Assembly: GCA_001821395.1 (NCBI GenBank) | Contig: MHLM01000015.1 | Coordinates: 2,293-66,292 of the forward strand | DNA: 64,000 nucleotides | Direction: 5' to 3' | Source of the DNA: Candidatus Lloydbacteria bacterium RIFCSPHIGHO2_02_FULL_50_18 | GTDB lineage: Bacteria > Patescibacteriota > Minisyncoccia > Phycocordibacterales > UBA6899 | In this document: positions 1 through 64,000 of the stretch, one piece after another | Layout of the letters: each line of letters begins with the position of its first letter | Position numbering within the stretch: position 1 is the first letter of the stretch | Program-made: the position numbers and the translations under genes | Notes under the pieces: model-generated | What the model saw: the letters and a program-made list of their open reading frames with translations, nothing else | Told to the model about the DNA's origin: nothing | The model's database searches: none

Positions 1-1400
1 TCGGACGAGCAAGAAATATCGCTCCAAACGCTTTTGCGAAACACATCAATGCCAGCCCTCCGGTAAATACGAGCGAAGAAGCGGCGAGCACGAATATCCA
101 TCTCAACGAATAATGGAAGCTTGTTATGCCCTGAAACAACGACTGATATGTTAACCACTCACTGAAAAATCCGTTCAACGGGGGCAGTGCGGAGATCGCC
201 ATTGAACCGATAAGGAAGAAGAGCGCAGTCGATGGCATATATTTTATCAGGCCTCCATATTCTTCCATGTTCTTGGTATGTACCTCATTGATCACCGATC
301 CGGCGCTCAAAAAGAGTAGCGACTTAAAGATCGCATGATTGATCGTATGAAAGAGGGCCGCAATAAAACTGAGCAATGCAAGTGAAGGGACTCCCAGAGT
401 ATAGAAGATCAGTGCGCTACCAAGCCCAAGCAAGATGATGCCGATATTTTCGATACTGTGATACGCTAGCAACCTCTTAATATCATGCTCAGTAAGTGCA
501 TAGAGCACTCCAAGTAAAGAAGAGACCGCACCGATGACCAACACTGTCTCACCCCACCACAATGGCACGGGCTGTAGTATGTCGAGGAATAATCTCATCA
601 TCATATAGATACCGGTCTTGATCATGACACCCGACATGAGCGCAGAAACGTGAGAAGGAGCAGCCGGATGCGCCGCAGGAAGCCAAATATGAAGCGGGAT
701 GATACCGGCCTTTATTCCGAAACCGATCAGCGCAAAAATAAAGATCGCATTTTTGACAGACTGAGGTACAAGCGCTATCCCCGATGCAATAGCTGAAAAG
801 TCAAAAGAACCGGTGTACTTATAGAGGAACAAGAAAGCCAAGATAATGAACGCCGTCCCGACATAGGTCATGACGAGATACAGTGAGCCCGCTTTGATAT
901 TTGCCGGATCGTTGCGATCATAGACAACGAGAAAGTAGGAGGCGATAGACATCAATTCCCATGCAATGAGAAAAAATAATGCATTTGCTGAAGATACGAC
1001 CAAAAACAAACTCAGGAAGAGGATGTTATAAAAAAACCCAAGCGTCCCTAGCTGATATTTCCCGTAGTAATGCGTAACGTAACCGAATGCATAGACAGAA
1101 CAAAAAACACCAATGAGCGAGATCGCAAATATAAAGAATGAAGAAAGTAGATCAACATGAAAAGAGAACGAGAGCAAGGAAAAAGGAGAACTCCCGATCA
1201 TGAAATCATACTCTTTACCCGCATAGATCGCAGCAGATGAAAAACATAACCCGAGAGCTGTGCCAAGTACCGCAAAAGAATTACTCCACCAATTTGTGAC
1301 TTTGTCATTTTTTTGCAAAAAAAGCGAGCCGATCGCGCCTGCTCCGAACAGCGCAAGCGCCGTAAGAAAAAATAGAGGAGAAAGTATTATTGTAAGCATA
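1..1400 (-). CDS. NuoL/M/N (HyfB/MrpD)-like proton-pumping antiporter subunit, truncated at the window edge (start codon at ~1400, extends left of position 1)
   Basis: Reverse-strand translation from ATG at 1398-1400 gives a continuous >460 aa multi-TM protein. It carries the NuoL/M/N signature WLPAAHPAAPSHVSALMSGVMIKTGIY (cf. [22 protein letters not shown]). Not in the ORF track because it runs off the window. Confidence 0.75.
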
Positions 1401-1997
1401 TTATTTTGCAGTTAGGGATCTCTTATCCACGACCTCCAGTATGTGCAGAAGCCCGAGCAAAATATCTTTGGGTGAGGGTGGGTCGCCGGGGATATGATAA
1501 TGAACCGGGATGACAGAATCCACGCCGTCCATGACTGCATATGAACCCCTGAAGATCCCTCCATCAAGCGCATCATCACCGATCGCTACCACGATCTTAG
1601 GTTCCGGGGTCGCTTCATAGGCGTCCTTGACCGCCGAAGCCATATTTCTTGTAACTGGTCCTGTGACAAAAAGCATATCGGCATGGCGAGGAGAAGCGAC
1701 AAAATGTATACCAAAACGTTCAACATCGTAAAAATTATTCGATAGCGCAACCAATTCCTGCTCGCAGGCATTGTCGGAACCGGCATCAACCTGCCTTATT
1801 GCGAGCGAACCATGAAAAAGGCGCTTAATATTATCGCGTACTTTTTCTCCCACCTCCGCATACGCTGCATTCGCAATATCCCCAGAGTCTATGCTAATGA
1901 CATTATTTGGTGTCTTAATTATTTTGAGAAAAATATTCAACATATTTACCATTATGAAACGTCTAATACACTCGGACGAAATCGCTATCCCCCTCAA
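1401..1997 (-). CDS. NuoB / [NiFe]-hydrogenase group-4 small-subunit homolog lacking Fe-S cysteine ligands (Ehr-like)
   Basis: Aligns to NuoB/HycG core: ERFGIHFVASPRHADMLFVTGPVTRNMASAVKDAYEATPEPKIVVAIGDDALDGGIF...VIPVHYHIPGDPPSPKDIL. The canonical cluster ligands are replaced: CC -> AC, GSC -> GDD, GC -> GV, PGCPP -> PGDPP. The true start may be an internal Met. Confidence 0.8.
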   Translation of the reverse strand: MRGIAISSECIRRFIMVNMLNIFLKIIKTPNNVISIDSGDIANAAYAEVGEKVRDNIKRLFHGSLAIRQVDAGSDNACEQELVALSNNFYDVERFGIHFVASPRHADMLFVTGPVTRNMASAVKDAYEATPEPKIVVAIGDDALDGGIFRGSYAVMDGVDSVIPVHYHIPGDPPSPKDILLGLLHILEVVDKRSLTAK

Positions 1998-2240
1998 CTA
2001 TTTTTTCAGAAAAATCCACACAAATTGAACCCCATACCACAGATACCATGCTAACCATAAAACGAAATATGGTTGCAACTGGTGCAACTAATAGAATAAA
2101 TATATGCAATTTTTAAAATTAAGTCAAAAAATGGACATACTGAAGCCCTTTTCTGCCATTCTCGCTTCAAGAATGAACGGAGTGTCATTAGGAAAAATTG
2201 GTCGCGCAAAGCTCTTCGATTCCTGTTGGAGGAAATTCCA

Positions 2241-2280
2241 ATGCCGGGAATCTCGGCTACCGCCGCGGGTGATATTCAAT
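2241..2280. repeat. tRNA-Pro 3'-end fragment (atgccgggaatc) fused to a conserved 34-nt element GGAATCTCGGCTACCGCCGCGGGTGATATTCAAT; attR-like scar
   Basis: 12 nt identical to the tRNA-Pro T-stem/T-loop region at 2531-2542. The following 34 nt are identical to 22816-22849, and a degenerate copy lies at 15126-15158. Confidence 0.6.
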
Positions 2281-2480
2281 CTCGACGACTCGATAATGAA
2301 TATCCTTTCGATTCTCGTCGACAGTGCCGCAGAGTGAGAATCGGTCACGAGTTACTAAGCTTTTTATTTCGCTACGCTCATAAAAATCTAAGTACTCTCG
2401 ACCCCGACTCGCTCGCCTCGAAGACTCGGCATAGCTCCGTCTTTCGATCCCCGGGCGGGACTGAGGCAGCTCAGTCCCTC

Positions 2481-2532
2481 ATCCCGACCATATGAAAAAA
2501 CACCTGATGGCGTTTTTTCATATGGTCGGGAT
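2481..2532 (-). terminator. Extended palindrome / intrinsic terminator overlapping the tRNA-Pro 3' end
   Basis: ATCCCGACCATATG-AAAAAA-[CACCTGATGGCG]-TTTTTT-CATATGGTCGGGAT. The outer arms are an inverted copy of the tRNA 3' terminus. The inner stem is flanked by A6/T6 tracts, so it could terminate in either direction. Confidence 0.6.
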
Positions 2533-2596
2533 GCCGGGAATCGAACCCGGTTCTTGCGAACCCGAATCGCAAATACTACCGGTGTACTACATCCCG
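2523..2596 (-). tRNA. tRNA-Pro (anticodon CGG), CCA encoded
   Basis: Manual fold: acceptor CGGGATG/CATCCCG, D-stem GTAC/GTAT, anticodon stem TGCGA/TCGCA with loop TTCGGGT (G37), T-arm CCGGG-TTCGATT-CCCGG, discriminator A, then CCA. Confidence 0.85.
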
Positions 2597-2663
2597 TCTA
2601 TTCTCTGACGGTTCCAACTCAATAAATAACTCATCTACTATACTCCACAAAACACCTTCAACG

Positions 2664-2897
2664 CTAGAGCCCGGTGAGCGCCGTTGAATAACTATCTAAA
2701 AACGAAGGGATCACAAGCACGAGCCCGATGAGTGGAATAATGAATACTGCAAGCGTGATCACCATCGTCCAAAAGAAATATTTTCTCGTCTTCTCTACTG
2801 AGACGTATATTGCATCGATCTTCCCCTCAAGCGTCTCAAGTTTTTTGTTTATTTCTGTTTCCATATTGCAAAGTGTAGCACGAGAAAATTCTTCCAA
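2664..2897 (-). CDS. Small hypothetical membrane protein (77 aa)
   Basis: ORF with a C-terminal hydrophobic TM segment (FFWTMVITLAVFIIPLIGLVLVIPSF). No recognisable domain. Confidence 0.35.
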   Translation of the reverse strand: MEEFSRATLCNMETEINKKLETLEGKIDAIYVSVEKTRKYFFWTMVITLAVFIIPLIGLVLVIPSFLDSYSTALTGL

Positions 2898-3008
2898 ACA
2901 GCCTTGAGCGCGAGGCGTGGGGAAAGTGATGAGGAAGACTTATTCGTATAAGTTGACCGAATCACAGGGGTCCCCACAACAAAGTGGGCAAGGTTGTTTG
3001 GAGGGATT

Positions 3009-4790
3009 TTACCAACTTCCGCCACCACCGCCACCACCACCGCCTCCCGACATACCTCCCCCGCCCGAACCTCCGCCCGCACTTGCGAACGCAGTGCCCG
3101 CACTCGTACTAAAGGCCCCCATCGAAGCTGCCAGCGCGGCCGCATTAAACCGTACCCCGCCGCCCTGGTACCAACGTTCGGCATCTTTCTTCGTGTACAT
3201 GTCCACAAACTTTTCCGCCCAGGCTTTCTCGACACCAAAGATCATCGCGTATGGAAGAAATCGTTCAAACGTTTTTGGCTCTTTTTCCGGTGCGTTTGCA
3301 AAATCGATGCGATCCTTCTCCGCAACGGAGAGATATTCCTTAAACCCCTCGATCTCTTCACGCGCAATAGCACCCTGCTGTGTCCGTTTGCCCATAAAGT
3401 ATCCGAAGACCGTGACGATGACACCTGAAACAATGAGTGCCAAATTCCCGAATGAAAGCAGTGAGCCGATGACTATCAATGCGATACCTGTCAGCACGTA
3501 ATTCCTCGTCGTGACCTGCGGATCCGTTTCAAAATAACCCAAAGAGGTGAGATCGACAGCGATGAGCTTTGATAGTTCACTCCTCACATCGACAAACTTG
3601 TGCGCAAGGGTTGATACGAGCACCGTTTCCCCGCTCGCACGAAGCGTATCGTAAAGCATTTTTTCCGGTGCAGTAAGCAGGCTCGTATCAACGCCGGGGA
3701 GAAAATGCAGTCGATGATCTTCGTTTGTGACCAACAGTCTCTTTTTCTTCGTACGCTCGATAGTGAGCAATCCGCGCACGGCGAAGTCGATGATCGCTGC
3801 TGATATTGTTTTGGGCTTGAGATCCGAGTGATACAAATATCCGAGCTCAAGTGTCGTCAAATGCTTCGGTATATCGTATTGCGCGATGATCGTCCCCCGG
3901 CCTTTTGGATCGCGACCCTTTTTCCACCAGATATTCCACATGACCACGAATACGACAAGCGGTATGAGTGCACTCATGCCAAGAAAATCATTTTTCCACC
4001 AGCGATAGAATCCCACACTGTCTGCGAGTTTTTTCACCGATGACTTTGGAGCAATGAGGAATATGCCCTTCGGTATCCCTACGGCAACGGTCATTCCCTC
4101 ATTTGAGTGCAGCGAGCCATCATAGGTAAAACGTACGGAATTGATGATTCCCGTTCCCTCTTGCGGAGTGGACGATGCGGTGCACAATGCAGTGCTTCCC
4201 AGGGGACCAACATAACACGCACTTGAAATACTATTTTCGTTGAGCGGAAGCGGCAGGATCACGTCAGTACGTACTGCGGCGATAGTTTGCTTCCATTCAT
4301 TCCCCGTGACATTCCAATAGAACTCATCCTTGCCTGCCAACCCCTGATTGATCGCACCCCAGACCGTGTAATGAATGACGTAGAGCTGTCTTCCCGTGAC
4401 CTCAACATCAGGGTCGCCGATCTTCAACTCCATATAATTCCCTCCGCCCGAATACTTCGACTCCCGGAGGTTTCCCTTGCCGTCCGTGACCATGATACTT
4501 GAGATCTCTATGCTGCGTGCTGCACGCTCTCCCGGAACGGTGAAAGTGAGCGGAATGCGACGATAGATCCCATGTCGCACTTCACCATCCGGATTAAAAC
4601 TATAGACGATCTCTTCTTGCACGACAGCACTACCGTTCGGTTTCAACTCGATATGCGCAGTGAATGCGTCGATAGAGTCATCCGCGAACGCGAAAAAAGG
4701 CGTCAAAAAAAAGAAAGCAGCACAGACCAGTCGAAGAAACCGATGATCAGTCATTGTCACCGAGCTTCTTTTTAACGTCCTCGAATTCAT
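3009..4790 (-). CDS. DUF2207-family membrane protein with C-terminal poly-Gly tail
   Basis: Signal/anchor at the N-terminus, a large extracytoplasmic domain, TM helices mid-protein and a C-terminal GGGSGGGGMSGGGGGGGGGG tail: the architecture typical of DUF2207 proteins. Confidence 0.7.
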   Translation of the reverse strand: MNSRTLKRSSVTMTDHRFLRLVCAAFFFLTPFFAFADDSIDAFTAHIELKPNGSAVVQEEIVYSFNPDGEVRHGIYRRIPLTFTVPGERAARSIEISSIMVTDGKGNLRESKYSGGGNYMELKIGDPDVEVTGRQLYVIHYTVWGAINQGLAGKDEFYWNVTGNEWKQTIAAVRTDVILPLPLNENSISSACYVGPLGSTALCTASSTPQEGTGIINSVRFTYDGSLHSNEGMTVAVGIPKGIFLIAPKSSVKKLADSVGFYRWWKNDFLGMSALIPLVVFVVMWNIWWKKGRDPKGRGTIIAQYDIPKHLTTLELGYLYHSDLKPKTISAAIIDFAVRGLLTIERTKKKRLLVTNEDHRLHFLPGVDTSLLTAPEKMLYDTLRASGETVLVSTLAHKFVDVRSELSKLIAVDLTSLGYFETDPQVTTRNYVLTGIALIVIGSLLSFGNLALIVSGVIVTVFGYFMGKRTQQGAIAREEIEGFKEYLSVAEKDRIDFANAPEKEPKTFERFLPYAMIFGVEKAWAEKFVDMYTKKDAERWYQGGGVRFNAAALAASMGAFSTSAGTAFASAGGGSGGGGMSGGGGGGGGGGSW

Positions 4791-4956
4791 TTTCCAATTC
4801 CTTAAGACGCTCTTTACTTGCCTTGATAAGCTCGGCCCCTTCCTTCACTTTCTCAATCCCTTTTTCAACGTCGATCTCTTCTTGCGACTCGAACCACTCC
4901 GTGATGGCGCGAAGTTTTTTCATCATCTCGGTTATATTGGCTGTGCTTTTTGGCAT
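4747..4956 (-). CDS. xseB: Exodeoxyribonuclease VII small subunit
   Basis: 69 aa helical protein (ITEWFESQEEIDVEKGIEKVKEGAELIKASKERLKELENE) matching the XseB family. It lies immediately downstream of xseA. Confidence 0.8.
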   Translation of the reverse strand: MPKSTANITEMMKKLRAITEWFESQEEIDVEKGIEKVKEGAELIKASKERLKELENEFEDVKKKLGDND

Positions 4957-4959
4957 ATA

Positions 4960-6525
4960 TTATTTATCGTTAATCGGATGTTTCTCCTTAGTTTCAACCA
5001 CCAGTGTACCATCTGAAAGACGGGCATCAAAACTCTGCCCGACGGCGATATCAGCAATACTGCGGACCACCTTTCCGCCGTGAGTGAGAATGCTATAGCC
5101 GAGTTTTAATTGACGAAGCGGATCATTTTGCTGAACCGATCGCGCAGCGGAGGCAAGCGCCTCAAGGACAAAGCGGCGTTGTTGCCTATACTGCTCAAGA
5201 AGTGTCTTGCTCGAATAATGCAGCTCATCCTTTTTGGATGATAATTGACGCGCAAGGAGAAGGACCGAATCATTGAAGCTCGTGATGAGCAGGCGAAATG
5301 GTTGAATAAGCACATCGAGCCGTGTTTCCAATTCACCGCTTACGGTTCGCAGGGCATCTTGCATCCGCCACACATCCTGCTCGAAGCGAACGATCAACCC
5401 TCGGGAGAGCGTTTGCAGTTCGTGTATCGTATGCTCCCACGACGCATTGAGGAGGATGGTCGTTGCCGTCGGGGTCGATGGTGCGTAGTCGGCAACAAGC
5501 TGCACGAGCGGCACATCCTTGTCGTGCCCGATGGCACAGATGGTAACGGCGGGAAACGTCGCAACCTTGCGCACCACGTGCTCGTTATTGAAAGCCTGTA
5601 GACTCTCGAGTGACCCTCCGCCACGAACAAGCACAAGGACGTCAATATCTTTCGATTCGAGTAGTGTGAGTGCGGCAAGAATATCTTTGACGGCTCCCGC
5701 TCCTTCAACGCGTGAATCGACGAAGACCACATGATAGCCGAATCGGCCGAGATTATTGAGAAAATCGTGAATGACCGCACCGGAGCGCGATGTCACGAGA
5801 CCGATACGTATCGGATGTTCTTTAAGCTGCCGCTTCCTCTCGGGCGCAAATAGCCCTTCAAGCTCAAGTTTCTTTTTAAGTTCGTTGTAGGCCTTCTGGA
5901 ATGCCCCTTCCCCAACGAGCTCGATCGTTTCCGCACGAAAACTGAAACGTCCCGAGGGTTTATATATCTCGCTTCTTCCCTCGAGGATGACCTCAAGCCC
6001 CTCGGCGAGCGTGATTCCCGCAAGCGCAAAATCACTCATCCACATGAAGACTGAGAGCATGCTTCCGTCTTCCGCATCGCGGAGGGAGAAGTAGACTGCT
6101 TTCCCCTGCTCCTTGAAGCTCGTCACCTCACCCTTCACGGTCGCGCGCATGCGCCAGAGCTCCCGATTCACGATGTCGAGATAGGTGCTGACGGAATAGA
6201 GCATGCGTTCCTCCTTCGGCTTTGGCAACACCATTCCATCCACAATGTAGGAAATAGCGGTAATCTCATCGGGCTTTTGTCCAAAGGCTGCCTTTGGAGT
6301 TTCCGCACCGCCGCCTTCTTTGACCATATTGAGGATTGCAGCTCCATATTGATTGTACTTCGCTTCCTTGATGCCCTTGATGGCCGTCAGCTCTTCCTTG
6401 GTCTTCGGCATTGCTCGCACGATCTCGTCGATCGCGCTGTTCGGCAGCACGCGAAAAAGCTCAACGCCTTTCTTTGCCGCCTCACTCTCCCTCCATGCAT
6501 GTAATACGCTTCGCAGATTTGCCAT
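4960..6525 (-). CDS. xseA: Exodeoxyribonuclease VII large subunit with an N-terminal HRDC domain
   Basis: OB-fold plus the XseA catalytic core (IGLVTSRSGAVIHDFLNNLGRF...VLVLVRGGGSLESLQAFNNE). The N-terminal ~75 aa form an HRDC-like domain (LFRVLPNSAIDEIVRAMPKTKEELTAIKGI...YGAAIL). Confidence 0.85.
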   Translation of the reverse strand: MANLRSVLHAWRESEAAKKGVELFRVLPNSAIDEIVRAMPKTKEELTAIKGIKEAKYNQYGAAILNMVKEGGGAETPKAAFGQKPDEITAISYIVDGMVLPKPKEERMLYSVSTYLDIVNRELWRMRATVKGEVTSFKEQGKAVYFSLRDAEDGSMLSVFMWMSDFALAGITLAEGLEVILEGRSEIYKPSGRFSFRAETIELVGEGAFQKAYNELKKKLELEGLFAPERKRQLKEHPIRIGLVTSRSGAVIHDFLNNLGRFGYHVVFVDSRVEGAGAVKDILAALTLLESKDIDVLVLVRGGGSLESLQAFNNEHVVRKVATFPAVTICAIGHDKDVPLVQLVADYAPSTPTATTILLNASWEHTIHELQTLSRGLIVRFEQDVWRMQDALRTVSGELETRLDVLIQPFRLLITSFNDSVLLLARQLSSKKDELHYSSKTLLEQYRQQRRFVLEALASAARSVQQNDPLRQLKLGYSILTHGGKVVRSIADIAVGQSFDARLSDGTLVVETKEKHPINDK

Positions 6526-6656
6526 ACGGGTATTCTACTACATGAAGCGAATTGATGGCAGAAAATTGAATTCTCCAAATATACTTCGGTATTCTCTATA
6601 AAATTAAAACTAACAAAAATACCCCAAAATGGGATATTTGAATTCTAACCAAATAC

Positions 6657-6866
6657 TTACTTTGTTCCTTGCTGTTTCTGGAAATGATTTGGGCATTCCG
6701 GCTGAATGCAGCCCAATACTTTGAATACAAAGAATTTTCTCCTGAGCGAACTTCCACACGTCTTACATTTGGGGGAAGACTCCGGATCGCTACTCCTAAT
6801 GAGCCTGGCGGGTGGCGGATTTGGTTTTCCCGCAGCATCGTATCCGAATTTCCATTCATCTGCCAT
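6657..6866 (-). CDS. Possible small zinc-ribbon protein (69 aa); doubtful
   Basis: CKTCGSS...CIQPEC looks like a CxxC...CxxxxC pair. It sits in an otherwise non-coding 460-bp gap. Weak evidence. Confidence 0.2.
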   Translation of the reverse strand: MADEWKFGYDAAGKPNPPPARLIRSSDPESSPKCKTCGSSLRRKFFVFKVLGCIQPECPNHFQKQQGTK

Positions 6867-6989
6867 TCATATTCCCCTTCTCATGTTCTGAGCATAAACT
6901 ACCCTACAAAAAAATTGTGTCAAATCACACCTAGCATAAACGAAGCATGGTGTTCAACTTATAAAAATACTGCTCATTACGGCGAAGCA

Positions 6990-9900
6990 CTATACTGCCC
7001 CCGCAATGAGGTCTTCTTCGAATTGTTCGATTCCAGCAAGATCGGGGGAATATTTTGAAACATCCGGAAAATCAAGGCTGATGATCTTTTTATGGACCGC
7101 CTGGATCAGCTGCTTGAGACGTGCAACGTCTTCGTCGGTTATCGAAAGCGAAAGCGATCTGATCTCGCCGTCGACTGGCTCAAGAAATTCAAGCGTTCCT
7201 TCGTGCACCTTCCAATTGGCAAACTCGTGGGAATTTTCGACGAGAATCTTATAGAACACCAGCTGACGTTTGTAATTATGGAGTGTGACCTTCTCGCGCG
7301 CATCCTTTCCGTCCCAGTCATACTTCGCTTTTCCGGTCTTGAAGTCGATGACATGCATATTCCCTTCTTCCTCGACCATCTTGTCGATCTTGCCCGTGAG
7401 TTGGACGTCTTCGAGAACGACGCCCTGAGCGCGAAAATCCGCTTCCGAGCGGTCGGCCTTCTTTGCGGTCTTCCCTCTCTTCTCCCACCAGACATCAAGC
7501 GCCTCTCTTCCGTGATCGCGAAAATGTGTGCGCTCAGATCGCATCATCCGTTCCTTTTCGATCGCCTCATCGAAGAAGCGAACGAGATCAGCCTTTGATG
7601 GAATTTTCCCGCTCTTGTGCAAATGGCGATAGAATATTTCGATAGCCTTGTGCATCGCGCTGCCGAATGCACTCGAGGGACTCATCGCCTGCGGGAAGCG
7701 CAGCAGATTCTGTTCAAGAAAAGCGGTCGGTCCTCCGATAGTGACATTGAGAAAATTATTCAGATGCGTGACGCTCATGCGGTAATCCTTCACCAGCTCG
7801 GCAAGTATCGCTTGCTCGCCGGGAACAATCGGGTAGAACGACGGATGATCGGGCACCCCCGCGATCGCCTGCACGATCTCCTCGGCTGATACACTTGTCT
7901 CGTTTTGCGCAACATGTGTTGCGAGTGAGCCCTCAGGCTTGTCCGGTTTGATGTAGTGCACGGTGAGCGTGTCTTTCCCCGCATCGTCTTTGCGATATGC
8001 AGAGAGACACAGATGGCGCTTCGCACGCGTCAGTGCAACGTAGAAGATGCGCAATCGATCGTCACCGCCCTCCTCTCGCTCGATAGGAAGATTGATCGGG
8101 AACGGGAGTTTATTCGGGAATCCACGACCCGCCCATACTTCCTCCTGACAGGAGATGACGAAGACCGCATCGAACTCGAGGCCTTTTGCCTTGTGCGCGG
8201 TCATCAGATTCACCGCATTTGCGGCGCTTGCGAATGGCGTTGTGTCGGCGAGTGAGATACCATTCCGCTCGTGCATGTCCGCAAACTCTACTAAGTGACT
8301 GAGCGTGAGCTGTTTTCCCTTACGAAATTCACGAAGTGAGCCGACAAACACGCGCAGACTCGAAAGAAAGAGCAGATACCGCGGCTCATTATTCCTCCGC
8401 GCAATAGGACCAAAATAGAACTCACGGAAGGGACTCTTCCATGTGCTTGGTTTTTTATCCGAAACGAAAGGTTTGATCGATTCATCGTGCGCGTCCTCGC
8501 CCCCTCCCGGCAGGAGCACGCCGTCACTCCCGATCAGTTCATCGAGAATGCGCTCAAGCGGCTCATGCTGTGAGCGTGCCGCGATCTCGATCAGCCATTC
8601 TCCAATGATGCGCAACTTCTCGTTCGGATGCTCTTTCATTGCGCCGATCCACAATCGATCGTCCCGTCTATTCGCCGCGACAGAGAGATCCCAGATATCC
8701 TTTCGGCTGATGCCCCAGAACGGTGCAGTAAGTATCTCGGGCAAATATTGATCGGCCTCTTTTTGGTCACTCTTCAATAGTGTGACGATGAAGCGCGCCA
8801 ATGTGACGATGATGCGAATGTGCTCCTCTTCAAATACATTCTGCTTGCGCTCATAGGTGATCGGCATGCCGCTGCGCACCAAGACGCGTGCAATATCTTC
8901 AAGCTCCCGGTGCCTGCGAGAAATGATGGCGATCTCTTTTGCGGGTACACCTTCGGAAATCAGACGCTTCACCTCGTGCGCGACATACGCGTATTCGTGT
9001 GCGCGAGTCGGGAGCAACATGTGTTCGATGTTGCCCTTACCAAGCTCAGGTCGCGCGGCGATCAGCTTTTTCTCGAGCGTAGGAATGACCCGCTCGAGCC
9101 GCTCGTCACTCTTTTCGATCACCTCTCGAGCAACATCGAGAATGTCCTGTGTTGAACGATAGTTCTTGGTGAGCACGATGAGCGCATGGTCCTTGTAGTG
9201 TTTGGGGAAATCAAGAATATTCGATATCTCAGCACCTTGAAAGCGATAGATAGCCTGATCGTCATCGCCCACGATCATGATATTCGCCTTACCTTCGTTC
9301 ACCGGCGCATTACCGAGATGGCGAACGAGTCGCAGCTGTGCATCATTCGTGTCCTGAAATTCATCGACGAGAATGTACTGATAGCGTTCCTGCAGGTCAG
9401 CAAGGAGTGACGGATGATCCTCAAGCGTTGAAACGACGTCAAGCAACATGTCATCAAAATCATAATAACCCTCCTTCCGCATCTCTTCGCGATACCGTGC
9501 GTATATATCTGCAAGCGAACGCATTTTATCGAGATAGAGCGTGTCCTTGAATACCCGTTCATCAGCATCGGTAGTCTTCATCCATGACTGCTTCCACGCC
9601 GAAAGCGGAGCGGTCTTCTCTTCATCAATCGACAGACGCAGCGCCCGAGTGAGTGACAGTCCAATACTTGCTGAGATCGGAAGCCGAGCATCAAGCGGTA
9701 CCGGAGCGCCGCCCTCCGCGGCGAGTTCCTTTGCGATGGCAGCGATCGGATCAAATGAATTTTTCGATAGACGCTCTGCGAATATCTTTCCAAGGAGTGT
9801 GTTGATGTGTTCGAGCGATCGCTCATTCCCTTCTATCAATTCTACAAATTCGTGAGGCGTAATGCCTGCCTGTTTCAAAAGTCCGATCGCCCGCTTCGCA

Positions 9901-10358
9901 TCTTTAATGTAGGTGTACTTTTCTTCAAATTTCGTCGACAGTGGGTCCTTGCGCGGAAGGAGAGCAAACACCGACTCAAGGATCTCCAGTTGCGTCAGTT
10001 CATCGGCTGCCACAAAATCAGCACCATCGTAAAAATATTCGGGATACGACGAGATCACCTCTCTCGCGAAACCGTGAAAAGTATAGACCGCAACCTTGTA
10101 TCCGGATGGGCCGATGATCGCTGCGAGGCGCTCGCGCATGTTCACCTGCGCCGCGTCAGTAAAAGTAAGACAGAGGATGTTCCCCGGTCTGATGTCGGTG
10201 CATTTAAGAATATTTCCAACACGAAGCGAAAGCACTTGTGTCTTCCCCGTCCCGGGGCCGGCGATGACCATAACCGGCCCGTCGATAGTGTCGACTGCTT
10301 TTTTTTGTTCCGGATTCAGATTCTTGTAGGCTGCTTCGAATTGAGGTGTGGTCGACAT
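6990..10358 (-). CDS. UvrD/PcrA-family helicase fused to a C-terminal RecB-type PD-(D/E)XK nuclease (AddA-like helicase-nuclease)
   Basis: Walker A GPGTGKTQVL, UvrD motifs (DEFQDTN, VGDDDQAIYRFQGA, KNYRST), and a C-terminal nuclease with GKIDKM...VIDFKTGK...QLVFYKIL. Probable start at MSTTPQF. Confidence 0.85.
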   Translation of the reverse strand: MSTTPQFEAAYKNLNPEQKKAVDTIDGPVMVIAGPGTGKTQVLSLRVGNILKCTDIRPGNILCLTFTDAAQVNMRERLAAIIGPSGYKVAVYTFHGFAREVISSYPEYFYDGADFVAADELTQLEILESVFALLPRKDPLSTKFEEKYTYIKDAKRAIGLLKQAGITPHEFVELIEGNERSLEHINTLLGKIFAERLSKNSFDPIAAIAKELAAEGGAPVPLDARLPISASIGLSLTRALRLSIDEEKTAPLSAWKQSWMKTTDADERVFKDTLYLDKMRSLADIYARYREEMRKEGYYDFDDMLLDVVSTLEDHPSLLADLQERYQYILVDEFQDTNDAQLRLVRHLGNAPVNEGKANIMIVGDDDQAIYRFQGAEISNILDFPKHYKDHALIVLTKNYRSTQDILDVAREVIEKSDERLERVIPTLEKKLIAARPELGKGNIEHMLLPTRAHEYAYVAHEVKRLISEGVPAKEIAIISRRHRELEDIARVLVRSGMPITYERKQNVFEEEHIRIIVTLARFIVTLLKSDQKEADQYLPEILTAPFWGISRKDIWDLSVAANRRDDRLWIGAMKEHPNEKLRIIGEWLIEIAARSQHEPLERILDELIGSDGVLLPGGGEDAHDESIKPFVSDKKPSTWKSPFREFYFGPIARRNNEPRYLLFLSSLRVFVGSLREFRKGKQLTLSHLVEFADMHERNGISLADTTPFASAANAVNLMTAHKAKGLEFDAVFVISCQEEVWAGRGFPNKLPFPINLPIEREEGGDDRLRIFYVALTRAKRHLCLSAYRKDDAGKDTLTVHYIKPDKPEGSLATHVAQNETSVSAEEIVQAIAGVPDHPSFYPIVPGEQAILAELVKDYRMSVTHLNNFLNVTIGGPTAFLEQNLLRFPQAMSPSSAFGSAMHKAIEIFYRHLHKSGKIPSKADLVRFFDEAIEKERMMRSERTHFRDHGREALDVWWEKRGKTAKKADRSEADFRAQGVVLEDVQLTGKIDKMVEEEGNMHVIDFKTGKAKYDWDGKDAREKVTLHNYKRQLVFYKILVENSHEFANWKVHEGTLEFLEPVDGEIRSLSLSITDEDVARLKQLIQAVHKKIISLDFPDVSKYSPDLAGIEQFEEDLIAGAV

Positions 10359-10499
10359 GGAACGATTGTACCATGCAGGGAAACAACAGATCATCAAATA
10401 ACCACAGCTGCGAGGCGCAGAGGGTGGTCACGTGCCAAAGCAGGTATTGATTATTTGGTCATTTCGAAGAAAAAAACCGCACGGATGTGCGGTCTAAAC

Positions 10500-11129
10500 T
10501 TAGTCGGATATAAGCAATTCAACAAGCTCCGGATAATCAGAGATCACCTTGTTCTGCAGCGACGCGGCAACGAGAACTTCCGTCAACTGCATATCCAACT
10601 CGATGTCAGACAGGCCTTTTCCGTCAAGTATCTCGGACAGGGATTGCATCTCCATGAAGGCATTATCGCCGAATGCGGCAGAATGCTTTCTTCTCATTGA
10701 CTTCATCGTACGGATACCGGACTCCGGAAACCATCGACGACGGAACAACACCCTGCCGCGCGCCAGGGCAATGGCAGATAAGAACCAAAACTGCTTTATA
10801 TGGATATCCCCGTAACCGGCAAACTGAGGGCTGTGCAACTTGCGGGCAATACCACAGAGCCATAAAGCATAGCATTCATGATTCTTGGGAAACGTCACGA
10901 TATTCTTTGCATTCGAACTTCCGGAGGGAACTTTTCCCAATACGCTTGCGACAATTCCCACACGTATCCCGGGCATACCCCCCTCAGGATAATCCTGGAG
11001 AGAAACGATCGACGCAGGTGCATGCCCGCGTGCTACGAATACGAGATTATCAAGCCTGCGGATCTCACCGACAAGGTCCAGCAAAGAGAGCCGGACGTCA
11101 GATTGATCACCAGTGTCCATCTCATCCAT
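10500..11129 (-). CDS. Hypothetical protein (209 aa)
   Basis: Long ORF in codirectional gene context. No domain recognised by eye. Confidence 0.45.
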   Translation of the reverse strand: MDEMDTGDQSDVRLSLLDLVGEIRRLDNLVFVARGHAPASIVSLQDYPEGGMPGIRVGIVASVLGKVPSGSSNAKNIVTFPKNHECYALWLCGIARKLHSPQFAGYGDIHIKQFWFLSAIALARGRVLFRRRWFPESGIRTMKSMRRKHSAAFGDNAFMEMQSLSEILDGKGLSDIELDMQLTEVLVAASLQNKVISDYPELVELLISD

Positions 11130-11357
11130 GTTTTTCTCCCATTACTTCTTGGCTCACTATAATGAGTAATATCCAGTCAGTCAACTCTTCGCGTTGCTCC
11201 TTCAGCGTAGCCGGAGAAATGAACGCATCGGAAAAGATAGAGTTAACTGTTGTGCGCTAGCGCCCAAGGAACCAAAAAACAAAAAAGCCTATGATCGCTA
11301 AGGTAAATACGATAAGGGTAACCGCAACGGCATTTTTTAACCACATAGAAATAAAGA

Positions 11358-12752
11358 TTAATGTATTGAAAATTCCTCAGAGTGCACACAGCTCACCGGG
11401 ACCTGCCACTTTGCAAACTGAGACTTGATCGATCTCATCATGGGGGGTGGTCCGCACACAAAGATCTCCTTTCCTAGTAGATTTTTACTTTCGGCCGCAA
11501 TGGCATCTGCCGACAAATACCCCTTCTCTACTCCATACCAAGGGATAAGGCGGAAATTCGGATTCGTTGCCGCAATCGAGCACAACTCTTCGTTCCATGC
11601 CGCACCCTCAGATGACATCGCCGAATAATACATATCTACCTTATAGTCGCTCTCTTTGGTCAGACTTCGTGCCATAGAGAGAAACGGTGTGACGCCGATC
11701 CCTCCGGCGATCCATATCTGCTCCTTGCAGGGATAATAGACATATGATGTCCTCCCGAAAGGACCCTCGATAACCGCGCGAGACCCGGGCATTATCCGAT
11801 TCAATTGTTTCGTATAATCACCGAGGGCCTTGACTCCGATCGAAAGTTTATCGGTTCCCGGTGACGAAGTGAGCGAGAACGGATGCACTTCCTCGAGTCC
11901 CCTGGTATCGGGAAATCCGATGAACACAAATTGACCGGGCGTGTAGCTCATCGGTTTTCCGTCCTTGGCATGCATGACGATCTCGACGATGCTCGGATTT
12001 ATCTGTTTCACTTCATCAACCACATATTCGCGTCTTGGGATCAACAATGCGCCAAGGATCGTACGATACATGATACTTGCAAAGCCGATGGCCGCGAGAA
12101 ACCACATGTAGTACTGAAGTACGGGAGATCGCGTCACATCGCTAGAGACGAAGAGCGCATGAAGCGCGCCGAAGAAAAAAGCGAAACCGAGAAATTTGTG
12201 CGTGAGCTTCCAAGTATGATATGGCAGCTTGATAAAAAAAGTAAGCACGAGAAACAGTATCATGAGGAGAAGTGCAACAACACCGAATAGATATGAGCAT
12301 TCAGGGTTAACGAGACTGAACTGCGCAAAACAGAACGGATTTGCAATATAAAGCACATAACTGCTCTTCAATCCGATCGCCCCAAAACCAAGATACTGCG
12401 CGACCAACAATATCGGATGAACAAGCAGAAGAATGAACGAGACTCCGCCCAAAATATGATGCACGATATACACCCGATTCATGCCGCCAAAGAGACTCTC
12501 GAGGAAGCGGAGGCGCGCACCAAGCACGAGGTTAAGCGCAAACATCGCCATGCCGACCAGACCGAGCGCTTGCCCGAGCGCCTGCATCGTGAGGGAAAAA
12601 CTAAATGCTCCATGGCTGATAAAACGCTGATGGAGAGGAAGTGGTGTAAAAAACCAAAAGACGAGCGGAAGGAAGGACAGAAATAGCATTAGTGGCCACC
12701 CAAGTTTTGAGACACGAGGAAATTTCATTGCTTCATTGTAACACCTCACCAA
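11358..12752 (-). CDS. Ferric-reductase/NOX-family flavocytochrome (ferric reductase TM domain + FAD + NAD(P)H binding)
   Basis: Six-TM N-terminus with paired His, FAD motif HPFSLTSSP, NAD(P)H motif GGIGVTPFLSM, C-terminal CGPPPM. Confidence 0.8.
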   Translation of the reverse strand: MVRCYNEAMKFPRVSKLGWPLMLFLSFLPLVFWFFTPLPLHQRFISHGAFSFSLTMQALGQALGLVGMAMFALNLVLGARLRFLESLFGGMNRVYIVHHILGGVSFILLLVHPILLVAQYLGFGAIGLKSSYVLYIANPFCFAQFSLVNPECSYLFGVVALLLMILFLVLTFFIKLPYHTWKLTHKFLGFAFFFGALHALFVSSDVTRSPVLQYYMWFLAAIGFASIMYRTILGALLIPRREYVVDEVKQINPSIVEIVMHAKDGKPMSYTPGQFVFIGFPDTRGLEEVHPFSLTSSPGTDKLSIGVKALGDYTKQLNRIMPGSRAVIEGPFGRTSYVYYPCKEQIWIAGGIGVTPFLSMARSLTKESDYKVDMYYSAMSSEGAAWNEELCSIAATNPNFRLIPWYGVEKGYLSADAIAAESKNLLGKEIFVCGPPPMMRSIKSQFAKWQVPVSCVHSEEFSIH

Positions 12753-13228
12753 CTGCCGGAAAACTCATCATGACCGCCCGAAAGAAACTCTTCGATCCTC
12801 CGTTTTGTCGCAGGGGCGATATCTTCCGGCAGTTGATCGATCGGAAAAAAGCGACGCTCCGCGATCTCAAGATTCGGCCTCCAAAGATCAAGCTCCTCCC
12901 ACTCACCGGCCACATACACATGCATCGTGATCGTCGTAAAAAAACGTTTCTCAGAGTAGGTACCGAGTTTGCGCACGATATTTCTGATGAACACCCGAGC
13001 CTCCTCTTTGGTCTCTCGGATAGCGGCGGACTCCGGTGCCTCAAGCGACTCGATCTTTCCTCCGGGAAACTCCCAGTGAGGACGATAAGTTGTCTTGATC
13101 AGCAAAATTTCCCCATGCCGTTCGACGAGGGCTTGTGCACCGTTCAGCTGGATTCCTAATAACGATTCCGCACCGACAAGCGTACGGTACAGATAATTGA
13201 GGGCTGGAGAATAGGTGATCATACTCAA
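12746..13228 (-). CDS. NUDIX hydrolase
   Basis: Nudix box GGKIESLEAPESAAIRETKEEARV. Confidence 0.8.
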   Translation of the reverse strand: MSMITYSPALNYLYRTLVGAESLLGIQLNGAQALVERHGEILLIKTTYRPHWEFPGGKIESLEAPESAAIRETKEEARVFIRNIVRKLGTYSEKRFFTTITMHVYVAGEWEELDLWRPNLEIAERRFFPIDQLPEDIAPATKRRIEEFLSGGHDEFSGSW

Positions 13229-15057
13229 TTATATCCTACTGCCTGGAGGGCAAAAAGTCGTGCGTATTCTCCCCCAAGAGCGACCAGCTCCTCGTGGGTC
13301 CCCGACTCCTTGATCGTCCCGTCCAAGAGTACGATGATCTTGTCAGCGTGCCGCACCGTAGAAAATCGGTGTGAGATAAGGATGACGGTGCGGTCCTTCG
13401 GCAGTGCTTCAAGCTTTTCAAAGATGTGCGCCTCAGATTCGGCATCGACCGAGGCGGTCGGCTCATCGAATATCCATATCCGTGGATCGCGATAAAAGAC
13501 CCGTGCGATGGCAAGCTTCTGTTTTTGCCCAATGGACGGCTCGATGCCATTATCAAACTCTTTCCCCAGTACCGAGTCGTACCCTTTCGGCAGATTCCCG
13601 ACAAAAGATTCGGCCTCGCTTTTCATCGCCGCATCCTCGATCAGGTGCATGTCTTCCGAGCTCGATGAATCACCCAATGCGATCGCTTCTTTGATCGTAA
13701 AACTGTCATAGGTCGAATATTCCTGAAAGAGCGCGCCGATCATTCCATACCAGCTCTTCTGTTCGACCAACCGCAGGTCTGTTCCATCGACCGTGATCTT
13801 CCCCATGGTGGGGTCGTAAAAGCGCGCGAGCAATTTGATGAGCGTTGTCTTCCCCGCCCCGTTCAATCCGACGATGGCGAGCTTTGTTCCGGCGGGAATA
13901 TGCAGATCAATATCGCGGAGGATCGGGGTAGTCGAATCCGGATATGAAAAATCAACATGATCAAATACGATATCGGGCGTCTTAGCGGAGTCCAATATGA
14001 TGGGGTGTTCCGCCTCCGCAATCATCCCGGGAAGATCGAGCAGCTTGAACACATCCGTGACGAAAAGATTATCCTGGTACTGGACGCCGAGATTCGAAAA
14101 GAACCCTGAGAGCGACATACTCAGTCCCCCCATCGAGGAAAGAAGGAACACGAAAGTACCGATGGCGATCTCACCGGCGAGCACCTGATGCACGAACCAC
14201 AACGCAGAGATACCAATAGTAAGCTGTGCAAAAAATTGGGTTGAGAGCTGAAGCAGTAACTTGTGACGATCTGCACGAATTTGTTCAGACTGAAATGAGG
14301 CATACAGTTCACCGATAAGTGACATGAATTTTTTCACATTCTGGAACAGTTTGAGTTCGATCAGATGTCGCACGTGCACGGTATGCTCCGTAAGTGCCCA
14401 GAATCGCCGCCGACGCGCCGCCCCCGAGCCATAGATACTCCACACCTCTCTTCCGTATTTTATCTCTATATAAAGGCTGGGTATCGTACCGACCACGAGC
14501 AAAAGGAGCAGCCACCACGTCGCATATCCCAATACGACCATAGCGATGATGATCTCAAAAATATTCTGCAAAATGAAAAGTTGACGACTTGCAAAACTCT
14601 CCATACGCCACACACCGCTTTCTTTCACCTTAAGAAAGATATCCTGCAATGCGGGGTCCTCGTGACTGGCAACATCAAGCACGGCCATCTTGGAATACAC
14701 GAGCATCGTAAACAATTCCTCAAAATAAAAACGAAATACCTTGTTGTAATACCACTGAAGCGTATAGACGAGCGGGGGCAAGACCTCCGAAAAGATCAGA
14801 AACCCCACATACAGCAATATCTCTTTATCGAAAACGCCTTTTCCTACGGCACCCAAAAGATGGTTAATGAGCAGAGCCACTGCGCCCGTCCGCAGAAACG
14901 GCATCGCTGCGCCGAATACATACAATGCACCAACGGAAGTCAGAAGCAATTTTCGTCCTCCCCAGACGATAAGCCAAACACGCTTCATGTTGATGAGCGT
15001 TGAGACGAGCGCAGACAAGCGCAGTGTTTCTTGATGTTCAGGGTTCGATCGTGGCAT
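13225..15057 (-). CDS. ABC exporter, fused permease + ATPase (MsbA-like)
   Basis: Six-TM N-terminal domain; Walker A GLNGAGKTT, signature LSGGQKQKLAIAR, Walker B IWIFDEPTASVD. Confidence 0.9.
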   Translation of the reverse strand: MPRSNPEHQETLRLSALVSTLINMKRVWLIVWGGRKLLLTSVGALYVFGAAMPFLRTGAVALLINHLLGAVGKGVFDKEILLYVGFLIFSEVLPPLVYTLQWYYNKVFRFYFEELFTMLVYSKMAVLDVASHEDPALQDIFLKVKESGVWRMESFASRQLFILQNIFEIIIAMVVLGYATWWLLLLLVVGTIPSLYIEIKYGREVWSIYGSGAARRRRFWALTEHTVHVRHLIELKLFQNVKKFMSLIGELYASFQSEQIRADRHKLLLQLSTQFFAQLTIGISALWFVHQVLAGEIAIGTFVFLLSSMGGLSMSLSGFFSNLGVQYQDNLFVTDVFKLLDLPGMIAEAEHPIILDSAKTPDIVFDHVDFSYPDSTTPILRDIDLHIPAGTKLAIVGLNGAGKTTLIKLLARFYDPTMGKITVDGTDLRLVEQKSWYGMIGALFQEYSTYDSFTIKEAIALGDSSSSEDMHLIEDAAMKSEAESFVGNLPKGYDSVLGKEFDNGIEPSIGQKQKLAIARVFYRDPRIWIFDEPTASVDAESEAHIFEKLEALPKDRTVILISHRFSTVRHADKIIVLLDGTIKESGTHEELVALGGEYARLFALQAVGYN

Positions 15058-15111
15058 ACATACTGAGGCGTTAAGCCTCGACGCTCATTTTAACATATTT
15101 AACGCCCTAGC

Positions 15112-15160
15112 TGTGGACCATAACGGAATCTCCACCTACCGTGGCGGGTGGATTCTCCTA
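15112..15160. repeat. Degenerate direct repeat of the tRNA-Ala(GGC) 3' end plus a degenerate copy of the conserved arm element; putative attR of the defense island
   Basis: gtggaccat matches the tRNA-Ala(GGC) acceptor 3' strand at 22272-22280. The following aacggaatctccacctaccgtggcgggtggattctcc is ~75% identical to GGAATCTCGGCTACCGCCGCGGGTGATATTC. Confidence 0.5.
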
Positions 15161-15177
15161 CGGAACAATACAAATTG

Positions 15178-17535
15178 CTATTTTACCCCCGCGTACAAAC
15201 TTCTCTGGAAATCAAAAAAGGTCGAGCGAATAGCGTCTACATCCCCGAGAATATCCACCGCATCAGCAATAGCGTGATATTTCAAATTGAGCAATTGCGG
15301 GAGCTTTTCTTCGTCGAGCTCCTCGACTCCGCGCTCGACATACTTAGCAAGTACGAACTCAAGAAAATCTTTTTGATCATCATTCAATCCGCCCAAGATT
15401 GCACTCTTGGCACCCAAAACACGATCGACGCGCGAGATTGGCTGTACGCAAAACGAGACATAAGCGAGCACGTCAAACAAATCACTGTTTTCCGCATCGA
15501 TCATCTTTTGAAGTATCTCAAGCTCATCCTTCCCATACCCCGCCTCAGCAAGCTTATCGAGAAATACTTTTCTCGTACTTGGATTGGCCCAAATTTCACG
15601 AAGCTCAACTTCATTCTTATAAAATGAAGGGAGTGCACCGAACATGTTGTTCATAAATTCCTCTACCGAGATCGGCTTCCCATCTGCGCTCCAAAATGAG
15701 GTGGAGATCATATGCTTTATTTCTCGATCCTTTCCATCCCGCAACTTTATTTTAAGCTTTTGTATGGGTGGAGGCACATCGCACACGCACGGCTTCTGTC
15801 CGCACACAACGCATGGCGCGGTCGGAGGCTTCACACACACACAGGGCGTCATACCACATGCTGCACAGGGTTGTTTCGGCGCTGGCTCCACTATCGGCTC
15901 ATCAATGGGCTCTCCGTCCCACTCAGGGTCAGCGAAGTGATGATACGCATCCACAAAGTCATAGATAGTGAAATACTCCTTTCCGTCAAAGAGCCGAGTT
16001 CCTCGTCCAACGATCTGCTTAAACTCAATCATGGAGTTTACGGGGCGCATCAGTACAATATTGCGAATGTTTCGCGCATCGACTCCCGTCGAGAGCTTTT
16101 GTGAGGTAGTGAGGATGGTGGGGATACTTTTTTCATTATCCTGGAATTCTTTCAAATACTGATCCCCGCGAGCACCGTCATTGGCCGTCACGCGCACACA
16201 ATAATTTGGCTCAGTGCTCTCTTTCATCTGATTCACCAAGTCACGCACTGCGAGTGCATGGTCTTGTGTTGCGCAAAAGATAATAGTCTTTTCGTTTTGA
16301 TTTATCTCCTCAAGTATGACGCGTACACGCTTCGCCTCACGCTCCTTGATCTCGATGATCTTATTAAAGTCCGCCTCTTCGTAGATTTTTCCTTCCTCCA
16401 CTTCCCCCTCGATGATCTGGTCGTCCGAAGTGTACACATAATCATCCATCGTCGTCTTGATACGCTTCACCTTAAATGGCGTCAGAAATCCGTCATTCAC
16501 TCCGGTTTTGAGCGAGTAAGTGTATACGGGCTTTCCGAAATAGTTGTAGGTGTCCACGTTGTCTTGCCTGCGTGGCGTCGCGGTGAGCCCAAGGTGTACC
16601 GCAGGCGCGAAGTGCTCGAGGATCGCTCGCCAATTGCTCTCATCGTTCGCACCCCCACGATGACACTCGTCAATAATGATCAGATCAAAAAAGTCCGAGG
16701 GATAGTCCCCGAAATATGGCGAACCATTTTGCCCGCTCATAAAAGTCTGGAATATGGTGAAAAAGATGCTCCCATTTGTGGGCACAGCACCCTTCTTCCG
16801 TATATCAAGTGGATTAATGCGCACAAGTGCATCCTCATGGAAAGCCGAGAATGAATTAAATGCCTGATTTGCTAAAATATTTCTGTCGGCAAGAAAGAGG
16901 ATTCTCGGGCGCCTCCCTCCATCTCGCGCCAAGTTCCATCGTGACTGAAAAAGCTTCCACGCGATCTGAAATGCAATAAAAGTTTTCCCCGTGCCTGTCG
17001 CAAGCGTTAGAAGCGCCCGTTGCTTGTTTTCCGCAATTGCATCGAGTGTATTGTTCACGGCAATTTCTTGATAGTATCGCGCACTCTTTGTGCCGTTCAT
17101 ATCCTCAAACGGGACAGCGGCAAATTTCTCCTTCCATGCATTTTGGTCAGAATAGACCATGTTCCATAATTCATCAGGAGTCGGGAAACGTTCCACATAT
17201 TTCTCCGCACCCGTCTCCATGCATATCTCGTATATTTCTTTGCCGTTAGTGGCATAGGTATATTTGATCTCAAGTTTCTCAGCATAAGCCTTCGCCTGTG
17301 CGACGCCCTCCGTCGCCGAGAGTCCCTCATGCTTTGCCTCCACAACCCCGATCTTCATGTTTTTATAAACCAAAATATAGTCAGCGATCTCAGGCTTCCC
17401 GCGTACTCCACCAGTCATAATGCGTCCGAGGGTTATGCGAAACTCCCGCAGGACCTTCGATCCCTCGATCTCGCCCCATCCGGCTTCTTTCAGCTTCGGA
17501 TCAACATATTCCGCTCGTGTTTCAGATTCATTCAT
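15178..17535 (-). CDS. hsdR: Type I restriction enzyme R subunit
   Basis: N-terminal PD-(D/E)XK (ADYILVY...VVEAKH), helicase motifs LATGTGKT / DECH, typical HsdR layout. The C-terminal third carries an unusual Cys-rich tandem motif. Confidence 0.9.
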   Translation of the reverse strand: MNESETRAEYVDPKLKEAGWGEIEGSKVLREFRITLGRIMTGGVRGKPEIADYILVYKNMKIGVVEAKHEGLSATEGVAQAKAYAEKLEIKYTYATNGKEIYEICMETGAEKYVERFPTPDELWNMVYSDQNAWKEKFAAVPFEDMNGTKSARYYQEIAVNNTLDAIAENKQRALLTLATGTGKTFIAFQIAWKLFQSRWNLARDGGRRPRILFLADRNILANQAFNSFSAFHEDALVRINPLDIRKKGAVPTNGSIFFTIFQTFMSGQNGSPYFGDYPSDFFDLIIIDECHRGGANDESNWRAILEHFAPAVHLGLTATPRRQDNVDTYNYFGKPVYTYSLKTGVNDGFLTPFKVKRIKTTMDDYVYTSDDQIIEGEVEEGKIYEEADFNKIIEIKEREAKRVRVILEEINQNEKTIIFCATQDHALAVRDLVNQMKESTEPNYCVRVTANDGARGDQYLKEFQDNEKSIPTILTTSQKLSTGVDARNIRNIVLMRPVNSMIEFKQIVGRGTRLFDGKEYFTIYDFVDAYHHFADPEWDGEPIDEPIVEPAPKQPCAACGMTPCVCVKPPTAPCVVCGQKPCVCDVPPPIQKLKIKLRDGKDREIKHMISTSFWSADGKPISVEEFMNNMFGALPSFYKNEVELREIWANPSTRKVFLDKLAEAGYGKDELEILQKMIDAENSDLFDVLAYVSFCVQPISRVDRVLGAKSAILGGLNDDQKDFLEFVLAKYVERGVEELDEEKLPQLLNLKYHAIADAVDILGDVDAIRSTFFDFQRSLYAGVK

Positions 17536-18185
17536 GATGATTGTTTCGCACCATACTGCTTAACTGCCACACCGTCATATCTTTCTTTGAGTCCCTCATA
17601 AATAAGACTCACGAGGGGCTTATAATCATCGGCATGATCGATTTGCGCAAGCGCCTGACGGTAGCGATTCTTATTTTCCTTTTCTACTTTTATTGATATA
17701 CCAATTAACCCGTAGCGCTCCAAAATCAAATTCGCAGCAAGACGAGCAGTGCGTCCGTTCCCATCCCGAAATGGATGAACGCAGGTGATAGAATAATGCA
17801 ACCATGCCGCCAGATGAATAACTCGCTCAACCGTCTGATGGACTTTCGCCATGCTTACATTTTTTCCTCTTATTATTCCCTCTGCTTTATCTAGCGCTTG
17901 TAATTTTTTCTGCAACTCGACCTCCCTTTCGTTCATGAGGTCATTTATTTTTGAGTGATGAGGGGGGACGTGACTTGAGTCTGTTATTTCAAGATTTTCC
18001 GTTCTATACTTTCCCGCAATATCAGGCCAGGCATCTTTGAATATTTCCCGATGAATTTCCTTGATCGTTTCAATCGAAATACCCTTGTGTGATCGTGCAA
18101 ATTTTCTTACAAAACGAGAAGCGCGGATCACTCCAATCGCTTCTCGTTTTTGTAACTCTTCTTCCGAGCGCGGACACTCTACCAT
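17532..18185 (-). CDS. Fic/Doc family protein (AMPylator-type toxin domain)
   Basis: Canonical Fic motif HPFRDGNGRTARL. Confidence 0.85.
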   Translation of the reverse strand: MVECPRSEEELQKREAIGVIRASRFVRKFARSHKGISIETIKEIHREIFKDAWPDIAGKYRTENLEITDSSHVPPHHSKINDLMNEREVELQKKLQALDKAEGIIRGKNVSMAKVHQTVERVIHLAAWLHYSITCVHPFRDGNGRTARLAANLILERYGLIGISIKVEKENKNRYRQALAQIDHADDYKPLVSLIYEGLKERYDGVAVKQYGAKQSS

Positions 18186-18193
18186 GGCAATGC

Positions 18194-18388
18194 TTACGCT
18201 ACTTTTAGCGCAAGTTTTTCAAATTCCCCGCGATCAAGCTTGCTTCCCTCAAGCGCACTCGAATAATAGGCATGCTCAATATCCCAACTTTTTTCAAGGG
18301 CGGATTTTTGTTTTGGCGTAAGCTGAGAAATCTGTCGTTCTGCAACTTTCTTACTCGCCATTAACTGTACGAGCCGTAGATTCTTCAT
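18194..18388 (-). CDS. FicA-like small protein carrying the Fic inhibitory motif (SxxxEG); separate antitoxin-like gene or frameshifted N-terminus of Fic
   Basis: 64 aa; ...IEHAYYSSALEGSKLD contains S-x-x-x-E-G. Its stop lies 8 nt upstream of the Fic ATG, in a different frame. Confidence 0.5.
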   Translation of the reverse strand: MKNLRLVQLMASKKVAERQISQLTPKQKSALEKSWDIEHAYYSSALEGSKLDRGEFEKLALKVA

Positions 18389-18480
18389 GGATATGACTAT
18401 ACCACTATTTGACTATTTTACAACTCCTCATGTTTCAGGGGTGACTCCTTGGCCTTGAAAGGTGTCTCCTCGGAAACTGC

Positions 18481-19686
18481 TCACAACTCCCCAGCAAAGG
18501 CCTTTTTCAACACTGATTTTTTAAGCTCCTCAATATCAGCAAGTTTTTGCCCGTAGATTCCTTCAAGTTTTTTTGTCTGCTCCGCAAGCGCATCGAGCTT
18601 TTTGACGATGGTTTTTTGCTCTGAGACAGATGGAAATGGAAACCGCTCATGCTCAAACGTTGCCATGTTGATATTGGCCTGCGCACTTCCTTTTCCTTTT
18701 GCCTGGAGTACTGCCTTAAATGATTGCAAAAGATACTCGACAAAATTAGTATCTGCAATTTTGGGATTAGCAACAAGTCCGATCACGCTATCAGGAAAAC
18801 ACGCATCGAAATTCAGAATTCCAGTTTCTGCGATATTCGCCGCAATCGTAATGCAGATAGTTCCTCTCGGCCACAGCTTGCTCTGCGCCAGTCCCGCCTC
18901 GCTATACGACTGTGAGTACTCCACAATAAAGTGTCCAGAATTTCGAATATCTCCCGTCTGAATAAAGGGGTACTTTCCGCCATAGAGTTTTTTGTCGTTT
19001 CTTGGGCGATGCTTAGATTTTCCTCTGCCGAATTGCAGGGAGACTTCTTCTAGCGTCTTTTTCTCCCATTTCGAATTTTCAAAAACCCCCTGCAAATACG
19101 ATTCAAAAAGTTCGCGGGAATTCTTCAAATTCTTCTCCGCATTCTCCTTCGCCTTCTCCACTCCCTCAAAAACCTCATCAAGAATTTTTACGATGCGCTT
19201 TTGCTCGATCGCAGAAGGAAAAGGTATCTCAACCTCTTTTAATTTTGTTCCAGAAAGTTCCTTAAAAGTTGTACCACTACCCAAACTATTCAAAAGTTCA
19301 ACTGAATCTTTCAAAAAATAATAGAGAAATTTTGTATCAAGATTTTTATTCGGTATTAATCCCTTACACCCCTGATTTGTTGAAATTTCTTTTGTGTTTA
19401 TCGCCAAGTGACCAATCGGAGCACGGGTAGACAAAATAATCGAGTTGGGTGGAATGATTTTTGCTGACGACCTTTCTAATCCAGCCTTTGAAATTTTTCG
19501 TTCTGTTTCCTCAACGTATATTTTCCTAAGTCTCCCCATGTCTTTGGGTGTGATCCACAAAATATTTCCATCCCAGTACCTCAAAACGCCCGTTTTAGGA
19601 GTTCCTCCGTTTACAATCTCGCAAACCTCCCCAAGTTTTTTTATTTGCCAGTTAGTTTTCATAGTGAGAAATAATTTGCTTTCCAT
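18481..19686 (-). CDS. hsdS: Type I restriction-modification specificity subunit
   Basis: Two target-recognition-domain halves with conserved HsdS N-terminal and central repeats (EVCEIVNGGTPKTG...; ...VSEQKTIVKKLDAL). Confidence 0.85.
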   Translation of the reverse strand: MESKLFLTMKTNWQIKKLGEVCEIVNGGTPKTGVLRYWDGNILWITPKDMGRLRKIYVEETERKISKAGLERSSAKIIPPNSIILSTRAPIGHLAINTKEISTNQGCKGLIPNKNLDTKFLYYFLKDSVELLNSLGSGTTFKELSGTKLKEVEIPFPSAIEQKRIVKILDEVFEGVEKAKENAEKNLKNSRELFESYLQGVFENSKWEKKTLEEVSLQFGRGKSKHRPRNDKKLYGGKYPFIQTGDIRNSGHFIVEYSQSYSEAGLAQSKLWPRGTICITIAANIAETGILNFDACFPDSVIGLVANPKIADTNFVEYLLQSFKAVLQAKGKGSAQANINMATFEHERFPFPSVSEQKTIVKKLDALAEQTKKLEGIYGQKLADIEELKKSVLKKAFAGEL

Positions 19687-20821
19687 TCTGTATCAATTGG
19701 TCGTAAGTGAGAATGTCTATATCATGTAAACTAGAGTTTAAAAAATGAAGAGCTTTTTTCTCATCCTCAGTAAAGGCATCTGACCGACCGAGAATGAGCT
19801 GGACTCTTGGTCTTAGTATTCGAACAGAGTGCTGAATCGACAAAGTTTTTTTATAGTCTTCGATTCTTTGTAAATAAATTAAGGACTGACCAATTGCTTC
19901 CGAGAAAGGGCTCGTAGGGAAATGGCAACGATGCGAAGTATCATATCTAAACAGCGGGCTGCCGACACTTGGCCTCTTAACTTCAATGAGGCTGATAAAT
20001 CCATCGGGCGTTTCGAGTACGATGTCTGCCTCAGAGTTATCTTCTCCAATCTTCCTGAATGTGTGCTTTTTGTAGTACTCGACTCCAAAAACCCACAAAT
20101 TAGCCCCAATCCATTTATGAAACACACCCTCTGGTTGATTTGCGTGATATTTCTTTAGTGCACCATTTCCTTTTATTGCCTCAAGGAAATTCACGTCAGA
20201 TTCGATGCTTAAAAGGTATTCTAAATTAGCAATAGCCTCTTTGTGTTCTTTTTGTTTTATTGCTGCGCTCAAACTCTCGACGTCAAGGGCATCAATATTC
20301 TCAATAAACTTCTGAAATAAACTATTTCTTTCAGCGGTGCCCAACTTATTAAAAAGCTGAAACAGCTGATCAGATGTTAATGCTTGCGACCCATGCAATA
20401 ACTGTGAAAATGCATTCTTTCGCTCCACAAGTTCACTTACGTTTTGATCAGTAAATTTTAAATTTTCCTTAGAAGTTAAGTCCAGTAAATCTAATGATTC
20501 AAGAAACTTAATAAAGCGAGTAAGTGCTCCTCCATGAAAACTGAAAGATTGATTATGTGGTATGCCAGTATCTTTTGAAAATCTTTGAATGCGCAATGAA
20601 AACCCAGTGGTGTCTTGATTATAAATAGCGGTTATTTCTTGCACTGCGCTTTCGCGTATGACCTCAAAAACTTTCTTTTCTTTTTGATCGTTATAAAAAT
20701 CTTTAAAATCTTTTAGCTCAAATACTTTTGAAATGTATCTGATGTTCCCATCTTTCCCAATCGCCCTACTCACATAAGTAAGTGCGGGGTCTTTTTTGAT
20801 CGCATACTCTCCATTGCTCAT
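19652..20821 (-). CDS. Shedu-like (DUF4263-type) PD-(D/E)XK nuclease embedded between hsdM and hsdS
   Basis: C-terminal nuclease core LWVFGVEYYKK...EADIVLETPDGFISLIEVKRPS (D...E-V-K). Size and layout resemble SduA. It overlaps hsdM by 4 nt and hsdS by ~11-35 nt, so it is operonic. Confidence 0.55.
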   Translation of the reverse strand: MSNGEYAIKKDPALTYVSRAIGKDGNIRYISKVFELKDFKDFYNDQKEKKVFEVIRESAVQEITAIYNQDTTGFSLRIQRFSKDTGIPHNQSFSFHGGALTRFIKFLESLDLLDLTSKENLKFTDQNVSELVERKNAFSQLLHGSQALTSDQLFQLFNKLGTAERNSLFQKFIENIDALDVESLSAAIKQKEHKEAIANLEYLLSIESDVNFLEAIKGNGALKKYHANQPEGVFHKWIGANLWVFGVEYYKKHTFRKIGEDNSEADIVLETPDGFISLIEVKRPSVGSPLFRYDTSHRCHFPTSPFSEAIGQSLIYLQRIEDYKKTLSIQHSVRILRPRVQLILGRSDAFTEDEKKALHFLNSSLHDIDILTYDQLIQNGKQIISHYEN

Positions 20822-22263
20822 AACAAGTTTTTCAATATCTGAGCACTTTCTTTATCCAATTTCTCCATTTCCTTCAAAATCTCCTTCGGGGTGCGCAGCG
20901 CTACCTCACCTCCCTTGTTTGGATTCTTTGCCGATAGGTCGAAGGTCTTCTGGTCGACGTCTTTTATGTCTATGCTCCATGAATTTTCAGAATCACCATT
21001 CGTCTCTTGGAGTTTTATAAAATCAGCAAGGTCGGCTTCGTTGAGTGCATTGGTCTTGCCGAGGTTGCGGTCGAGGTTGAGCTGATAGAACCAGACTTTT
21101 TTCGTTGGTGCACCCTTCTCAAAAAAGAGTATGACCGTTTTCACCCCTGCACCAGTGAATGTGCCACCTGGCAGGTCGAGCACGGTGTGGAGATTGCAAC
21201 TTTCAAGCAGCATTTTGCGAAGCGACACCGAAGCATTGTCGGTGTTGGAAAGAAAGGTGTTTTTGATGACCACACCCGCTTTTCCTCCGGCTTTCAGCAT
21301 TTTGATGAAATGCTGGAGAAAAAGAAATGCCGTCTCTCCCGTTTTGATAGGAAAATTCTGCTGTACCTCAGGTCTCTCTGAGCCTCCAAATGGCGGATTC
21401 GCAAGCACGATCTCATAGCGGTCTTTCTCCTGAATATCCGCAAGGTTTTCGGCAAGTGTGTTGGTGTGAATGATGTTCGGAGCCTCGATGCCATGGAGAA
21501 TCATGTTCATGATGCCAATGATGTAGGCGAGCGATTTCTTCTCCTTGCCGTAAAATGTCTTCTTCTGAAGTGTCTGCATGTCGCTTGTCGAAAGCTTCTT
21601 GCTCTCCTTCAAGTATTCAAACGCTTCCACGAGGAATCCCGCCGAGCCCACAGCCCCATCATAGACTTTATCGCCGATTTTTGGAGCGACCACCTTCACG
21701 ATGGTCTTGATGAGTGGGCGCGGGGTGTAGTACTCGCCACCATTGCGCCCTGCGTTGCCCATGTTCTTTATCTTGCCCTCGTAAAGGTGTGAAAGCTCGT
21801 GCTTTTCGCTCTGCGAGCGAAAGTGCATTCCATCCACGAGGTTCAGCACCTCGCGGAGGTTGTACCCACTTTGTATCTTGTTTTTGATCTCGCTAAAAAT
21901 TTCTCCGATCTTGTACTCGATCGTGTCGGGACTCACTGCATCCGCCTTGAATTTCTTGAAATACGGAAAAAGCTCGCGCTCGACGAAATCCTTAAGGTCA
22001 TCACCCGACAGTGCTTTGCTGTGGTCAATCTTCTTATCTCCTGTCTTGGGCACTGCCCACACTTCCCAGCGAAACTTCGGCGAGATGATATATTCGTATT
22101 TTTTACCTGCGAGCTTCGCCTCGGTCTCCTTATCCTTTTCAAGATCATCAAGATACTTGAGAAAGAGCACCCACGAAGTCTGCTCGATATAATCCAGCTC
22201 ACTCGACGCCCCCGCATCCTTACGCAATATGTCATCAATATTTTTAAAGTGTTGTTCAAACAT
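20818..22263 (-). CDS. hsdM: Type I restriction-modification DNA methyltransferase subunit
   Basis: N6-adenine MTase motifs including LANPPFGGSE and an HsdM N-terminal domain. The ORF-track N-extension to 22314 overlaps the tRNA. The real start is MFEQHF at 22263, 7 nt after the tRNA 3' end. Confidence 0.9.
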   Translation of the reverse strand: MFEQHFKNIDDILRKDAGASSELDYIEQTSWVLFLKYLDDLEKDKETEAKLAGKKYEYIISPKFRWEVWAVPKTGDKKIDHSKALSGDDLKDFVERELFPYFKKFKADAVSPDTIEYKIGEIFSEIKNKIQSGYNLREVLNLVDGMHFRSQSEKHELSHLYEGKIKNMGNAGRNGGEYYTPRPLIKTIVKVVAPKIGDKVYDGAVGSAGFLVEAFEYLKESKKLSTSDMQTLQKKTFYGKEKKSLAYIIGIMNMILHGIEAPNIIHTNTLAENLADIQEKDRYEIVLANPPFGGSERPEVQQNFPIKTGETAFLFLQHFIKMLKAGGKAGVVIKNTFLSNTDNASVSLRKMLLESCNLHTVLDLPGGTFTGAGVKTVILFFEKGAPTKKVWFYQLNLDRNLGKTNALNEADLADFIKLQETNGDSENSWSIDIKDVDQKTFDLSAKNPNKGGEVALRTPKEILKEMEKLDKESAQILKNLL

Positions 22264-22269
22264 TTTTTT

Positions 22270-22345
22270 TGGTGGACCATGGGAGAATCGAACTCCCCAC
22301 CTCTTCCATGCCATGGAAGCGCTCTACCAAATGAGCTAATGGCCC
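22270..22345 (-). tRNA. tRNA-Ala (anticodon GGC), G3:U70, CCA encoded
   Basis: Manual fold: acceptor GGGCCAT/ATGGTCC with G3:U70, anticodon stem CTTCC/GGAAG with loop ATGGCAT, T-arm GGGAG-TTCGATT-CTCCC, then ACCA. Confidence 0.85.
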
Positions 22346-22640
22346 GTAGAAAGATGATAACTTACAAATGGGTTTTCTTCAATGAAGACGGGGGGGGTCG
22401 AGTCGTGAAGGGAGTCGAAGCTTATTCGAGATCGTCATCGCAAGCTTTGTGGAGATGGCAAGTCGTGTAGTGCGTTGCCGGAGGGCAACACTGCTACGAA
22501 AAAGCCAACCGGGTGTCTGGCTTTGCGGACTTGGCTTACAGCTTCAGTACGCCTTTTCGATTTATTCAGAGCGAAGCTCTTCATAAATAACGAAAAGCCC
22601 TTCGACTCCCCGCCGCAAGTGAAGCAGTTCACTTGCTTGA

Positions 22641-22694
22641 GTCCACAGGTACAAAAAAATTACGATTTCTCGTAATTTTTTTGTACCTGTGGAC
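22641..22694 (-). terminator. Perfect 54-nt palindrome / intrinsic terminator overlapping the tRNA-Ala(CGC) 3' end
   Basis: GTCCACAGGTAC-AAAAAAA-TTACGA-ttct-TCGTAA-TTTTTTT-GTACCTGTGGAC. The 3' arm includes the first nucleotides of the tRNA 3' terminus. Confidence 0.6.
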
Positions 22695-22760
22695 TCACGG
22701 GGAGTCGAACCCCGGACTCGGCAATGCGAATGCCGTGTAATACCACTTTACTATGAGCCC
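22690..22760 (-). tRNA. tRNA-Ala (anticodon CGC), G3:U70, no CCA encoded
   Basis: Manual fold: acceptor GGGCTCA/TGAGTCC (G3:U70), anticodon stem CGGCA/TGCCG with loop TTCGCAT, T-arm CGGGG-TTCGACT-CCCCG, discriminator A. Confidence 0.8.
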
Positions 22761-22805
22761 AGTAGGCGAATAGTAGCGAATTTATCCGTGGGGTGCAAAT
22801 TGTTG

Positions 22806-22849
22806 GACCGTACAGGAATCTCGGCTACCGCCGCGGGTGATATTCAATT
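22806..22849. repeat. tRNA-Ala(TGC) 3'-end fragment (tggaccgtacagga) fused to the conserved 34-nt element; attR-like scar
   Basis: 14 nt identical to the acceptor/T-stem of tRNA-Ala(TGC) at 23197-23210. It is followed by aatctcggctaccgccgcgggtgatattcaat, identical to 2247-2280. Confidence 0.6.
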
Positions 22850-23141
22850 TCGTACAGGAATTTCGACGCCTACTGCGTCAGTACCCAGTTTCAATTTGAA
22901 TACAGGACTCTTCCTCTACGAGGACAGTATACCTTTCACCACAGAGAGTACTTCTTGTTTTCTAGCTCACTTCGTTCGTAAGTAAACAATGTCGTCCGTT
23001 TACTGAGGATAAGAATCCTGCCGTACAGGAATCTCTCCCCTTACAGGGGCAGTGTCCAGTTTCGATTTACTCAAAATAGGAATTTCTCGTAAATATCGAA
23101 ACAGGCTTCGAGTCCTTACGCAAGCAATGCAGATTGCTTGC

Positions 23142-23206
23142 TACGGTCCACACCATATAAGAAAAAACTGCCTTACGGCAGTTTTTACTTTATGGTGTGG
23201 ACCGTA
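23142..23206 (-). terminator. Extended hairpin / terminator overlapping the tRNA-Ala(TGC) 3' end
   Basis: ctacggtccacaccata-aagaaaaaa-CTGCC-ttac-GGCAG-ttttta-ctttatggtgtggaccgta: GC stem flanked by A/T tracts. The outer arms are an inverted copy of the tRNA acceptor 3' strand. Confidence 0.55.
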
Positions 23207-23270
23207 CAGGACTCGAACCTGCCACCCCCGCATTGCAAATGCGGTGCTCTACCAGATGAGCTAACGGCCC
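23198..23270 (-). tRNA. tRNA-Ala (anticodon TGC), G3:U70
   Basis: Manual fold: acceptor GGGCCGT/ACGGTCC (G3:U70), anticodon stem CCGCA/TGCGG with loop TTTGCAA, T-arm GCAGG-TTCGAGT-CCTGT. Confidence 0.85.
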
Positions 23271-23525
23271 TAAAACATTTTGCTGCAAAACGTTCGGGCG
23301 AACAATTTTTCGGAAAATTGTTTTAGCCCAATGACCAACAAAGAGCTTCTTCGTCAGTAACGGAAAGAATACACTAAAACAGTATCTCAAACAAGTACCC
23401 CACCGATCACAGAAGAAGAGCGATGTATCTTTCAACTATTTCCTCAAGTGTAAGCCGTTCCTATTGTGCGGCAGAGGTGGGGTCCATACGATCAAATACC
23501 ACTGACGCGGCGATTGAGAACCTGA

Positions 23526-24491
23526 TCACCGTGACACGACACATAGTCCAATCACATGATCGAGAAATTCGGGAAACGCTACTCCCCCGGCCGCGAGCGC
23601 TTTAGGAATGAGTGATTCATCAGTGAGTCCCGGGAGCGTATTGATCTCAAGCGTGTAGATACCATCATCGGAAATAATGAAGTCTGTACGAGAATAATGC
23701 CGTGCACCGATCGCTCGGTGCGCTTTGACCGCCATGTCGCGGAGTGTACTGTGCATCCCAAGCGTGAATCTTCCGGGGCATATCTCACTCGTCGCACCCC
23801 CATACTTCGCTTCGTAATCAAAAAATTCCTTGGAACCCTGCGGAACGATCTCGATCGGATAGAGGACAAAATATTCACCCTCCGCTCCGCTGTCAATGAC
23901 GCACACGGTTGCCTCCTTTCCTGAAATGACATCTTCAACAAGCACATCACCGAATTGTGCGGCGATCTCTATTGCAGACGCCAGTTCCGGAAAAGAGCGC
24001 ACGATCGTTGTACCAACGGACGACCCCCCCGTAACCGGCTTCACGATAAGCGGAAAATTTCTATTGCGGTAGATCTCAAAAGCGGCATCGGCAATATCCA
24101 CCCCCCCAACGACGATATCTCCACGGGGTACCAAAAGTCCGTTTTCCACAAAGCGCTCTTTTGCCAGACCCTTGTGCATACCGATGGCCGACGGTAGCGA
24201 TGCGGAGCCTGTGTACGGCATGCCGAACTGTTCAAAAAGCTGTTGTATCTTCCCATCTTCACCGTACGTGCCATGAAGGGCGTTCCAAATGACGTCAACG
24301 TGGGCGGCGATATTCGCAAAGTCCGTCTGCATGCCGTTCATGAGCCACTCACCGCCTTTTGTTAAAATGATATCGACGGGAGCATATTTGTTTTGATCGA
24401 GACTACGCAGCACGTTAGCACCCGTATTGAGGGAGACCTCATATTCACTTGAGGGACCGCCGCGCACTACGCCAACACGGATCTTTTCCAT
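23526..24491 (-). CDS. ddl: D-alanine--D-alanine ligase
   Basis: MEKIRVGVVRGGPSSEYEVSLNTG... ATP-grasp family with Ddl N-terminal signature. Confidence 0.85.
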   Translation of the reverse strand: MEKIRVGVVRGGPSSEYEVSLNTGANVLRSLDQNKYAPVDIILTKGGEWLMNGMQTDFANIAAHVDVIWNALHGTYGEDGKIQQLFEQFGMPYTGSASLPSAIGMHKGLAKERFVENGLLVPRGDIVVGGVDIADAAFEIYRNRNFPLIVKPVTGGSSVGTTIVRSFPELASAIEIAAQFGDVLVEDVISGKEATVCVIDSGAEGEYFVLYPIEIVPQGSKEFFDYEAKYGGATSEICPGRFTLGMHSTLRDMAVKAHRAIGARHYSRTDFIISDDGIYTLEINTLPGLTDESLIPKALAAGGVAFPEFLDHVIGLCVVSR

Positions 24492-24524
24492 ACATCCATT
24501 ATAACGCAAAAGGGACGTCGGGGG

Positions 24525-25799
24525 TTACTTTTTTGAGGGCGTTATCCTATCTCTCAACTGCCGATGATATGCAACCGCAAAACGATGGGACTCTGCATTA
24601 CCGAGAAGAATGCCGCGCTTGTATGATTCTACGATCTCCTTGTTCCCCAGTATTGCCTTTGGTTTATGTCGTTCATCCTTAACGACACTGACGATATCGA
24701 TCGAAGCACCGAGTTCCTTCATTACCTTCTCGGCTCGCCGCTTTTGCGCGGTACTGCCGTCGATCACGAGCAGGTCCGGACTGGTCCATTCCGTGTGGCT
24801 GAATCTGCGGCGAAGCACCTCATCAAGATGCAGCGTATCATCGGACTTTTCGCTTTCAATACGGATCTTGAATTTACGATAATCACTCTTCTTTATGTGT
24901 CCGTCTTCGACCACCACCATGACACCGACCGTGTATTTTCCTCCGATGTGCGCTATGTCGTACGCTTCAATACGAAATGCTTTCCCTCGCTTTCGAGATG
25001 ACTCGCGCGACACTTCGCGGATCTCATCACTGATCAGCGACACATCATTGATGTGCATCAGTCCGAACAGCGTGTTCTTGCATTCCTGCGCTTTTTCAAA
25101 CTCATGTCTTTTCGCATGTGCATGCATCGCTTTTTCGACGCGCGTGAGAACGACCTTTTTCTTTCCTTCAAAGAATAGTGCAATATTACGGATCTGCTCA
25201 CCGTAGTCCTTTGCGGAGATCTCGCCAGTGCAAACACCCGGACATAAGCCTATTTGGCGATTGAAACATGGCTTACCTTGATGCAGAGTGCCCGTCTGCC
25301 TGGGCAGGCAGGTATCTCTGAATGGAAAGATCTTGCGGATCAGTTTCAATGCCATAGCCAAATTCGTTCCGTGCGGAAACGGTCCGAAGATATATTTATA
25401 TTTACTTTTGAGATCACTGTCTCCCGAAAGCATCGTGCGTTCGCGAATGCTTATGACACGCGGAAATTCTTCCTCAGTGATCACAATATAGTTAAAACTT
25501 TTATTATCCTTTTCTTTGGTGTTGTAATACGGCTGATGCTCTTTGATGAGGCTCGCCTCCAAGATCACGGCCTCGAGCACCGAATCGGTCGCTGTATGCA
25601 TGACGCCCTTCGCGAGCGTGACCATGTCGACGATATGCTTTCCGCGCGTATGCAAAAGATCGTTCGCAAAATAACTGCGTACGCGATCGGCAAGCGATGT
25701 CGCTTTGCCGATATACATGATCCCACCTTTGGCATCGAGGAACCGATAGACCCCCGGCTTGTCGGGAAGTTTGGCTTTTTTCAGTTCTTCTTTGAGCAT
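24525..25799 (-). CDS. uvrC: Excinuclease ABC subunit C, short form lacking the C-terminal (HhH)2 domain
   Basis: GIY-YIG (PGVYRFLDAKGGIMYIGKATSLADRVRSYF), Cys motif CFNRQIGLCPGVC, UVR helix, RNase H-like endonuclease domain (EAYDIAHIGGKYTVGVMVVV). The protein ends before any HhH motif. Confidence 0.8.
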   Translation of the reverse strand: MLKEELKKAKLPDKPGVYRFLDAKGGIMYIGKATSLADRVRSYFANDLLHTRGKHIVDMVTLAKGVMHTATDSVLEAVILEASLIKEHQPYYNTKEKDNKSFNYIVITEEEFPRVISIRERTMLSGDSDLKSKYKYIFGPFPHGTNLAMALKLIRKIFPFRDTCLPRQTGTLHQGKPCFNRQIGLCPGVCTGEISAKDYGEQIRNIALFFEGKKKVVLTRVEKAMHAHAKRHEFEKAQECKNTLFGLMHINDVSLISDEIREVSRESSRKRGKAFRIEAYDIAHIGGKYTVGVMVVVEDGHIKKSDYRKFKIRIESEKSDDTLHLDEVLRRRFSHTEWTSPDLLVIDGSTAQKRRAEKVMKELGASIDIVSVVKDERHKPKAILGNKEIVESYKRGILLGNAESHRFAVAYHRQLRDRITPSKK

Positions 25800-25811
25800 G
25801 ATCGCAGTTTA

Positions 25812-28460
25812 TTAGCGTTTCCCCTTTGCCAGCATTTTCTTCAGGTATTTGCCGGTATGCGACTTCGGATTATTAGCGACCTCCTCGGGAGTCCCCGTCG
25901 CGACGAGTTCCCCGCCGCCCGATCCGCCCTCCGGCCCGATATCAATAACGTAGTCCGACGACTTGATCACGTCGAGATTGTGCTCGATGAGAAGCACGGA
26001 ATTGCCTTTATCAACAAGCGTCTGAAGGATCTCGATCAACTTTTTGACATCTTCATAGTGCAGACCGATCGTCGGCTCATCAAGCAGATACATCGTGCGC
26101 TGCATGAGCGGTCGATACAGTTCTGAGGCGATCTTCACGCGCTGTGCTTCTCCACCCGAGAGCGTGGTTGCCGACTGACCCAACTCCAAATAGCCGAGGC
26201 CGACGTCCATCATCGACTTCAACCTGTCGGATATCGCGGGAATATCCTCAAAGAATGTTGTCGCCTCCTCTACGGTCATCTTCAGTACTTCATAGATATT
26301 CTTCTTCTTGAATTTGACCTCGAGTGTTTCTTTCTGGAATCGTTTCCCCTGACAAACGTCACAGAGCACATAGACCGTGGGCAAGAAATGCATTTCGACG
26401 GCGATCATGCCGTTTCCCTCGCATGCTTCACAACGCCCTCCTTTTACATTGAAAGAAAAACGTGAAGGCTTCCAGCCGCGCACCTTTGCCTCCTCGGTCT
26501 CCGCGAAGATATCACGAATGAATGTCCACGCTCCCGTGTAGGTCGCGGGATTCGAGCGAGGTGTCCGTCCGATCGGCGATTGATCGATCAAGATCGTACG
26601 ATGGAGATACTCGGACCCCAAAAATGATGCGCAGTTATATGTCTTCGCTGAGCGATATTTGCGGTCGAAACGTGCCTGAAGATTCTTGTGCACGAGCTCA
26701 TAGAGCAACGTCGACTTTCCCGAGCCCGACACCCCCGTGACCGTTACGAGTCGTCCGAGAGGGATATCGACATTCATGTGCTTGATATTGAACGCCTTTC
26801 CGCCGCGTATCTGCAAGGCACCCTTCTCTTTTTCTCGCCTTTTTTCCGGAATGGGAATGCTCTTGTCTCCGCGCAGATAATCGAGCGTGAGCGAATGCTC
26901 TTTTTTATTGAGGAGGAGATCTTCAAGATAACCGGCTGCGACAACATGTCCGCCGTGCACACCCGCACCGGGACCGATATCAATCAGATAATCGGATGCA
27001 AAAATAGTATCTTCATCGTGTTCCACGGTAATAATGGTATTGCCGATGTCACAAAGCTCGCGAAGGGTCTTGATCAGTCTATCATTATCTTTCTGATGCA
27101 GACCGATCGTCGGTTCATCGAGCACATAGAGCGCACCGACCAAGCGGGAGCCCAGCTGTGATGCGAGACGGATGCGCTGCGCTTCTCCTCCCGAAAGCGT
27201 GTTGGCGCGCCTTCCAAGCGTCAGATAGCCGATACCGACGTCGAGCATGAAGGACAAGCGGGACTGGATCTCCTTTATGACCACGTTGGAGATTTCACGC
27301 TCGGTCGGCGTGAGTTTCAATGTTCTGAAATATGCGTCCGCCTCTTCGATCGACATGTCGGTGATGTCGACAATGTTCTTTCCCGTCTCGATGGCCACGC
27401 TTCCTTCTTTGGTATTTTTGCTTTTCTCTTTTTTTTCACCTCCGATGCGCACATGAAGCGCTTCTTCGCGGAGCCGCGCTCCGTGACACACCTCACAGAC
27501 CTCATCACCGAAAAAATGCTTTGTCCCAAGTCCGTTACACCCCTGACATGCGCCTGCAGGAGAATTGAACGAGAACAGTCTCGGCTCGACTTCAGGATAA
27601 GAAAATCCGTCGTCCGGACAGGCGAATTTTGCCGACATGAGGATGTCGTCCTCACCGATGACGAGACGCACCAACCCTTCCGTCTCGTCGAGCCCGCGCT
27701 CAACTGCTTCGGCTAAACGCTCACGAACACCCTTCACGTTGTCGGTGAATTCGGAAACGAAGAACTCATCGACGAGAATGTCGATGTCGTGTTTCTTGGT
27801 CTTTGTGAGAACGATCTGCTCGCGAAGATTCTTTTGTTTCCCATCGATGCGCGCCTTGATGTACCCCTTTGAAAGAAAATCGTAGAGCAACTGATAGTAC
27901 TCGCCCTTCCTGCCGCGAACGACGGGCGCATAGATCCCAACTTTTAGCGTTGAGTAGGAAACTCCGAGTACGACATCCTTTGCCTCGTGTTTGCCGATCT
28001 CTTCCACCTTCTCGATCACAAAATTCATGATCTCCTCATTAGTGAGACGCTTAATGGGCTTTCCACAGGTAAGACAGTGCGGGATACCGATGCGCGCATA
28101 AAGCACGCGCAAATAGTCGTAGATCTCCGTGATCGTCGCAACCGTCGAACGCGGGTTCGATGAGTGCGATTTCTGATCGATCGAAATTGCGGGTGAAAGT
28201 CCGACGATCTCGTCGACGTCCGGCTTCTGCATCTGATGAAGGAATTGTCGCGCATAGGCAGACAGTGACTCTACGTAACGCCGCTGACCTTCGGCAAAAA
28301 TCGTATCAAAAGCAAGCGAAGACTTCCCGGACCCCGAAAGGCCGGTGATCACCACCATCTTGTTTCGAGGCATTTCAACGGTGATATTCTTGAGATTGTG
28401 CGTGCGTGCGCCGCGCACGATGATACTTCCCAATTCCTTTGTTTTGTGTTTTTCGTTCAT
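25812..28460 (-). CDS. uvrA: Excinuclease ABC subunit A
   Basis: Two ABC ATPase modules (GLSGSGKSS; GVSGSGKST), two LSGGEAQR signatures, zinc-finger cysteines. Confidence 0.92.
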
Positions 28461-28550
28461 GAAGTGAGCGCAATACTAACACATTTTTGTAAAAATGCAA
28501 TGTCATACCAACTGACTTTCTCCGGGATCAGCGCCGTCCGATCCTATCGA

Positions 28551-29408
28551 TCATTGCTTATGCGGAGTCACAACCATTTTTTTGACCTCCGCGACGATCT
28601 CATCAAGAGTGTAATTCGCCTTCACCATGAACTGGTCCGCTCCCCCCTTTAGCGCCTTTTCAATATCTTCGCGCTGTCCGAAATTTGAAAGCATGGATAC
28701 TTTTGTTTGTGCCAAAGCGGGATTCGCGCGAACACGACTCAGCACTTCAAAGCCATCGATACCCGGCAAAAGAATGTCGAGCAGTATAATGTCCGGTATT
28801 TCCTTCTCAGCAAATTCGACGCCCTGCTCACCGTCAACGGCAGCCACGACGTTAAAACCTTCCTTTGCTATCTTCTGAAGCGCAAGATCACGCAAGAATT
28901 TATCATCCTCAATGACCAATACCTTGATGGAAGATGCTTCGCGCGGTTCTGCACTTGCAGTCGCCGATGTTGCCGCACCCACCAGAGATGCCGACACGGA
29001 TGGCACTGCGACTGCGCCCGCTACAGGAAGGACTTTTGCGATCTTTTGCAGTATCTGCGTAGTATCATTTTTGGATTTTACAAAATAATCCTTTACCCCA
29101 AGCTTAATGGCGACTGCGATCTCCACCAGATCGCCGCTCTGCGAAGCGGCAATGACCGGCACGAGTGCGATGCGTTCGTCTGCCTGTGCGCGGATCGCCT
29201 CAAGCATGGCGATGTTGTTTTCACCGTTCATTCCGACATCGACGATCAGTAATTCCGGAATGGCGACCGAAAAAACATCCCTCAATGACGGTTCATCATG
29301 AGCCAATAGTACGCGATATCCAGCTTCCTTAAGTACTCCAGAAAGCCTTGTTGTAAATTCCTCGTCAATGGAAATAATGAGGATTGTTCTTGTTTGTTCG
29401 TCGGTCAT
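28551..29408 (-). CDS. Response regulator with two tandem receiver (REC) domains and no output domain
   Basis: Two CheY-like domains (LLIVDVGMNG...; DIILLDILLPGIDGFEVL...K) joined by an Ala/Ser-rich linker. Confidence 0.75.
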   Translation of the reverse strand: MTDEQTRTILIISIDEEFTTRLSGVLKEAGYRVLLAHDEPSLRDVFSVAIPELLIVDVGMNGENNIAMLEAIRAQADERIALVPVIAASQSGDLVEIAVAIKLGVKDYFVKSKNDTTQILQKIAKVLPVAGAVAVPSVSASLVGAATSATASAEPREASSIKVLVIEDDKFLRDLALQKIAKEGFNVVAAVDGEQGVEFAEKEIPDIILLDILLPGIDGFEVLSRVRANPALAQTKVSMLSNFGQREDIEKALKGGADQFMVKANYTLDEIVAEVKKMVVTPHKQ

Positions 29409-29443
29409 AATGTAGGTGATAATATTATAGCACGTGCCGGGAA

Positions 29444-30877
29444 TTAAATGTTCAAGGGCAATACAACATGAAAGGTTGAACCCTCCCCCAGCACACTCTC
29501 AAACCACATTCTTCCCGAATGTCGCTTGACGATAGTCTGCGCAATAAAGAGCCCCAATCCCGACCCATCTGTCTCCGTGTGCGTGGCATTCGTTGCTCGA
29601 AAAAATCTTGCAAATATCTTATCCGACTCCTCCGGTGGTATACCAATACCGTTGTCTTTCACCCAAAAATGCAGTTCATCATCTTCTTGTGCGACACCCA
29701 CCAATATCACCCCGTCTTTTTTCGTGTATTTGATCGCATTGTCGATAAGATTCTGGAGTACGTCATGCATCTTATCCACGTCTACCTTAATCTTGGGGAG
29801 CAGGTCCTTCGGGGATGAAAATTCGATCCGGATGTTCTTCCGCGTCGCAAGAGTCAGCAGATTCCTGATCATTTCCTGCACAATGTCCTCGAACTGTACG
29901 GGGACAAAAGCATATTTAATCTTTCCGGACTCTAAGCGATCGACAGAGAGCATATCGTTGACGAGCTTGATCATCCGCTCATTCGAATCAAATCCTTTTT
30001 GTAGGAGTTCCTGCTGCTGATCGGTCAATACTCCGGCATCTTTGTCGAGCAGTATCTTCAGCGTCCACTTGATCGCGGAAAGGGGTGTCCGCAGCTGATG
30101 CGCCACGACAGAAATGATCTCGGACTTCATTTTATCCAACTGGATCAATTTTTCGTTTGCACTCGTGAGCTCCAAGTCACGACGCACCAACAACTTTGCG
30201 CTTTGATCAAATCCTTTAGTTAATTTTTCGAGTCGATCGATCTGACTTTCCTCGCGACTGATCTGTTCCTGAAAAAGTTCATCGCGAGCATCGATCAAGC
30301 GAGAAATATACCCGCCAAAAAAACCAGTGAGCACATAGAGGAGTGAAATGACTCCGGACTTGAGCAGCACATTGGTCAGATCATGAGAAAAAAGACGTGA
30401 CGTATCCCCGATCAGCAATTCAGTGATGATACCCGAATGCAATAATACGGAAAGAAAAACGAGAAAACTGGCTGCAATCGCAACGGAGATCGCTCCGCGA
30501 AAACCAAAAATGATCATCGACACGACGATGGGGACAAAAAAGAACGAGTGTCCGATACTTTCAACCCCGCCACCTGTGAACATCATGATAATGAAAAAAA
30601 ACACCATATCGACGCCAACCTGCGCCATATTCAGTGTATTCACTCGTGCTTCCGTTATGTGCTCCGTATCGATCCTCTTGATGGCGAGAACGAATATCCA
30701 GTTACACAACAATACGATGGTGAGCGAAGCGATAAGGATGCCAAGCGCATTCGATCCGCCGGTACCGTCCTGAGCAATAAGTCCTAAAAAAAATGCCAAT
30801 AGCGCGTAATACCAACGGGCATCGACGATCCAACGCATCGATTGTAAGCGAGCTTCACCGTGTGGTTGATTTTGCAT
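29444..30877 (-). CDS. Sensor histidine kinase (multi-TM N-terminus, HisKA + HATPase_c)
   Basis: H-box VAHQLRTPLSAI, N-box NLIDNAIKYT, G-boxes DNGIGIP / GSGLGLFIAQ, and ~6 N-terminal TM helices. Confidence 0.85.
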   Translation of the reverse strand: MQNQPHGEARLQSMRWIVDARWYYALLAFFLGLIAQDGTGGSNALGILIASLTIVLLCNWIFVLAIKRIDTEHITEARVNTLNMAQVGVDMVFFFIIMMFTGGGVESIGHSFFFVPIVVSMIIFGFRGAISVAIAASFLVFLSVLLHSGIITELLIGDTSRLFSHDLTNVLLKSGVISLLYVLTGFFGGYISRLIDARDELFQEQISREESQIDRLEKLTKGFDQSAKLLVRRDLELTSANEKLIQLDKMKSEIISVVAHQLRTPLSAIKWTLKILLDKDAGVLTDQQQELLQKGFDSNERMIKLVNDMLSVDRLESGKIKYAFVPVQFEDIVQEMIRNLLTLATRKNIRIEFSSPKDLLPKIKVDVDKMHDVLQNLIDNAIKYTKKDGVILVGVAQEDDELHFWVKDNGIGIPPEESDKIFARFFRATNATHTETDGSGLGLFIAQTIVKRHSGRMWFESVLGEGSTFHVVLPLNI

Positions 30878-30908
30878 GATACTGCTCTAATATTACGCGA
30901 TAATGCAC

Positions 30909-32087
30909 CTATTCGGCAATAGCCCAAATGAGCAAAGAGCCGTTATGGAATTGTAAGTCCGGTCCGGATTGACCGCCGACCTGAGCGTAACTATAGAACC
31001 CCACCATGGGCACGTCCCTTCCAAGAATACGCTGAATGACCTCGATCTCTTCGTCGACGCGTAGTCCAAACATCTTTTTTCGTGAAACAGAATTGATAAT
31101 GATGACTGCTTTTGGTTTTTTTCCGTTCAATTTTTTTATTACTTCATTTGCGGCAAGTTCTGCGGTCTCGAGTCCACGTTCGACGTCCGAGATCATGAGG
31201 CGGATCTCAGCACCGACGGGTATTGCCGATGCAAAGGTCATTCCGCCCTTTTGGTCAACGAATATCGGGTTACGTAAAAGTACTTCTTCACTGTCGGACA
31301 AATAAACACCCAAAGGGTACGACGTGGCGAGGGATGGAAGCAACCCGACATGCAGATCATGGGTATGCTCAAGTCCGAAATAATCTTCATAGATCGATGT
31401 CGCGGGCTTTCCATCCAACTCAAGCAGTGTGGTCCCCTCGGAGCGGGTCACCTTGCGTGCGATCCCGATGGGAAGAAACCCGTGCATGGCGACTGCTGCC
31501 GCTTGATACTCTCCGGAAAGACCCAACCCAACGATAGAGCCTCGATATGCTTTGTTTTGAAAGTATTGATAGGTCTCGAAGAAAAGAAGATCGTCACTCG
31601 CAACCCCACCGCAAACGGGGAACGACGGGCCGAGTTTGCTCATGAAACCGCCAATGGTCGCATCTGCATTCCCCGATAATACATCGAGAAATGTTAAGCA
31701 GGAGCTCATATATCCGCGTGAGTTATACTGGAGCGTATTCGCACATTCTTCACCCGCCTTTTTAGGGTTCCAGAGAATATGATTCCCCATCGCGCCCCAA
31801 AATTGCACCTGATCTGAAGAGATCGCCATGATCACCACACTACCTTCAGAGGAAATTCCCTCGCTTGAGATCTCTCCCGCGGATGAACATCCGACGATGA
31901 CGGCATCGGACGCGAGCTCTCCGACCCCGTCGAGCATCTTGTCCTGGTCAAGTGCGATCGAACAAAAAACGATGAGCGCATCCGCCTTCTTCCCAGGAGG
32001 CAAACCGGAGAGCGCGGCCGCGCACGCCTCTCTTCCTGCTTTTTGCGGATCTTTTCCTGTCCCAACTCCGATACTTGCGGCTATCAT
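30909..32087 (-). CDS. FIST-domain sensory protein (FIST_N + FIST_C)
   Basis: Size and residue pattern fit FIST sensory modules (ALIVFCSIALD...VIVGCSSAGEI...; C-terminal FIST_C). Codirectional and immediately upstream of the HK/RR pair. Confidence 0.65.
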   Translation of the reverse strand: MIAASIGVGTGKDPQKAGREACAAALSGLPPGKKADALIVFCSIALDQDKMLDGVGELASDAVIVGCSSAGEISSEGISSEGSVVIMAISSDQVQFWGAMGNHILWNPKKAGEECANTLQYNSRGYMSSCLTFLDVLSGNADATIGGFMSKLGPSFPVCGGVASDDLLFFETYQYFQNKAYRGSIVGLGLSGEYQAAAVAMHGFLPIGIARKVTRSEGTTLLELDGKPATSIYEDYFGLEHTHDLHVGLLPSLATSYPLGVYLSDSEEVLLRNPIFVDQKGGMTFASAIPVGAEIRLMISDVERGLETAELAANEVIKKLNGKKPKAVIIINSVSRKKMFGLRVDEEIEVIQRILGRDVPMVGFYSYAQVGGQSGPDLQFHNGSLLIWAIAE

Positions 32088-32161
32088 AAAAAGAAGTATA
32101 CCATTTTCAAGCCCTAGGGAGGTCGTTATTCACACCATGACGGCAACGTATACGACGATAT

Positions 32162-34219
<2,058 letters not shown>

Positions 34220-34584
34220 GATAGCATAAAGTTGTCATTTCAGCAACGCATGCGCATGCCTCCTACTTCCCCTTACGATAGGTTTCAGTATACTAAACAC
34301 AGACAAGGATTGGAGGGGTACCATGCCGAACATTTGCGGAAAACCGATCTTTCCTCTGCGCGGCTTCATTCCGATCGGACACTGCGGTCTCATCGAGTAT
34401 CATGATGGAAAATGTATGATGCAGATTGAGACAAAAAGCGACGCGATGCAGACGAAGCAGCTCGACATCGATCTCCGAGACCTATGGAAACCGATAAGGG
34501 ATCTTCCCGATGGTCATACACCCTGTTTTCCGTTCGCGTATGAAACGTAGCACATGTTCCGCCGAATATATATCGGCGGAACTT

Positions 34585-35781
34585 TTATTTAGTATAGAAA
34601 TCTCTGAGTGTTCGCTCTTTCAATACTTCGTACGTCCCGTCGAATAACGAGAGGCGTATCCGTTCGACCAAACTGACCGCAAAATACAAATTATGAATGG
34701 AGCCGAGTGCGGCACCGAGCATCTCGTCCTCACGAAAGAGGTGTGCGAGATACGCGCGCGTATGATTTGTGCAGGTATAACATCCGCAGTCATCTTCGAC
34801 AGGAGTATGATCGTCGATATATTTCGCATTCGTGATGTTCATACGCCCATGCTTTGTATACAAGGAACCGTTCCTCCCCAATCGTGTCGGCGAAACGCAA
34901 TCGAACGTATCCACGCCGGCTTCGATGCCGTAAAAGAAATCGATCGGCTCACCGATACCCAACAGATGCCGGGGTTTATTCTCGGGAAGTATCGCATTCA
35001 CCCATCGGACAGCGGTGCCGATGTCGTCCTTACTGAATGACCCTCCGATGCCGAAACCGTCAAAATCCATTGCGCCGATCGTTCGTGCGGCCTCTTCCCG
35101 CAGATCGCGATGTTTTCCTCCCTGGATCACGCCAAAGAGTGCCTGGTCCCCGCCCAATGATCGATGCTCCGCAAGGCTACGCTTCGCCCATTCGTGAGTG
35201 CGGTCGAGTGATGCTTTTTGCTTGTCATACGGTGCATGCGGTGAGGTGCATTCATCGAACGCGACAATGATGTCAGCACCGATGTTGTGCTGGATCTGAA
35301 TAGACCGTTCAGGCGTAAAGCGGTGTGAGCTTCCGTCGCGATGTGACTTGAAGGTGACCCCTTCATCGTCAATCGTTGCAAGCTGTCCGTGATCGCTCTC
35401 CGTATCTTCCTGATTCTCCTCTTCACTCGCCACCTTACCGATTCCCTTTCCATATGCAACTCCGAGTGAGAACACCTGGAATCCGCCCGAGTCGGTGAAT
35501 GTGGGGCCATCCCAGTTCATGAATTTACCGAGCCCGCCCGCCCTCTTCACCAGCTCATCACCCGGAGCGAGGTAGAGGTGATAGGTGTTCGAAAGAACAA
35601 TTTGCGCTCCGATACTCTTTACCTGCTCCATCGTGAGAGACTTCACGGTTGCCTTCGTCCCGACAACGATGAACGCCGGTGTCCTGATATCGCCGTGCGG
35701 TGTATGAATGATTCCCGCGCGCGCGAGTGAACCCCCTCCGACCTTTTTCTCTATGGTGAAACCGAATTTCTTTGAATTCAT
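34585..35781 (-). CDS. tgt: Queuine tRNA-ribosyltransferase
   Basis: TGT core (TPAFIVVGTKATVKSLT..., DSGGFQV) and zinc site CGCYTCTNHTRAYLAHL. Start at MNSKKFGF; the ORF-track N-extension is unlikely. Confidence 0.85.
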   Translation of the reverse strand: MNSKKFGFTIEKKVGGGSLARAGIIHTPHGDIRTPAFIVVGTKATVKSLTMEQVKSIGAQIVLSNTYHLYLAPGDELVKRAGGLGKFMNWDGPTFTDSGGFQVFSLGVAYGKGIGKVASEEENQEDTESDHGQLATIDDEGVTFKSHRDGSSHRFTPERSIQIQHNIGADIIVAFDECTSPHAPYDKQKASLDRTHEWAKRSLAEHRSLGGDQALFGVIQGGKHRDLREEAARTIGAMDFDGFGIGGSFSKDDIGTAVRWVNAILPENKPRHLLGIGEPIDFFYGIEAGVDTFDCVSPTRLGRNGSLYTKHGRMNITNAKYIDDHTPVEDDCGCYTCTNHTRAYLAHLFREDEMLGAALGSIHNLYFAVSLVERIRLSLFDGTYEVLKERTLRDFYTK

Positions 35782-35832
35782 GATAATGATGACTATACCA
35801 CGTAGGGAAAAATTCATGATATATTTACGCAC

Positions 35833-36750
35833 ATGAAACAATACCTGGACTACCTGCGCACGATAAAAGAAAAAGGGGCTAAAAAAGAGGACCGCACGGG
35901 GACCGGGACGGTCAGCGTCTTCGGGCATCAAATGCGTTTTGACCTCTCGGAAGGACTACCGCTCACAACGACAAAAAAGTTGCCGATCAAAACGATCATT
36001 CATGAACTACTGTGGTTTCTGAAAGGTGACTCGAATCTCCGCTACCTCGCACAAAATAATGTGCATATCTGGGACGAATGGCCGTACAAAGCGTATCTCG
36101 TTCGCAATGGCCTGCCGGTACCTAAAACCGATTCGGACGAATGGAAAATGGGGATTGCCGCATTCGTCGAGAAGATCAAAACAGATGATGCATTCGCAAA
36201 AGATTTCGGTGAACTTGGTCCGATCTACGGATACCAGTGGCGCAGCTGGCCGACCCCGAAAGGCGGTCACATTGATCAGATCGCACAGGTCATCGCACAG
36301 ATAAAGAATAATCCCGATTCCCGCCGCATGATCGTGTCTGCCTGGAACGTTGCCGACATCGAGGAGATGGCGAAGGCGGGACTTCCGCCCTGCCACTGTC
36401 TATTTCAGTTCTATGTCGCCGACGGAAAACTCTCATGCCAGCTCTATCAGCGCAGCTGCGACTCTTTTCTTGGTGTTCCCTTCAACATCGCATCGTATGC
36501 ACTCCTGACCGAGATGATCGCGCATGTCACAGGACTCACCCCCGGTGAATTCATTTGGACGGGGGGCGATTGCCATATCTACAACAATCATTTTGAGCAA
36601 GTGGCGGAGCAGCTCGCTCGCACCCCGCGCACACTTCCCCGACTCGTGATCAATCGCAAGGTCGATTCGATCTTCGACTTTCACATAGATGACTTTGACA
36701 TCGTTGGATACGACCCTCTGCCTGCCATCAAAGCCCCAATTGCCGTCTGA
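35833..36750 (+). CDS. thyA: Thymidylate synthase
   Basis: [18 protein letters not shown]..., catalytic Cys region [12 protein letters not shown]-terminal [19 protein letters not shown]. Confidence 0.92.
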
Positions 36751-36783
36751 TCATAGTTGCGCTACTTTTTATTTTTTCTCCAC

Positions 36784-37287
36784 ATGACCCTCACACTTAT
36801 TGCCGCAATGGATCGACAGAATGGGATCGGTTTCAAAAATACTATTCCCTGGATGGGTAAGGTCCCTTCCGATATGCGATGGTTCAAGCAGGCGACGATG
36901 GGTCATCCCGTAGTCATGGGAAGAAATACCTTTGACGCAATGGGAGGTCGAGCGCTTTCGGATCGGACCAATTATGTACTGACACGCCAAAGCGAACATG
37001 CCATTGAAAGAGTGTTCACCGCAAAAGCATTGGAAGATGTTCTTGATCTCTACAAAGAGACCGATGAAGAGGTCTTCGTTATCGGCGGTGCCCAAGTTTA
37101 CAAAGAAGCCCTCCCGCTTGCCGACAAACTCTTCATCACCATTGTGGACGGAGTCTTCGAAGCCGACACGTATTTCCCAAGATGGAACGATGCTGAATGG
37201 GTCATCGCAGAAGAGCGATATGTTCCGCAAAGTGACACAGACAAATTCGCACTTCGTTTCCTTACACTGAAGAGAAAAACCGCCTGA
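36784..37287 (+). CDS. folA: Dihydrofolate reductase
   Basis: MTLTLIAAMDRQNGIGFKNTIPW...VVMGRNTF; classic DHFR N-terminus, directly downstream of thyA. Confidence 0.85.
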   Translation: MTLTLIAAMDRQNGIGFKNTIPWMGKVPSDMRWFKQATMGHPVVMGRNTFDAMGGRALSDRTNYVLTRQSEHAIERVFTAKALEDVLDLYKETDEEVFVIGGAQVYKEALPLADKLFITIVDGVFEADTYFPRWNDAEWVIAEERYVPQSDTDKFALRFLTLKRKTA

Positions 37288-37653
37288 TCAGGGGCGGTTT
37301 TTTATTGAAACAACGATATCGAGTAGCTTGGACTGATCGAGACGACGAAGTCGATCGGCAAACATGTCTATTGTCACTTGGGGCACAACTCCACGATAGA
37401 GCGCGATGGTGTTCTTGTGAACCTCAACAAAACCGCCAATGCGCTTAATGCGTCTTACCTCAGACTGAAAAGACTCAGAGCGGATGAATGTTTCGGCATC
37501 GCACTCAATAATCTCGAGGGCAAGATTCGTGCAACCGGGCGACCGCGCCCCGTGCTCGCTATAGATCTCAAAACCCACTAAATACGGATTTGCTGACTGC
37601 GAAACATGCCTTTCTGCAACTCCACAATCAACACATTTCCACGTGTAGTTCAT
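37288..37653 (-). CDS. Hypothetical protein with N-terminal CxxC (121 aa)
   Basis: ORF convergent with folA. N-terminal WKCVDCG zinc-ribbon-like motif. No family recognised. Confidence 0.4.
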   Translation of the reverse strand: MNYTWKCVDCGVAERHVSQSANPYLVGFEIYSEHGARSPGCTNLALEIIECDAETFIRSESFQSEVRRIKRIGGFVEVHKNTIALYRGVVPQVTIDMFADRLRRLDQSKLLDIVVSIKNRP

Positions 37654-37709
37654 TTAGATGCCTCCTGTTTGGTGCTTGTACTATCTGCGACTTAGATTAG
37701 TTGATGGGA

Positions 37710-38558
37710 TTACTTCGTCAAGTTTTGTTTCACAAAGTGGAGCGCGCCATGCAGTCCGCCGATATCTCCCAGTTCAGAATGTTCAATCTTTGGGAGCTCG
37801 GGGTAAATATTGAGAATCCCTTTCAGATGTGCGCGCACGCGATCAACAGGAATGCCGATCTTCTTCATCATCGAACCGCCGAGGACAACGATGTCCGGCG
37901 ACCAATGGACGATTGTATTATTAAGACCATACGCAAGAAGACGTGCCATTTCTTCCCAAAATACCTCATCGGTGATCTCAAATGGCTTCTTGCCGTATCG
38001 TGCGGTGACTGCCGATCCGGAGATCTGCGATTCAAAATCAAGACCCGTACCGCAGACCGACACCTTACAGAGTGATCCGTCTGCGTCGATGATCTGGTGA
38101 CCCGGCTCAAAACCTATGGCAGAGATGTCGATCGACTGATTCACGATCCGCACACCTCCCACTCCCGTCGAAACGGTCATATAGACGACGATAGGATACC
38201 CGCGCCCCGCGCCCGCAACCGCCTCACCGAGACCTACGATTGCCGTATCATTCTCAATGAATGTCGGCACACCGAACGACTGCTCAAGCGCAGCCTTGAT
38301 GGGTTTTCCATTCCAACCTTGAAGATGCGGGCCGTTCAAAAATTTTGTCTTATCACGAGAAAGTGTTCCTGCGATCCCACCGCCTGCAGCTATCAGTTTT
38401 TCTCCATTCAGTAATTCAGCGGACAGACTTTTCAGCATGAGCATCCCGGCATCGAAATCTTTCGGGGTCTCAACAATCTTCGGCTCTCCGAAGGTCTCAC
38501 CGTCTTTTGATAATGCTACACGCATATTTGTCCCACCAATGTCGAACAGTATGAACAT
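37710..38558 (-). CDS. ROK/glucokinase-family sugar kinase
   Basis: N-terminal MFILFDIGGTNMRVAL actin-fold ATPase motif; ROK-like central region. Adjacent to pgi. Confidence 0.7.
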   Translation of the reverse strand: MFILFDIGGTNMRVALSKDGETFGEPKIVETPKDFDAGMLMLKSLSAELLNGEKLIAAGGGIAGTLSRDKTKFLNGPHLQGWNGKPIKAALEQSFGVPTFIENDTAIVGLGEAVAGAGRGYPIVVYMTVSTGVGGVRIVNQSIDISAIGFEPGHQIIDADGSLCKVSVCGTGLDFESQISGSAVTARYGKKPFEITDEVFWEEMARLLAYGLNNTIVHWSPDIVVLGGSMMKKIGIPVDRVRAHLKGILNIYPELPKIEHSELGDIGGLHGALHFVKQNLTK

Positions 38559-38574
38559 ATGTTTATTGTTAATT

Positions 38575-39918
38575 TTAGTCTTTTAAGCTTCCAAGGATTC
38601 GCCTCGTGCCCTCTTTGTAATCCTCTACATTCGGCTGATCAAAGGGGTCTACGTGCATCAGTGCCGCCAAATGAATGACCGCAAGCATGCGCCACTCGAG
38701 GTACGCACCAAGCACGTACGGTGAAATGGTCGGGAGCCGCACCTCGGCGAACGGCAATGCGTTCTTCTGATACCCGCTCATGACACCGTCGAATATCGCT
38801 GACATGATCGTGCTGGGACTTTTTCCGGCAATTCCTGAAACCAGACCCTGCAAAAGCCCCTGCTCGGGAACACGCCGTGACGACGTACTCCCCGCGTGAA
38901 CGAGCATGGTGAATTTGTCTTTCGGTCCGCCAAAGTAGAGCTGTGCCATTGAGTGGAGGTCGGTCGAACCGATCGAGACAATCGGAGTGATGCCTACATG
39001 GACGACTTTCCCCGAGAGGTCTTTCTCTTTGCCGAGCGACTCTGCAATGAGCTGCCGCTCCCATTTCCCGAGCGACTCAAGCTCCGGTGCAAAGTGAAAG
39101 ATATTGAGTATCGCTATTCCCCGTTGCATTTCCGCATGAAGGATCTCCGCAGATCGTCTTGCGTGATGCGTATTCGGGTCATCGGAAATACACTGCGCAA
39201 GCATATCTTTCGCCCCATCACGGAGCGCTACAACGTCGACCCCAGCAAGCAAGAGCGGGAATAATCCAACGGAAGAAAAAACGGAGAAACGACCTCCGAC
39301 AACCTTGGGTATCTCAAGCAGCCCATATTTTTTTTGTTCAGCAATCTTCCAGAGTGCGGAAAATGCGTCCGTCGTACAAACGACTCGCTCCTCAATGCCG
39401 TCTATGCGCTGCATCAGATATCGCATCAGGAGCTCAAAGTTAGCGATACTTTCCGTCGTCGTTCCGGATTTGCTTATTAAATTAATGACGAGTTCCTCTT
39501 TATGATGTACATCGCCCCCAAGCACTTCTTCGAGATCATGTATCATCCGAGCGGAAGTGGTATCAAGAAATAAGAGTTTTGGGGCCTTATCGGAAAGGAG
39601 ATCAAACGGTCCTCGCAGTGCGTCGTAAATGGCCCTTGTACCCAAATTAGACCCGCCAATACCGATAATGATGATGAACTTAAGTTGTGATGTGTAAAAA
39701 CGCTCCGCCACCTTCTTCACATCCCCGAGGATGTTCGGATCGAGCGGTAAACGGATCACTTCGTTGTGTGACACATATGCTCCGGAACGAAGTGCTGCGA
39801 TGCGGCGAAATTCCGTAAGCAATGCCTCGGATGCGCTGCCTTCATGGCTCGTACGCAGCGGCGACGTATTGTAATAATGGCAGGAAAGTAGGTTATCCAT
39901 GAGGGTTCTTTGTTTCAC
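38575..39918 (-). CDS. pgi: Glucose-6-phosphate isomerase
   Basis: SIS-domain PGI signatures (IIIIGIGGSNLGTRAIYDAL; SKSGTTTE). Confidence 0.85.
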   Translation of the reverse strand: MKQRTLMDNLLSCHYYNTSPLRTSHEGSASEALLTEFRRIAALRSGAYVSHNEVIRLPLDPNILGDVKKVAERFYTSQLKFIIIIGIGGSNLGTRAIYDALRGPFDLLSDKAPKLLFLDTTSARMIHDLEEVLGGDVHHKEELVINLISKSGTTTESIANFELLMRYLMQRIDGIEERVVCTTDAFSALWKIAEQKKYGLLEIPKVVGGRFSVFSSVGLFPLLLAGVDVVALRDGAKDMLAQCISDDPNTHHARRSAEILHAEMQRGIAILNIFHFAPELESLGKWERQLIAESLGKEKDLSGKVVHVGITPIVSIGSTDLHSMAQLYFGGPKDKFTMLVHAGSTSSRRVPEQGLLQGLVSGIAGKSPSTIMSAIFDGVMSGYQKNALPFAEVRLPTISPYVLGAYLEWRMLAVIHLAALMHVDPFDQPNVEDYKEGTRRILGSLKD

Positions 39919-41878
39919 TTATCAGACTAAGTTCTTTGAGCTTTTGCATATACATGATCACGGTGCGCAAAAATTCAGCATGACTCCATGTTAACGGTGC
40001 CGCTCCCACCTGTTCACGCGTATATGGATTCAATTGTTCGGAAAGTATTCCCGAGCGAAGCGTGTTTCGTTCTACCCAATTGAGATCGGCGCGCACTTTA
40101 TCGAGATCACGATCACTGCGTGCGATGCTTATCTCCCACTGTGTGTACCATAAGGTGGTAATGAACCATGGATTCCCCGGCACATCTGCTGCGGATCGGT
40201 AATATTGGTCACCTTCATAGCGAGCCATCCCGCCGACCGGAGTATTTATCGTCAATCGCTCCTTTGTGATACGCACTGCACTCTGCAAGCGCTCATCATC
40301 CTGAGGCAATATCCCAAAGAGAAATACTCCATACGCGCTCGACGCATCCAAGGTGCGATCGAATGTCATTTCGCCGCTATCGCTAATGAGTGCGGAGCGG
40401 AGAAAATAGCCGCTCTTTTCGTCATACAGATACTTGATGATCGCACTACGCATCTCCTCCGCAACAGTACGAAAACTATGCTCGGTACGTTCTTCACCAA
40501 AAATATGCGCAAAACGTGCCGCCGCCATGAGTCCCGCATACACCGTAGCTGCGGTGTATGTATGCACACCGAATTTTTCCTCCCACAGATTGTATGATGG
40601 TTTTGGCAGCCCTGTGTATGGGTCACGATAGGTCGTCAGGAATGTTGCGGCTTTCTTTATGAACGACTCATAAATCGACTCAATGTAGTCAAGATCCTTC
40701 GATGCGATCCAGTGTTCCCAGAGTGCCCACAAGATCAGCGCTGTTTCATCTTCCTGTATCGGAAGTTCTGTCTTTCCGTTCACGACGTAGCCATGCCATG
40801 ATGAACCCAACGACTCATCGGCACGATACTTATGCATCAAATAGCCGTCTTTACTGATCACGTGATTGCAAAAATCAAAGAATTTACGGGCACTGTGTCT
40901 GTCGCCAAGCCAATCAAGCGTCACGGTGACATATGCGGCATCTCTCGGCCATACGTAGGCATAGGTGTCTCTCCCTCCTTGAAGCATATCTGAATCGCCG
41001 GACGCGATGATGCCGCCGTGAATATCGACGTGAGACCTTAGGTAAAATTGCGATTTCTTGAAGAGGTCGATCACGTTGTCTCCTAGTCCGTAAAAATTCC
41101 AATTGAGCTTCTCCACCCATGCGTTCCAATAATCACGCGTTGTTTTCATCAAACTGTCGGGTGAATGACGAAGGACATAAGTGTTCAATTCCTTTGCCTC
41201 ATCGACAGAGTGACCGATGGTCATCCAGTAGTGAAATGTCTCCACACTCTCACCTTCTATCTGCATGGCCATCGCGACCGTCGAGTCAACACTGCCGTGT
41301 TCGATCGTGTTTTTTGACAGCAGTCCGTCTTCCGCATCCTTATATGTTCCCTCCTTTCCTTCGATCTGAAATATGCCGACCGTATAGTCGGTCAATCCAC
41401 GACCTTCCCGCAATGCGTTGATGAGAAATGCTCGCGCGCCCTCATAGTGAACGACGGTATTGCTTTGTGGATCGTAAAATGCGGTATCACCCTTGTCGGA
41501 ATGACAAAGCTCGAACTGTTGATTGAAAAAGACGCGTACTTCACGTTTTTGCGTGAGCTTATTCAATACCTTTATCTTACGCAGAAAGATATTCTTTTCA
41601 TGACACAATACATCGGTGAAGTGTATCTCCAATTGGAGTGCACTCGAGTATGCCGTCGTAAGACCTGTATATGCGAGATCGGACTGTACATTGATTGTCC
41701 ACGAACCATCATCAAGCCAGGAGAACCGTCCGTCCACCCAGACACCCAGGCGATGCGCATTGGAGCCGCCCGCGTGATTTTCGAGTCCGACGTAGGGAAA
41801 ATAGATATCACGCACACGCGCATACGCGTCCGTTAATATAAGGAGCGAACCGTTTCCGAATGAAAGGTGCTTAGCCAT
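39893..41878 (-). CDS. Glycoside hydrolase family 15 (glucoamylase / glucodextranase-like)
   Basis: N-terminal beta-sandwich plus (alpha/alpha)6 catalytic domain with GH15 motifs (YAYVWPRDAAYV, LWEEKFGVHTYTAATVYAGL, NPWFITTLW). Confidence 0.8.
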   Translation of the reverse strand: MAKHLSFGNGSLLILTDAYARVRDIYFPYVGLENHAGGSNAHRLGVWVDGRFSWLDDGSWTINVQSDLAYTGLTTAYSSALQLEIHFTDVLCHEKNIFLRKIKVLNKLTQKREVRVFFNQQFELCHSDKGDTAFYDPQSNTVVHYEGARAFLINALREGRGLTDYTVGIFQIEGKEGTYKDAEDGLLSKNTIEHGSVDSTVAMAMQIEGESVETFHYWMTIGHSVDEAKELNTYVLRHSPDSLMKTTRDYWNAWVEKLNWNFYGLGDNVIDLFKKSQFYLRSHVDIHGGIIASGDSDMLQGGRDTYAYVWPRDAAYVTVTLDWLGDRHSARKFFDFCNHVISKDGYLMHKYRADESLGSSWHGYVVNGKTELPIQEDETALILWALWEHWIASKDLDYIESIYESFIKKAATFLTTYRDPYTGLPKPSYNLWEEKFGVHTYTAATVYAGLMAAARFAHIFGEERTEHSFRTVAEEMRSAIIKYLYDEKSGYFLRSALISDSGEMTFDRTLDASSAYGVFLFGILPQDDERLQSAVRITKERLTINTPVGGMARYEGDQYYRSAADVPGNPWFITTLWYTQWEISIARSDRDLDKVRADLNWVERNTLRSGILSEQLNPYTREQVGAAPLTWSHAEFLRTVIMYMQKLKELSLISETKNPHG

Positions 41879-41946
41879 TGCTACAGTATACCTGCTCGTT
41901 TTCTAATTAACAAAACGGATAATGCGTTCCGAGATCGCGAGGATGA

Positions 41947-43287
41947 TCATTTTTTTGTCACGGAATGCTTTTTCACTGCGACTTTCTTTTTTGGAGCACT
42001 CACGGTCTTTGCGACCTTTACGACAGCCTTCTTCGCGGGTGTTGTCTTCTTTTTTGCGACGGAAAGTTTTTTGCTCTCCACGCGTTTGTTCTTTTTTTCT
42101 TCGATGCGCAGACGGAGATCGTGAATCACGTTGTTGTACGCAATGAATGCTTCGTAAGGGGTATCGTAAGGATTGAAATATTTGTGCACGTCACCATCGG
42201 AGAACCACTTTGTACACATATAGTAAAAATGATCTGAGGTTTGAAGTTTGCGCCAATCTTCGATGATCTTTACGTCACCCGTGGCAAACACGTCCGCCTC
42301 AAGCGCGTAGATGTTGTTGATCGCCTCGTGCTGCATCGTATTGGATAACCACGCAGAGAGATCGCGCTCCACATCGGCCCATGAGACGTAATTGTGCGCA
42401 TCAAACTCTCCTACCGCCTCATATTTGTCTGCAACCTCAGACGGGGTAAGGAATTCATTATCGGGATGCTTAAGGATCTCACCCGGAAGTGCGCGCATGA
42501 AATCGAAGATGCCGGTATCTTCCCACTGGTGTTCGCCGAATGTCTCATAGTCCATGAACAAGTTCACGACATTACCGTTACCGTTGACGTTATTCACCCA
42601 CTGAGTGAATTTCTCCGAGGTAAGCGGCCATTCCTCCCAGCTCTTTGAGGAAAAACGGAAGGCGATATCATCGGACAATTTATAGTTCTTGAGAAGAGTC
42701 TTGATGGACGTTGTGCCCGGAGACTTGTAGACGAAGTTCGGACTGCGCCATCCGAGTAAGTGATCGGCACCTTCCGCGAGGATCGCCTTGTATCCCATTT
42801 CTTCGACGTACTTTGCCAATTCGTTATTGTAGATAAGTTCGGTGTTACGGAATACTTTTGGAGTGACGCCAAAAAGCTTTTTCACCTTTGCGCGATGGAG
42901 CTCTACCTGGCGTACAAATTCATCTTTTGAATAAAGGAAAGAGAGCGAATGGTAATAGGTCTCATCGAGAATTTCCACTCGTCCGGTCTTTACCAGTTTT
43001 TGAAACGAGATGAGCGTCTCCGGTGAAAATTCTTCAAGCTGATCGAGAAAGACTCCTGAAAACGAGTAAGCGATCTTGAATTCCGGATGCTTTTCAAGGA
43101 GCTCGAGCATGAGCTTATTCGTCGGCAAATAACATTTACCCGCAACCTTGTGGAGAATCTTTTCGTTGTTGATATCACGATCGGAGCGATCATTGAAATA
43201 TTCGTGATCATGACCGACATCGAATATACGATATTTCTTTATACGGTAAGGTTGATGCACCTGAAAATAGAAACAAATAGAGGCCAT
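41947..43287 (-). CDS. Glycoside hydrolase family 57 (alpha-amylase / glucanotransferase-like) with a Lys-rich C-terminal tail
   Basis: GH57 N-terminal signature ICFYFQVHQPYR plus catalytic region. The last ~50 aa are KK/AKK repeats resembling a histone H1-like tail. Confidence 0.8.
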   Translation of the reverse strand: MASICFYFQVHQPYRIKKYRIFDVGHDHEYFNDRSDRDINNEKILHKVAGKCYLPTNKLMLELLEKHPEFKIAYSFSGVFLDQLEEFSPETLISFQKLVKTGRVEILDETYYHSLSFLYSKDEFVRQVELHRAKVKKLFGVTPKVFRNTELIYNNELAKYVEEMGYKAILAEGADHLLGWRSPNFVYKSPGTTSIKTLLKNYKLSDDIAFRFSSKSWEEWPLTSEKFTQWVNNVNGNGNVVNLFMDYETFGEHQWEDTGIFDFMRALPGEILKHPDNEFLTPSEVADKYEAVGEFDAHNYVSWADVERDLSAWLSNTMQHEAINNIYALEADVFATGDVKIIEDWRKLQTSDHFYYMCTKWFSDGDVHKYFNPYDTPYEAFIAYNNVIHDLRLRIEEKKNKRVESKKLSVAKKKTTPAKKAVVKVAKTVSAPKKKVAVKKHSVTKK

Positions 43288-43326
43288 GATTTTATAAGTT
43301 AGATCTGTGTGCTGATATCCATATGA

Positions 43327-44550
43327 TCAGTCTGCACGATTGATAATGTCCTCATAAATTTGCGTGCACTTTCCCGCTGCGCTTTCCCAGGTCACATGTT
43401 CAACGTCCTTTGCACCCAATTCTCCGAGCGTATCGCGAAGCGCATTGCTTCCGACAACGTTAATGATCTTGTCGGCCATATCGTCAACATCCCAAAAATC
43501 CGACTTGAGCGCATGCGTCAGCACCTCCGAGACGCCGGACTGTTTTGAAACAAGAATAGGAGTACCATTTGCCAACGCCTCAAGGGCAGTAAGTCCGAAC
43601 GGCTCCGAGATCGACGGCATGACATAGAGATCTGCTGCGCGATAGAGCTTCAAAAGTTCGTCTCCTCTCACGAATCCCGCGAATACAATCTTGTCTCCAA
43701 GACCCATATCCGAAGCGAGACGGATGATCTGGTGCTCCATATCGCCTGACCCGGAAATGATGAAAAGCACGTTTGGATCATACTCAAGCACGCGCTTTGC
43801 AACCTTGATGAAATAATCGGGGCCCTTCTGGATAGTGATACGTCCGACAAAAAGCACGATCTTCTTACCCTGTGCGCGAATATTGCTCAAAGCCGCAGGA
43901 AGCTCGTGACGGTAATCTTTATGATCGATCCCGTTATGCACCACCATGATCGCTTCGGGTGCAATACCGTAATGTTCAACAATGACATTCTTCGTATGCT
44001 GCGAAACAGCGATGATGCAGTCTGCCGCATGGAGTCCTCGACGCTCCTCTTCGTAGATGTATTGATTGGGGTGCCCCGCGGTACGATCGAATTCTGTGGC
44101 ATGGACATGTACGATAAGCGGCTTTCCGGAAATACGCTTCGCCTCCATCCCTGCGCGGAATGAAAGCCAGTCATGCGCATGAATGACGTCGTGCTCTTCC
44201 TCCGCAGCAATGACCCTCGCCTGAAGACCGTACCGTCTCACCTCGTCAAAAAGATTCAATCCGTAGATCTCATTTTCAGGAGTTTTGAGCAGGTATTCAT
44301 CGTACAATTCGGAGGTAATGTACGGATGAATGAGCGACGTGACACTGCGGAATTTGATGTTGCGAATATTGGCAAAGACGATCTTCATGAAGTCGTGCTC
44401 AAGACCGCCAAGTTTCTTGGGTAGCACAAAAGTCACCGAGACTTCGCTCCGTGAAAGACTTTTAGTAAGGCCATAGCAAGCCATACCAAGGCCACCGCTG
44501 TTATGTGGCGGGAACTCCCATCCAAACATGAGTACCTTTATATTCTTCAT
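43327..44550 (-). CDS. GT4-family glycosyltransferase (glycogen/alpha-glucan synthase-like)
   Basis: GT-B fold with N-terminal FPPHNSGGLGMACYGL and C-terminal EPFGLTALEALANGTPIL. Sits in an alpha-glucan metabolism cluster. Confidence 0.8.
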   Translation of the reverse strand: MKNIKVLMFGWEFPPHNSGGLGMACYGLTKSLSRSEVSVTFVLPKKLGGLEHDFMKIVFANIRNIKFRSVTSLIHPYITSELYDEYLLKTPENEIYGLNLFDEVRRYGLQARVIAAEEEHDVIHAHDWLSFRAGMEAKRISGKPLIVHVHATEFDRTAGHPNQYIYEEERRGLHAADCIIAVSQHTKNVIVEHYGIAPEAIMVVHNGIDHKDYRHELPAALSNIRAQGKKIVLFVGRITIQKGPDYFIKVAKRVLEYDPNVLFIISGSGDMEHQIIRLASDMGLGDKIVFAGFVRGDELLKLYRAADLYVMPSISEPFGLTALEALANGTPILVSKQSGVSEVLTHALKSDFWDVDDMADKIINVVGSNALRDTLGELGAKDVEHVTWESAAGKCTQIYEDIINRAD

Positions 44551-44708
44551 TGAGGAAATAAAATGAACAAAGCCGCGTTAACGTTGTCTAAAAAAGAAAC
44601 AACAAACGACTAAACAACCCCGATATTATAACATATAAGCAACACAAACTCATACAATGTGCACTAGAAATGAACACATTTAGGACACTATAGCAAGTAT
44701 GCTTCTTG

Positions 44709-45251
44709 TTACCGTACGACGAATGACACGATCACGACCTTTTCAGGTGAAAACGGAGGAAGATCTGTGAGGCGATTGAACTGACCATCCCCATCATCCG
44801 GAAGTAAGGCCGCAAAATACCTACCACCGGCAAGGGTCCCTTCGGGGCGAAGCAGCTCTACGGCAGTGATCTTGTCCCCACCATTCACCTTCTGTGCGCC
44901 GAGGATAGACCCCGGTTTTCCGTCCTTCTCCTCGTAGATCGCGACCCACGAAGTCTCTGTAACGCTCACTGCACTTATAAGAACAGTGATCCCAGCCGCT
45001 TGGTCGAGAACGGTGATGCCCACACGGGAATTCGCCGGGACTGAAGGCGGTAACGGGAATTGTTTCGCGGGCGAGATTGCCTGTTCGGATGCGGAAATAT
45101 CCATAGCGGGGTTGCTATCCGTTGTAGAAGGCGTTGTTGACGTGATGCTCGCATCATTCGTACCGCTTCTTGAAAAGGACTTTACTGCTGCCGTGCCGAT
45201 AAAAATACCGATGACAAGCATCAAAATAAGCTGTTGAGTTTGTTTGGTCAT
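44709..45251 (-). CDS. Hypothetical membrane-anchored secreted protein (Ser/Thr-rich linker + C-terminal beta domain)
   Basis: Signal anchor MTKQTQQLILMLVIGIFIG, low-complexity S/T linker, conserved-looking C-terminal domain. Immediately downstream of the metal ATPase. Confidence 0.45.
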   Translation of the reverse strand: MTKQTQQLILMLVIGIFIGTAAVKSFSRSGTNDASITSTTPSTTDSNPAMDISASEQAISPAKQFPLPPSVPANSRVGITVLDQAAGITVLISAVSVTETSWVAIYEEKDGKPGSILGAQKVNGGDKITAVELLRPEGTLAGGRYFAALLPDDGDGQFNRLTDLPPFSPEKVVIVSFVVR

Positions 45252-45376
45252 ATGAAACAAGGGTAGCAAATATAGAGGGTAAGTCAAAAAGAACATGTAG
45301 GGTGCGGTATTTATCAAAAAAGTCAAAAACACAGCACTTGTTTTTGCTGCTGAATTTCTTCTGCCAGTCAATTGGT

Positions 45377-47458
45377 CTAAATTTTTAATTTTGACTCTAC
45401 TCTCTTTAGCAACACCGCATTCGTGGCCACAATGATCGAGGATGCGGACATGAGCAGGGCCGCAATCTCAGGACGAAGTGACCAACCAAATGGTGTGTAG
45501 AATATTCCCGCGGCAACGGGAATGGCAAGCACGTTATAGATAGCCGCCCAAAAAAGATTCTGTTTCATCTTGCGTACTGTAGCCTTCGAGAGACGGATCG
45601 CCGCCACAATGTCGTAGGGGTCCGACTTCATAAGCACGATATTGGCGGTTTCAATCGCTACGTCGGTACCCGCGCCGATCGCGATGCCAATATTTGATTG
45701 AGCGAGAGCGGGTGCGTCATTGACGCCGTCGCCGACCATCGCCACAAATTTCCCTTCGTCTTGTAATTTTTTCACAAAACTCGCCTTGTCTTCCGGCATG
45801 ACTTCTGCGAATACACGGTCAATCCCAAGTTCCATCCCAACAGCCTCTGCAATTTTTTTATTGTCCCCAGTGATCATCGCAGTTTCTATGCCAAGTTTTT
45901 TCAGTTCCGTGATTGTTTTTCGGGACGACTCACGAACAGCATCGAAAATACCGATAAGTCCGACCGTCTTTCCGTCAACAGCGATGATGCTCAACGTTTT
46001 TCCCGTTGCCAACAATTTTTCAATTTCCACCTTCACACCCTCGATATCAACACCCCTCTCTCGAAGTAATCGTTCAGTGCCGATCAACACATTTTTTCCG
46101 CCAACCCCTGCTTCAAGCCCCAAGCCGGAAAGTGATAGAAAATTTTCTATTGCAAGAAGAATAATTCCGCGCTTTTTTGCTTCAACAATTATAGCCGCCG
46201 AGAGAGGATGATTAGACTTGGATTCAACGCTTGCGGCATATTGCAGAATTGCGTCTTCGGAAATTTTTCCAAGTGCGATAATGTCAGTCACTCTTGGTTT
46301 GCCCTCCGTAAGTGTTCCTGTTTTATCAAGTACGATGGCATTTATTCTTGATGTACCTTCAAGCGTAGAGGCGTCTTTGATGAGAATATTGTGTTTCGCG
46401 CCAAGTCCGGTCCCCACAGCAACCGCCGTAGGTGTCGCAAGCCCGAGTGCATCGGGGCACGCGATGACGATGGTCGAAATGGCGAACGTGAGCGCGACGA
46501 CGAATGTTGCACCTGCGATGACATACCACCCAAGAAACGCGAGGATACCGGACCCGACCGCAAGCACGACGAGCCATGACGCGGCTTTGTCGGCGATCCT
46601 TTGTCCTGGTGCTTTAGAATTTTGCGCCACCTCAACCATTTTGATAATAGAGGCAAGCACGGTGTCCATTCCAACTTTTGTGGCGCGAAATTGTACCGAT
46701 CCATTTTGATTGATCGAACCACCTATTGTCTTGTCGCCAACTTTTTTAAGCACGGGAAGTGACTCCCCCGTAACAAGTGCTTCATCAATGGATGTTTCGC
46801 CCACCACCACTTCACCATCAACAGGAACCTTATCGCCGGGTTTTAGCACAACGATATCACCCACAACCACCTCCGTGCTTGGGATCAACATTTCTTTTCC
46901 GTCGCGCACCACTCGCGCCTGCGGAGGCACGAGGTCAAAAAGCGCATGAAGCGAATCTGAAGTTCCGCGACGAGATTTCATTTCCATCCAATGCCCGAAG
47001 AGTACGAAGGTGACGAGCATTGCCGCCGCCTCATAGAATGCTTCTCCTGAAGCATTGAACGCAAGAATGACACTGCCGACATACGCCGCCAAGACTCCTG
47101 TTGCAATAAGCACGGACATGTTGAGCTTACGTGCTCTGAGTGAGTAGTACGTCCCGGTAATGAAGATCGAGCCCGCCCAAAAAACTATTGGTGTCGTCAG
47201 GAGAAAGAGGAGTAAGTTTTTTGGGATGGGTGACGGAAGCAAGATTCCAAAGAGCATCTCACCCATCCGTGAATACAAGACGATAGGGATAGTGAGCGCG
47301 AGCGAAATGAAAAATCTCATCCGCATGTCAAACTCCATCTCTTTTGCCATATTTGGATCAGTCATCGCTCGCTCGTGGTCCATGTGGCTCATATGCTGCA
47401 TTGATCCTTGAGCATCCGAATGTCCTCCATTTGTTGTGTGATGATGTGTGTGGTCCAT
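45377..47458 (-). CDS. Heavy-metal translocating P1B-type ATPase (Cu-type) with His/Met-rich N-terminus
   Basis: TGES, DKTGTLT, GDGVNDAPAL motifs. TM6 motif reads CPD (IACPDALGLATP). The N-terminus MDHTHHHTTNGGHSDAQGSMQHMSHMDHE replaces an HMA CxxC domain. Confidence 0.9.
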   Translation of the reverse strand: MDHTHHHTTNGGHSDAQGSMQHMSHMDHERAMTDPNMAKEMEFDMRMRFFISLALTIPIVLYSRMGEMLFGILLPSPIPKNLLLFLLTTPIVFWAGSIFITGTYYSLRARKLNMSVLIATGVLAAYVGSVILAFNASGEAFYEAAAMLVTFVLFGHWMEMKSRRGTSDSLHALFDLVPPQARVVRDGKEMLIPSTEVVVGDIVVLKPGDKVPVDGEVVVGETSIDEALVTGESLPVLKKVGDKTIGGSINQNGSVQFRATKVGMDTVLASIIKMVEVAQNSKAPGQRIADKAASWLVVLAVGSGILAFLGWYVIAGATFVVALTFAISTIVIACPDALGLATPTAVAVGTGLGAKHNILIKDASTLEGTSRINAIVLDKTGTLTEGKPRVTDIIALGKISEDAILQYAASVESKSNHPLSAAIIVEAKKRGIILLAIENFLSLSGLGLEAGVGGKNVLIGTERLLRERGVDIEGVKVEIEKLLATGKTLSIIAVDGKTVGLIGIFDAVRESSRKTITELKKLGIETAMITGDNKKIAEAVGMELGIDRVFAEVMPEDKASFVKKLQDEGKFVAMVGDGVNDAPALAQSNIGIAIGAGTDVAIETANIVLMKSDPYDIVAAIRLSKATVRKMKQNLFWAAIYNVLAIPVAAGIFYTPFGWSLRPEIAALLMSASSIIVATNAVLLKRVESKLKI

Positions 47459-47495
47459 AACTTAATTATACCGCTTCTTTCATAAAGACCGTCGA

Positions 47496-47702
47496 CTAAT
47501 CTTTGTGTTCTTTGTGCAAGTCAGCAACATGTCCTCCGTGACTTCCATGCATAAGGAGATGCATGAAGAAACACCCGAGCAGGAATGTGAATGAGAGATA
47601 GGGGGCAAGGTGTTCTCCGTGGTTAGCAACAAGGTAGATTCCTGAAATCATAAGGAGTGCGAGTAATACATACCGAAGGTGGAAGCTTGATTGATTGTTC
47701 AT
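47496..47702 (-). CDS. DUF2933-like small membrane protein with His-rich C-terminus
   Basis: 68 aa, one or two TM segments, C-terminal HLLMHGSHGGHVADLHKEHKD. Typical neighbour of metal-efflux genes. Confidence 0.45.
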   Translation of the reverse strand: MNNQSSFHLRYVLLALLMISGIYLVANHGEHLAPYLSFTFLLGCFFMHLLMHGSHGGHVADLHKEHKD

Positions 47703-47748
47703 TATTTTGTTGGTTCAACAATTTCACACTCTTAAGCATCACCTAATG

Positions 47749-48072
47749 CTACATATCCATCTTCGTGACATTCCCCTCCGTCATACTCTTGCCGTTCGTC
47801 TGACTCTTTGTGCCATATACAGAAAGGTCCTTGGCGGCCATTGAGAGATCGTTATCGTTGTATTTTGCTCCACGATCCTCAAGAAGCACGCTGGCATTCA
47901 CCATGACATCGCCCATTTTTTTCATTTGTTCTCCATCAGCAGTGATCATCTTGGTAAGCTCTGCAACTTTTGTTGAATCAGTCGATGCCACATTGCTACC
48001 TCCCGACAGATATCCTACTCCGCCGCCAATAACGAGCGCAACGACGGTGGCAATAATTGTTGTTTTGTTCAT
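47749..48072 (-). CDS. Hypothetical membrane-anchored protein (107 aa)
   Basis: N-terminal TM segment (TIIATVVALVIGGGVGYL) and a soluble tail. Between the ATPase and the RND pump. Confidence 0.35.
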   Translation of the reverse strand: MNKTTIIATVVALVIGGGVGYLSGGSNVASTDSTKVAELTKMITADGEQMKKMGDVMVNASVLLEDRGAKYNDNDLSMAAKDLSVYGTKSQTNGKSMTEGNVTKMDM

Positions 48073-48161
48073 ATGAGTTTGATTTTATTGATCGAATTAA
48101 TTAATACGGATTGCGTATCGTCTTGGGCTGTCACGCCCGTGAATATTTTCCATATGTTTGG

Positions 48162-51100
48162 TTAGAACCCGGATGAGGATTCGTGATCAATTTGTAATAC
48201 CGCCTTTTTACCGAAACGATAAAGCAAGGCTGGGGTAAGAAAGAGGGAGATGACCGTCGATGACAGCAGTCCCCCGAATACCACAACCGCAAGCGGATGG
48301 AGCATCTCTTTGCCCGGCTCATCGCCATAAAGGAGAAGTGGCACTAACGCGAGCGAAGTTACCAGCGAAGTCATCAATACTGGCGTCACACGATCAAGCG
48401 TCGCACGAATGATCGTTGCGGGCGTAAAAGGCTCTCCTTCGTTTCGCACAAGCGACAGCGTGCGACCGATGAGCATGATGCCATTACGCGAGACTATTCC
48501 TGCGAGCGAAATAAAGCCGACCAAATGCGCGAGATTAATCGTCCCCCCCGTGAACCAAATGCCCAACATTCCTCCGATCATCACCGTCGGGATATTTGCG
48601 AGCACCAAGAGTACAATCGCTGTTGAATGAAACGCGCGATAGAGGACTGCGACGATCATCACAAACCCAGCGAGAAAGACGAACGCAAGTCGTCGCGTGC
48701 TTTCTTTTTGGCTTTGATAGTTTCCCTCGAAGGAAAGCGTCACGCCGACGGGGAGTTCGCCGCTCTCAAGTGCAAATTTCACTGCCTCAACTTCACCGAC
48801 GAGATCACTTCCTTGATAATTTGCGGTCACCGCAAGTACGCGCTTTCCGTTTTCATGGTCGACGCTATTGCGACCTCCTTCAATGCGTACGTCGGCAACG
48901 CTTCCCAGTGATGCCGCCTCCATAAACGGCAGCGCAATATCCCGCAACGATGCCATTGCCCCTTTTGATTCAGCATCGTACCGCGCAACAACATTTACCG
49001 AAGCGGCACCGAGTCGCACTTGCCCGAGTGTGTCACCCATGAGGCCCATCTCGAGGTCACTTGCCACACCCCCCGCAGAAAGCCCGTATTCCGCGATGCG
49101 ATTATGGTCAACATATACTCGAAATTCGGGTACAACAGTATTTTGCTGGATGCGCGGGTTTGTGATCCCCTTTTGCTTTTTCATCTCAGCAAGTACCTGC
49201 TTTGCCGCCTGATCCATGCTCTCGGAAGTATCCCCAAATACTTTTACTACAATAGGCGCACGCACTCCCGAAAGGAGCATCTCGACACGATGTGTGATCG
49301 GTTGACCGAGACTGTAATCTGCTCCACCGAAGCGATCAAGTGTTTTCTGAATATCGCTGAACAGGCGCGGGCGTTCACTCTCGAAGTATCCTGGCTTAAA
49401 TACAATCTGAATCTCGCTTGCATTCGCACTTCCGCCATGAGGATCTGCGGGCGCACGTCCTGCAATATTTGACACCTGTCGAATTCCCGGAATTTGTAGT
49501 AATGCGGTTTCGAGTTTCGTCACATAAGCGTTCGTCGCAGAAAGTGCAGTTCCAGGAGGAAGAAAAAGCATTATCACTGCTGAACCCTCATTAAACGGCG
49601 GGATGCCCTCCTTTCCTGCGAAAGAGTAAAACCCCGTAGCGAGAACAAGAGCGATCACGACTCCACCAGAGAGGAATTTTACATTAGTGATACACCAACT
49701 GATCCAAGGGGTTATTCTTTCCTTGATCGCAATAACAACCCGCGTTTCTTTTTCATGCCCTTCGAGTGATTTGTCACTCAAAAGAAGTGCAGACAGAACT
49801 GGCGTTACAGTGAGTGAGACCGCCATCGAAGCGACCAGGGAGACTAGGTATGCAGCTCCTAATGAGGCAAGGAGCCGCCCTTCGATATCCGGCATAAAGA
49901 ATATCGGAAGAAAAACCACGGTCACAAGGAGTGTGGCATAGACGATGGAATTTCGTACCTCGCTTGAGGCGCTCTGCACAACTTCTTCTCGATATTCTTT
50001 CTTTCCTGTTTGTTTCCAGATACGCAGCCGTCGAAAGATATTTTCGACATCAACGATAGCGTCATCGACGAGTTCCCCGACGGCAACGGCGATACCGCCA
50101 AGCGTCATGACATTCACTGAAAGTCCAAATTGCTTGAAGACGATCACCGTCACGAGGATCGACAGCGGGATCGCCGTGAGCGTGATCATTGTCGTACGCA
50201 CATTCATCAGGAAAATAATGAGAACAATGATGACAAGGATCGTTCCATCACGAAGTGCTCCCGTGACATTTCCGAGTCCTGCACGAATGAAATTCTCCTG
50301 ACGAAAAAGATCGGGGTGAATTTCTACTCCCGGGGGCAGACTCGCAGCAAGCGAACGAAACGTTCCATCGATTGCATCGGTCACCGCAAGTGTTTGCGCA
50401 TCTGGCTGACGAATGACGCGTAAAATAACCCCCTGATCTCCATCAATTGCACTTGATCCACGAATTGGGCTTGGTGTCTCAAGCACTGTTGCAATATCTG
50501 CCAGACGAACAACACTTCCCCCTGAGGTCCTCCCAATCGCAAGCTCACCAAGTGTTTTTACTTCGGTTGGCGCAACAAGAATTCTAATTGGATACTCTTT
50601 GCCACCTTCAACGAGAATATTGCCGCTTTTGTTTGTTATTGCTCCTTCGACTTTCGTGCGCACGTCTTCGATCATGAATCCATAGCGTCGCATACGCTCC
50701 GCATTGAGATCGATCCGCCACTCTCTGACATCGCCCCCCATGACGAGCACGTTCGCAACGCCGGGAGTCTTCAGTATCGCGGGACGTATTGTCCAGTCTG
50801 CAAGCGTGCGGAGTTGCATGGGAGTGATACTCGGATCTTTTGCGGTGATGCCGACCCACATAATCTCACCCAACAGCGAGGTCGAGGGGCCGAGTATCGG
50901 TTTCACACCGCGCGGGAGTACCGCTTGCGAAAGACGCTCCTGGACGATCTGTCTATTGCGCAGTGAGTCTGAGCCCCAAGCGAATTCAATGTTCAGTGTC
51001 GCTTGCGCGAACGATGCATTCGAACGGATGCGATCGACCCCAGGTGCCCCAAGCATTGTAGCCTCAAGTGGATTTAAGACGAGAAGCTCGACCTCTTCCG

Positions 51101-51272
51101 CAGCGAGTCCTGGACTCTCTGCAAACACGGTAACAGTCGGCTTGTTAATGTCAGGAAGGATATCCACCTTCATTGTCGACAAGCTCCAAAGACCGAGGAC
51201 CGAGACGGCTCCGGCTAGGATAAGCACGAGGTATTTATTTTTGAGCGACCAAGAAATGATTTTATTTAACAT
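48162..51272 (-). CDS. HME-RND heavy-metal efflux pump (CzcA/CusA family)
   Basis: 1036 aa, 12-TM RND architecture. The N-terminus MLNKIISWSLKNKYLVLILAGAVSVLG matches the CusA/CzcA consensus. Confidence 0.85.
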   Translation of the reverse strand: MLNKIISWSLKNKYLVLILAGAVSVLGLWSLSTMKVDILPDINKPTVTVFAESPGLAAEEVELLVLNPLEATMLGAPGVDRIRSNASFAQATLNIEFAWGSDSLRNRQIVQERLSQAVLPRGVKPILGPSTSLLGEIMWVGITAKDPSITPMQLRTLADWTIRPAILKTPGVANVLVMGGDVREWRIDLNAERMRRYGFMIEDVRTKVEGAITNKSGNILVEGGKEYPIRILVAPTEVKTLGELAIGRTSGGSVVRLADIATVLETPSPIRGSSAIDGDQGVILRVIRQPDAQTLAVTDAIDGTFRSLAASLPPGVEIHPDLFRQENFIRAGLGNVTGALRDGTILVIIVLIIFLMNVRTTMITLTAIPLSILVTVIVFKQFGLSVNVMTLGGIAVAVGELVDDAIVDVENIFRRLRIWKQTGKKEYREEVVQSASSEVRNSIVYATLLVTVVFLPIFFMPDIEGRLLASLGAAYLVSLVASMAVSLTVTPVLSALLLSDKSLEGHEKETRVVIAIKERITPWISWCITNVKFLSGGVVIALVLATGFYSFAGKEGIPPFNEGSAVIMLFLPPGTALSATNAYVTKLETALLQIPGIRQVSNIAGRAPADPHGGSANASEIQIVFKPGYFESERPRLFSDIQKTLDRFGGADYSLGQPITHRVEMLLSGVRAPIVVKVFGDTSESMDQAAKQVLAEMKKQKGITNPRIQQNTVVPEFRVYVDHNRIAEYGLSAGGVASDLEMGLMGDTLGQVRLGAASVNVVARYDAESKGAMASLRDIALPFMEAASLGSVADVRIEGGRNSVDHENGKRVLAVTANYQGSDLVGEVEAVKFALESGELPVGVTLSFEGNYQSQKESTRRLAFVFLAGFVMIVAVLYRAFHSTAIVLLVLANIPTVMIGGMLGIWFTGGTINLAHLVGFISLAGIVSRNGIMLIGRTLSLVRNEGEPFTPATIIRATLDRVTPVLMTSLVTSLALVPLLLYGDEPGKEMLHPLAVVVFGGLLSSTVISLFLTPALLYRFGKKAVLQIDHESSSGF

Positions 51273-51370
51273 ATTATTTTGTTATTCATTACTACTCCTA
51301 GCGAAGAACGTATAGAAAATTCTGATTTTATACAACGTCCGAGCGACGGAGTGGATAGGAATTCTTATTC

Positions 51371-53140
51371 CTACATTCCCATAGCCCGCATCGCCGCATC
51401 ATACGATGACTCACCCTTTTGTCCGCTATCAGGTGCTTTGATATCATCGAGTAGCATGTCTTCGGCAATCCCCGGGACAGACTTTACGATATATTGTTCG
51501 CCACGTGAGAGTCCGCCATAGACCTCAATCTTGTCACCGAGCGTACGTCCGAGAGAAACTTTCTTCGCATAGAGACGTCCCCCTAAAGAGACCGCCCAGA
51601 CATTCGGGCTAGCGCCTGCATCCCACCAAATCGACGAAAGAGGGATCTCAAGTGTTTCAGTATCAACTCCAGTGACGACGCGAAGCGATACTCCGATAGG
51701 CCAATCGACAGGTTCGAGCAGGAGCGCATCGGCCATGATAGAGCCAGTATCATCGAGAGAATTCCCGACACCGATCAATTTTGCGCGTGGCATCATCTGC
51801 GGAAAACCGGAACGTGTGACATAAAACTCTTGTCCGATTTCCGGCTTACGTATATTGCTGGGGATGCGGAAGCGAACAATGTAGTCACTACTCTGCCCCC
51901 CCGTTACCACGGCGACAGGCATGCCGGGCCCGACAAATTCTCCTACCTTTCTCATAATCGACGAGACGGTACCGCCCTTTGGTGCGACGATCGCAGCATT
52001 ACCGAGCACGCCATTCTTTACCGTCTGATACGCGGCCTCTTTCGCGGCGAGATCGCCTTCAGCCATTGCGAGATCTTGTCGAAGCATTGCGATATCATTA
52101 TCGTTCATACGCACTTGCTCAAATGATGTTTTTTCAGTATCGACCGCCATTAACTCAGTCTCACGAAGCTTATCAGCCGCCATGATGAACGACTCCTGAT
52201 CTCTATGGAGCATCGCCTTCAGGTTCATAAGCTCAAGATCCGTGAGCATGCTGCCATCAGGTATTGATGCATCGGCGAGCTTGATCGTGAGTTCAAAATA
52301 CGCGAGCCCTGATACAAGCGGGAGTTTATCCGGTGTATCAATGTCGGACAGCGTGGCAAACAAGACTGATGGGAAAGCGTCACGCAAGCGGACGTTTTGC
52401 GCACCTATCGCGTCCTTGAGCGCGACAGCAGTCCATCGTGCGGGAAGCGTTCCGTTACCGGAGAGCATCGGATAAGTCGTAGCGAGCGTCCCACGCAACA
52501 TTGCGCGAAGCGTCTGTTTTTTTGCCTCGATCATCGAAAAATTCGACCCTCCCGACACTTGCAGCATCGACATGCTTCCACCAAGTAGTGCCCGTGAAGC
52601 ATCGAGCGAACGCAAGGTGTTCTCACGAAGTTCATCAATTTGCGCAATACGCACCTTTGCATAGACGCGCTTTGCGTCAACGCTGGCTCGCGCCATCGAA
52701 ACCATTTTTTGTTCATCCGCGAGCATCGCAATGGTATCAGGCATTGCGGGCGGGACAGAAAGCATGCCAAGCACCTCACCGGCAGCAACTCGCTGACCGA
52801 CGTGCACATTCCAAGAAGAGATCGTCCCTTCTCGTGCGGGCTGAATGGGTATACTTCCCAGCGAGATAAGCTCACCCGGCCATGAATTTTCAACTCCTGA
52901 TATGTCTGCGGAACTTGTTGCTCCGGCTACAGCAATTTCGATATCAGAGATCGGACTATTTCCGACTTCTTCGGTGGCAGGATCCGATGAGTTTTTGACG
53001 GATGCGCTGACCACAGCAAATCCGATCACCATAACGATAACTCCGAAGAGTATACCAAACAATATTTTTTTATCCGCAGTCACCCACTTTATAGATCGTT
53101 GTATGTTCTCTTGCATAAAGGATAGTAAATTGATTAACAA
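51371..53140 (-). CDS. RND efflux periplasmic adaptor (membrane fusion protein, CzcB/CusB-like)
   Basis: N-terminal TM anchor, long coiled-coil/lipoyl/beta-barrel layout. Directly upstream of the HME-RND pump. Confidence 0.7.
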   Translation of the reverse strand: MLINLLSFMQENIQRSIKWVTADKKILFGILFGVIVMVIGFAVVSASVKNSSDPATEEVGNSPISDIEIAVAGATSSADISGVENSWPGELISLGSIPIQPAREGTISSWNVHVGQRVAAGEVLGMLSVPPAMPDTIAMLADEQKMVSMARASVDAKRVYAKVRIAQIDELRENTLRSLDASRALLGGSMSMLQVSGGSNFSMIEAKKQTLRAMLRGTLATTYPMLSGNGTLPARWTAVALKDAIGAQNVRLRDAFPSVLFATLSDIDTPDKLPLVSGLAYFELTIKLADASIPDGSMLTDLELMNLKAMLHRDQESFIMAADKLRETELMAVDTEKTSFEQVRMNDNDIAMLRQDLAMAEGDLAAKEAAYQTVKNGVLGNAAIVAPKGGTVSSIMRKVGEFVGPGMPVAVVTGGQSSDYIVRFRIPSNIRKPEIGQEFYVTRSGFPQMMPRAKLIGVGNSLDDTGSIMADALLLEPVDWPIGVSLRVVTGVDTETLEIPLSSIWWDAGASPNVWAVSLGGRLYAKKVSLGRTLGDKIEVYGGLSRGEQYIVKSVPGIAEDMLLDDIKAPDSGQKGESSYDAAMRAMGM

Positions 53141-53210
53141 AAAAGACCCTTATTGAGGATCTTTCTGCGACGCAAGAAACACTTTTGACAAGCGTTAATA
53201 GTGCGTCGCT

Positions 53211-53693
53211 TTAAGCGAAATTTGGGCTGGTTTCAAAAAGTGAAAGCCAGTTAAGAATACTTTGTCTTATTCTGTTTCGCGGTTCGTCCGCTCTTCGCGC
53301 ACGAAGATGCACAAAAACACGAGCAAGAAACGCGCGCAAATAAGCATCGATCAAACCGGTGGCGACAAGGAGGAATAATGCAATAATGACCGTCATCAAT
53401 GACAGCGTCAGAAGTGGAGTTTGGGACAGGGAAAGATACATTCCGACATGATTCATCATTGATCCAATTGCTCCCGTATCCATTGATTGTACGCATCCCG
53501 AGATCGACATACCACAATCCGAAACCTGATGCACTGGGCCGACGTCCATATCCATTTCCATCGTACTCACTTGCGCAGAAAGCATGCCGCCAAAAAAACA
53601 GAACGGCACCAATGTGACGTACCCGAGCAAGATCGTTATCGCGACAATGCGTTTCATTGATAGCAACATACCATAAAGATCGTCCGATAGCAA
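53211..53693 (-). CDS. Met-rich hypothetical membrane protein
   Basis: Two TM segments flanking a Met/His-rich loop (STMEMDMDVGPVHQVSDCGMSISGCVQSMDTGAIGSMMNHVGMY), in the metal-efflux neighbourhood. Confidence 0.4.
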   Translation of the reverse strand: MLSDDLYGMLLSMKRIVAITILLGYVTLVPFCFFGGMLSAQVSTMEMDMDVGPVHQVSDCGMSISGCVQSMDTGAIGSMMNHVGMYLSLSQTPLLTLSLMTVIIALFLLVATGLIDAYLRAFLARVFVHLRARRADEPRNRIRQSILNWLSLFETSPNFA

Positions 53694-53792
53694 TGCTCCA
53701 TGAAACAGAATATTTCAGAAAATCGGCATAAAAAACAGCAAGAAGATCTTGCTGTTTAAACTGGGACGACGATAGGTACTTCTCGCCGAGTG

Positions 53793-54518
53793 TCATGCCG
53801 CATTTGCGGCACTTTGTGCAAGAGATATTCCCTGATTGAAATATTGCTCCAGGCGGCGATTGAGCCCAGCGGGGCCGCCTTCGAGCGAAACGTGGTCGAC
53901 GCGCTGAAAGGTCACTGTTATGGGAAGCCGCTTCCACAATGAAGGCGGCCGTTGTTTCGACCTCCCGAACCGTGAGCGCTCTAGCCCGCGAATGGTGACG
54001 AGGACCACGGGCTTTGCGGGCTGCGCCAATATAAGATCATGCAGACCAGAGAAATGCGGAGTGATCTTCACTCCTGCTCCATCACCGATCCCGCCTTCCG
54101 GACTTATCGCAACATGCGCTCCTCCAGCGAGAACGTCAACCAGAAGATGCAGTGCTTTTTCCTTGCGTTCCATCCGCTTCTCCTTCGACAGATGCTTCGG
54201 GCTGCCGACGGAGATCGCGTCAAAAAGCTTGAAGAACGGGTACTGCAGCGGATGCGCATATTCTTCATACCACACAGCACCGCACACCTGAATGGGCCAC
54301 ACGGCACTCACGAGGAGCGGCGCGTCCATCAACGAGACGTGATTGATAACAACGATGGCCGAGTCGACACTCCCAAGCGTCTCCGAGAGCCCGCAAATCG
54401 TCAGTCGATAGTTGCAAAGGATGAACGGATGGACGAGGAAATTGCGAAGAAATGCCTTGATCAATTTTTTCACAACGAACCTCCTGTTTAGTAAAAGATC
54501 CCTGCCCCCATTATGCAT
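53793..54518 (-). CDS. Lysophospholipid acyltransferase (PlsC family)
   Basis: HX4D motif NHVSLMDAPLL and the ISPEGG motif. Confidence 0.75.
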   Translation of the reverse strand: MHNGGRDLLLNRRFVVKKLIKAFLRNFLVHPFILCNYRLTICGLSETLGSVDSAIVVINHVSLMDAPLLVSAVWPIQVCGAVWYEEYAHPLQYPFFKLFDAISVGSPKHLSKEKRMERKEKALHLLVDVLAGGAHVAISPEGGIGDGAGVKITPHFSGLHDLILAQPAKPVVLVTIRGLERSRFGRSKQRPPSLWKRLPITVTFQRVDHVSLEGGPAGLNRRLEQYFNQGISLAQSAANAA

Positions 54519-54572
54519 GTGGTCAGTGAAGAATCAAGATGCAAAAACGGTGACGAGCACCGTTTTCATTTT

Positions 54573-54881
54573 CTAAAAAGGTATATCGGCAGGATTGATG
54601 TCTTCGTCCGTCGGATACTCCACCACGGGCTGTGAGGTCGAAGCGCGCGCCGTTGCTTCAGGTTTCGCGGCGTTCTGATCGGGCTTCCATGTATCGATCT
54701 GCACGGTGTGCGTCTTGCCATACTGATCGGGCTGCCGCATCTGCGACATAATCAGTTTCACGTATCGCTTTCCGTTATATTCGAATGCGTGAGGCTGAAG
54801 TGCATCGAGCTCCACACTGAACGAGATGTTTCCATACTGACCGACCACCTTCCCTTTTCCGACATAGATCTTTTCATTCAT
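54573..54881 (-). CDS. Short SSB-like protein with C-terminal acidic DIPF tip
   Basis: ~100 aa; N-terminal ~70 aa could be a beta-rich OB-like domain; Pro/Ala-rich linker; C-terminus ...TDEDINPADIPF matches the SSB C-terminal DDDIPF consensus. Start at MNEKIYV. Confidence 0.5.
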   Translation of the reverse strand: MNEKIYVGKGKVVGQYGNISFSVELDALQPHAFEYNGKRYVKLIMSQMRQPDQYGKTHTVQIDTWKPDQNAAKPEATARASTSQPVVEYPTDEDINPADIPF

Positions 54882-55020
54882 AGAACGATTATACAATGTT
54901 ATCTCCGACTAAATTTTTGCTACTGATATTCCCACCGATCGCGAGCGGGACATGCGCGCGAACCTATGATGCGAATCGTAGGGGTAGTGTATTTTACATC
55001 ACGCACATGGTCAACCGATG

Positions 55021-58000
55021 CTACGTAATGGCGTTTTCGTTACTTTTGTCATCTATGCCAAACCGATAGTAAAGGATCGGGAAAATGACCAACGTGAGGA
55101 CTGTCGAAAGCGAGAGTCCAAAAATGATCGCCCATGCGAGACCGCTCCATACGGGGTCGGTCACTATGACCACAGAACTCAGGATGGCCGTTATCGACGT
55201 CAACATGATCGGGCGAAGACGAGTCTTGCACGCTTCAACGATGGCATGCTTTGGACCCATACCGCGCGTGCGCAACTGCTCGATGAAGTCAAGCAAGAGT
55301 ATCGCGTTACCCACGACGATCCCACCCAGTGCAATAACGCCAATCATTGAGGTTGCGGAGAAATATGTTCCCGAAAGCGCGTCAAGGATCGCGAAGCCGG
55401 GCATGACTCCCGCAAAGCCGAGAATGATCGTGGTCATGATAAGTGCCGAAGAACGAAAACTGCGAAACTGTGCCACGAGAATGACATAGATCAGAAAATA
55501 CGATATCAGCATCGCCGTTCCAAGATCTCTAAAATTATCGAGGGTCATTTCGAACTCTCCGCCCCATTCGATCTTGTATATCTCATGAGTGATCTCGTCT
55601 TCAAAAGTGAGACCATAGAGGCTCCAACTCGTAAGGTGTCCGTGACCGCCAGGCAAGCGATAAGACCGAAGCGATGTGATCAGGTCTTTGACGACATAGA
55701 CCACGGACCTCCCTTCCACCTCACCAGTCACGAGGTCCATTTGTTCCTGCGCATCGTGCAAGATCGGGGTCGGACTGACGCCTACCCTTGTTTTCATGAC
55801 ACTCGAAAGCGGAACCATGACTCCGACATTGTTTTTCATTTCGATACGTGAAAGATCGGAAAGCTTTTCACGCGCGGACTTCTCGAACTGCACAACGATA
55901 GTTGTGTCTTCACGACTTTCGAGATGAGCGATCGCAATCGGACTACCAGTCGTCATGACCCGCAGCGTATTCACGACATCGGCAACAGAAAGACCCGATC
56001 GTGATAATTTTTCATGGTCGATATCCAATAATTCGCTGCTGCCTCCGGACGCTAGCGAGGAATTGATGTCGACAACGCCACGCGTCCCACGGAACAATGA
56101 CTGCATGTCACGGATGATCGCCCCGCGAACTTCCGGGTCTGCACCTTTCACTCGCGCAACCAGCGTTGAGAGCACTGGGGGGCCCGGTGGATCTTCAACG
56201 AGCTGCAAGCGTATTCCGGGTGTATCGGTGAATGCTGAAGTAAGCTTTACCCGCAATGACGTAACGATCTCTTCACTCATCATTGTGCGCGAAGTAACAG
56301 GAGTCAGATCGATCTTCATTGTCGCCTGAAACGGAAAGCTGCGCGCATCTGAACCGCGAAATAAACCGTTGAAATCGATGATGGGAGCGGCGCCCACAAA
56401 TGATTCAACTGAAACAACGTTCGGGTCTGTGAGCATGATCTGCGAGACTCGAGACGCGGCCGCATCAGTCGCGCCAAATGCCGTATTCTCCGGCATATCG
56501 AGGTACACATAAAATTGTTCCTTGTCCGCTTTTGGCAACATACGAAAATGCACGAATTGAAAGACGGGGAAGCTGAACGCGATGACTACCACAAGCGTTA
56601 CGCCGATCAATATCCGATCTTGAATCTTTTTGCTGTCCAAAATATGATGGATCAACGTCTTGTACCACAGCTCAAATTTGGAGTGTTTTTCCTCGTGCGC
56701 CCCTCGCTCGATACCGTCTCCTTCCACGTGCTCTTTAAGGAAAATAGATGCAATGAACGGAGAAAGCGTATATGCGACGATAAGCGACGCCAAGCGTGCA
56801 ACAGGTGCAAAAAATGCGATCGGCCCCATGTATGCACCCATCATCCCCGTCACCATGCCCATCGGAACAAAGACGACAACCGCAGTTATCGTAGAAAGGA
56901 ACACTCCCATACCCACCTCACCGGTCGCATGAGCAATGGCGTCGGTCCGGAGTTCTGTCTTCAATGAAAAATGACGGTGAATATTTTCGATAACCACGAT
57001 CGCATCATCGACAAGCAAACCCAAAGAAAATATGAGCGCAAAAAGGGTGATGCGGTTGATCGTCTCACCGGAAAAATATCCGGCAATGAACACCAGTGCG
57101 AGTGTCAGCGGGATCGCGGTTGCTACTACAAGTGCGGGACGCCATCCGAGAAAGAACACGAGTGTCAGCGTCACAATAAGTATCGCAAGCAAGAGATGTT
57201 CCGTGAGTTTCATGATCTCCTCTCCCGCGATCGCCCCTTCGTCGCAAGAGACGCGCACGTCGATGTTGTCGGGAATGAAATGCTGTTTCATTTCATCGAG
57301 ACGAGACCTTACGAGCGTGGCCACGTTGGTGATATTCGTCCCCTGTGCTTTTGCGAACGACAGATACACGACGTTGACGTCATTACTGATCGCATCAGGC
57401 GATTGTTTTTCAATAAGACTGATGTGATGGTCGATCACGTCATACCCGTCAATGATCGTTGCAACGTCTTCGAGATAGATCGGTGAGATGCTTCCCCCGC
57501 CGATCACGAGCTTCGAGAGCGTAGATCCGTCGATGATATTTCCGTCGATCTCGATGGGGATATTGAGTGCTGCTCCTTCGAGCGCTCCTACGTTTACGCG
57601 AAGATCATTCATCGAAATAGCTTGCGTTATGTCGCCAACGCTCATATGACGCGCCGCAAGACGGTCAGGGTTGAGCAAGACGGTCAGTTGACGCGAGTGT
57701 CCGCCGTTGATCTCGATATTCGTGATCCCCGATACCGTCTTTAATTGATCTTTGAGTTCGTATGCAAACTGACGTAGACCGTCAGGGCTGACCTCCGTGC
57801 TGGTGATCGCGAGCGTCATAATGGGAACATTCTCCGGATCGATCTGCTCGATCAGCGGCACACCGACTCCGATCTGTCCGGGGTCGATCGCGGACTGCAT
57901 CTTTTGGACGATCTCCGTCTTGCTCGTCTCAAGTTTTGTCCCGATCTTAAAGACTACCGTAACTACACTTTTTCCTCCTGAGAACGACTGCGAACTCAGC

Positions 58001-58260
58001 GTATCAACGCCAGGGATAGCGGCAATGCTATTCTCTATCTCGTTTGTAACAAGTCTTTCCACTTCACCTGAGGTGGCACCGGGATACATGGTCACGACAC
58101 GAAATGCCGGAAGCGTGATCTCGGGATTATATTGCTTTGGAGTAGCGATAAATGCGAACAGACCAAAAGCGAAGGTTGCTAATATGAGGATCAGCGACAA
58201 ATGGCGATTCATCACGAAAAAGCGCGAAATGTGCGAATAGATATTCTCTTTAGTTTTCAT
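55021..58260 (-). CDS. RND efflux transporter permease (AcrB-like)
   Basis: 1079 aa, 12-TM with two large periplasmic loops. Confidence 0.85.
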   Translation of the reverse strand: MKTKENIYSHISRFFVMNRHLSLILILATFAFGLFAFIATPKQYNPEITLPAFRVVTMYPGATSGEVERLVTNEIENSIAAIPGVDTLSSQSFSGGKSVVTVVFKIGTKLETSKTEIVQKMQSAIDPGQIGVGVPLIEQIDPENVPIMTLAITSTEVSPDGLRQFAYELKDQLKTVSGITNIEINGGHSRQLTVLLNPDRLAARHMSVGDITQAISMNDLRVNVGALEGAALNIPIEIDGNIIDGSTLSKLVIGGGSISPIYLEDVATIIDGYDVIDHHISLIEKQSPDAISNDVNVVYLSFAKAQGTNITNVATLVRSRLDEMKQHFIPDNIDVRVSCDEGAIAGEEIMKLTEHLLLAILIVTLTLVFFLGWRPALVVATAIPLTLALVFIAGYFSGETINRITLFALIFSLGLLVDDAIVVIENIHRHFSLKTELRTDAIAHATGEVGMGVFLSTITAVVVFVPMGMVTGMMGAYMGPIAFFAPVARLASLIVAYTLSPFIASIFLKEHVEGDGIERGAHEEKHSKFELWYKTLIHHILDSKKIQDRILIGVTLVVVIAFSFPVFQFVHFRMLPKADKEQFYVYLDMPENTAFGATDAAASRVSQIMLTDPNVVSVESFVGAAPIIDFNGLFRGSDARSFPFQATMKIDLTPVTSRTMMSEEIVTSLRVKLTSAFTDTPGIRLQLVEDPPGPPVLSTLVARVKGADPEVRGAIIRDMQSLFRGTRGVVDINSSLASGGSSELLDIDHEKLSRSGLSVADVVNTLRVMTTGSPIAIAHLESREDTTIVVQFEKSAREKLSDLSRIEMKNNVGVMVPLSSVMKTRVGVSPTPILHDAQEQMDLVTGEVEGRSVVYVVKDLITSLRSYRLPGGHGHLTSWSLYGLTFEDEITHEIYKIEWGGEFEMTLDNFRDLGTAMLISYFLIYVILVAQFRSFRSSALIMTTIILGFAGVMPGFAILDALSGTYFSATSMIGVIALGGIVVGNAILLLDFIEQLRTRGMGPKHAIVEACKTRLRPIMLTSITAILSSVVIVTDPVWSGLAWAIIFGLSLSTVLTLVIFPILYYRFGIDDKSNENAIT

Positions 58261-59860
58261 AGACAGTATTGCCGGAAATTGTGGTCACCACATCATCATC
58301 ACGTAAATAGCGATGCCCTGCCGTGGCAACGATGTCGCCGGATGTCAGTCCGCTTATGATCTCGATGAGCTCAGTCGACTCTGCGCCGACGGTGACCATA
58401 CGACGATGTACAACCTTACCGTCAAAGACAAATACATATACGGAACCGTACTCCAACAGAAGCGCACTGCGCGGAATCGCGACGGAGGCGCTGTGTGCTT
58501 TTTCAAATGCCACATGTGCATACGATCCGACCTTCAATGCGTGATCGCCATTTGCGATCGATAATTCCATCGTTACTTTTTTGCTCACGGGGTCAGCGCT
58601 AGGATCGATCCTGGTGATCACTGCGACAAATGTTCGCTCGGAAAGAAGATCGCTCACGATCGTTGCCGTATCTCCGACATGATAAAGCGACACACGGTCA
58701 TCCGGCACACCGATCGAGAGCTTAAGGACTGAGTCGTCGACGAGATGAAAAAGTGGCGTTCCGGGAGCAATGACCGCACCTTGTTCGACATACTTTTTTG
58801 TGATGAGTCCCCCAAATGATGCATGAATGACGCCATCCGCAAGAATGGTATCGGTCACATCCGTTTGCCCCTTTAATGCGACGATCTGCGACTGTGCTTC
58901 TGCGAGTTTTGTGTCGCGTATCCTTTCGAGCAGTATGACACTCGTCGATACATCATGGATGTTCTGCAACAGTGACTGCACTTGCCCACCGAGCATCGTG
59001 ACGTTTGTTTTGTATGAGCTGATCTCAGCACCGCTTGCGCTTGAGGCCGCGACACTTCCCGATAATACGGCGTAAGCTTGGCTCAGAACAACTTTTGAAT
59101 TCGTGAGCACCGCCACTGCTTCCGTAAGCCCCAAATCGACGGCCGACTGACTCGGATCTTTGTTCAGAATGGATCCGTGAAAATAATTTTGAAATTTATC
59201 ATTTGCAAGTTGGTATGCCATGAGTGTTTCGCGCGCAGTCATTTTTGCCGCTGTATTTCTCACACCAAGCTCATTATCAAATGTTATTTCGATACTGCTG
59301 TCTTTTCCGTTCTGCACAGAGAGAAGAGTACCGAGAATGTCACTCACCTGATCAGAAAGTATCGCGGCGTTCGTAAGCGCTGCAACGCTAGCAGTCTGCG
59401 ACGACCCCGTATCAGTTGCGCTCGGGATCGGACCACCCGACGTTTGCTCTGTACGGATCTGCTCTTTGTAATAGCGATCGATCGCAGAGACACCCTTTTC
59501 GGCGACGGCGATGCTATTGTTCAGGCCATCTCTTGTTGCCCGAGCCGTTGTTCCGTCGAGTTCAGCAAGTGTTTGAGCGGAAAAAACACGCGCTCCAACA
59601 TCAGCATATAACGCAACGATGCTACCGCCCGTCTTTGCCGCCAGATCTACCTCACGCTCCGGCTGCAGTATTCCGGTAAAACGCTCCGCATCCGAAACAT
59701 CCGCATTTACCGCGGCGGCGGTAGTGATGACCGGAATCTGCTGCACAGGAAGAACCTGCGCATTGATACGCATTATAACGAGCACAACAAATAGGAGTAG
59801 CGCCGTAATACTCACTACAGTAAAACTATGGGGGCGAATTTTTTGTATGATGGATCGCAT
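58250..59860 (-). CDS. RND efflux periplasmic adaptor (HlyD-like)
   Basis: N-terminal TM anchor, long alpha-hairpin region, C-terminal beta-barrel. Overlaps the pump start by 11 nt. Confidence 0.65.
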   Translation of the reverse strand: MRSIIQKIRPHSFTVVSITALLLFVVLVIMRINAQVLPVQQIPVITTAAAVNADVSDAERFTGILQPEREVDLAAKTGGSIVALYADVGARVFSAQTLAELDGTTARATRDGLNNSIAVAEKGVSAIDRYYKEQIRTEQTSGGPIPSATDTGSSQTASVAALTNAAILSDQVSDILGTLLSVQNGKDSSIEITFDNELGVRNTAAKMTARETLMAYQLANDKFQNYFHGSILNKDPSQSAVDLGLTEAVAVLTNSKVVLSQAYAVLSGSVAASSASGAEISSYKTNVTMLGGQVQSLLQNIHDVSTSVILLERIRDTKLAEAQSQIVALKGQTDVTDTILADGVIHASFGGLITKKYVEQGAVIAPGTPLFHLVDDSVLKLSIGVPDDRVSLYHVGDTATIVSDLLSERTFVAVITRIDPSADPVSKKVTMELSIANGDHALKVGSYAHVAFEKAHSASVAIPRSALLLEYGSVYVFVFDGKVVHRRMVTVGAESTELIEIISGLTSGDIVATAGHRYLRDDDVVTTISGNTVYEN

Positions 59861-59866
59861 AGCTTT

Positions 59867-60091
59867 TTATTTTGTGGGAACTCCAAGCTTTTGAAGCAAT
59901 ATCGCCGACGGACAGTATCCGGTCATTGCAAAAATGATCTGCATGCATCCGATAAGTGCAGTAACGGCGAGCCACCAAAGTTCCCGGAAATATACCGCGA
60001 GGCCGACCGAAACAAGCACGAATAATCCGGCAAGAAGATAAACAACGCGGGTGACATACCAATGTGATGTCTCAAGACGAAATATATTCAT
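59867..60091 (-). CDS. DUF2892 (YgaP-like) small inner-membrane protein
   Basis: 74 aa, two TM helices with TGYCPSAILLQKLGV, which is DUF2892-like. Confidence 0.55.
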   Translation of the reverse strand: MNIFRLETSHWYVTRVVYLLAGLFVLVSVGLAVYFRELWWLAVTALIGCMQIIFAMTGYCPSAILLQKLGVPTK

Positions 60092-60190
60092 AGAGATAAT
60101 ATAAATTTTTTAACAATAACTAAATGCGTTGCAGTACGAGTTCTTTCGTGCGGCGTCAGAGAAATACGTTTATTTCGCGAGCGACTCCAC

Positions 60191-61093
60191 TTAGCCCCTC
60201 TTGAGATACACCTTTACAAAACTGCTTTTCATTTCTGCCGCTTTTGCTGAAAGAGCTTCTGTGTCATTTGTTTTGGAGAGATCTAAGAGCTGCTCTAAAT
60301 TTTGTCGAATTGTTTGGATCTCGGTATCATTTGCAACCTCTTCTACAGCCTTGAGCCTGTCGCTTACAAGAGGATATGTCGCGATGACAAGTTCCGGATC
60401 TTTTGCATCTGCTGCTGCAATGATCGTCTCCATCGCATCATGAAAATCAACAAGGGATACCGCAAGCATCGAGAAGGCATTGCGCTTCAATATGTTCTGA
60501 AATACCGGACGGACCTGTTCAAGGTCAAGGTGTGCTGATTTAAGATCACCAGATAATATCTTATCCCTGGGCATGGCGATCATCGTGGCGATCCGATCAA
60601 GGTCTTCGTTGAATTGTGCATCATGCGAAACAACATAGGGATGATAACCTTGATACTTGGAACGAAAGTCCGCATATGCCGATTGTAGCTCAGTATAGTT
60701 TTTTACTGATTGTTCTCGATCTATCTGCCCGGTGTAAAACAATGCTTGTTTATAGGATTGATTCATTGCAGTGTAATCATCGAGGAAGATCTTCTTTGTA
60801 AAAAAGTTGCTCGCATAGCCACCTCCGATCACGATAAGCAACGACACAAAAAATAGAATACCAATTCCTGTTTTTGATAAAAGTTTTTCATGCGACGAAC
60901 AGGTGCTGATCCCAAATATTTTATACAATCCGCAATATCCGACGATCGCCGTCACCAGCATAATCAAACCAATAAGATAAAATGCGATCTGTAAAATACC
61001 TCCAAGCCAAAAAAAGCCAAGCAAAAATAATATCTCGGACAATATTAGCCGTGTCCCTCTATCCGCTATCCCTTCATTTTTTACAATATTCAT
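60191..61093 (-). CDS. Membrane protein with a DUF2892-like N-terminus and a ~200 aa soluble domain
   Basis: N-terminal two-TM module with GYCGLYKIFGISTC, then a helical soluble domain. Directly downstream of the first CsoR/CstR gene. Confidence 0.5.
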   Translation of the reverse strand: MNIVKNEGIADRGTRLILSEILFLLGFFWLGGILQIAFYLIGLIMLVTAIVGYCGLYKIFGISTCSSHEKLLSKTGIGILFFVSLLIVIGGGYASNFFTKKIFLDDYTAMNQSYKQALFYTGQIDREQSVKNYTELQSAYADFRSKYQGYHPYVVSHDAQFNEDLDRIATMIAMPRDKILSGDLKSAHLDLEQVRPVFQNILKRNAFSMLAVSLVDFHDAMETIIAAADAKDPELVIATYPLVSDRLKAVEEVANDTEIQTIRQNLEQLLDLSKTNDTEALSAKAAEMKSSFVKVYLKRG

Positions 61094-61120
61094 ATGTGAA
61101 CGGTGATTTAATAAATAATG

Positions 61121-61411
61121 TCAGATCGAAAACGCAGACGCGACGACCGTGCGTATATCCTTCTCAAATTTCAGTGAAACGCCTTCACCTTTTGCGCACG
61201 TGATCGCATAGGCATCTATATACGCTTCGGCGAACCGTTTTACGGCAACATGCACCGCTTTGATCTGTCCGATATTTACGAGGCAATCGCCCTGCTTATC
61301 GGACTCGACCGAACGCTTGATGCCTTCGATCTGCCCTTGGATACGATTGAGGCGATGAAGCAACGCTTCTCGCTCATCTGCGGTCTTATTTAATTCTTGT
61401 GAATTTTTCAT
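61121..61411 (-). CDS. CsoR/RcnR-family (DUF156) metalloregulator, CstR-like
   Basis: LLHRLNRIQGQIEGIKRSVE helix. Conserved Cys in DCLVNIG and ITCAKGEG. The CsoR His position is Tyr, giving a Cys...Cys arrangement. Confidence 0.85.
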   Translation of the reverse strand: MKNSQELNKTADEREALLHRLNRIQGQIEGIKRSVESDKQGDCLVNIGQIKAVHVAVKRFAEAYIDAYAITCAKGEGVSLKFEKDIRTVVASAFSI

Positions 61412-61418
61412 GCATACA

Positions 61419-61442
61419 CTATATACCCCATGGGGTATATAG
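61419..61442. promoter_or_regulatory. Perfect 24-nt palindrome CTATATACCCCATGGGGTATATAG; putative CsoR/CstR operator
   Basis: ATACC-N-GGTAT-type inverted repeat with a central G/C tract, 8 nt upstream of the regulator start codon. Confidence 0.65.
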
Positions 61443-61573
61443 TCAACAGCGCGATAAGTTCTTTTCGGTATCGGGTTCTTCTATTCGTATCGCAACGCTT
61501 CCATAGGCAAGGGATCATTTAATTTCCGTTTCCTATTAACACCATCAGGCACCCATCTGTACAGAGGGGCACC

Positions 61574-61975
61574 CTATGGGGCTTTCTGTGCGGCGCTCAT
61601 TTCTTGCAATTTTTTCACGAAAGGGATATCGGCGGGAGCAAAGTCAAAATTGTTCAAATCAGCGATATCGAGCAGCATGATCGCATCATGAACGGTCAGC
61701 TTGAAATCACCCGAGACATGCTCGGTATGATACGCACGGAGATGAATGGCCTTCTCACCGTATGCATGGATATTTTCCGCAAACAATTCGCCAACGCGGG
61801 CCGTGATCGCGAATTCTTCGAGCAGCTCCCTTTTCAGACACTCCTCCGGCGTCTCCCCCGCCTCGATCTTCCCGCCCGGAAACTCCCACATACCCGAAAA
61901 CGCCTGACCAGAACCCCTGCGGGCAATGAGCACCATTCCGTCCTTCATGATCACTGCTGCGCTGACCTCGATCAT
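61574..61975 (-). CDS. NUDIX hydrolase (MutT-like)
   Basis: GGKIEAGETPEECLKRELLEEFAI Nudix box. Confidence 0.8.
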   Translation of the reverse strand: MIEVSAAVIMKDGMVLIARRGSGQAFSGMWEFPGGKIEAGETPEECLKRELLEEFAITARVGELFAENIHAYGEKAIHLRAYHTEHVSGDFKLTVHDAIMLLDIADLNNFDFAPADIPFVKKLQEMSAAQKAP

Positions 61976-62304
61976 ACCGGGGTCATAACGATCTTCTCAC
62001 CTTCCGAGATCCAAGCCATGATGCCGCCTTCCAAGTCACAGACATTTTTGAATCCGCTCATTTCCATGAATGGTACGACCATCATCGTCCGCCCGCCCGA
62101 AGCGCAGTAGAAACAATAGGTCTTCTCCTTGGGGAGTGCCGTGGCCTTAGTCATGAATCCTCTATCTGAGAGATCCATCCATACCGAATTCGGGATGCGC
62201 CCTTCCGCAACTTCCGCCTCGGTACGCACGTCAACAATGACGAGGTTCGATTCGTTGGCGATACGTTCTTTGAGTTTTGCTACGTTTATTGAAGTCATGT
62301 GCAT
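61972..62304 (-). CDS. Rhodanese-like sulfurtransferase
   Basis: Single rhodanese domain with active-site Cys in CFYCASGGRT. Confidence 0.8.
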   Translation of the reverse strand: MHMTSINVAKLKERIANESNLVIVDVRTEAEVAEGRIPNSVWMDLSDRGFMTKATALPKEKTYCFYCASGGRTMMVVPFMEMSGFKNVCDLEGGIMAWISEGEKIVMTPV

Positions 62305-62541
62305 TTATGCAAGAAGGCGGTCAAACTCATTCGGCTGAAAGCCGACGATGATTTGTCCGTCGATCTCTACGACGGGAACACCCATCTGCCCGCTCTTCGA
62401 GATCATTTCCGACGCTTTCGCCCTGTCGGCACCCACGTCAAAATTGGCATAAGTCACGCCCTTTTTATCGAGATAATCCTTTGCCAACACACAGTAATGG
62501 CATGTTGAGGTCGAATATACGGTGACATTGTGATTGCTCAT
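62305..62541 (-). CDS. Glutaredoxin-like (NrdH/Grx) small redox protein
   Basis: VTVYSTSTCHYCVLAKDYL... CxxC in a thioredoxin fold, plus GVPVVEIDG. Confidence 0.75.
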   Translation of the reverse strand: MSNHNVTVYSTSTCHYCVLAKDYLDKKGVTYANFDVGADRAKASEMISKSGQMGVPVVEIDGQIIVGFQPNEFDRLLA

Positions 62542-62563
62542 AGTGATGTTATTTAGTGAATGA

Positions 62564-62854
62564 TTACATGAGATACGCCGACGCAATAATAGTGCGAATG
62601 TTGTTCTCAAATTTTGTTGAAACGCCCTCCTTCCGTGCACAACTGAGCGCATACGTTTCTACATATGCTTCAGCAAAATGCTTTACTGCGGAATGCACTG
62701 CTTTCACCTGTCCGAGGTTTGTAAGACAATTATCCTGCTTACTCGTTTCGATAGAACGTTTAATACCTTCGATTTGCCCTTGAATACGATTAAGACGATG
62801 AAGCAATGCCTCCCGCGCCAGATCGCGCGGTGTTACTTCGGCGGTTTTTTTCAT
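62564..62854 (-). CDS. CsoR/RcnR-family (DUF156) regulator paralog, CstR-like
   Basis: LLHRLNRIQGQIEGIKRSIE...DNCLTNLG...LSCARKEG; ~75% identical to the paralog at 61121-61411. Heads a grx-rhodanese-NUDIX operon. Confidence 0.85.
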   Translation of the reverse strand: MKKTAEVTPRDLAREALLHRLNRIQGQIEGIKRSIETSKQDNCLTNLGQVKAVHSAVKHFAEAYVETYALSCARKEGVSTKFENNIRTIIASAYLM

Positions 62855-62864
62855 GCCGTGATTA

Positions 62865-62883
62865 TATACCCTGTGGGGTATAA
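62865..62883. promoter_or_regulatory. Imperfect palindrome TATACCCTGTGGGGTATA; putative operator of the second CsoR/CstR paralog
   Basis: Same half-sites as the 61419-61442 operator, ~10 nt upstream of the start codon. Confidence 0.6.
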
Positions 62884-63066
62884 AGGTCAATAGGTAACAC
62901 ACCTTCTGATCCGCATTAAAAATTACCCCATGATTCATCATGGAGTATCATAGGATAATTTTATTTATGATTTGAGGATAAAAACTTGATTGATACTACC
63001 CTCCCCGCTATCAACATCCGCATGATACACGTGCGATACGAGTTGGAATTATCGTATCAGCAATAG

Positions 63067-63312
63067 CTACTGAAGATCCTTTTTCTTTTCCTCAAACTCC
63101 TTTTTATCGATCTCCCCCTTGGCATAGCGCTCTTTTAAGATATCAAGCGGAGATTTTTCATGTGCGCCATTATCATGACCATGTCCGCATCCATGACCAC
63201 CCCCAAGGCCCGCCCTTACGAAAGAGACGATCGCCCAGATGACGAGGCCCCAAAAGAGCAGCATGAAGAACGAACCAAAGCCGCCCATATAACCATATCC
63301 ATAATCCATCAT
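63067..63312 (-). CDS. SHOCT-domain membrane protein with Gly/His-rich segment
   Basis: TM helix, GGGHGCGHGHDNGAHE, and a C-terminal SHOCT motif LDILKERYAKGEIDKKEFEEKKKDL. Confidence 0.65.
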   Translation of the reverse strand: MMDYGYGYMGGFGSFFMLLFWGLVIWAIVSFVRAGLGGGHGCGHGHDNGAHEKSPLDILKERYAKGEIDKKEFEEKKKDLQ

Positions 63313-63358
63313 ATTCTTTGTGAATTACTATTTAATAATTGATTCAGTCAGCCAACAA

Positions 63359-63682
63359 TTAAAACGTGACCACCTTATCCGACGTCTCGATCATTGCAAG
63401 CAGGTCAGCCATCGTGGAGATGGGACATACTGCATTTTCCTCGTGGTGACGCATCTTGATGCACGTGCCGCACACAAGCAGTTCCCCTTTCAGTGCCTTG
63501 AACTCCGCTACTTTTACCGAGATGTCGAAATTTGTTGTATCAATGATCGTGTCGAGTTCCGACCCCTCGCTCAGTAAAAAAACTGAGGCCTGATTTCCCG
63601 CCTTCAGCGCGGTGATTCCGAGGCGAAACGCATTCCACACGTGTTCGGGGTTGTTCGACTGCAAGATGATGCCGAGTTTCAT
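63359..63682 (-). CDS. DsrE/DsrF-like sulfur-relay family protein
   Basis: MKLGIILQSNNPE...LVCGTCIKM; DsrE-fold size with conserved Cys motifs. Confidence 0.7.
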   Translation of the reverse strand: MKLGIILQSNNPEHVWNAFRLGITALKAGNQASVFLLSEGSELDTIIDTTNFDISVKVAEFKALKGELLVCGTCIKMRHHEENAVCPISTMADLLAMIETSDKVVTF

Positions 63683-64000
63683 GCGTGCATTATATTATGA
63701 AACAACCACTCTGTACAAAAAAATAATCTTCATGAATATGGTTCTATTTTGAATCGTGGTGCCTGACCTCATTTTCATCCAAGGTTCCACCTTGGATGAG
63801 GTTGGCGATGAGACCTTATCGACACTTCATACAAGACCACACGAAACTGAGATCGAATGTATTTATCTCTGTTTTCATCAGACCACATATTTTCCATAAT
63901 GGAGGGGTCTGCTTTTATTCAACCTTGAATTGCAACAGTAACTCCTATTGGCGCGAGCCGAAAAACGAACATACCCGTCGGGATATACTGGTGGTGTTAT

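Follow-up and report, generated by a model that had tools for sequence, protein, structure and literature searches.

In the genomic islands that tyrosine integrases insert into tRNA and tmRNA genes, the target gene stays intact, and the far end of the island is recognizable by a displaced direct copy of the gene's 3′ part that begins in the T-loop (PMC4383910, PMC1762012, PMC3146451). MITEs end in inverted repeats and are flanked by short target duplications, and CIMEs stem from a known ICE with which they share att sites. In integron attC sites and the att sites of CTX phage the structure is conserved and the sequence covaries, with a folded single strand rebuilding the duplex target. Homing CRISPR-associated transposons carry their guide at the end of the cargo that is far from the target. 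Patescibacteria (CPR) have small genomes, and to our knowledge the mobile elements and non-coding RNAs described from them are few, their RNA biology being almost unknown.

We analysed a tRNA locus in a 64-kb stretch of Lloydbacteria DNA (hereafter, the window) that carries copies of a structured, protein-less module of ~100 nt. The module resembles tyrosine-integrase islands (Islander-type islands; Ms6 at tRNA-Ala) in its intact tRNA or tmRNA target, the displaced 3′ copy, the cargo between them and the stacked arrays. A displaced 3′ fragment in direct orientation was found at the far end from an intact tRNA or tmRNA gene, and the block of identity starts in the T-loop, a canonical sublocation. 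In contrast to such islands, no gene for a tyrosine or serine integrase lies inside the element, which is mostly cargo-free and only ~120–200 nt in total. Its far end is a covarying three-way junction, the element always contains the 3′ part of the tRNA in antisense as well, and it was not found in phage or plasmid collections.

The tRNA-Ala(TGC) gene lies at 23197–23270 on the minus strand (ARAGORN; Rfam tRNA, 64 bits), with its 3′ part from T-loop G57 to N73, termed S1, at 23198–23214. The sequence TGGACCGTACAGGA at 22804–22817 equals the tRNA 3′ end at 23198–23211; the original prediction had seen this identity correctly but placed it 1–2 nt away, at 22806–22819 and 23197–23210. The string CCGTACAGGA occurs three times (22808, 23021 and 23202) against 0.06 expected, and three occurrences were reached in 0 of 100 shuffles. 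Of two further partial copies that had been proposed, CCGTACAGGAATCTCTCCCC is indeed located at 23021, and CGTACAGGAATTTCG lies at 22851, not at 22853. The bases after TGGACCGTACAGGA are ATC in the 22804–22817 fragment and CTC in the tRNA. This difference, first noted as AATC versus ACTC, is genuine, but its interpretation as the core copy of the element is not supported. The antisense strand next to tRNA-Ala(TGC), AAGGACTCGAA, fits GAGTCC of the live tRNA and not the fragment. More likely, the fragment is an older displaced tRNA end, or the bases are the module's constant GATT.

In the region 22804–23196 a small structured element without proteins has piled up, with one complete copy and three truncated ones; the four copies themselves occupy 22804–23156. 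Closest to the tRNA is a bidirectional terminator-like hairpin, AAAAACTGCC-GTAA-GGCAGTTTTT (23163–23186, no strand assigned), which forms the loop end of a long inverted repeat with arms at 23142–23166 and 23182–23206. After it, the acceptor 3′ strand of the tRNA and the trailer are repeated in antisense as TATGGTGTGGACCGTA (23141–23156, minus strand). The antisense copy has A, not G, at acceptor position 3, which shows that it derives from the 3′ strand, as its reverse complement, and does not reproduce the 5′ strand of the tRNA. Hairpin P0, GCAAGCAAT-CTGC-ATTGCTTGC (23119–23140, minus strand), comes next, with a conserved CTGC loop.

The complete copy, u1 (23021–23141, minus strand), is of a ‘TGTA’ subtype and was recognized by alignment and by cmsearch with model R1 (27.9 bits, E ~1e-5). 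The 5′ strand of its P1 helix, AAGGACTCGAA (23106–23116), is antisense to the T-loop and the 3′ side of the T-stem; there follow a long P2/P3 hairpin (23057–23104), ACACTG, the P4 hairpin CCCC-TGTAA-GGGG (23037–23049) and a tRNA 3′ fragment within AGAGATTCCTGTACGG (23021–23036). Three partial copies lie beyond it on the same minus strand. Copy u2 (22898–22931) is reduced to the small hairpin and a 9-nt tRNA piece (TACTG, TCCTC-GTA-GAGGA, AGAG-TCCTGTATTC), and u3 (22850–22897) comprises AAATTGAAACTGGGTACTG, ACGC-AGTAG-GCGT and CGAAATTCCTGTACGA. Copy u4 (22804–22850) contains, in this order, the P2 3′ strand TTGAATATC, CACCCG, the P4 hairpin CGGC-GGTA-GCCG and AGATTCC, after which comes the fullest tRNA-Ala(TGC) 3′ fragment, ending in CCTGTACGGTCCA (22804–22817). 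The u4 and u3 region (22807–22897) scores 30.6 bits in cmsearch.

Copy u4 contains the 34-nt ‘arm’ that had drawn attention to the locus. The arm had been regarded as the att arm of a local element within a remnant of ~350 bp; it proved instead to be the 3′ third of the canonical module, the last third of its core, and the module covaries and is distributed across Patescibacteria. Read on the tRNA strand, starting from the tRNA, a full element usually begins with a terminator-like hairpin, followed by the antisense copy of the acceptor 3′ strand and trailer, P0 with its CTGC loop and the antisense copy of the T-stem 3′ side and T-loop (ending in GGGAATCGAA). Then come the three-way-junction core (GAAAGG, P2/P3, CACCYG, the small hairpin CGGC-GGTA-GCCG, A) and a sense tRNA copy running from T-loop G57 to about N73/C74. 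The module thus has three parts: a split antisense copy of the tRNA 3′ part, the core, and a sense copy.

A 19-mer from the arm matches 28 genome contigs, about half of them from Patescibacteria, and these carry the whole motif; a degenerate pattern added 29 metagenome contigs. With a covariance model, 48 strong copies (at least 50 bits) were found in Patescibacteria contigs. The lineages represented are Saccharibacteria, Parcubacteria/Paceibacterota, Lloydbacteria and Nomurabacteria. Compensatory changes are present at 25 of the 26 base pairs and 95.1% of cells are paired, compared with 32–47% in slid alignments; the observed value was reached in 0 of 500 shuffles. Unpaired nucleotides, namely GGAATCGAAAGG, CACCYG and the GTA loop, are kept across distant lineages. 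Among ~1160 pairs there are 15 G·U and 9 A·C; purine-purine mismatches are in excess (14 against 6), and P3 contains tandem G·A pairs. Tandem module copies were also seen in contigs L037 and L011.

The 34-mer GGAATCTCGGCTACCGCCGCGGGTGATATTCAAT at 22815–22848 is identical to 2247–2280, and a 38-nt match extends over it at 97% (0 expected), so the predicted second exact copy of the arm, fused to a tRNA-Ala(TGC) 3′ fragment, is confirmed. The other copy belongs to a canonical full module downstream of tRNA-Pro(CGG) (2239–2341, minus strand; 95.7 bits in cmsearch), where the arm is fused to ATGCCGGGAATC at 2241–2252, a piece of tRNA-Pro (2531–2542). The spacer between tRNA-Pro (2523–2596) and this module (2342–2522, minus strand; 14.1 bits) has three features: a palindrome that includes the tRNA-Pro 3′ end, with arms at 2480–2504 and 2509–2533, a CTGC hairpin (GGGACTGAG-CTGC-CTCAGTCCC), and a second conserved motif, ‘type B’. 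The P2 strand GAATATC is lineage-specific and common to the Pro and Ala(TGC) copies of the window; the Pro-site copy of another Parcubacteria genome (L012) has GAAAACC instead, and its partner strand carries the compensating change. A single island spanning the 20.5 kb from one arm copy to the other was considered and rejected, as the genes there are housekeeping (UvrD, XseA, NUDIX, ABC transporter) and each arm copy belongs to its own tRNA.

The module is present at all four tRNAs of the window. Downstream of tRNA-Ala(CGC) (22689–22760), the region 22506–22697 (minus strand, 29.7 bits) contains a perfect 28-nt palindrome that includes the acceptor 3′ strand (arms 22638–22665 and 22670–22697), then P0 at 22616–22635 and a TGTA-subtype module. 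At tRNA-Ala(GGC) (22270–22345) the module is separated from the gene by a ~7-kb type I restriction-modification cargo island (15183–22269, minus strand) encoding HsdM, an SduA_C (Shedu-like) protein, HsdS, a small ORF, Fic and HsdR. A mini-module without P2/P3 and with P4 CCAC-GGTA-GGTGG (15113–15182, minus strand; 17.9 bits, E 0.006) starts at the HsdR stop codon and runs into ATGGTCCAC (15113–15121), a stretch corresponding to the 3′ acceptor end of tRNA-Ala(GGC). The GC content is 0.42–0.44 over 18–22 kb, against about 0.50 across much of the remaining window. Cargo elsewhere includes NYN-domain genes, as in L044 and L046 or after a tmRNA; by Pfam, cargo ORFs are NYN-domain proteins or have no assigned function.

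In most cases (36 of 48) a strong copy follows a same-strand tRNA or tmRNA gene at a distance of 10–200 nt, a tally in which the truncated L014 match overlaps its tRNA by 17 nt. The tRNAs at linked copies are those for Arg, Lys, Gly, Cys, Leu, Pro, Glu and Val, and in the array of L029 genes and modules are interleaved (Cys, module, Leu, module, Lys). Well-preserved copies repeat the tRNA 3′ part directly over 17–23 nt, from T-loop G57 or occasionally C56 onward; in the best-preserved ones the length is 18–23 nt. In L056, L039 and L063 the repeat extends over 57–60 nt and includes the non-tRNA trailer, which argues for duplication at the level of DNA. Where the tRNA copies differ, the antisense strand fits the live tRNA and not the downstream copy in ~9–10 informative cases versus 0, a count taken from script output plus inspection (the uncurated script tally was 13:4:16). 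The cases read in this way are L036, L038, L048, L029 (twice), L058 and the Ala(TGC) and Ala(GGC) sites of the window. Downstream of tRNAs, the acceptor 3′ strand recurs in antisense more often than in controls (11 of 63, compared with 0–2). A tRNA duplicate that had received an insertion was rejected as the origin of these structures, since the 5′ strands do not copy that of the tRNA but are the reverse complement of its 3′ strand (L037, L063 and the Ala site of the window).

A 1.4-kb region of the locus is 100% identical in contigs from other samples (L001, ENA; L002, JGI), and more than 40 unrelated contigs have homologous arrangements. Strain polymorphism begins exactly at the tRNA 3′ end. 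Contigs with identical Ddl or ABC-transporter proteins have the same spacing throughout, with only L006 and L003 differing, at the tRNA end; the L003 variant contig contains an N gap, and in L006 the core agrees in its 3′ half and not in its 5′ half. In the search for contig variants without the segment or the island, neither an empty site nor an excised circle was seen.

We searched for an enzyme and for known relatives. Pfam revealed no integrase, recombinase, transposase or reverse transcriptase among the window genes near tRNAs. The 149 ORFs that lie up to 2.5 kb from modules at 43 loci likewise contained no family of integrases, recombinases, transposases, reverse transcriptases or Cas-like proteins; the neighbours there are housekeeping genes. 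Pattern scans of IMG/VR with the module and with the L003 variant sequence gave 0 matches, blastn against INPHARED phages and PLSDB plasmids gave no module match, and no integrase-bearing phage or island with the module in its attP was found in the three collections. With Rfam 15 at gathering threshold only the tRNA and tmRNA genes themselves matched in the window; the same held at E values up to 1–10 for five canonical loci and 22340–23200. Identity with tmRNA or a permuted tRNA was rejected for lack of a model match. A hammerhead, which needs CUGANGA, GAAA and UH strands, was excluded by eye, the junction of the module being GAAAG, CACCYG and A, on either strand; these strands do not fit other known ribozyme cores. 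Integron R″/R′ boxes (RYYYAAC...GTTRRRY) are absent from the module consensus and no IntI-like gene is among the neighbouring ORFs. Terminal inverted repeats with a short target-site duplication, as in MITEs, were not found; the flanks are 18–60-nt direct repeats of the tRNA end, and the inverted copy is internal and tRNA-specific. Keyword and sequence-string searches of the literature returned nothing relevant to the module.

The reading that we tentatively favour, with a probability of about 0.45, is that the modules are miniature integrative elements mobilised in trans, which enter at the T-loop and 3′ end of tRNA genes and stack there. Such an element would enter the gene inside the block from T-loop to 3′ end and supply a replacement tRNA 3′ end together with the matching antisense strand, while the old 3′ end would be pushed outward as a displaced fragment and then decay. 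Later entries at the same tRNA would stack closest to the gene, and cargo (the type I restriction-modification genes; NYN after a tmRNA) would ride between tRNA and module. Since the elements encode no recombinase, their movement would depend on an enzyme provided in trans. The covarying helices suggest a folded single strand as the recognized form, in which the antisense and sense copies would rebuild a duplex image of the tRNA target. The resemblance to attC and CTX att sites lies in conserved structure, covarying sequence and few conserved unpaired bases, and by analogy may extend to recognition as a folded strand. Like integron cassettes, modules are empty or cargo-bearing and stacked at one anchor; unlike integrons, they have no IntI, attI, Pc or R/L boxes and are anchored at a tRNA T-arm. 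With CIMEs and MITE-like elements they share the lack of proteins, shortness, multiple copies, spread in lineages and presumable mobilisation in trans, but they differ from MITEs in the 18–60-nt direct repeats of tRNA ends and the internal antisense copy, and from CIMEs in that no parent element was found.

A family with strong covariation, tRNA linkage, decay, stacking, cargo and strain polymorphism that begins at the tRNA 3′ end counts in favour of integrative elements; the GAATATC strand shared by the Pro and Ala(TGC) copies and the near identity of P0 and core between L040 (Lys) and L065 (tmRNA-type tail) would also count as spread within lineages. The proposed repeated integration at this tRNA is supported in part: direct repeats adjoin a conserved non-tRNA element, copies are stacked at one tRNA, the same element is found at a second (Pro), variants diverge exactly at the tRNA 3′ end, and a real low-GC island (15183–22269) lies between tRNA-Ala(GGC) and an element with a tRNA fragment. 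Against integrative elements stand the absence of an integrase in the window region and at the 43 other loci, of matches in IMG/VR, INPHARED and PLSDB, and of an observed circle or empty site. The antisense and sense copies are tRNA-specific, so a mobile unit must re-derive them at each new tRNA, and no mechanism for this can be named. The L006 core, shared in its 3′ half but not its 5′ half, provides no clean element boundary, and conservation of the unpaired core from Saccharibacteria to Parcubacteria fits a functional RNA equally well.

Such an RNA, a non-coding RNA or a cis-acting domain of tRNA operons that acts as mimic or antisense partner of the tRNA 3′ half, is the less probable of these two readings. 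Its 5′ segments would pair with the T-arm and acceptor 3′ strand of the tRNA itself or with the downstream copy, the two alternative folds could control or mark folding, processing, termination or turnover of the tRNA precursor, and the conserved three-way junction would be the binding site of a conserved protein or ligand. The constant orientation of the module, always that of the tRNA, the interleaved L029 array, the strong covariation, the unpaired nucleotides and the enriched acceptor antisense copies are all consistent with it, as is an antisense strand that stays complementary to the live tRNA. Tandem G·A pairs and the purine-purine excess point to folding of the tRNA-sense strand, and tRNA and module together form a very stable rod (z = −11.3). 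However, a terminator-like hairpin with a T-run separates tRNA and module at most inspected loci, and the scarcity of G·U pairs, hardly more frequent than A·C, is unusual for RNA under selection. Copies are often truncated, stacked and decaying, the downstream tRNA copy is not kept, and the 57–60-nt direct repeats contain sequence with no tRNA role. The Ala copy has A:U in place of G3:U70 and so is not an aminoacylatable mimic. We consider it possible, though doubtful, that the modules are a new class of protein-less elements, widespread in Patescibacteria, in which a folded single strand (RNA or ssDNA), presenting antisense and sense images of the T-arm and acceptor 3′ strand around a three-way-junction core, targets tRNA genes; such an element may target, copy itself beside, or regulate essentially any tRNA or tmRNA gene.

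Scars of classical integrase islands or prophages that used these tRNAs as attB, the arm being a genome-private att-flanking sequence, are improbable. An intact tRNA with a displaced 3′ fragment is a hallmark of tRNA-gene islands (PMC4383910), crossover in the T-loop is known for phage Ms6 at tRNA-Ala (PMC1762012) and the restriction-modification island is bounded in this way; but no integrase is present, integrase arm sites are not characterized by covarying stems, and the ~100-nt motif follows many tRNAs in many genera, mostly cargo-free among housekeeping genes. More improbable still is a guide RNA in the manner of omega-RNA, crRNA or bridge RNA, with the core as scaffold and the 18–23-nt tRNA tail, its target preceded by T-loop TTC, directing a nuclease, transposase or recombinase to tRNA genes. 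The order of scaffold and guide, the tail length typical of guides, and the module at the end of the cargo far from the target, as in homing CRISPR-associated transposons, would suit it. Yet no effector gene (TnpB, IscB, Cas12 or IS110 recombinase) adjoins any of the 48 copies, the first 6–9 nt of the supposed guide are paired inside the scaffold (P1), and the tail decays while the antisense strand is kept. Contigs of some samples do break inside the repeats and palindromes, but an assembly artefact, or local tandem duplication with no biological unit and no arm, is refuted by the identity across samples and by dozens of unrelated contigs of the same architecture, in which a conserved non-tRNA module with compensatory changes adjoins the tRNA copies.

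In several lineages, one ~100-nt motif with textbook covariation is found on the 3′ side of many tRNA and tmRNA genes. Mobile modules would show that tRNA targeting and cargo anchoring can do without an element-encoded integrase, and would explain assembly breaks and strain variation at tRNA loci; functional RNAs would form a new tRNA-linked class. Were a folded strand the targeting form, tRNA genes would be recognized in a new way requiring no element-encoded recombinase, which could be a platform that captures defence cargo (restriction-modification, NYN). On either reading the covariance model is an immediate annotation tool and a testable object.

The helices of the module stand in tRNA order (acceptor-like strand, side hairpin, T-stem, acceptor 3′ strand), as in tRNA-like RNAs such as the tRNA-like domain of tmRNA, Y-RNA-like YrlA and viral tRNA-like structures. 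It differs from them in having no Rfam match and in a ~60-nt junction that replaces the T-loop. Its acceptor and T-stem are copied from the 3′ strand of the neighbouring tRNA, and G:U pairs are consequently lost.

Four tRNA genes lie in the window, each encoded on the minus strand: tRNA-Pro(CGG) (2523-2596), tRNA-Ala(GGC) (22270-22345), tRNA-Ala(CGC) (22689-22760) and tRNA-Ala(TGC) (23197-23270). The three Ala isoacceptor genes (GGC, CGC, TGC) are clustered within 1 kb on the same strand (22270-23270), and two lack an encoded CCA. The DNA is part of a bacterial chromosome, and its genes include UvrA/B/C, Ddl, XseA, a UvrD-like protein and a two-component system. Nearly all long ORFs (presumed genes) share the minus strand, and every 2-kb bin across 1-64000 has a negative GC skew, consistent with a single replication arm in which gene orientation is strongly biased.

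The tRNA 3' end is repeated in the window, CCGTACAGGA being present in three copies (22808, 23021 and 23202) versus 0.06 expected. The repeat of the tRNA-Ala(TGC) 3' end in the original prediction exists, with a corrected coordinate: TGGACCGTACAGGA, equal to 23198-23211 of the gene, lies two bases further left than proposed, at 22804-22817. The reported base difference after the repeat (ATC in the fragment, CTC in the tRNA) was confirmed. So was a second exact copy of the arm, the 34-mer GGAATCTCGGCTACCGCCGCGGGTGATATTCAAT at 22815-22848 being identical to 2247-2280, where ATGCCGGGAATC, a tRNA-Pro fragment, comes before it. The 34-nt arm is not an element by itself but the 3' third of a widespread structured module.

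A 19-mer from the arm has 28 exact matches in a species-representative genome collection. About half are in Patescibacteria MAGs (Parcubacteria, Paceibacterota, Lloydbacteria, Nomurabacteria and Saccharibacteria) and have ~100 nt in common; the others, inside genes of unrelated phyla, look like chance. On the tRNA strand the common motif starts with P0 (CTGC loop), GYG, the P1 5' strand (xGGGAATC) and GAAAGG, and continues with P2 enclosing P3, CACCYG, P4 (CGGC-GGTA-GCCG), an A and the P1 3' strand (GATTCCCx). With a covariance model built on 13 copies, and with the set enlarged also by a degenerate metagenome scan, 48 strong copies (at least 50 bits) were obtained. In a 56-row alignment 95.1% of cells are paired, with compensatory changes at 25 of the 26 pairs; sliding the partners by 1-3 columns reduced pairing to 32-47%, and no shuffle reached the observed scores. 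That the tRNA-sense strand is the one that folds is indicated by tandem G·A pairs in P3 and a surplus of purine-purine mismatches. G·U pairing is uncommon (15 versus 9 A·C). No match was found in Rfam, in IMG/VR or in phage or plasmid collections, nor anything matching in the literature searched. We conclude that this structured, tRNA-linked module is new and widespread. On a contig binned as Acidobacteriota (L033, 3561-3655) a partial module (26 bits) comes after a tRNA-like 3' end, which is either an occurrence beyond Patescibacteria or mis-binning.

Alignment of regions 3' of tRNA-Pro, tRNA-Ala(CGC) and tRNA-Ala(TGC) revealed a common order: tRNA 3' end, terminator-like hairpin, reverse complement of the acceptor 3' strand and trailer, CTGC-loop hairpin, reverse complement of the T-stem 3' strand and T-loop, and more hairpins. 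The reverse complement of acceptor 3' strand and trailer creates palindromes of 25-28 nt at the three loci, and the tRNA-like parts of each window module match its own adjacent tRNA. The tRNA fragments are the module's built-in direct repeats.

Of the 48 strong copies, 36 follow a tRNA or tmRNA gene of the same strand at a distance of 10-200 nt; among these, a truncated match on contig L014 overlaps its own tRNA by 17 nt. Of the others, one is 953 nt past a tmRNA with an NYN-domain gene between, another is 2.2 kb downstream of the closest tRNA on its strand, four lack a tRNA within 1.1-2.9 kb, and for about six the upstream sequence is too short for judgment. Past the core, the tRNA sequence is repeated directly from T-loop G57 (occasionally C56) onward. 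This repeat spans 17-23 nt in the best-preserved copies, often ending at N73-C74; many others retain only 6-14 nt, and in contigs L056, L039 and L063 it extends over 57-60 nt, through trailer, anti-acceptor hairpin and P0.

Both the P1 5' strand and the anti-acceptor correspond to the reverse complement of the tRNA 3' strand, and P1 tracks T-loop variants (GATT, GAGT, AAGT, GATTA). Their being copies of the tRNA 5' strand was ruled out by mismatches in L037 (module GCGGG, tRNA GTAGG), L063 (GCCGG, GTCGG) and the window Ala copy (GGACCGT, tRNA GGGCCGT), the last meaning that the G3:U70 pair is lost. Where the gene's own 3' part (G57 to N73) and the downstream copy differ within P1, the antisense strand agrees with the gene in ~9-10 informative cases versus 0 by tally plus inspection (13:4:16 in the script's tally before curation). 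Antisense copies covering all 8 nt of acceptor 3' strand and N73 were found downstream of 11 of 63 tRNAs, compared to 0-2 in controls. In L037, tRNA-Arg(CCT) (339-413) precedes a canonical module and has two non-Watson-Crick T-stem pairs (GTAGG/CCCGC). The module's GCGGG pairs perfectly with its 3' strand, and a slightly foreign copy may have taken the place of this tRNA's 3' end.

All covariance matches in the window are on the minus strand: the canonical copy after tRNA-Pro (2239-2341, 95.7 bits), u3 with u4, which includes the arm (22807-22897, 30.6 bits), the module after tRNA-Ala(CGC) (22506-22636, 29.7 bits), u1 after tRNA-Ala(TGC) (23021-23141, 27.9 bits), a mini-module (15117-15182, 17.9 bits) and a weak match between tRNA-Pro and the canonical copy (2424-2478, 14.1 bits). 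Canonical, TGTA-type and mini-module matches together place a module at every window tRNA. Four units are stacked in 22804-23156: one complete module of the 'TGTA' subtype (P4 CCCC-TGTAA-GGGG), shared with L063; stubs u2 and u3, of which only the small hairpin and part of a tRNA end are left; and u4, which consists of just the 3' third of a canonical module and is joined to the most complete of the tRNA fragments. Module copies stack and decay. The lineage-specific P2 strand GAATATC is common to u4 and the Pro copy, making them recent relatives within the window's lineage; the Pro-site copy of another Parcubacteria genome (L012) has GAAAACC with a compensating change in the paired strand. Between tRNA and canonical module, several lineages have another conserved non-coding motif, 'type B' (…GTTTCGCGAGCACGCGAAAC-CGCGAGGCGGGGTCGCG…TTAGTGATTCGTGACC) (window 2342-2478; contigs L022 ~1020-1150, L024 ~20-141, L038 ~700-818, L016, L054 and L057); for L022, the one carrier scanned at relaxed threshold, Rfam gave nothing up to E = 1.

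Starting from the HsdR stop codon, the mini-module (15113-15182, minus strand) carries a P4 with compensating changes (CCAC-GGTA-GGTGG); next comes ATGGTCCAC, the acceptor end of tRNA-Ala(GGC). A 7.1-kb type I restriction-modification island (15183-22269) fills exactly the interval from this tRNA to the mini-module and encodes HsdM, HsdS and HsdR, with embedded SduA_C (Shedu-like) nuclease and Fic genes. The operon starts 7 nt past the tRNA CCA, and GC is low (0.42-0.44 over 18-22 kb versus ~0.50 in much of the remaining window). The whole resembles a defence island with tRNA-Ala(GGC) as its anchor. On metagenome contigs L044 (2525-3091) and L046 (11494-12060) an NYN-domain (PIN-like nuclease) gene lies upstream of the module on the opposite strand. 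Both module tails match a tmRNA 3' end; in L044 the gene lies between tmRNA and module, and L046 ends without a visible tmRNA. Cargo can occupy the position between tRNA and module.

We tentatively propose (probability about 0.45) that modules are miniature integrative, cassette-like elements. The element would enter within the tRNA block from T-loop to 3' end, supplying a new 3' end and matching antisense partner and displacing the old end. A folded single strand, suggested by the covarying helices, would be the recognised form, with an enzyme provided in trans. This accounts for the antisense strand tracking the live tRNA, decay of the downstream copy, the newest and most complete copy adjoining the gene and strain differences at the tRNA boundary. 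Against it, neighbouring ORFs include no candidate enzyme, neither circle nor empty site was seen among contigs examined, and tRNA-specific arms must be re-derived at each new tRNA, a weak point with no mechanism at hand. The main rival, which we consider less probable, is a functional RNA mimicking or pairing with the tRNA 3' half through two alternative pairings. A predicted fold (z = -11.3) does pair that half with the module; however, terminators stand between them, G·U pairs are scarce, copies are truncated and the long repeats include non-tRNA sequence.

Classical integrase scars are improbable: layout is the same as in islands in tRNA genes (PMC4383910, PMC1762012, PMC3146451), but their defining integrase is absent, no recombinase was found among ORFs near modules, and a typical element is just ~120-200 nt. 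A guide RNA is very unlikely, and an artefact scarcely credible; the whole 1.4-kb region is identical across contigs of other samples from different sources, which excludes misassembly. Integron attC sites and CTX-type folded att sites show similar structural conservation, but the module lacks attC boxes and the enzymes of either system; MITEs and CIMEs share its non-autonomous logic but differ in anatomy. We place the module as a variant of tRNA-anchored integrative elements, a new RNA class still having a substantial chance.

None of the contigs compared is missing the whole segment or the restriction-modification island. Two contigs with the same Ddl protein, L006 (2662-2703) and L003 (2409-2482), correspond to window ~23089-23196. 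L006 diverges directly past …ACGGTCCAC and rejoins inside the P2 loop; its variant is shorter, and its own complement still pairs with the tRNA-Ala(TGC) 3' end. L003 departs where L006 does, but into unrelated sequence with an N gap, which may be an insertion that failed to assemble.

Follow-up and report, generated by a model that had tools for sequence, protein, structure and literature searches.

The 64-kb stretch of DNA analysed here (hereafter the window), which stems from a MAG of Candidatus Lloydbacteria, an uncultured groundwater bacterium, encodes two regulators, reg1 and reg2, that we interpret as CstR-type dithiol repressors, each self-repressing its own operon via a shared palindrome as part of a response to reactive sulfur. 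Judged from sequence, we give this reading a probability of roughly 60%. Most likely, sulfur-handling enzymes and an efflux pump would be switched on when reactive sulfur builds up. Support for a persulfide sensor comes mainly from the comparative context of the regulators' relatives.

The two regulators and their putative sensing residues

Both regulators are encoded on the minus strand as open reading frames of 96 aa, reg1 at 61121..61411 and reg2 at 62564..62854, and match the family domain PF02583 with 49.6 and 52.4 bits, respectively, well above the gathering score of 22.8, which places them in the CsoR/RcnR superfamily. Their proteins align gap-free with 65% identity, and the two loci are in register at an offset of 1443 nt with 72% nucleotide identity across 242 nt. 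With Cys43 and Cys72 present in both, the original prediction of two paralogous two-Cys CsoR-family regulators was correct. Public gene calls place the start of reg2 at 62941 (125 aa) and thus run through its predicted operator OP2, but we prefer 62854 because it is favored by the alignment of the paralogs and the position of the promoter. The AF2 model of a single reg1 protomer (pLDDT 90) comprises three helices (residues 4-36, 43-75 and 80-95) with Cys43 at the start and Tyr68 and Cys72 at the end of alpha2, a predicted three-helix protomer with sensing residues at both alpha2 ends as is typical of the superfamily, and the top eight Foldseek matches of this model are all CsoR-family proteins (FrmR, InrS, SlCsoR, TtCsoR and SpCstR). 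Residues 14-34 are identical between the paralogs, with 11 synonymous and no non-synonymous changes, and the duplication is old, with synonymous sites near saturation (pS 0.62). The differences between reg1 and reg2 cluster in the sensing loop (GDC vs DNC) and at the end of alpha2 (DAYAITC vs ETYALSC).

Alignment to solved CsoR, InrS, FrmR and CstR structures assigns Cys43 to X and Cys72 to Z of the W-X-Y-Z fingerprint in both paralogs, and Tyr68 occupies the Y column, where Cu and Ni sensors have His as a ligand (as aligned for GtCsoR, SlCsoR and InrS) and S. pneumoniae CstR (SpCstR) has Asn. This comparison with characterised family members had been proposed as a check in the original prediction, and its outcome of Tyr rather than His at Y gives both paralogs the fingerprint x-C-Y-C, which departs from that of Cu(I)-CsoR and agrees with the x-C-x-C of CstR, i.e., no His at Y. 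Cys43 is preceded by Asp42 in reg1 and Asn42 in reg2 and not by the Tyr that stands directly before the N-terminal Cys as a second-shell residue conserved in all Cu-sensing clusters (PMC8643695); a Tyr-Cys dipeptide at the first Cys was found in none of 99 clade members. The N-termini (MKNSQ and MKKTA) have neither a His at W nor Pro2, which, together with Tyr at Y, sets both proteins apart from the Ni/Co sensors RcnR and InrS (H-C-H-H or H-C-H-C) and from FrmR (P-C-H-x) (PMC8643695).

The original prediction had taken Tyr in place of His as a hallmark of CstR, and it was right about the residues but not about their diagnostic value, because clade members with His at Y have the same rhodanese and MBL-fold neighbours. 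A His at Y would likewise have been compatible with sulfur sensing, since a His-type CPR member keeps these neighbours as well. As far as these alignments and gene neighbourhoods show, gene context and the residue that precedes the first Cys separate Cu from sulfur sensors better than the residue at Y, and the W-X-Y-Z fingerprint alone does not split the two in this clade.

Predicted operators, promoters and operons

Both regulators are preceded by TATACCC-N4-GGGTATA with identical half-sites, a pattern with only two exact matches in 64 kb where ca. 0.05 would be expected; the shorter ATACCCN4GGGTAT also has 2 exact matches (0.05 expected), and TACCC-N2-8-GGGTA has 2 (0.06 expected). The predicted operator OP1 is a perfect 24-nt palindrome, CTATATACCCCATGGGGTATATAG, at 61419-61442 inside promoter P1 (TTGACT-17-TATAGT; 61418..61446, minus strand), and OP2 is an imperfect palindrome, TATACCCTGTGGGGTATAA (TATACCC-TGTG-GGGTATA), at 62865-62883 inside promoter P2 (TTGACC-18-TATAAT, an 11/12 match; 62861..62890, minus strand). 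Half-sites, perfect palindrome and imperfect copy had all been described before, and pattern searches and a promoter scan confirm each of them. The operators sit within the three top-scoring promoter matches of this region. Each palindrome takes up the spacer between -35 and -10 of a strong promoter of the sigma-70 type, and the -10 element of this promoter ends 6 nt upstream of the ATG of reg1 or reg2. This short distance and the palindrome in the spacer suggest leaderless, self-repressed operons, and the layout TTGAC...ATACCC-N4-6-GGGTATA...ATG recurs in relatives of the two regulators.

Operators of CsoR/RcnR proteins are defined as pseudo-palindromes with a G/C tract (PMC10318464), and OP1 and OP2 have this form and overlap their promoters. 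In sequence, both also closely resemble the experimentally bound cst operator of S. mitis (ATATACCCTTATGGGGTATAT, compared with ATATACCCCATGGGGTATAT for OP1) and can be considered cst-type operators. Cu-CsoR proteins of Firmicutes have similar operators, and the resemblance therefore discriminates only weakly. A third operator-like site at 63970-63987, which deviates from the 16-nt core pattern at 1 position and from the 18-nt pattern at 2, lies at the end of an IS30-like element and pairs with a near-complementary copy overlapping the transposase start codon (L003); we discarded it as an IS structure.

Operon 2, whose boundaries we infer like those of operon 1, would comprise four genes of the minus strand. 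Downstream of reg2 these encode a glutaredoxin-like protein (Grx) of 78 aa with a CHYC motif (62305..62541; PF00462), which belongs to the YruB family (TIGR02196, 93.9 bits against a cut-off of 88.55), a single-domain rhodanese of ca. 108-110 aa with the active-site loop CASGGR (61972..62304; PF00581) that matches the rhodaneses of related loci, and, as the final gene, a NUDIX hydrolase of 133 aa (61574..61975; PF00293 and PF14815) that resembles NudG (114 bits) and MutT (95.5 bits) on NCBIfam, both under their cut-offs. A reg2 ortholog is present together with its Grx in another metagenome. Between the NUDIX gene and P1 we found no clear intrinsic terminator, only a hairpin without U-tract, so read-through from operon 2 into operon 1 is possible.

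Operon 1, also on the minus strand, would start with reg1 and continue with a 300-aa membrane protein (60191..61093) composed of a YgaP-like transmembrane (DUF2892) hairpin, a third transmembrane helix and a helical bundle bearing conserved HxxxE motifs, followed by a 74-aa DUF2892 protein with a GYCP motif (59867..60091; a weak match to PF11127). It is extended by an efflux pair that the original prediction did not contain (59860-55021), i.e., an RND periplasmic adaptor (MFP) of 536 aa (58250..59860; HlyD_D23, HlyD_3 and, at 157 bits and above cut-off, TIGR01730) and, as the presumed final gene, an RND permease of 1079 aa (55021..58260; NCBIfam). In the rhodanese YgaP, DUF2892 forms the membrane domain. 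The arrangement of DUF2892 and MFP-RND genes is also present in Leptospira: the 74-aa protein matches a 75-aa protein after a Leptospira regulator (6e-14), and the permease matches the regulator-linked Leptospira RND at ca. 1e-147 (1.3e-148 to 6e-147), compared with only 3e-41 for the second RND of the window. On NCBIfam, the permease is nearer the multidrug type (RND_permease_2, 471 bits) than CusA/CzcA (279 bits), and we reject a heavy-metal reading of the pump on these scores. Pfam and NCBIfam matches thus bear out the glutaredoxin-like, rhodanese, NUDIX and DUF2892 genes that had been named downstream of the regulators. The accompanying idea that both regulators head sulfur-transfer operons applies to operon 2 and fails for operon 1, which mainly encodes DUF2892 proteins and MFP-RND efflux.

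Upstream of reg2, again on the minus strand, lie genes for an 81-aa SHOCT-domain membrane protein with a Gly/His/Cys-rich loop (63067..63312; PF09851) and a 107-aa DsrE-like protein (63359..63682; PF02635). Their upstream position had been described correctly, but control shared with the regulators is not apparent: the DsrE-like gene has its own promoter (TGTACA-17-TATAAT at 63689-63717), a terminator scan and folding locate a terminator-like hairpin 3' of the SHOCT gene (62924-62947), and pattern searches found no operator near either gene. The sulfur-related content around the regulators consists of the rhodanese, the Grx-like protein, the DUF2892 proteins and the nearby DsrE-like gene; there is no persulfide dioxygenase (PDO) in the 64-kb window, and the window genes examined yielded no SQR, CoA-persulfide reductase or TauE.

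In the mechanism that we propose, reg1 and reg2 would bind the GC-centred palindrome ATATACCC-N4-GGGTATA in the spacer of their own promoters, and each operon would be self-repressed because the bound palindrome between -35 and -10 blocks RNA polymerase. By analogy with CstR, we infer that sulfane sulfur (persulfides or polysulfides) would act as inducer by attacking Cys43, that the adduct would be resolved by Cys72 of a neighbouring protomer into di-, tri- or tetrasulfide cross-links, and that the cross-linked tetramer would leave the DNA, resulting in expression of both operons. The rhodanese and the thiol-disulfide oxidoreductase would then remove sulfane sulfur, and the DUF2892/RND module might export a sulfur-related or thiol-reactive compound. 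Cross-talk, with each paralog binding both operators, is plausible because DNA-reading helix and half-sites are identical between the two. We consider it clearly unlikely that the whole amounts to reactive-sulfur efflux, i.e., a dithiol sensor over a small DUF2892 membrane protein and an RND pump in a module that is shared by a CPR bacterium and Leptospira, with duplicated sensors that co-regulate a rhodanese/Grx operon and possibly form mixed tetramers. If true, the RND transporter would export sulfane sulfur, a low-molecular-weight persulfide or a sulfur-containing toxin.

Relatives of the regulators and competing explanations

The two regulators belong to a distinct clade that comprises ca. 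100 sequences of CPR bacteria and Leptospirales. The residue at Y is His in 52 of 99 members and Tyr in ca. 34; with this His in about half of the clade, a metal site of the Cys2His type would be chemically feasible in relatives. Across 15 related loci, a rhodanese and an MBL-fold gene (ca. 222 aa or 297 aa) directly follow the regulator in 7, among them five with Tyr or Phe at Y (L087, L089, L090, L099 and L101), L094 with His, and L012 with Asn, where the MBL-fold neighbour is accompanied by a rhodanese-DUF2892 fusion. The MBL-fold protein of L099 is an ETHE1-type PDO according to a PDB search (4ysb, 1.5e-43; BpPRF; human ETHE1, 6.5e-36), and those of the other loci are assigned by Pfam domain only. 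CopA, CopZ or a metal pump beside the regulator was found in none of the 15 loci, and the window is devoid of copA and copZ, unlike the neighbourhoods of Cu-CsoR. In L098 and L010, too, the regulator is followed by a Grx. The latter, a locus of Saccharibacteria, encodes two His/Cys/Met-rich small proteins near the regulator. Leptospirales members are often orphans without informative neighbours. A metagenome scan with an alignment of close relatives yielded L101 and L102 as the only true clade members, the remaining matches being CsoRs of gut Clostridia, and of the loci from a genome scan only L007-L013 were useful.

In two other CPR genomes (L181 and L182), the genes for Grx, rhodanese and the 300-aa DUF2892 protein lie behind an ArsR-type regulator, and one of these regulators was searched against the PDB with HlyU, SqrR, YgaV and BigR as best matches. 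By clade profile, InrS (55 bits), GtCsoR (50 bits) and SlCsoR (48 bits) score above SpCstR (42 bits), which represents cluster 10 of the characterised CstR clusters 3, 4 and 10 in the SSN. The two proteins do not group with this one solved CstR, which is no nearer the clade in sequence than the Cu/Ni sensors are. The duplicated reactive-sulfur regulon of the original prediction stands in its core, supported by the rhodanese and MBL-fold context in 7 of 15 loci, but operon 1 does not stand as a sulfur-transfer operon.

Instead of reactive sulfur, the two proteins could sense thiol oxidants or electrophiles in general (disulfide stress, peroxide, hypochlorite, quinones or aldehydes) and control a regulon of redox repair and efflux. 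A NudG/MutT-like NUDIX hydrolase as nucleotide sanitiser, a YruB-like Grx, an RND pump nearer the multidrug type and the absence of a PDO from the 64-kb window would all suit such a sensor, and the two-Cys CsoR TTHA1953 indeed no longer binds DNA in vitro in the presence of H2O2 or Cu(II) (PMC10318464), just as SpCstR reacts in vitro with H2O2, GSSG and tetrathionate. We nevertheless regard it as rather unlikely in view of the rhodanese in operon 2, the kinship of DUF2892 with YgaP, the rhodanese and MBL-fold (PDO-type) genes beside the regulator in 7 of 15 relatives, which point to persulfide, and the presence of the same effectors behind ArsR regulators of the HlyU/SqrR/YgaV kind in L181 and L182. 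Highly improbable, even though it would be the default function of the superfamily, is a sensor of Cu(I) or another thiophilic metal that is bound by the two Cys and perhaps a third ligand and exported by the MFP-RND pair. The window proteins have Tyr at Y and no N-terminal His for Ni/Co, the Tyr-Cys dipeptide is absent from the clade, CopA/CopZ adjoin the regulator in 0 of 15 loci, and the pump scores 471 bits on the multidrug model vs 279 on CusA/CzcA. This outweighs the weak CzcB/CusB-type matches of the MFP, the Gly/His/Cys-rich loop of the SHOCT neighbour and the His/Cys/Met-rich proteins of L010; His at Y in about half of the clade would also fit a metal, yet His-type CPR relatives still adjoin a rhodanese and an MBL-fold protein.

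A different question is whether the paralogs have split functions, sharing operators but responding to different signals or thresholds in an OR-type or graded circuit, possibly as mixed tetramers. The old duplication with its unchanged residues 14-34, the clustering of differences at the sensing loop and the alpha2 end, and the reg2 ortholog that is accompanied by its Grx elsewhere make this conceivable, though doubtful given that the X, Y and Z residues are the same in both; it would be compatible with, not opposed to, two CstR-type repressors in a reactive-sulfur response.

Significance and comparison with known systems

If reg1 and reg2 indeed sense reactive sulfur, CsoR-family persulfide sensing would extend to bacteria of the Candidate Phyla Radiation and to Leptospirales via a clade without characterised member. 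The locus also offers a natural instance of two paralogous putative repressors that share a single operator type. CsoR and CstR of S. aureus, the best-studied pair of the family, are known for the absence of cross-talk. In addition, it ties DUF2892 proteins and an RND pump to a candidate sulfur sensor, offering a testable context for two uncharacterised DUF2892 families, and the swap of ArsR- for CsoR-type regulators above the same effector genes is a clear example of regulator displacement.

Among known systems, the Cu(I)-CsoRs of M. tuberculosis, B. subtilis, S. lividans and G. thermodenitrificans belong to the same family as the window proteins and have the same fold and the two Cys at X and Z; like them, the window proteins are predicted to autoregulate through a palindrome with a GC tract that overlaps -35 and -10. 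What sets the window proteins apart is the residue at Y, which is not His, the residue before the first Cys, which is not Tyr, and a neighbourhood that lacks copA and copZ. TTHA1953 of T. thermophilus is likewise a two-Cys CsoR-family repressor of sulfur metabolism with cysteine reactivity and no release by metals, but it acts on distant Sox genes through an operator, TACNNTACNNNNGTANNGTA, that is free of a G/C tract (PMC10318464), whereas both operators of the window carry the classical CCCC/GGGG core and adjoin their targets. A module of rhodanese and DUF2892, which YgaP combines in one protein and which often includes a thiol oxidoreductase, is shared with E. coli YgaV-YgaP and with BigR, SqrR and HlyU, ArsR-family sulfide/persulfide sensors whose winged helix contrasts with the CsoR helical bundle; compared with L181 and L182, a CsoR-type regulator holds the place of the ArsR-type in the window. 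The CstR-like YrkD of B. licheniformis resembles the window proteins as an autoregulated two-Cys CsoR-family repressor heading a cluster of rhodanese, DsrE-like and thioredoxin-type genes (PMC9918477). Unlike them, it is 50% identical to S. aureus CstR, its own cluster has SQR, PDO and TauE, and one YrkD controls two promoters in place of two repressors with one promoter each (PMC9918477); furthermore, the DsrE-like gene of the window lies outside the operators.

CstR persulfide sensors are known from S. aureus, E. faecalis and S. pneumoniae/S. mitis (PF02583 SSN clusters 4 and 10; PMC8643695), with regulons of rhodanese, DsrE, TusA, PDO, TauE and thioredoxin (PMC9918477, PMC8643695). The window proteins differ from them by Tyr instead of Asn at the wedge position, by a 2-residue insertion before Cys43, and by an identity of only ca. 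23-24% in a structure-based alignment, with a profile score for SpCstR below InrS and Cu-CsoRs. DUF2892 proteins and an RND pump are among their predicted targets, in a window devoid of PDO, with SQR, CoA-persulfide reductase and TauE not found either, and two paralogs serve one operator type. What they have in common with CstR is the superfamily and three-helix fold, the pair of Cys at X and Z without a His at Y, Asp or Asn (not Tyr) before the first Cys, a rhodanese in the regulated operon and an almost identical operator half-site (ATATACCC in the window, GGGTATAT for CstR). Reg1 and reg2 are a new branch of a known regulator type and not a new kind of system.

Two paralogous regulators and their operators

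The MAG behind the window belongs to Candidatus Lloydbacteria, in the Candidate Phyla Radiation (CPR), and the minus strand carries every gene in the 55-64 kb region. In transcription order, these are a DsrE-like gene (63682-63359) and a SHOCT membrane protein (63312-63067), then the predicted operon 2 with the regulator reg2 (62854-62564), a YruB-type glutaredoxin-like protein (62541-62305), a rhodanese (62304-61972) and a NudG/MutT-like NUDIX hydrolase (61975-61574), and finally the predicted operon 1 with the regulator reg1 (61411-61121), a 300-aa YgaP-like-TM (DUF2892) protein (61093-60191), a 74-aa DUF2892 protein (60091-59867), an RND adaptor (59860-58250) and an RND permease (58260-55021). 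Both regulators match PF02583, are 96 aa long and share 65% identity without gaps. The original prediction was correct in coordinates, paralogy, key residues, palindromes and neighboring genes. Its description of two sulfur-transfer operons holds less well for operon 1, which is largely devoted to efflux (RND adaptor and permease), and the DsrE-like and SHOCT genes do lie upstream but form a separate unit, without an operator, that has a promoter and a terminator of its own. The SHOCT-domain protein (63067-63312, minus strand) combines a membrane helix at its N-terminus with a GGGHGCGHGHDNGAHE loop resembling a metal-binding segment; in a Saccharibacteria locus (L010), small His/Cys/Met-rich proteins adjoin a homologous regulator.

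The reg1 and reg2 loci are in register at an offset of 1443 nt, and their likeness extends into the upstream DNA with a perfect 24-nt palindrome at reg1 (61419-61442) and an imperfect copy at reg2 (62865-62883). ATACCCN4GGGTAT has exactly two matches in the 64 kb where 0.05 are expected, and a looser gapped search recovered the same two sites. Each palindrome fills the spacer of a sigma-70-type promoter that is among the region's three best matches (TTGACT-17-TATAGT for reg1, 61411-61446 region; TTGACC-18-TATAAT for reg2, 62854-62890 region; both minus strand), so that a repressor bound there would cover both hexamers. At the reg1, reg2 and DsrE-like (63682-63717) promoters, the -10 hexamer ends exactly 6 nt before the start codon, with no recognizable Shine-Dalgarno sequence, which suggests leaderless mRNAs; in other CPR and Leptospiraceae loci, homologous regulators are preceded by the same geometry. 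Public annotation places the reg2 start at 62941 (125 aa), and the added stretch (62855-62941) translates the operator as IPHRVYNH; the homolog P0003 has the same over-extended start (operator read as LDYIPTGVYD), and the called ATG of loci L090 and L094 falls within the operator. The hairpin 3' of the NUDIX gene lacks a U-tract, and read-through from operon 2 into operon 1 is thus possible.

The duplication is old, with synonymous sites near saturation (pS 0.62). Residues 14-34, which include the RLNRIQGQ motif, differ by 11 synonymous and no non-synonymous changes, and the half-sites of both operators are identical, so each paralog would be expected to recognize both operators. The differences between reg1 and reg2 are concentrated near the sensing residues, and the two may therefore respond to different thresholds or signals.

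Beyond these operons, one end of an IS30-like insertion element occupies 63770-64000, and the element continues into L003 (1-1330), where a 332-aa HTH_38 transposase lies on the opposite strand between long imperfect inverted repeats; the contig breaks at this element in most assemblies. An operator-like site in this element (63970-63987) pairs with a near-complementary copy over the transposase ATG, suggesting a 5'-UTR hairpin that would hide the start codon. The window also carries three tandem tRNA-Ala genes (anticodons GGC, CGC and UGC; 22270-23270, minus strand) and tRNA-Pro(CGG) at 2523-2596.

Fingerprint residues and the regulator clade

Alignment to solved family members, pairwise and through a clade profile, places Cys43 and Cys72 of both regulators at the X and Z positions and Tyr68 at Y, in the column of the metal-ligand His of GtCsoR, SlCsoR and InrS and of Asn55 in Streptococcus pneumoniae CstR. 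Cys43 follows Asp (reg1) or Asn (reg2) and not the Tyr that is kept throughout Cu-sensing clusters (PMC8643695), and neither N-terminus has a His or Pro2. The resulting x-C-Y-C motif rules out the Cu, Ni/Co and formaldehyde fingerprints and agrees with the x-C-x-C pattern of CstR (PMC8643695). An AlphaFold model (pLDDT 90) shows a three-helix fold in which alpha2 carries Cys43 at its start and Tyr68/Cys72 at its end, and the eight structures that match this fold best all belong to the CsoR family.

With reg1 alone as query, a word-indexed search retrieved only reg1 and its paralog; an exhaustive profile search returned 227 relatives. With a profile of the nearest ones, about 100 clusters score at least 82 bits before a gap down to 68 bits, and this clade spans CPR phyla (Lloyd-, Pace-, Parcu-, Sacchari- and Peregrinibacteria), Leptospirales and Marinamargulisbacteria. 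Across 99 members, the commonest Y residue is His (52), followed by Tyr (about 34), Asn (6) and Phe (1), with Ser, Gln or Lys in a few, and Tyr never precedes the first Cys. Characterized regulators score 55 (InrS), 50 (GtCsoR), 48 (SlCsoR), 42 (SpCstR), 42 (FrmR) and 36 bits (MtCsoR) against the clade profile; judged by these scores, the clade seems roughly equally far from every characterized class and not a subgroup of solved CstR.

Gene neighborhoods and the probable inducer

Among fifteen related loci sampled from the clade, the regulator is directly followed in seven by a rhodanese and a metallo-beta-lactamase (MBL)-fold protein of ca. 222 or 297 aa, with Tyr or Phe at Y in five (L087, L089, L090, L099, L101), His in L094 and Asn in L012, which carries a rhodanese-DUF2892 fusion. 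For the L099 MBL protein, matches in the PDB are persulfide dioxygenases (PDOs; 4ysb, 1.5e-43; the PDO-rhodanese fusion BpPRF; human ETHE1, 6.5e-36); the MBL proteins of the other loci were identified from Pfam or NCBIfam matches only. Glutaredoxin follows the regulator in the locus with the reg2 ortholog, and Saccharibacteria loci have a DUF2202 protein, the regulator and glutaredoxin in that order. A Leptospira locus encodes the regulator, a 75-aa DUF2892 protein (6e-14 to the 74-aa one of the window), an outer-membrane factor and an RND permease that is much closer to the regulator-linked RND of the window (ca. 1e-147) than to its other one (3e-41). The latter belongs to a second, only distantly related adaptor-permease pair of the window, a few kb downstream of the first (48162-53140, minus strand). 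Several Leptospirales members are orphan regulators.

We favor the view that both regulators act as thiol-based repressors, each of its own operon, and respond to sulfane sulfur as CstR does (probability ca. 0.6). The half-sites of the window palindromes match those of the Streptococcus mitis cst operator ATATACCCTTATGGGGTATAT, which CstR binds in vitro. Cu-CsoR operators resemble cst-type operators, so that the operator sequence does not identify the inducer. The original prediction had read the missing His as CstR-like; Tyr at Y indeed stands, but this inference is weaker, since relatives with His have the same sulfur-enzyme neighbors and a His there would not have been decisive. That the pair senses thiophilic metals is very improbable given that His at Y and Tyr-Cys are both missing, that cop genes are absent, with no copA, copZ or dedicated metal exporter adjoining the regulator in any of the fifteen loci, and that the RND permease scores 471 bits with a multidrug model vs. 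279 for CusA/CzcA. A broader oxidant or electrophile sensor would fit the NUDIX, glutaredoxin and RND content of the operons and the lack of a PDO within the 64-kb window, and we consider it unlikely but well ahead of metal sensing.

In all, reg1 and reg2 form a genuine and well-formed regulatory pair that is best classed, at clade level, as a new member among the dithiol (CstR-type) sensors of the CsoR family. Their interest lies in the interchangeability of His and Tyr at Y within one clade, in one operator type common to two old paralogs, and in the association of a candidate sensor system with DUF2892 proteins and with an RND pump.

The same effectors behind ArsR-type regulators

The family of the 300-aa DUF2892 protein is strongly conserved in CPR, with 796 matches of which the best 120 have 53-67% identity over full length. 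In two other CPR genomes its gene lies behind an ArsR-type regulator, in the order ArsR, glutaredoxin, rhodanese and 300-aa protein on a Paceibacterota contig and ArsR, 300-aa protein, small DUF2892 and thioredoxin on a Falkowbacteria contig. The best solved relatives of the Paceibacterota ArsR-type protein are HlyU, SqrR, YgaV and BigR, from the branch of the ArsR family that responds to sulfide/persulfide, alongside CzrA. In the Lloydbacteria arrangement, a CsoR-type regulator thus seems to have replaced an ArsR-type one in control of the same genes. The ArsR-type regulators that head the glutaredoxin/rhodanese/DUF2892 genes in these two genomes (L181, 5736-5999; L182, 5074-5340) are short, at 87-88 aa, and have several Cys; the C-terminal Cys of SqrR/BigR is missing from both and, if sulfur-sensing, they would need a different Cys pair. 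The classical analogue of such an arrangement is ygaVP of E. coli, where an ArsR-type regulator is combined with a rhodanese-DUF2892 protein.
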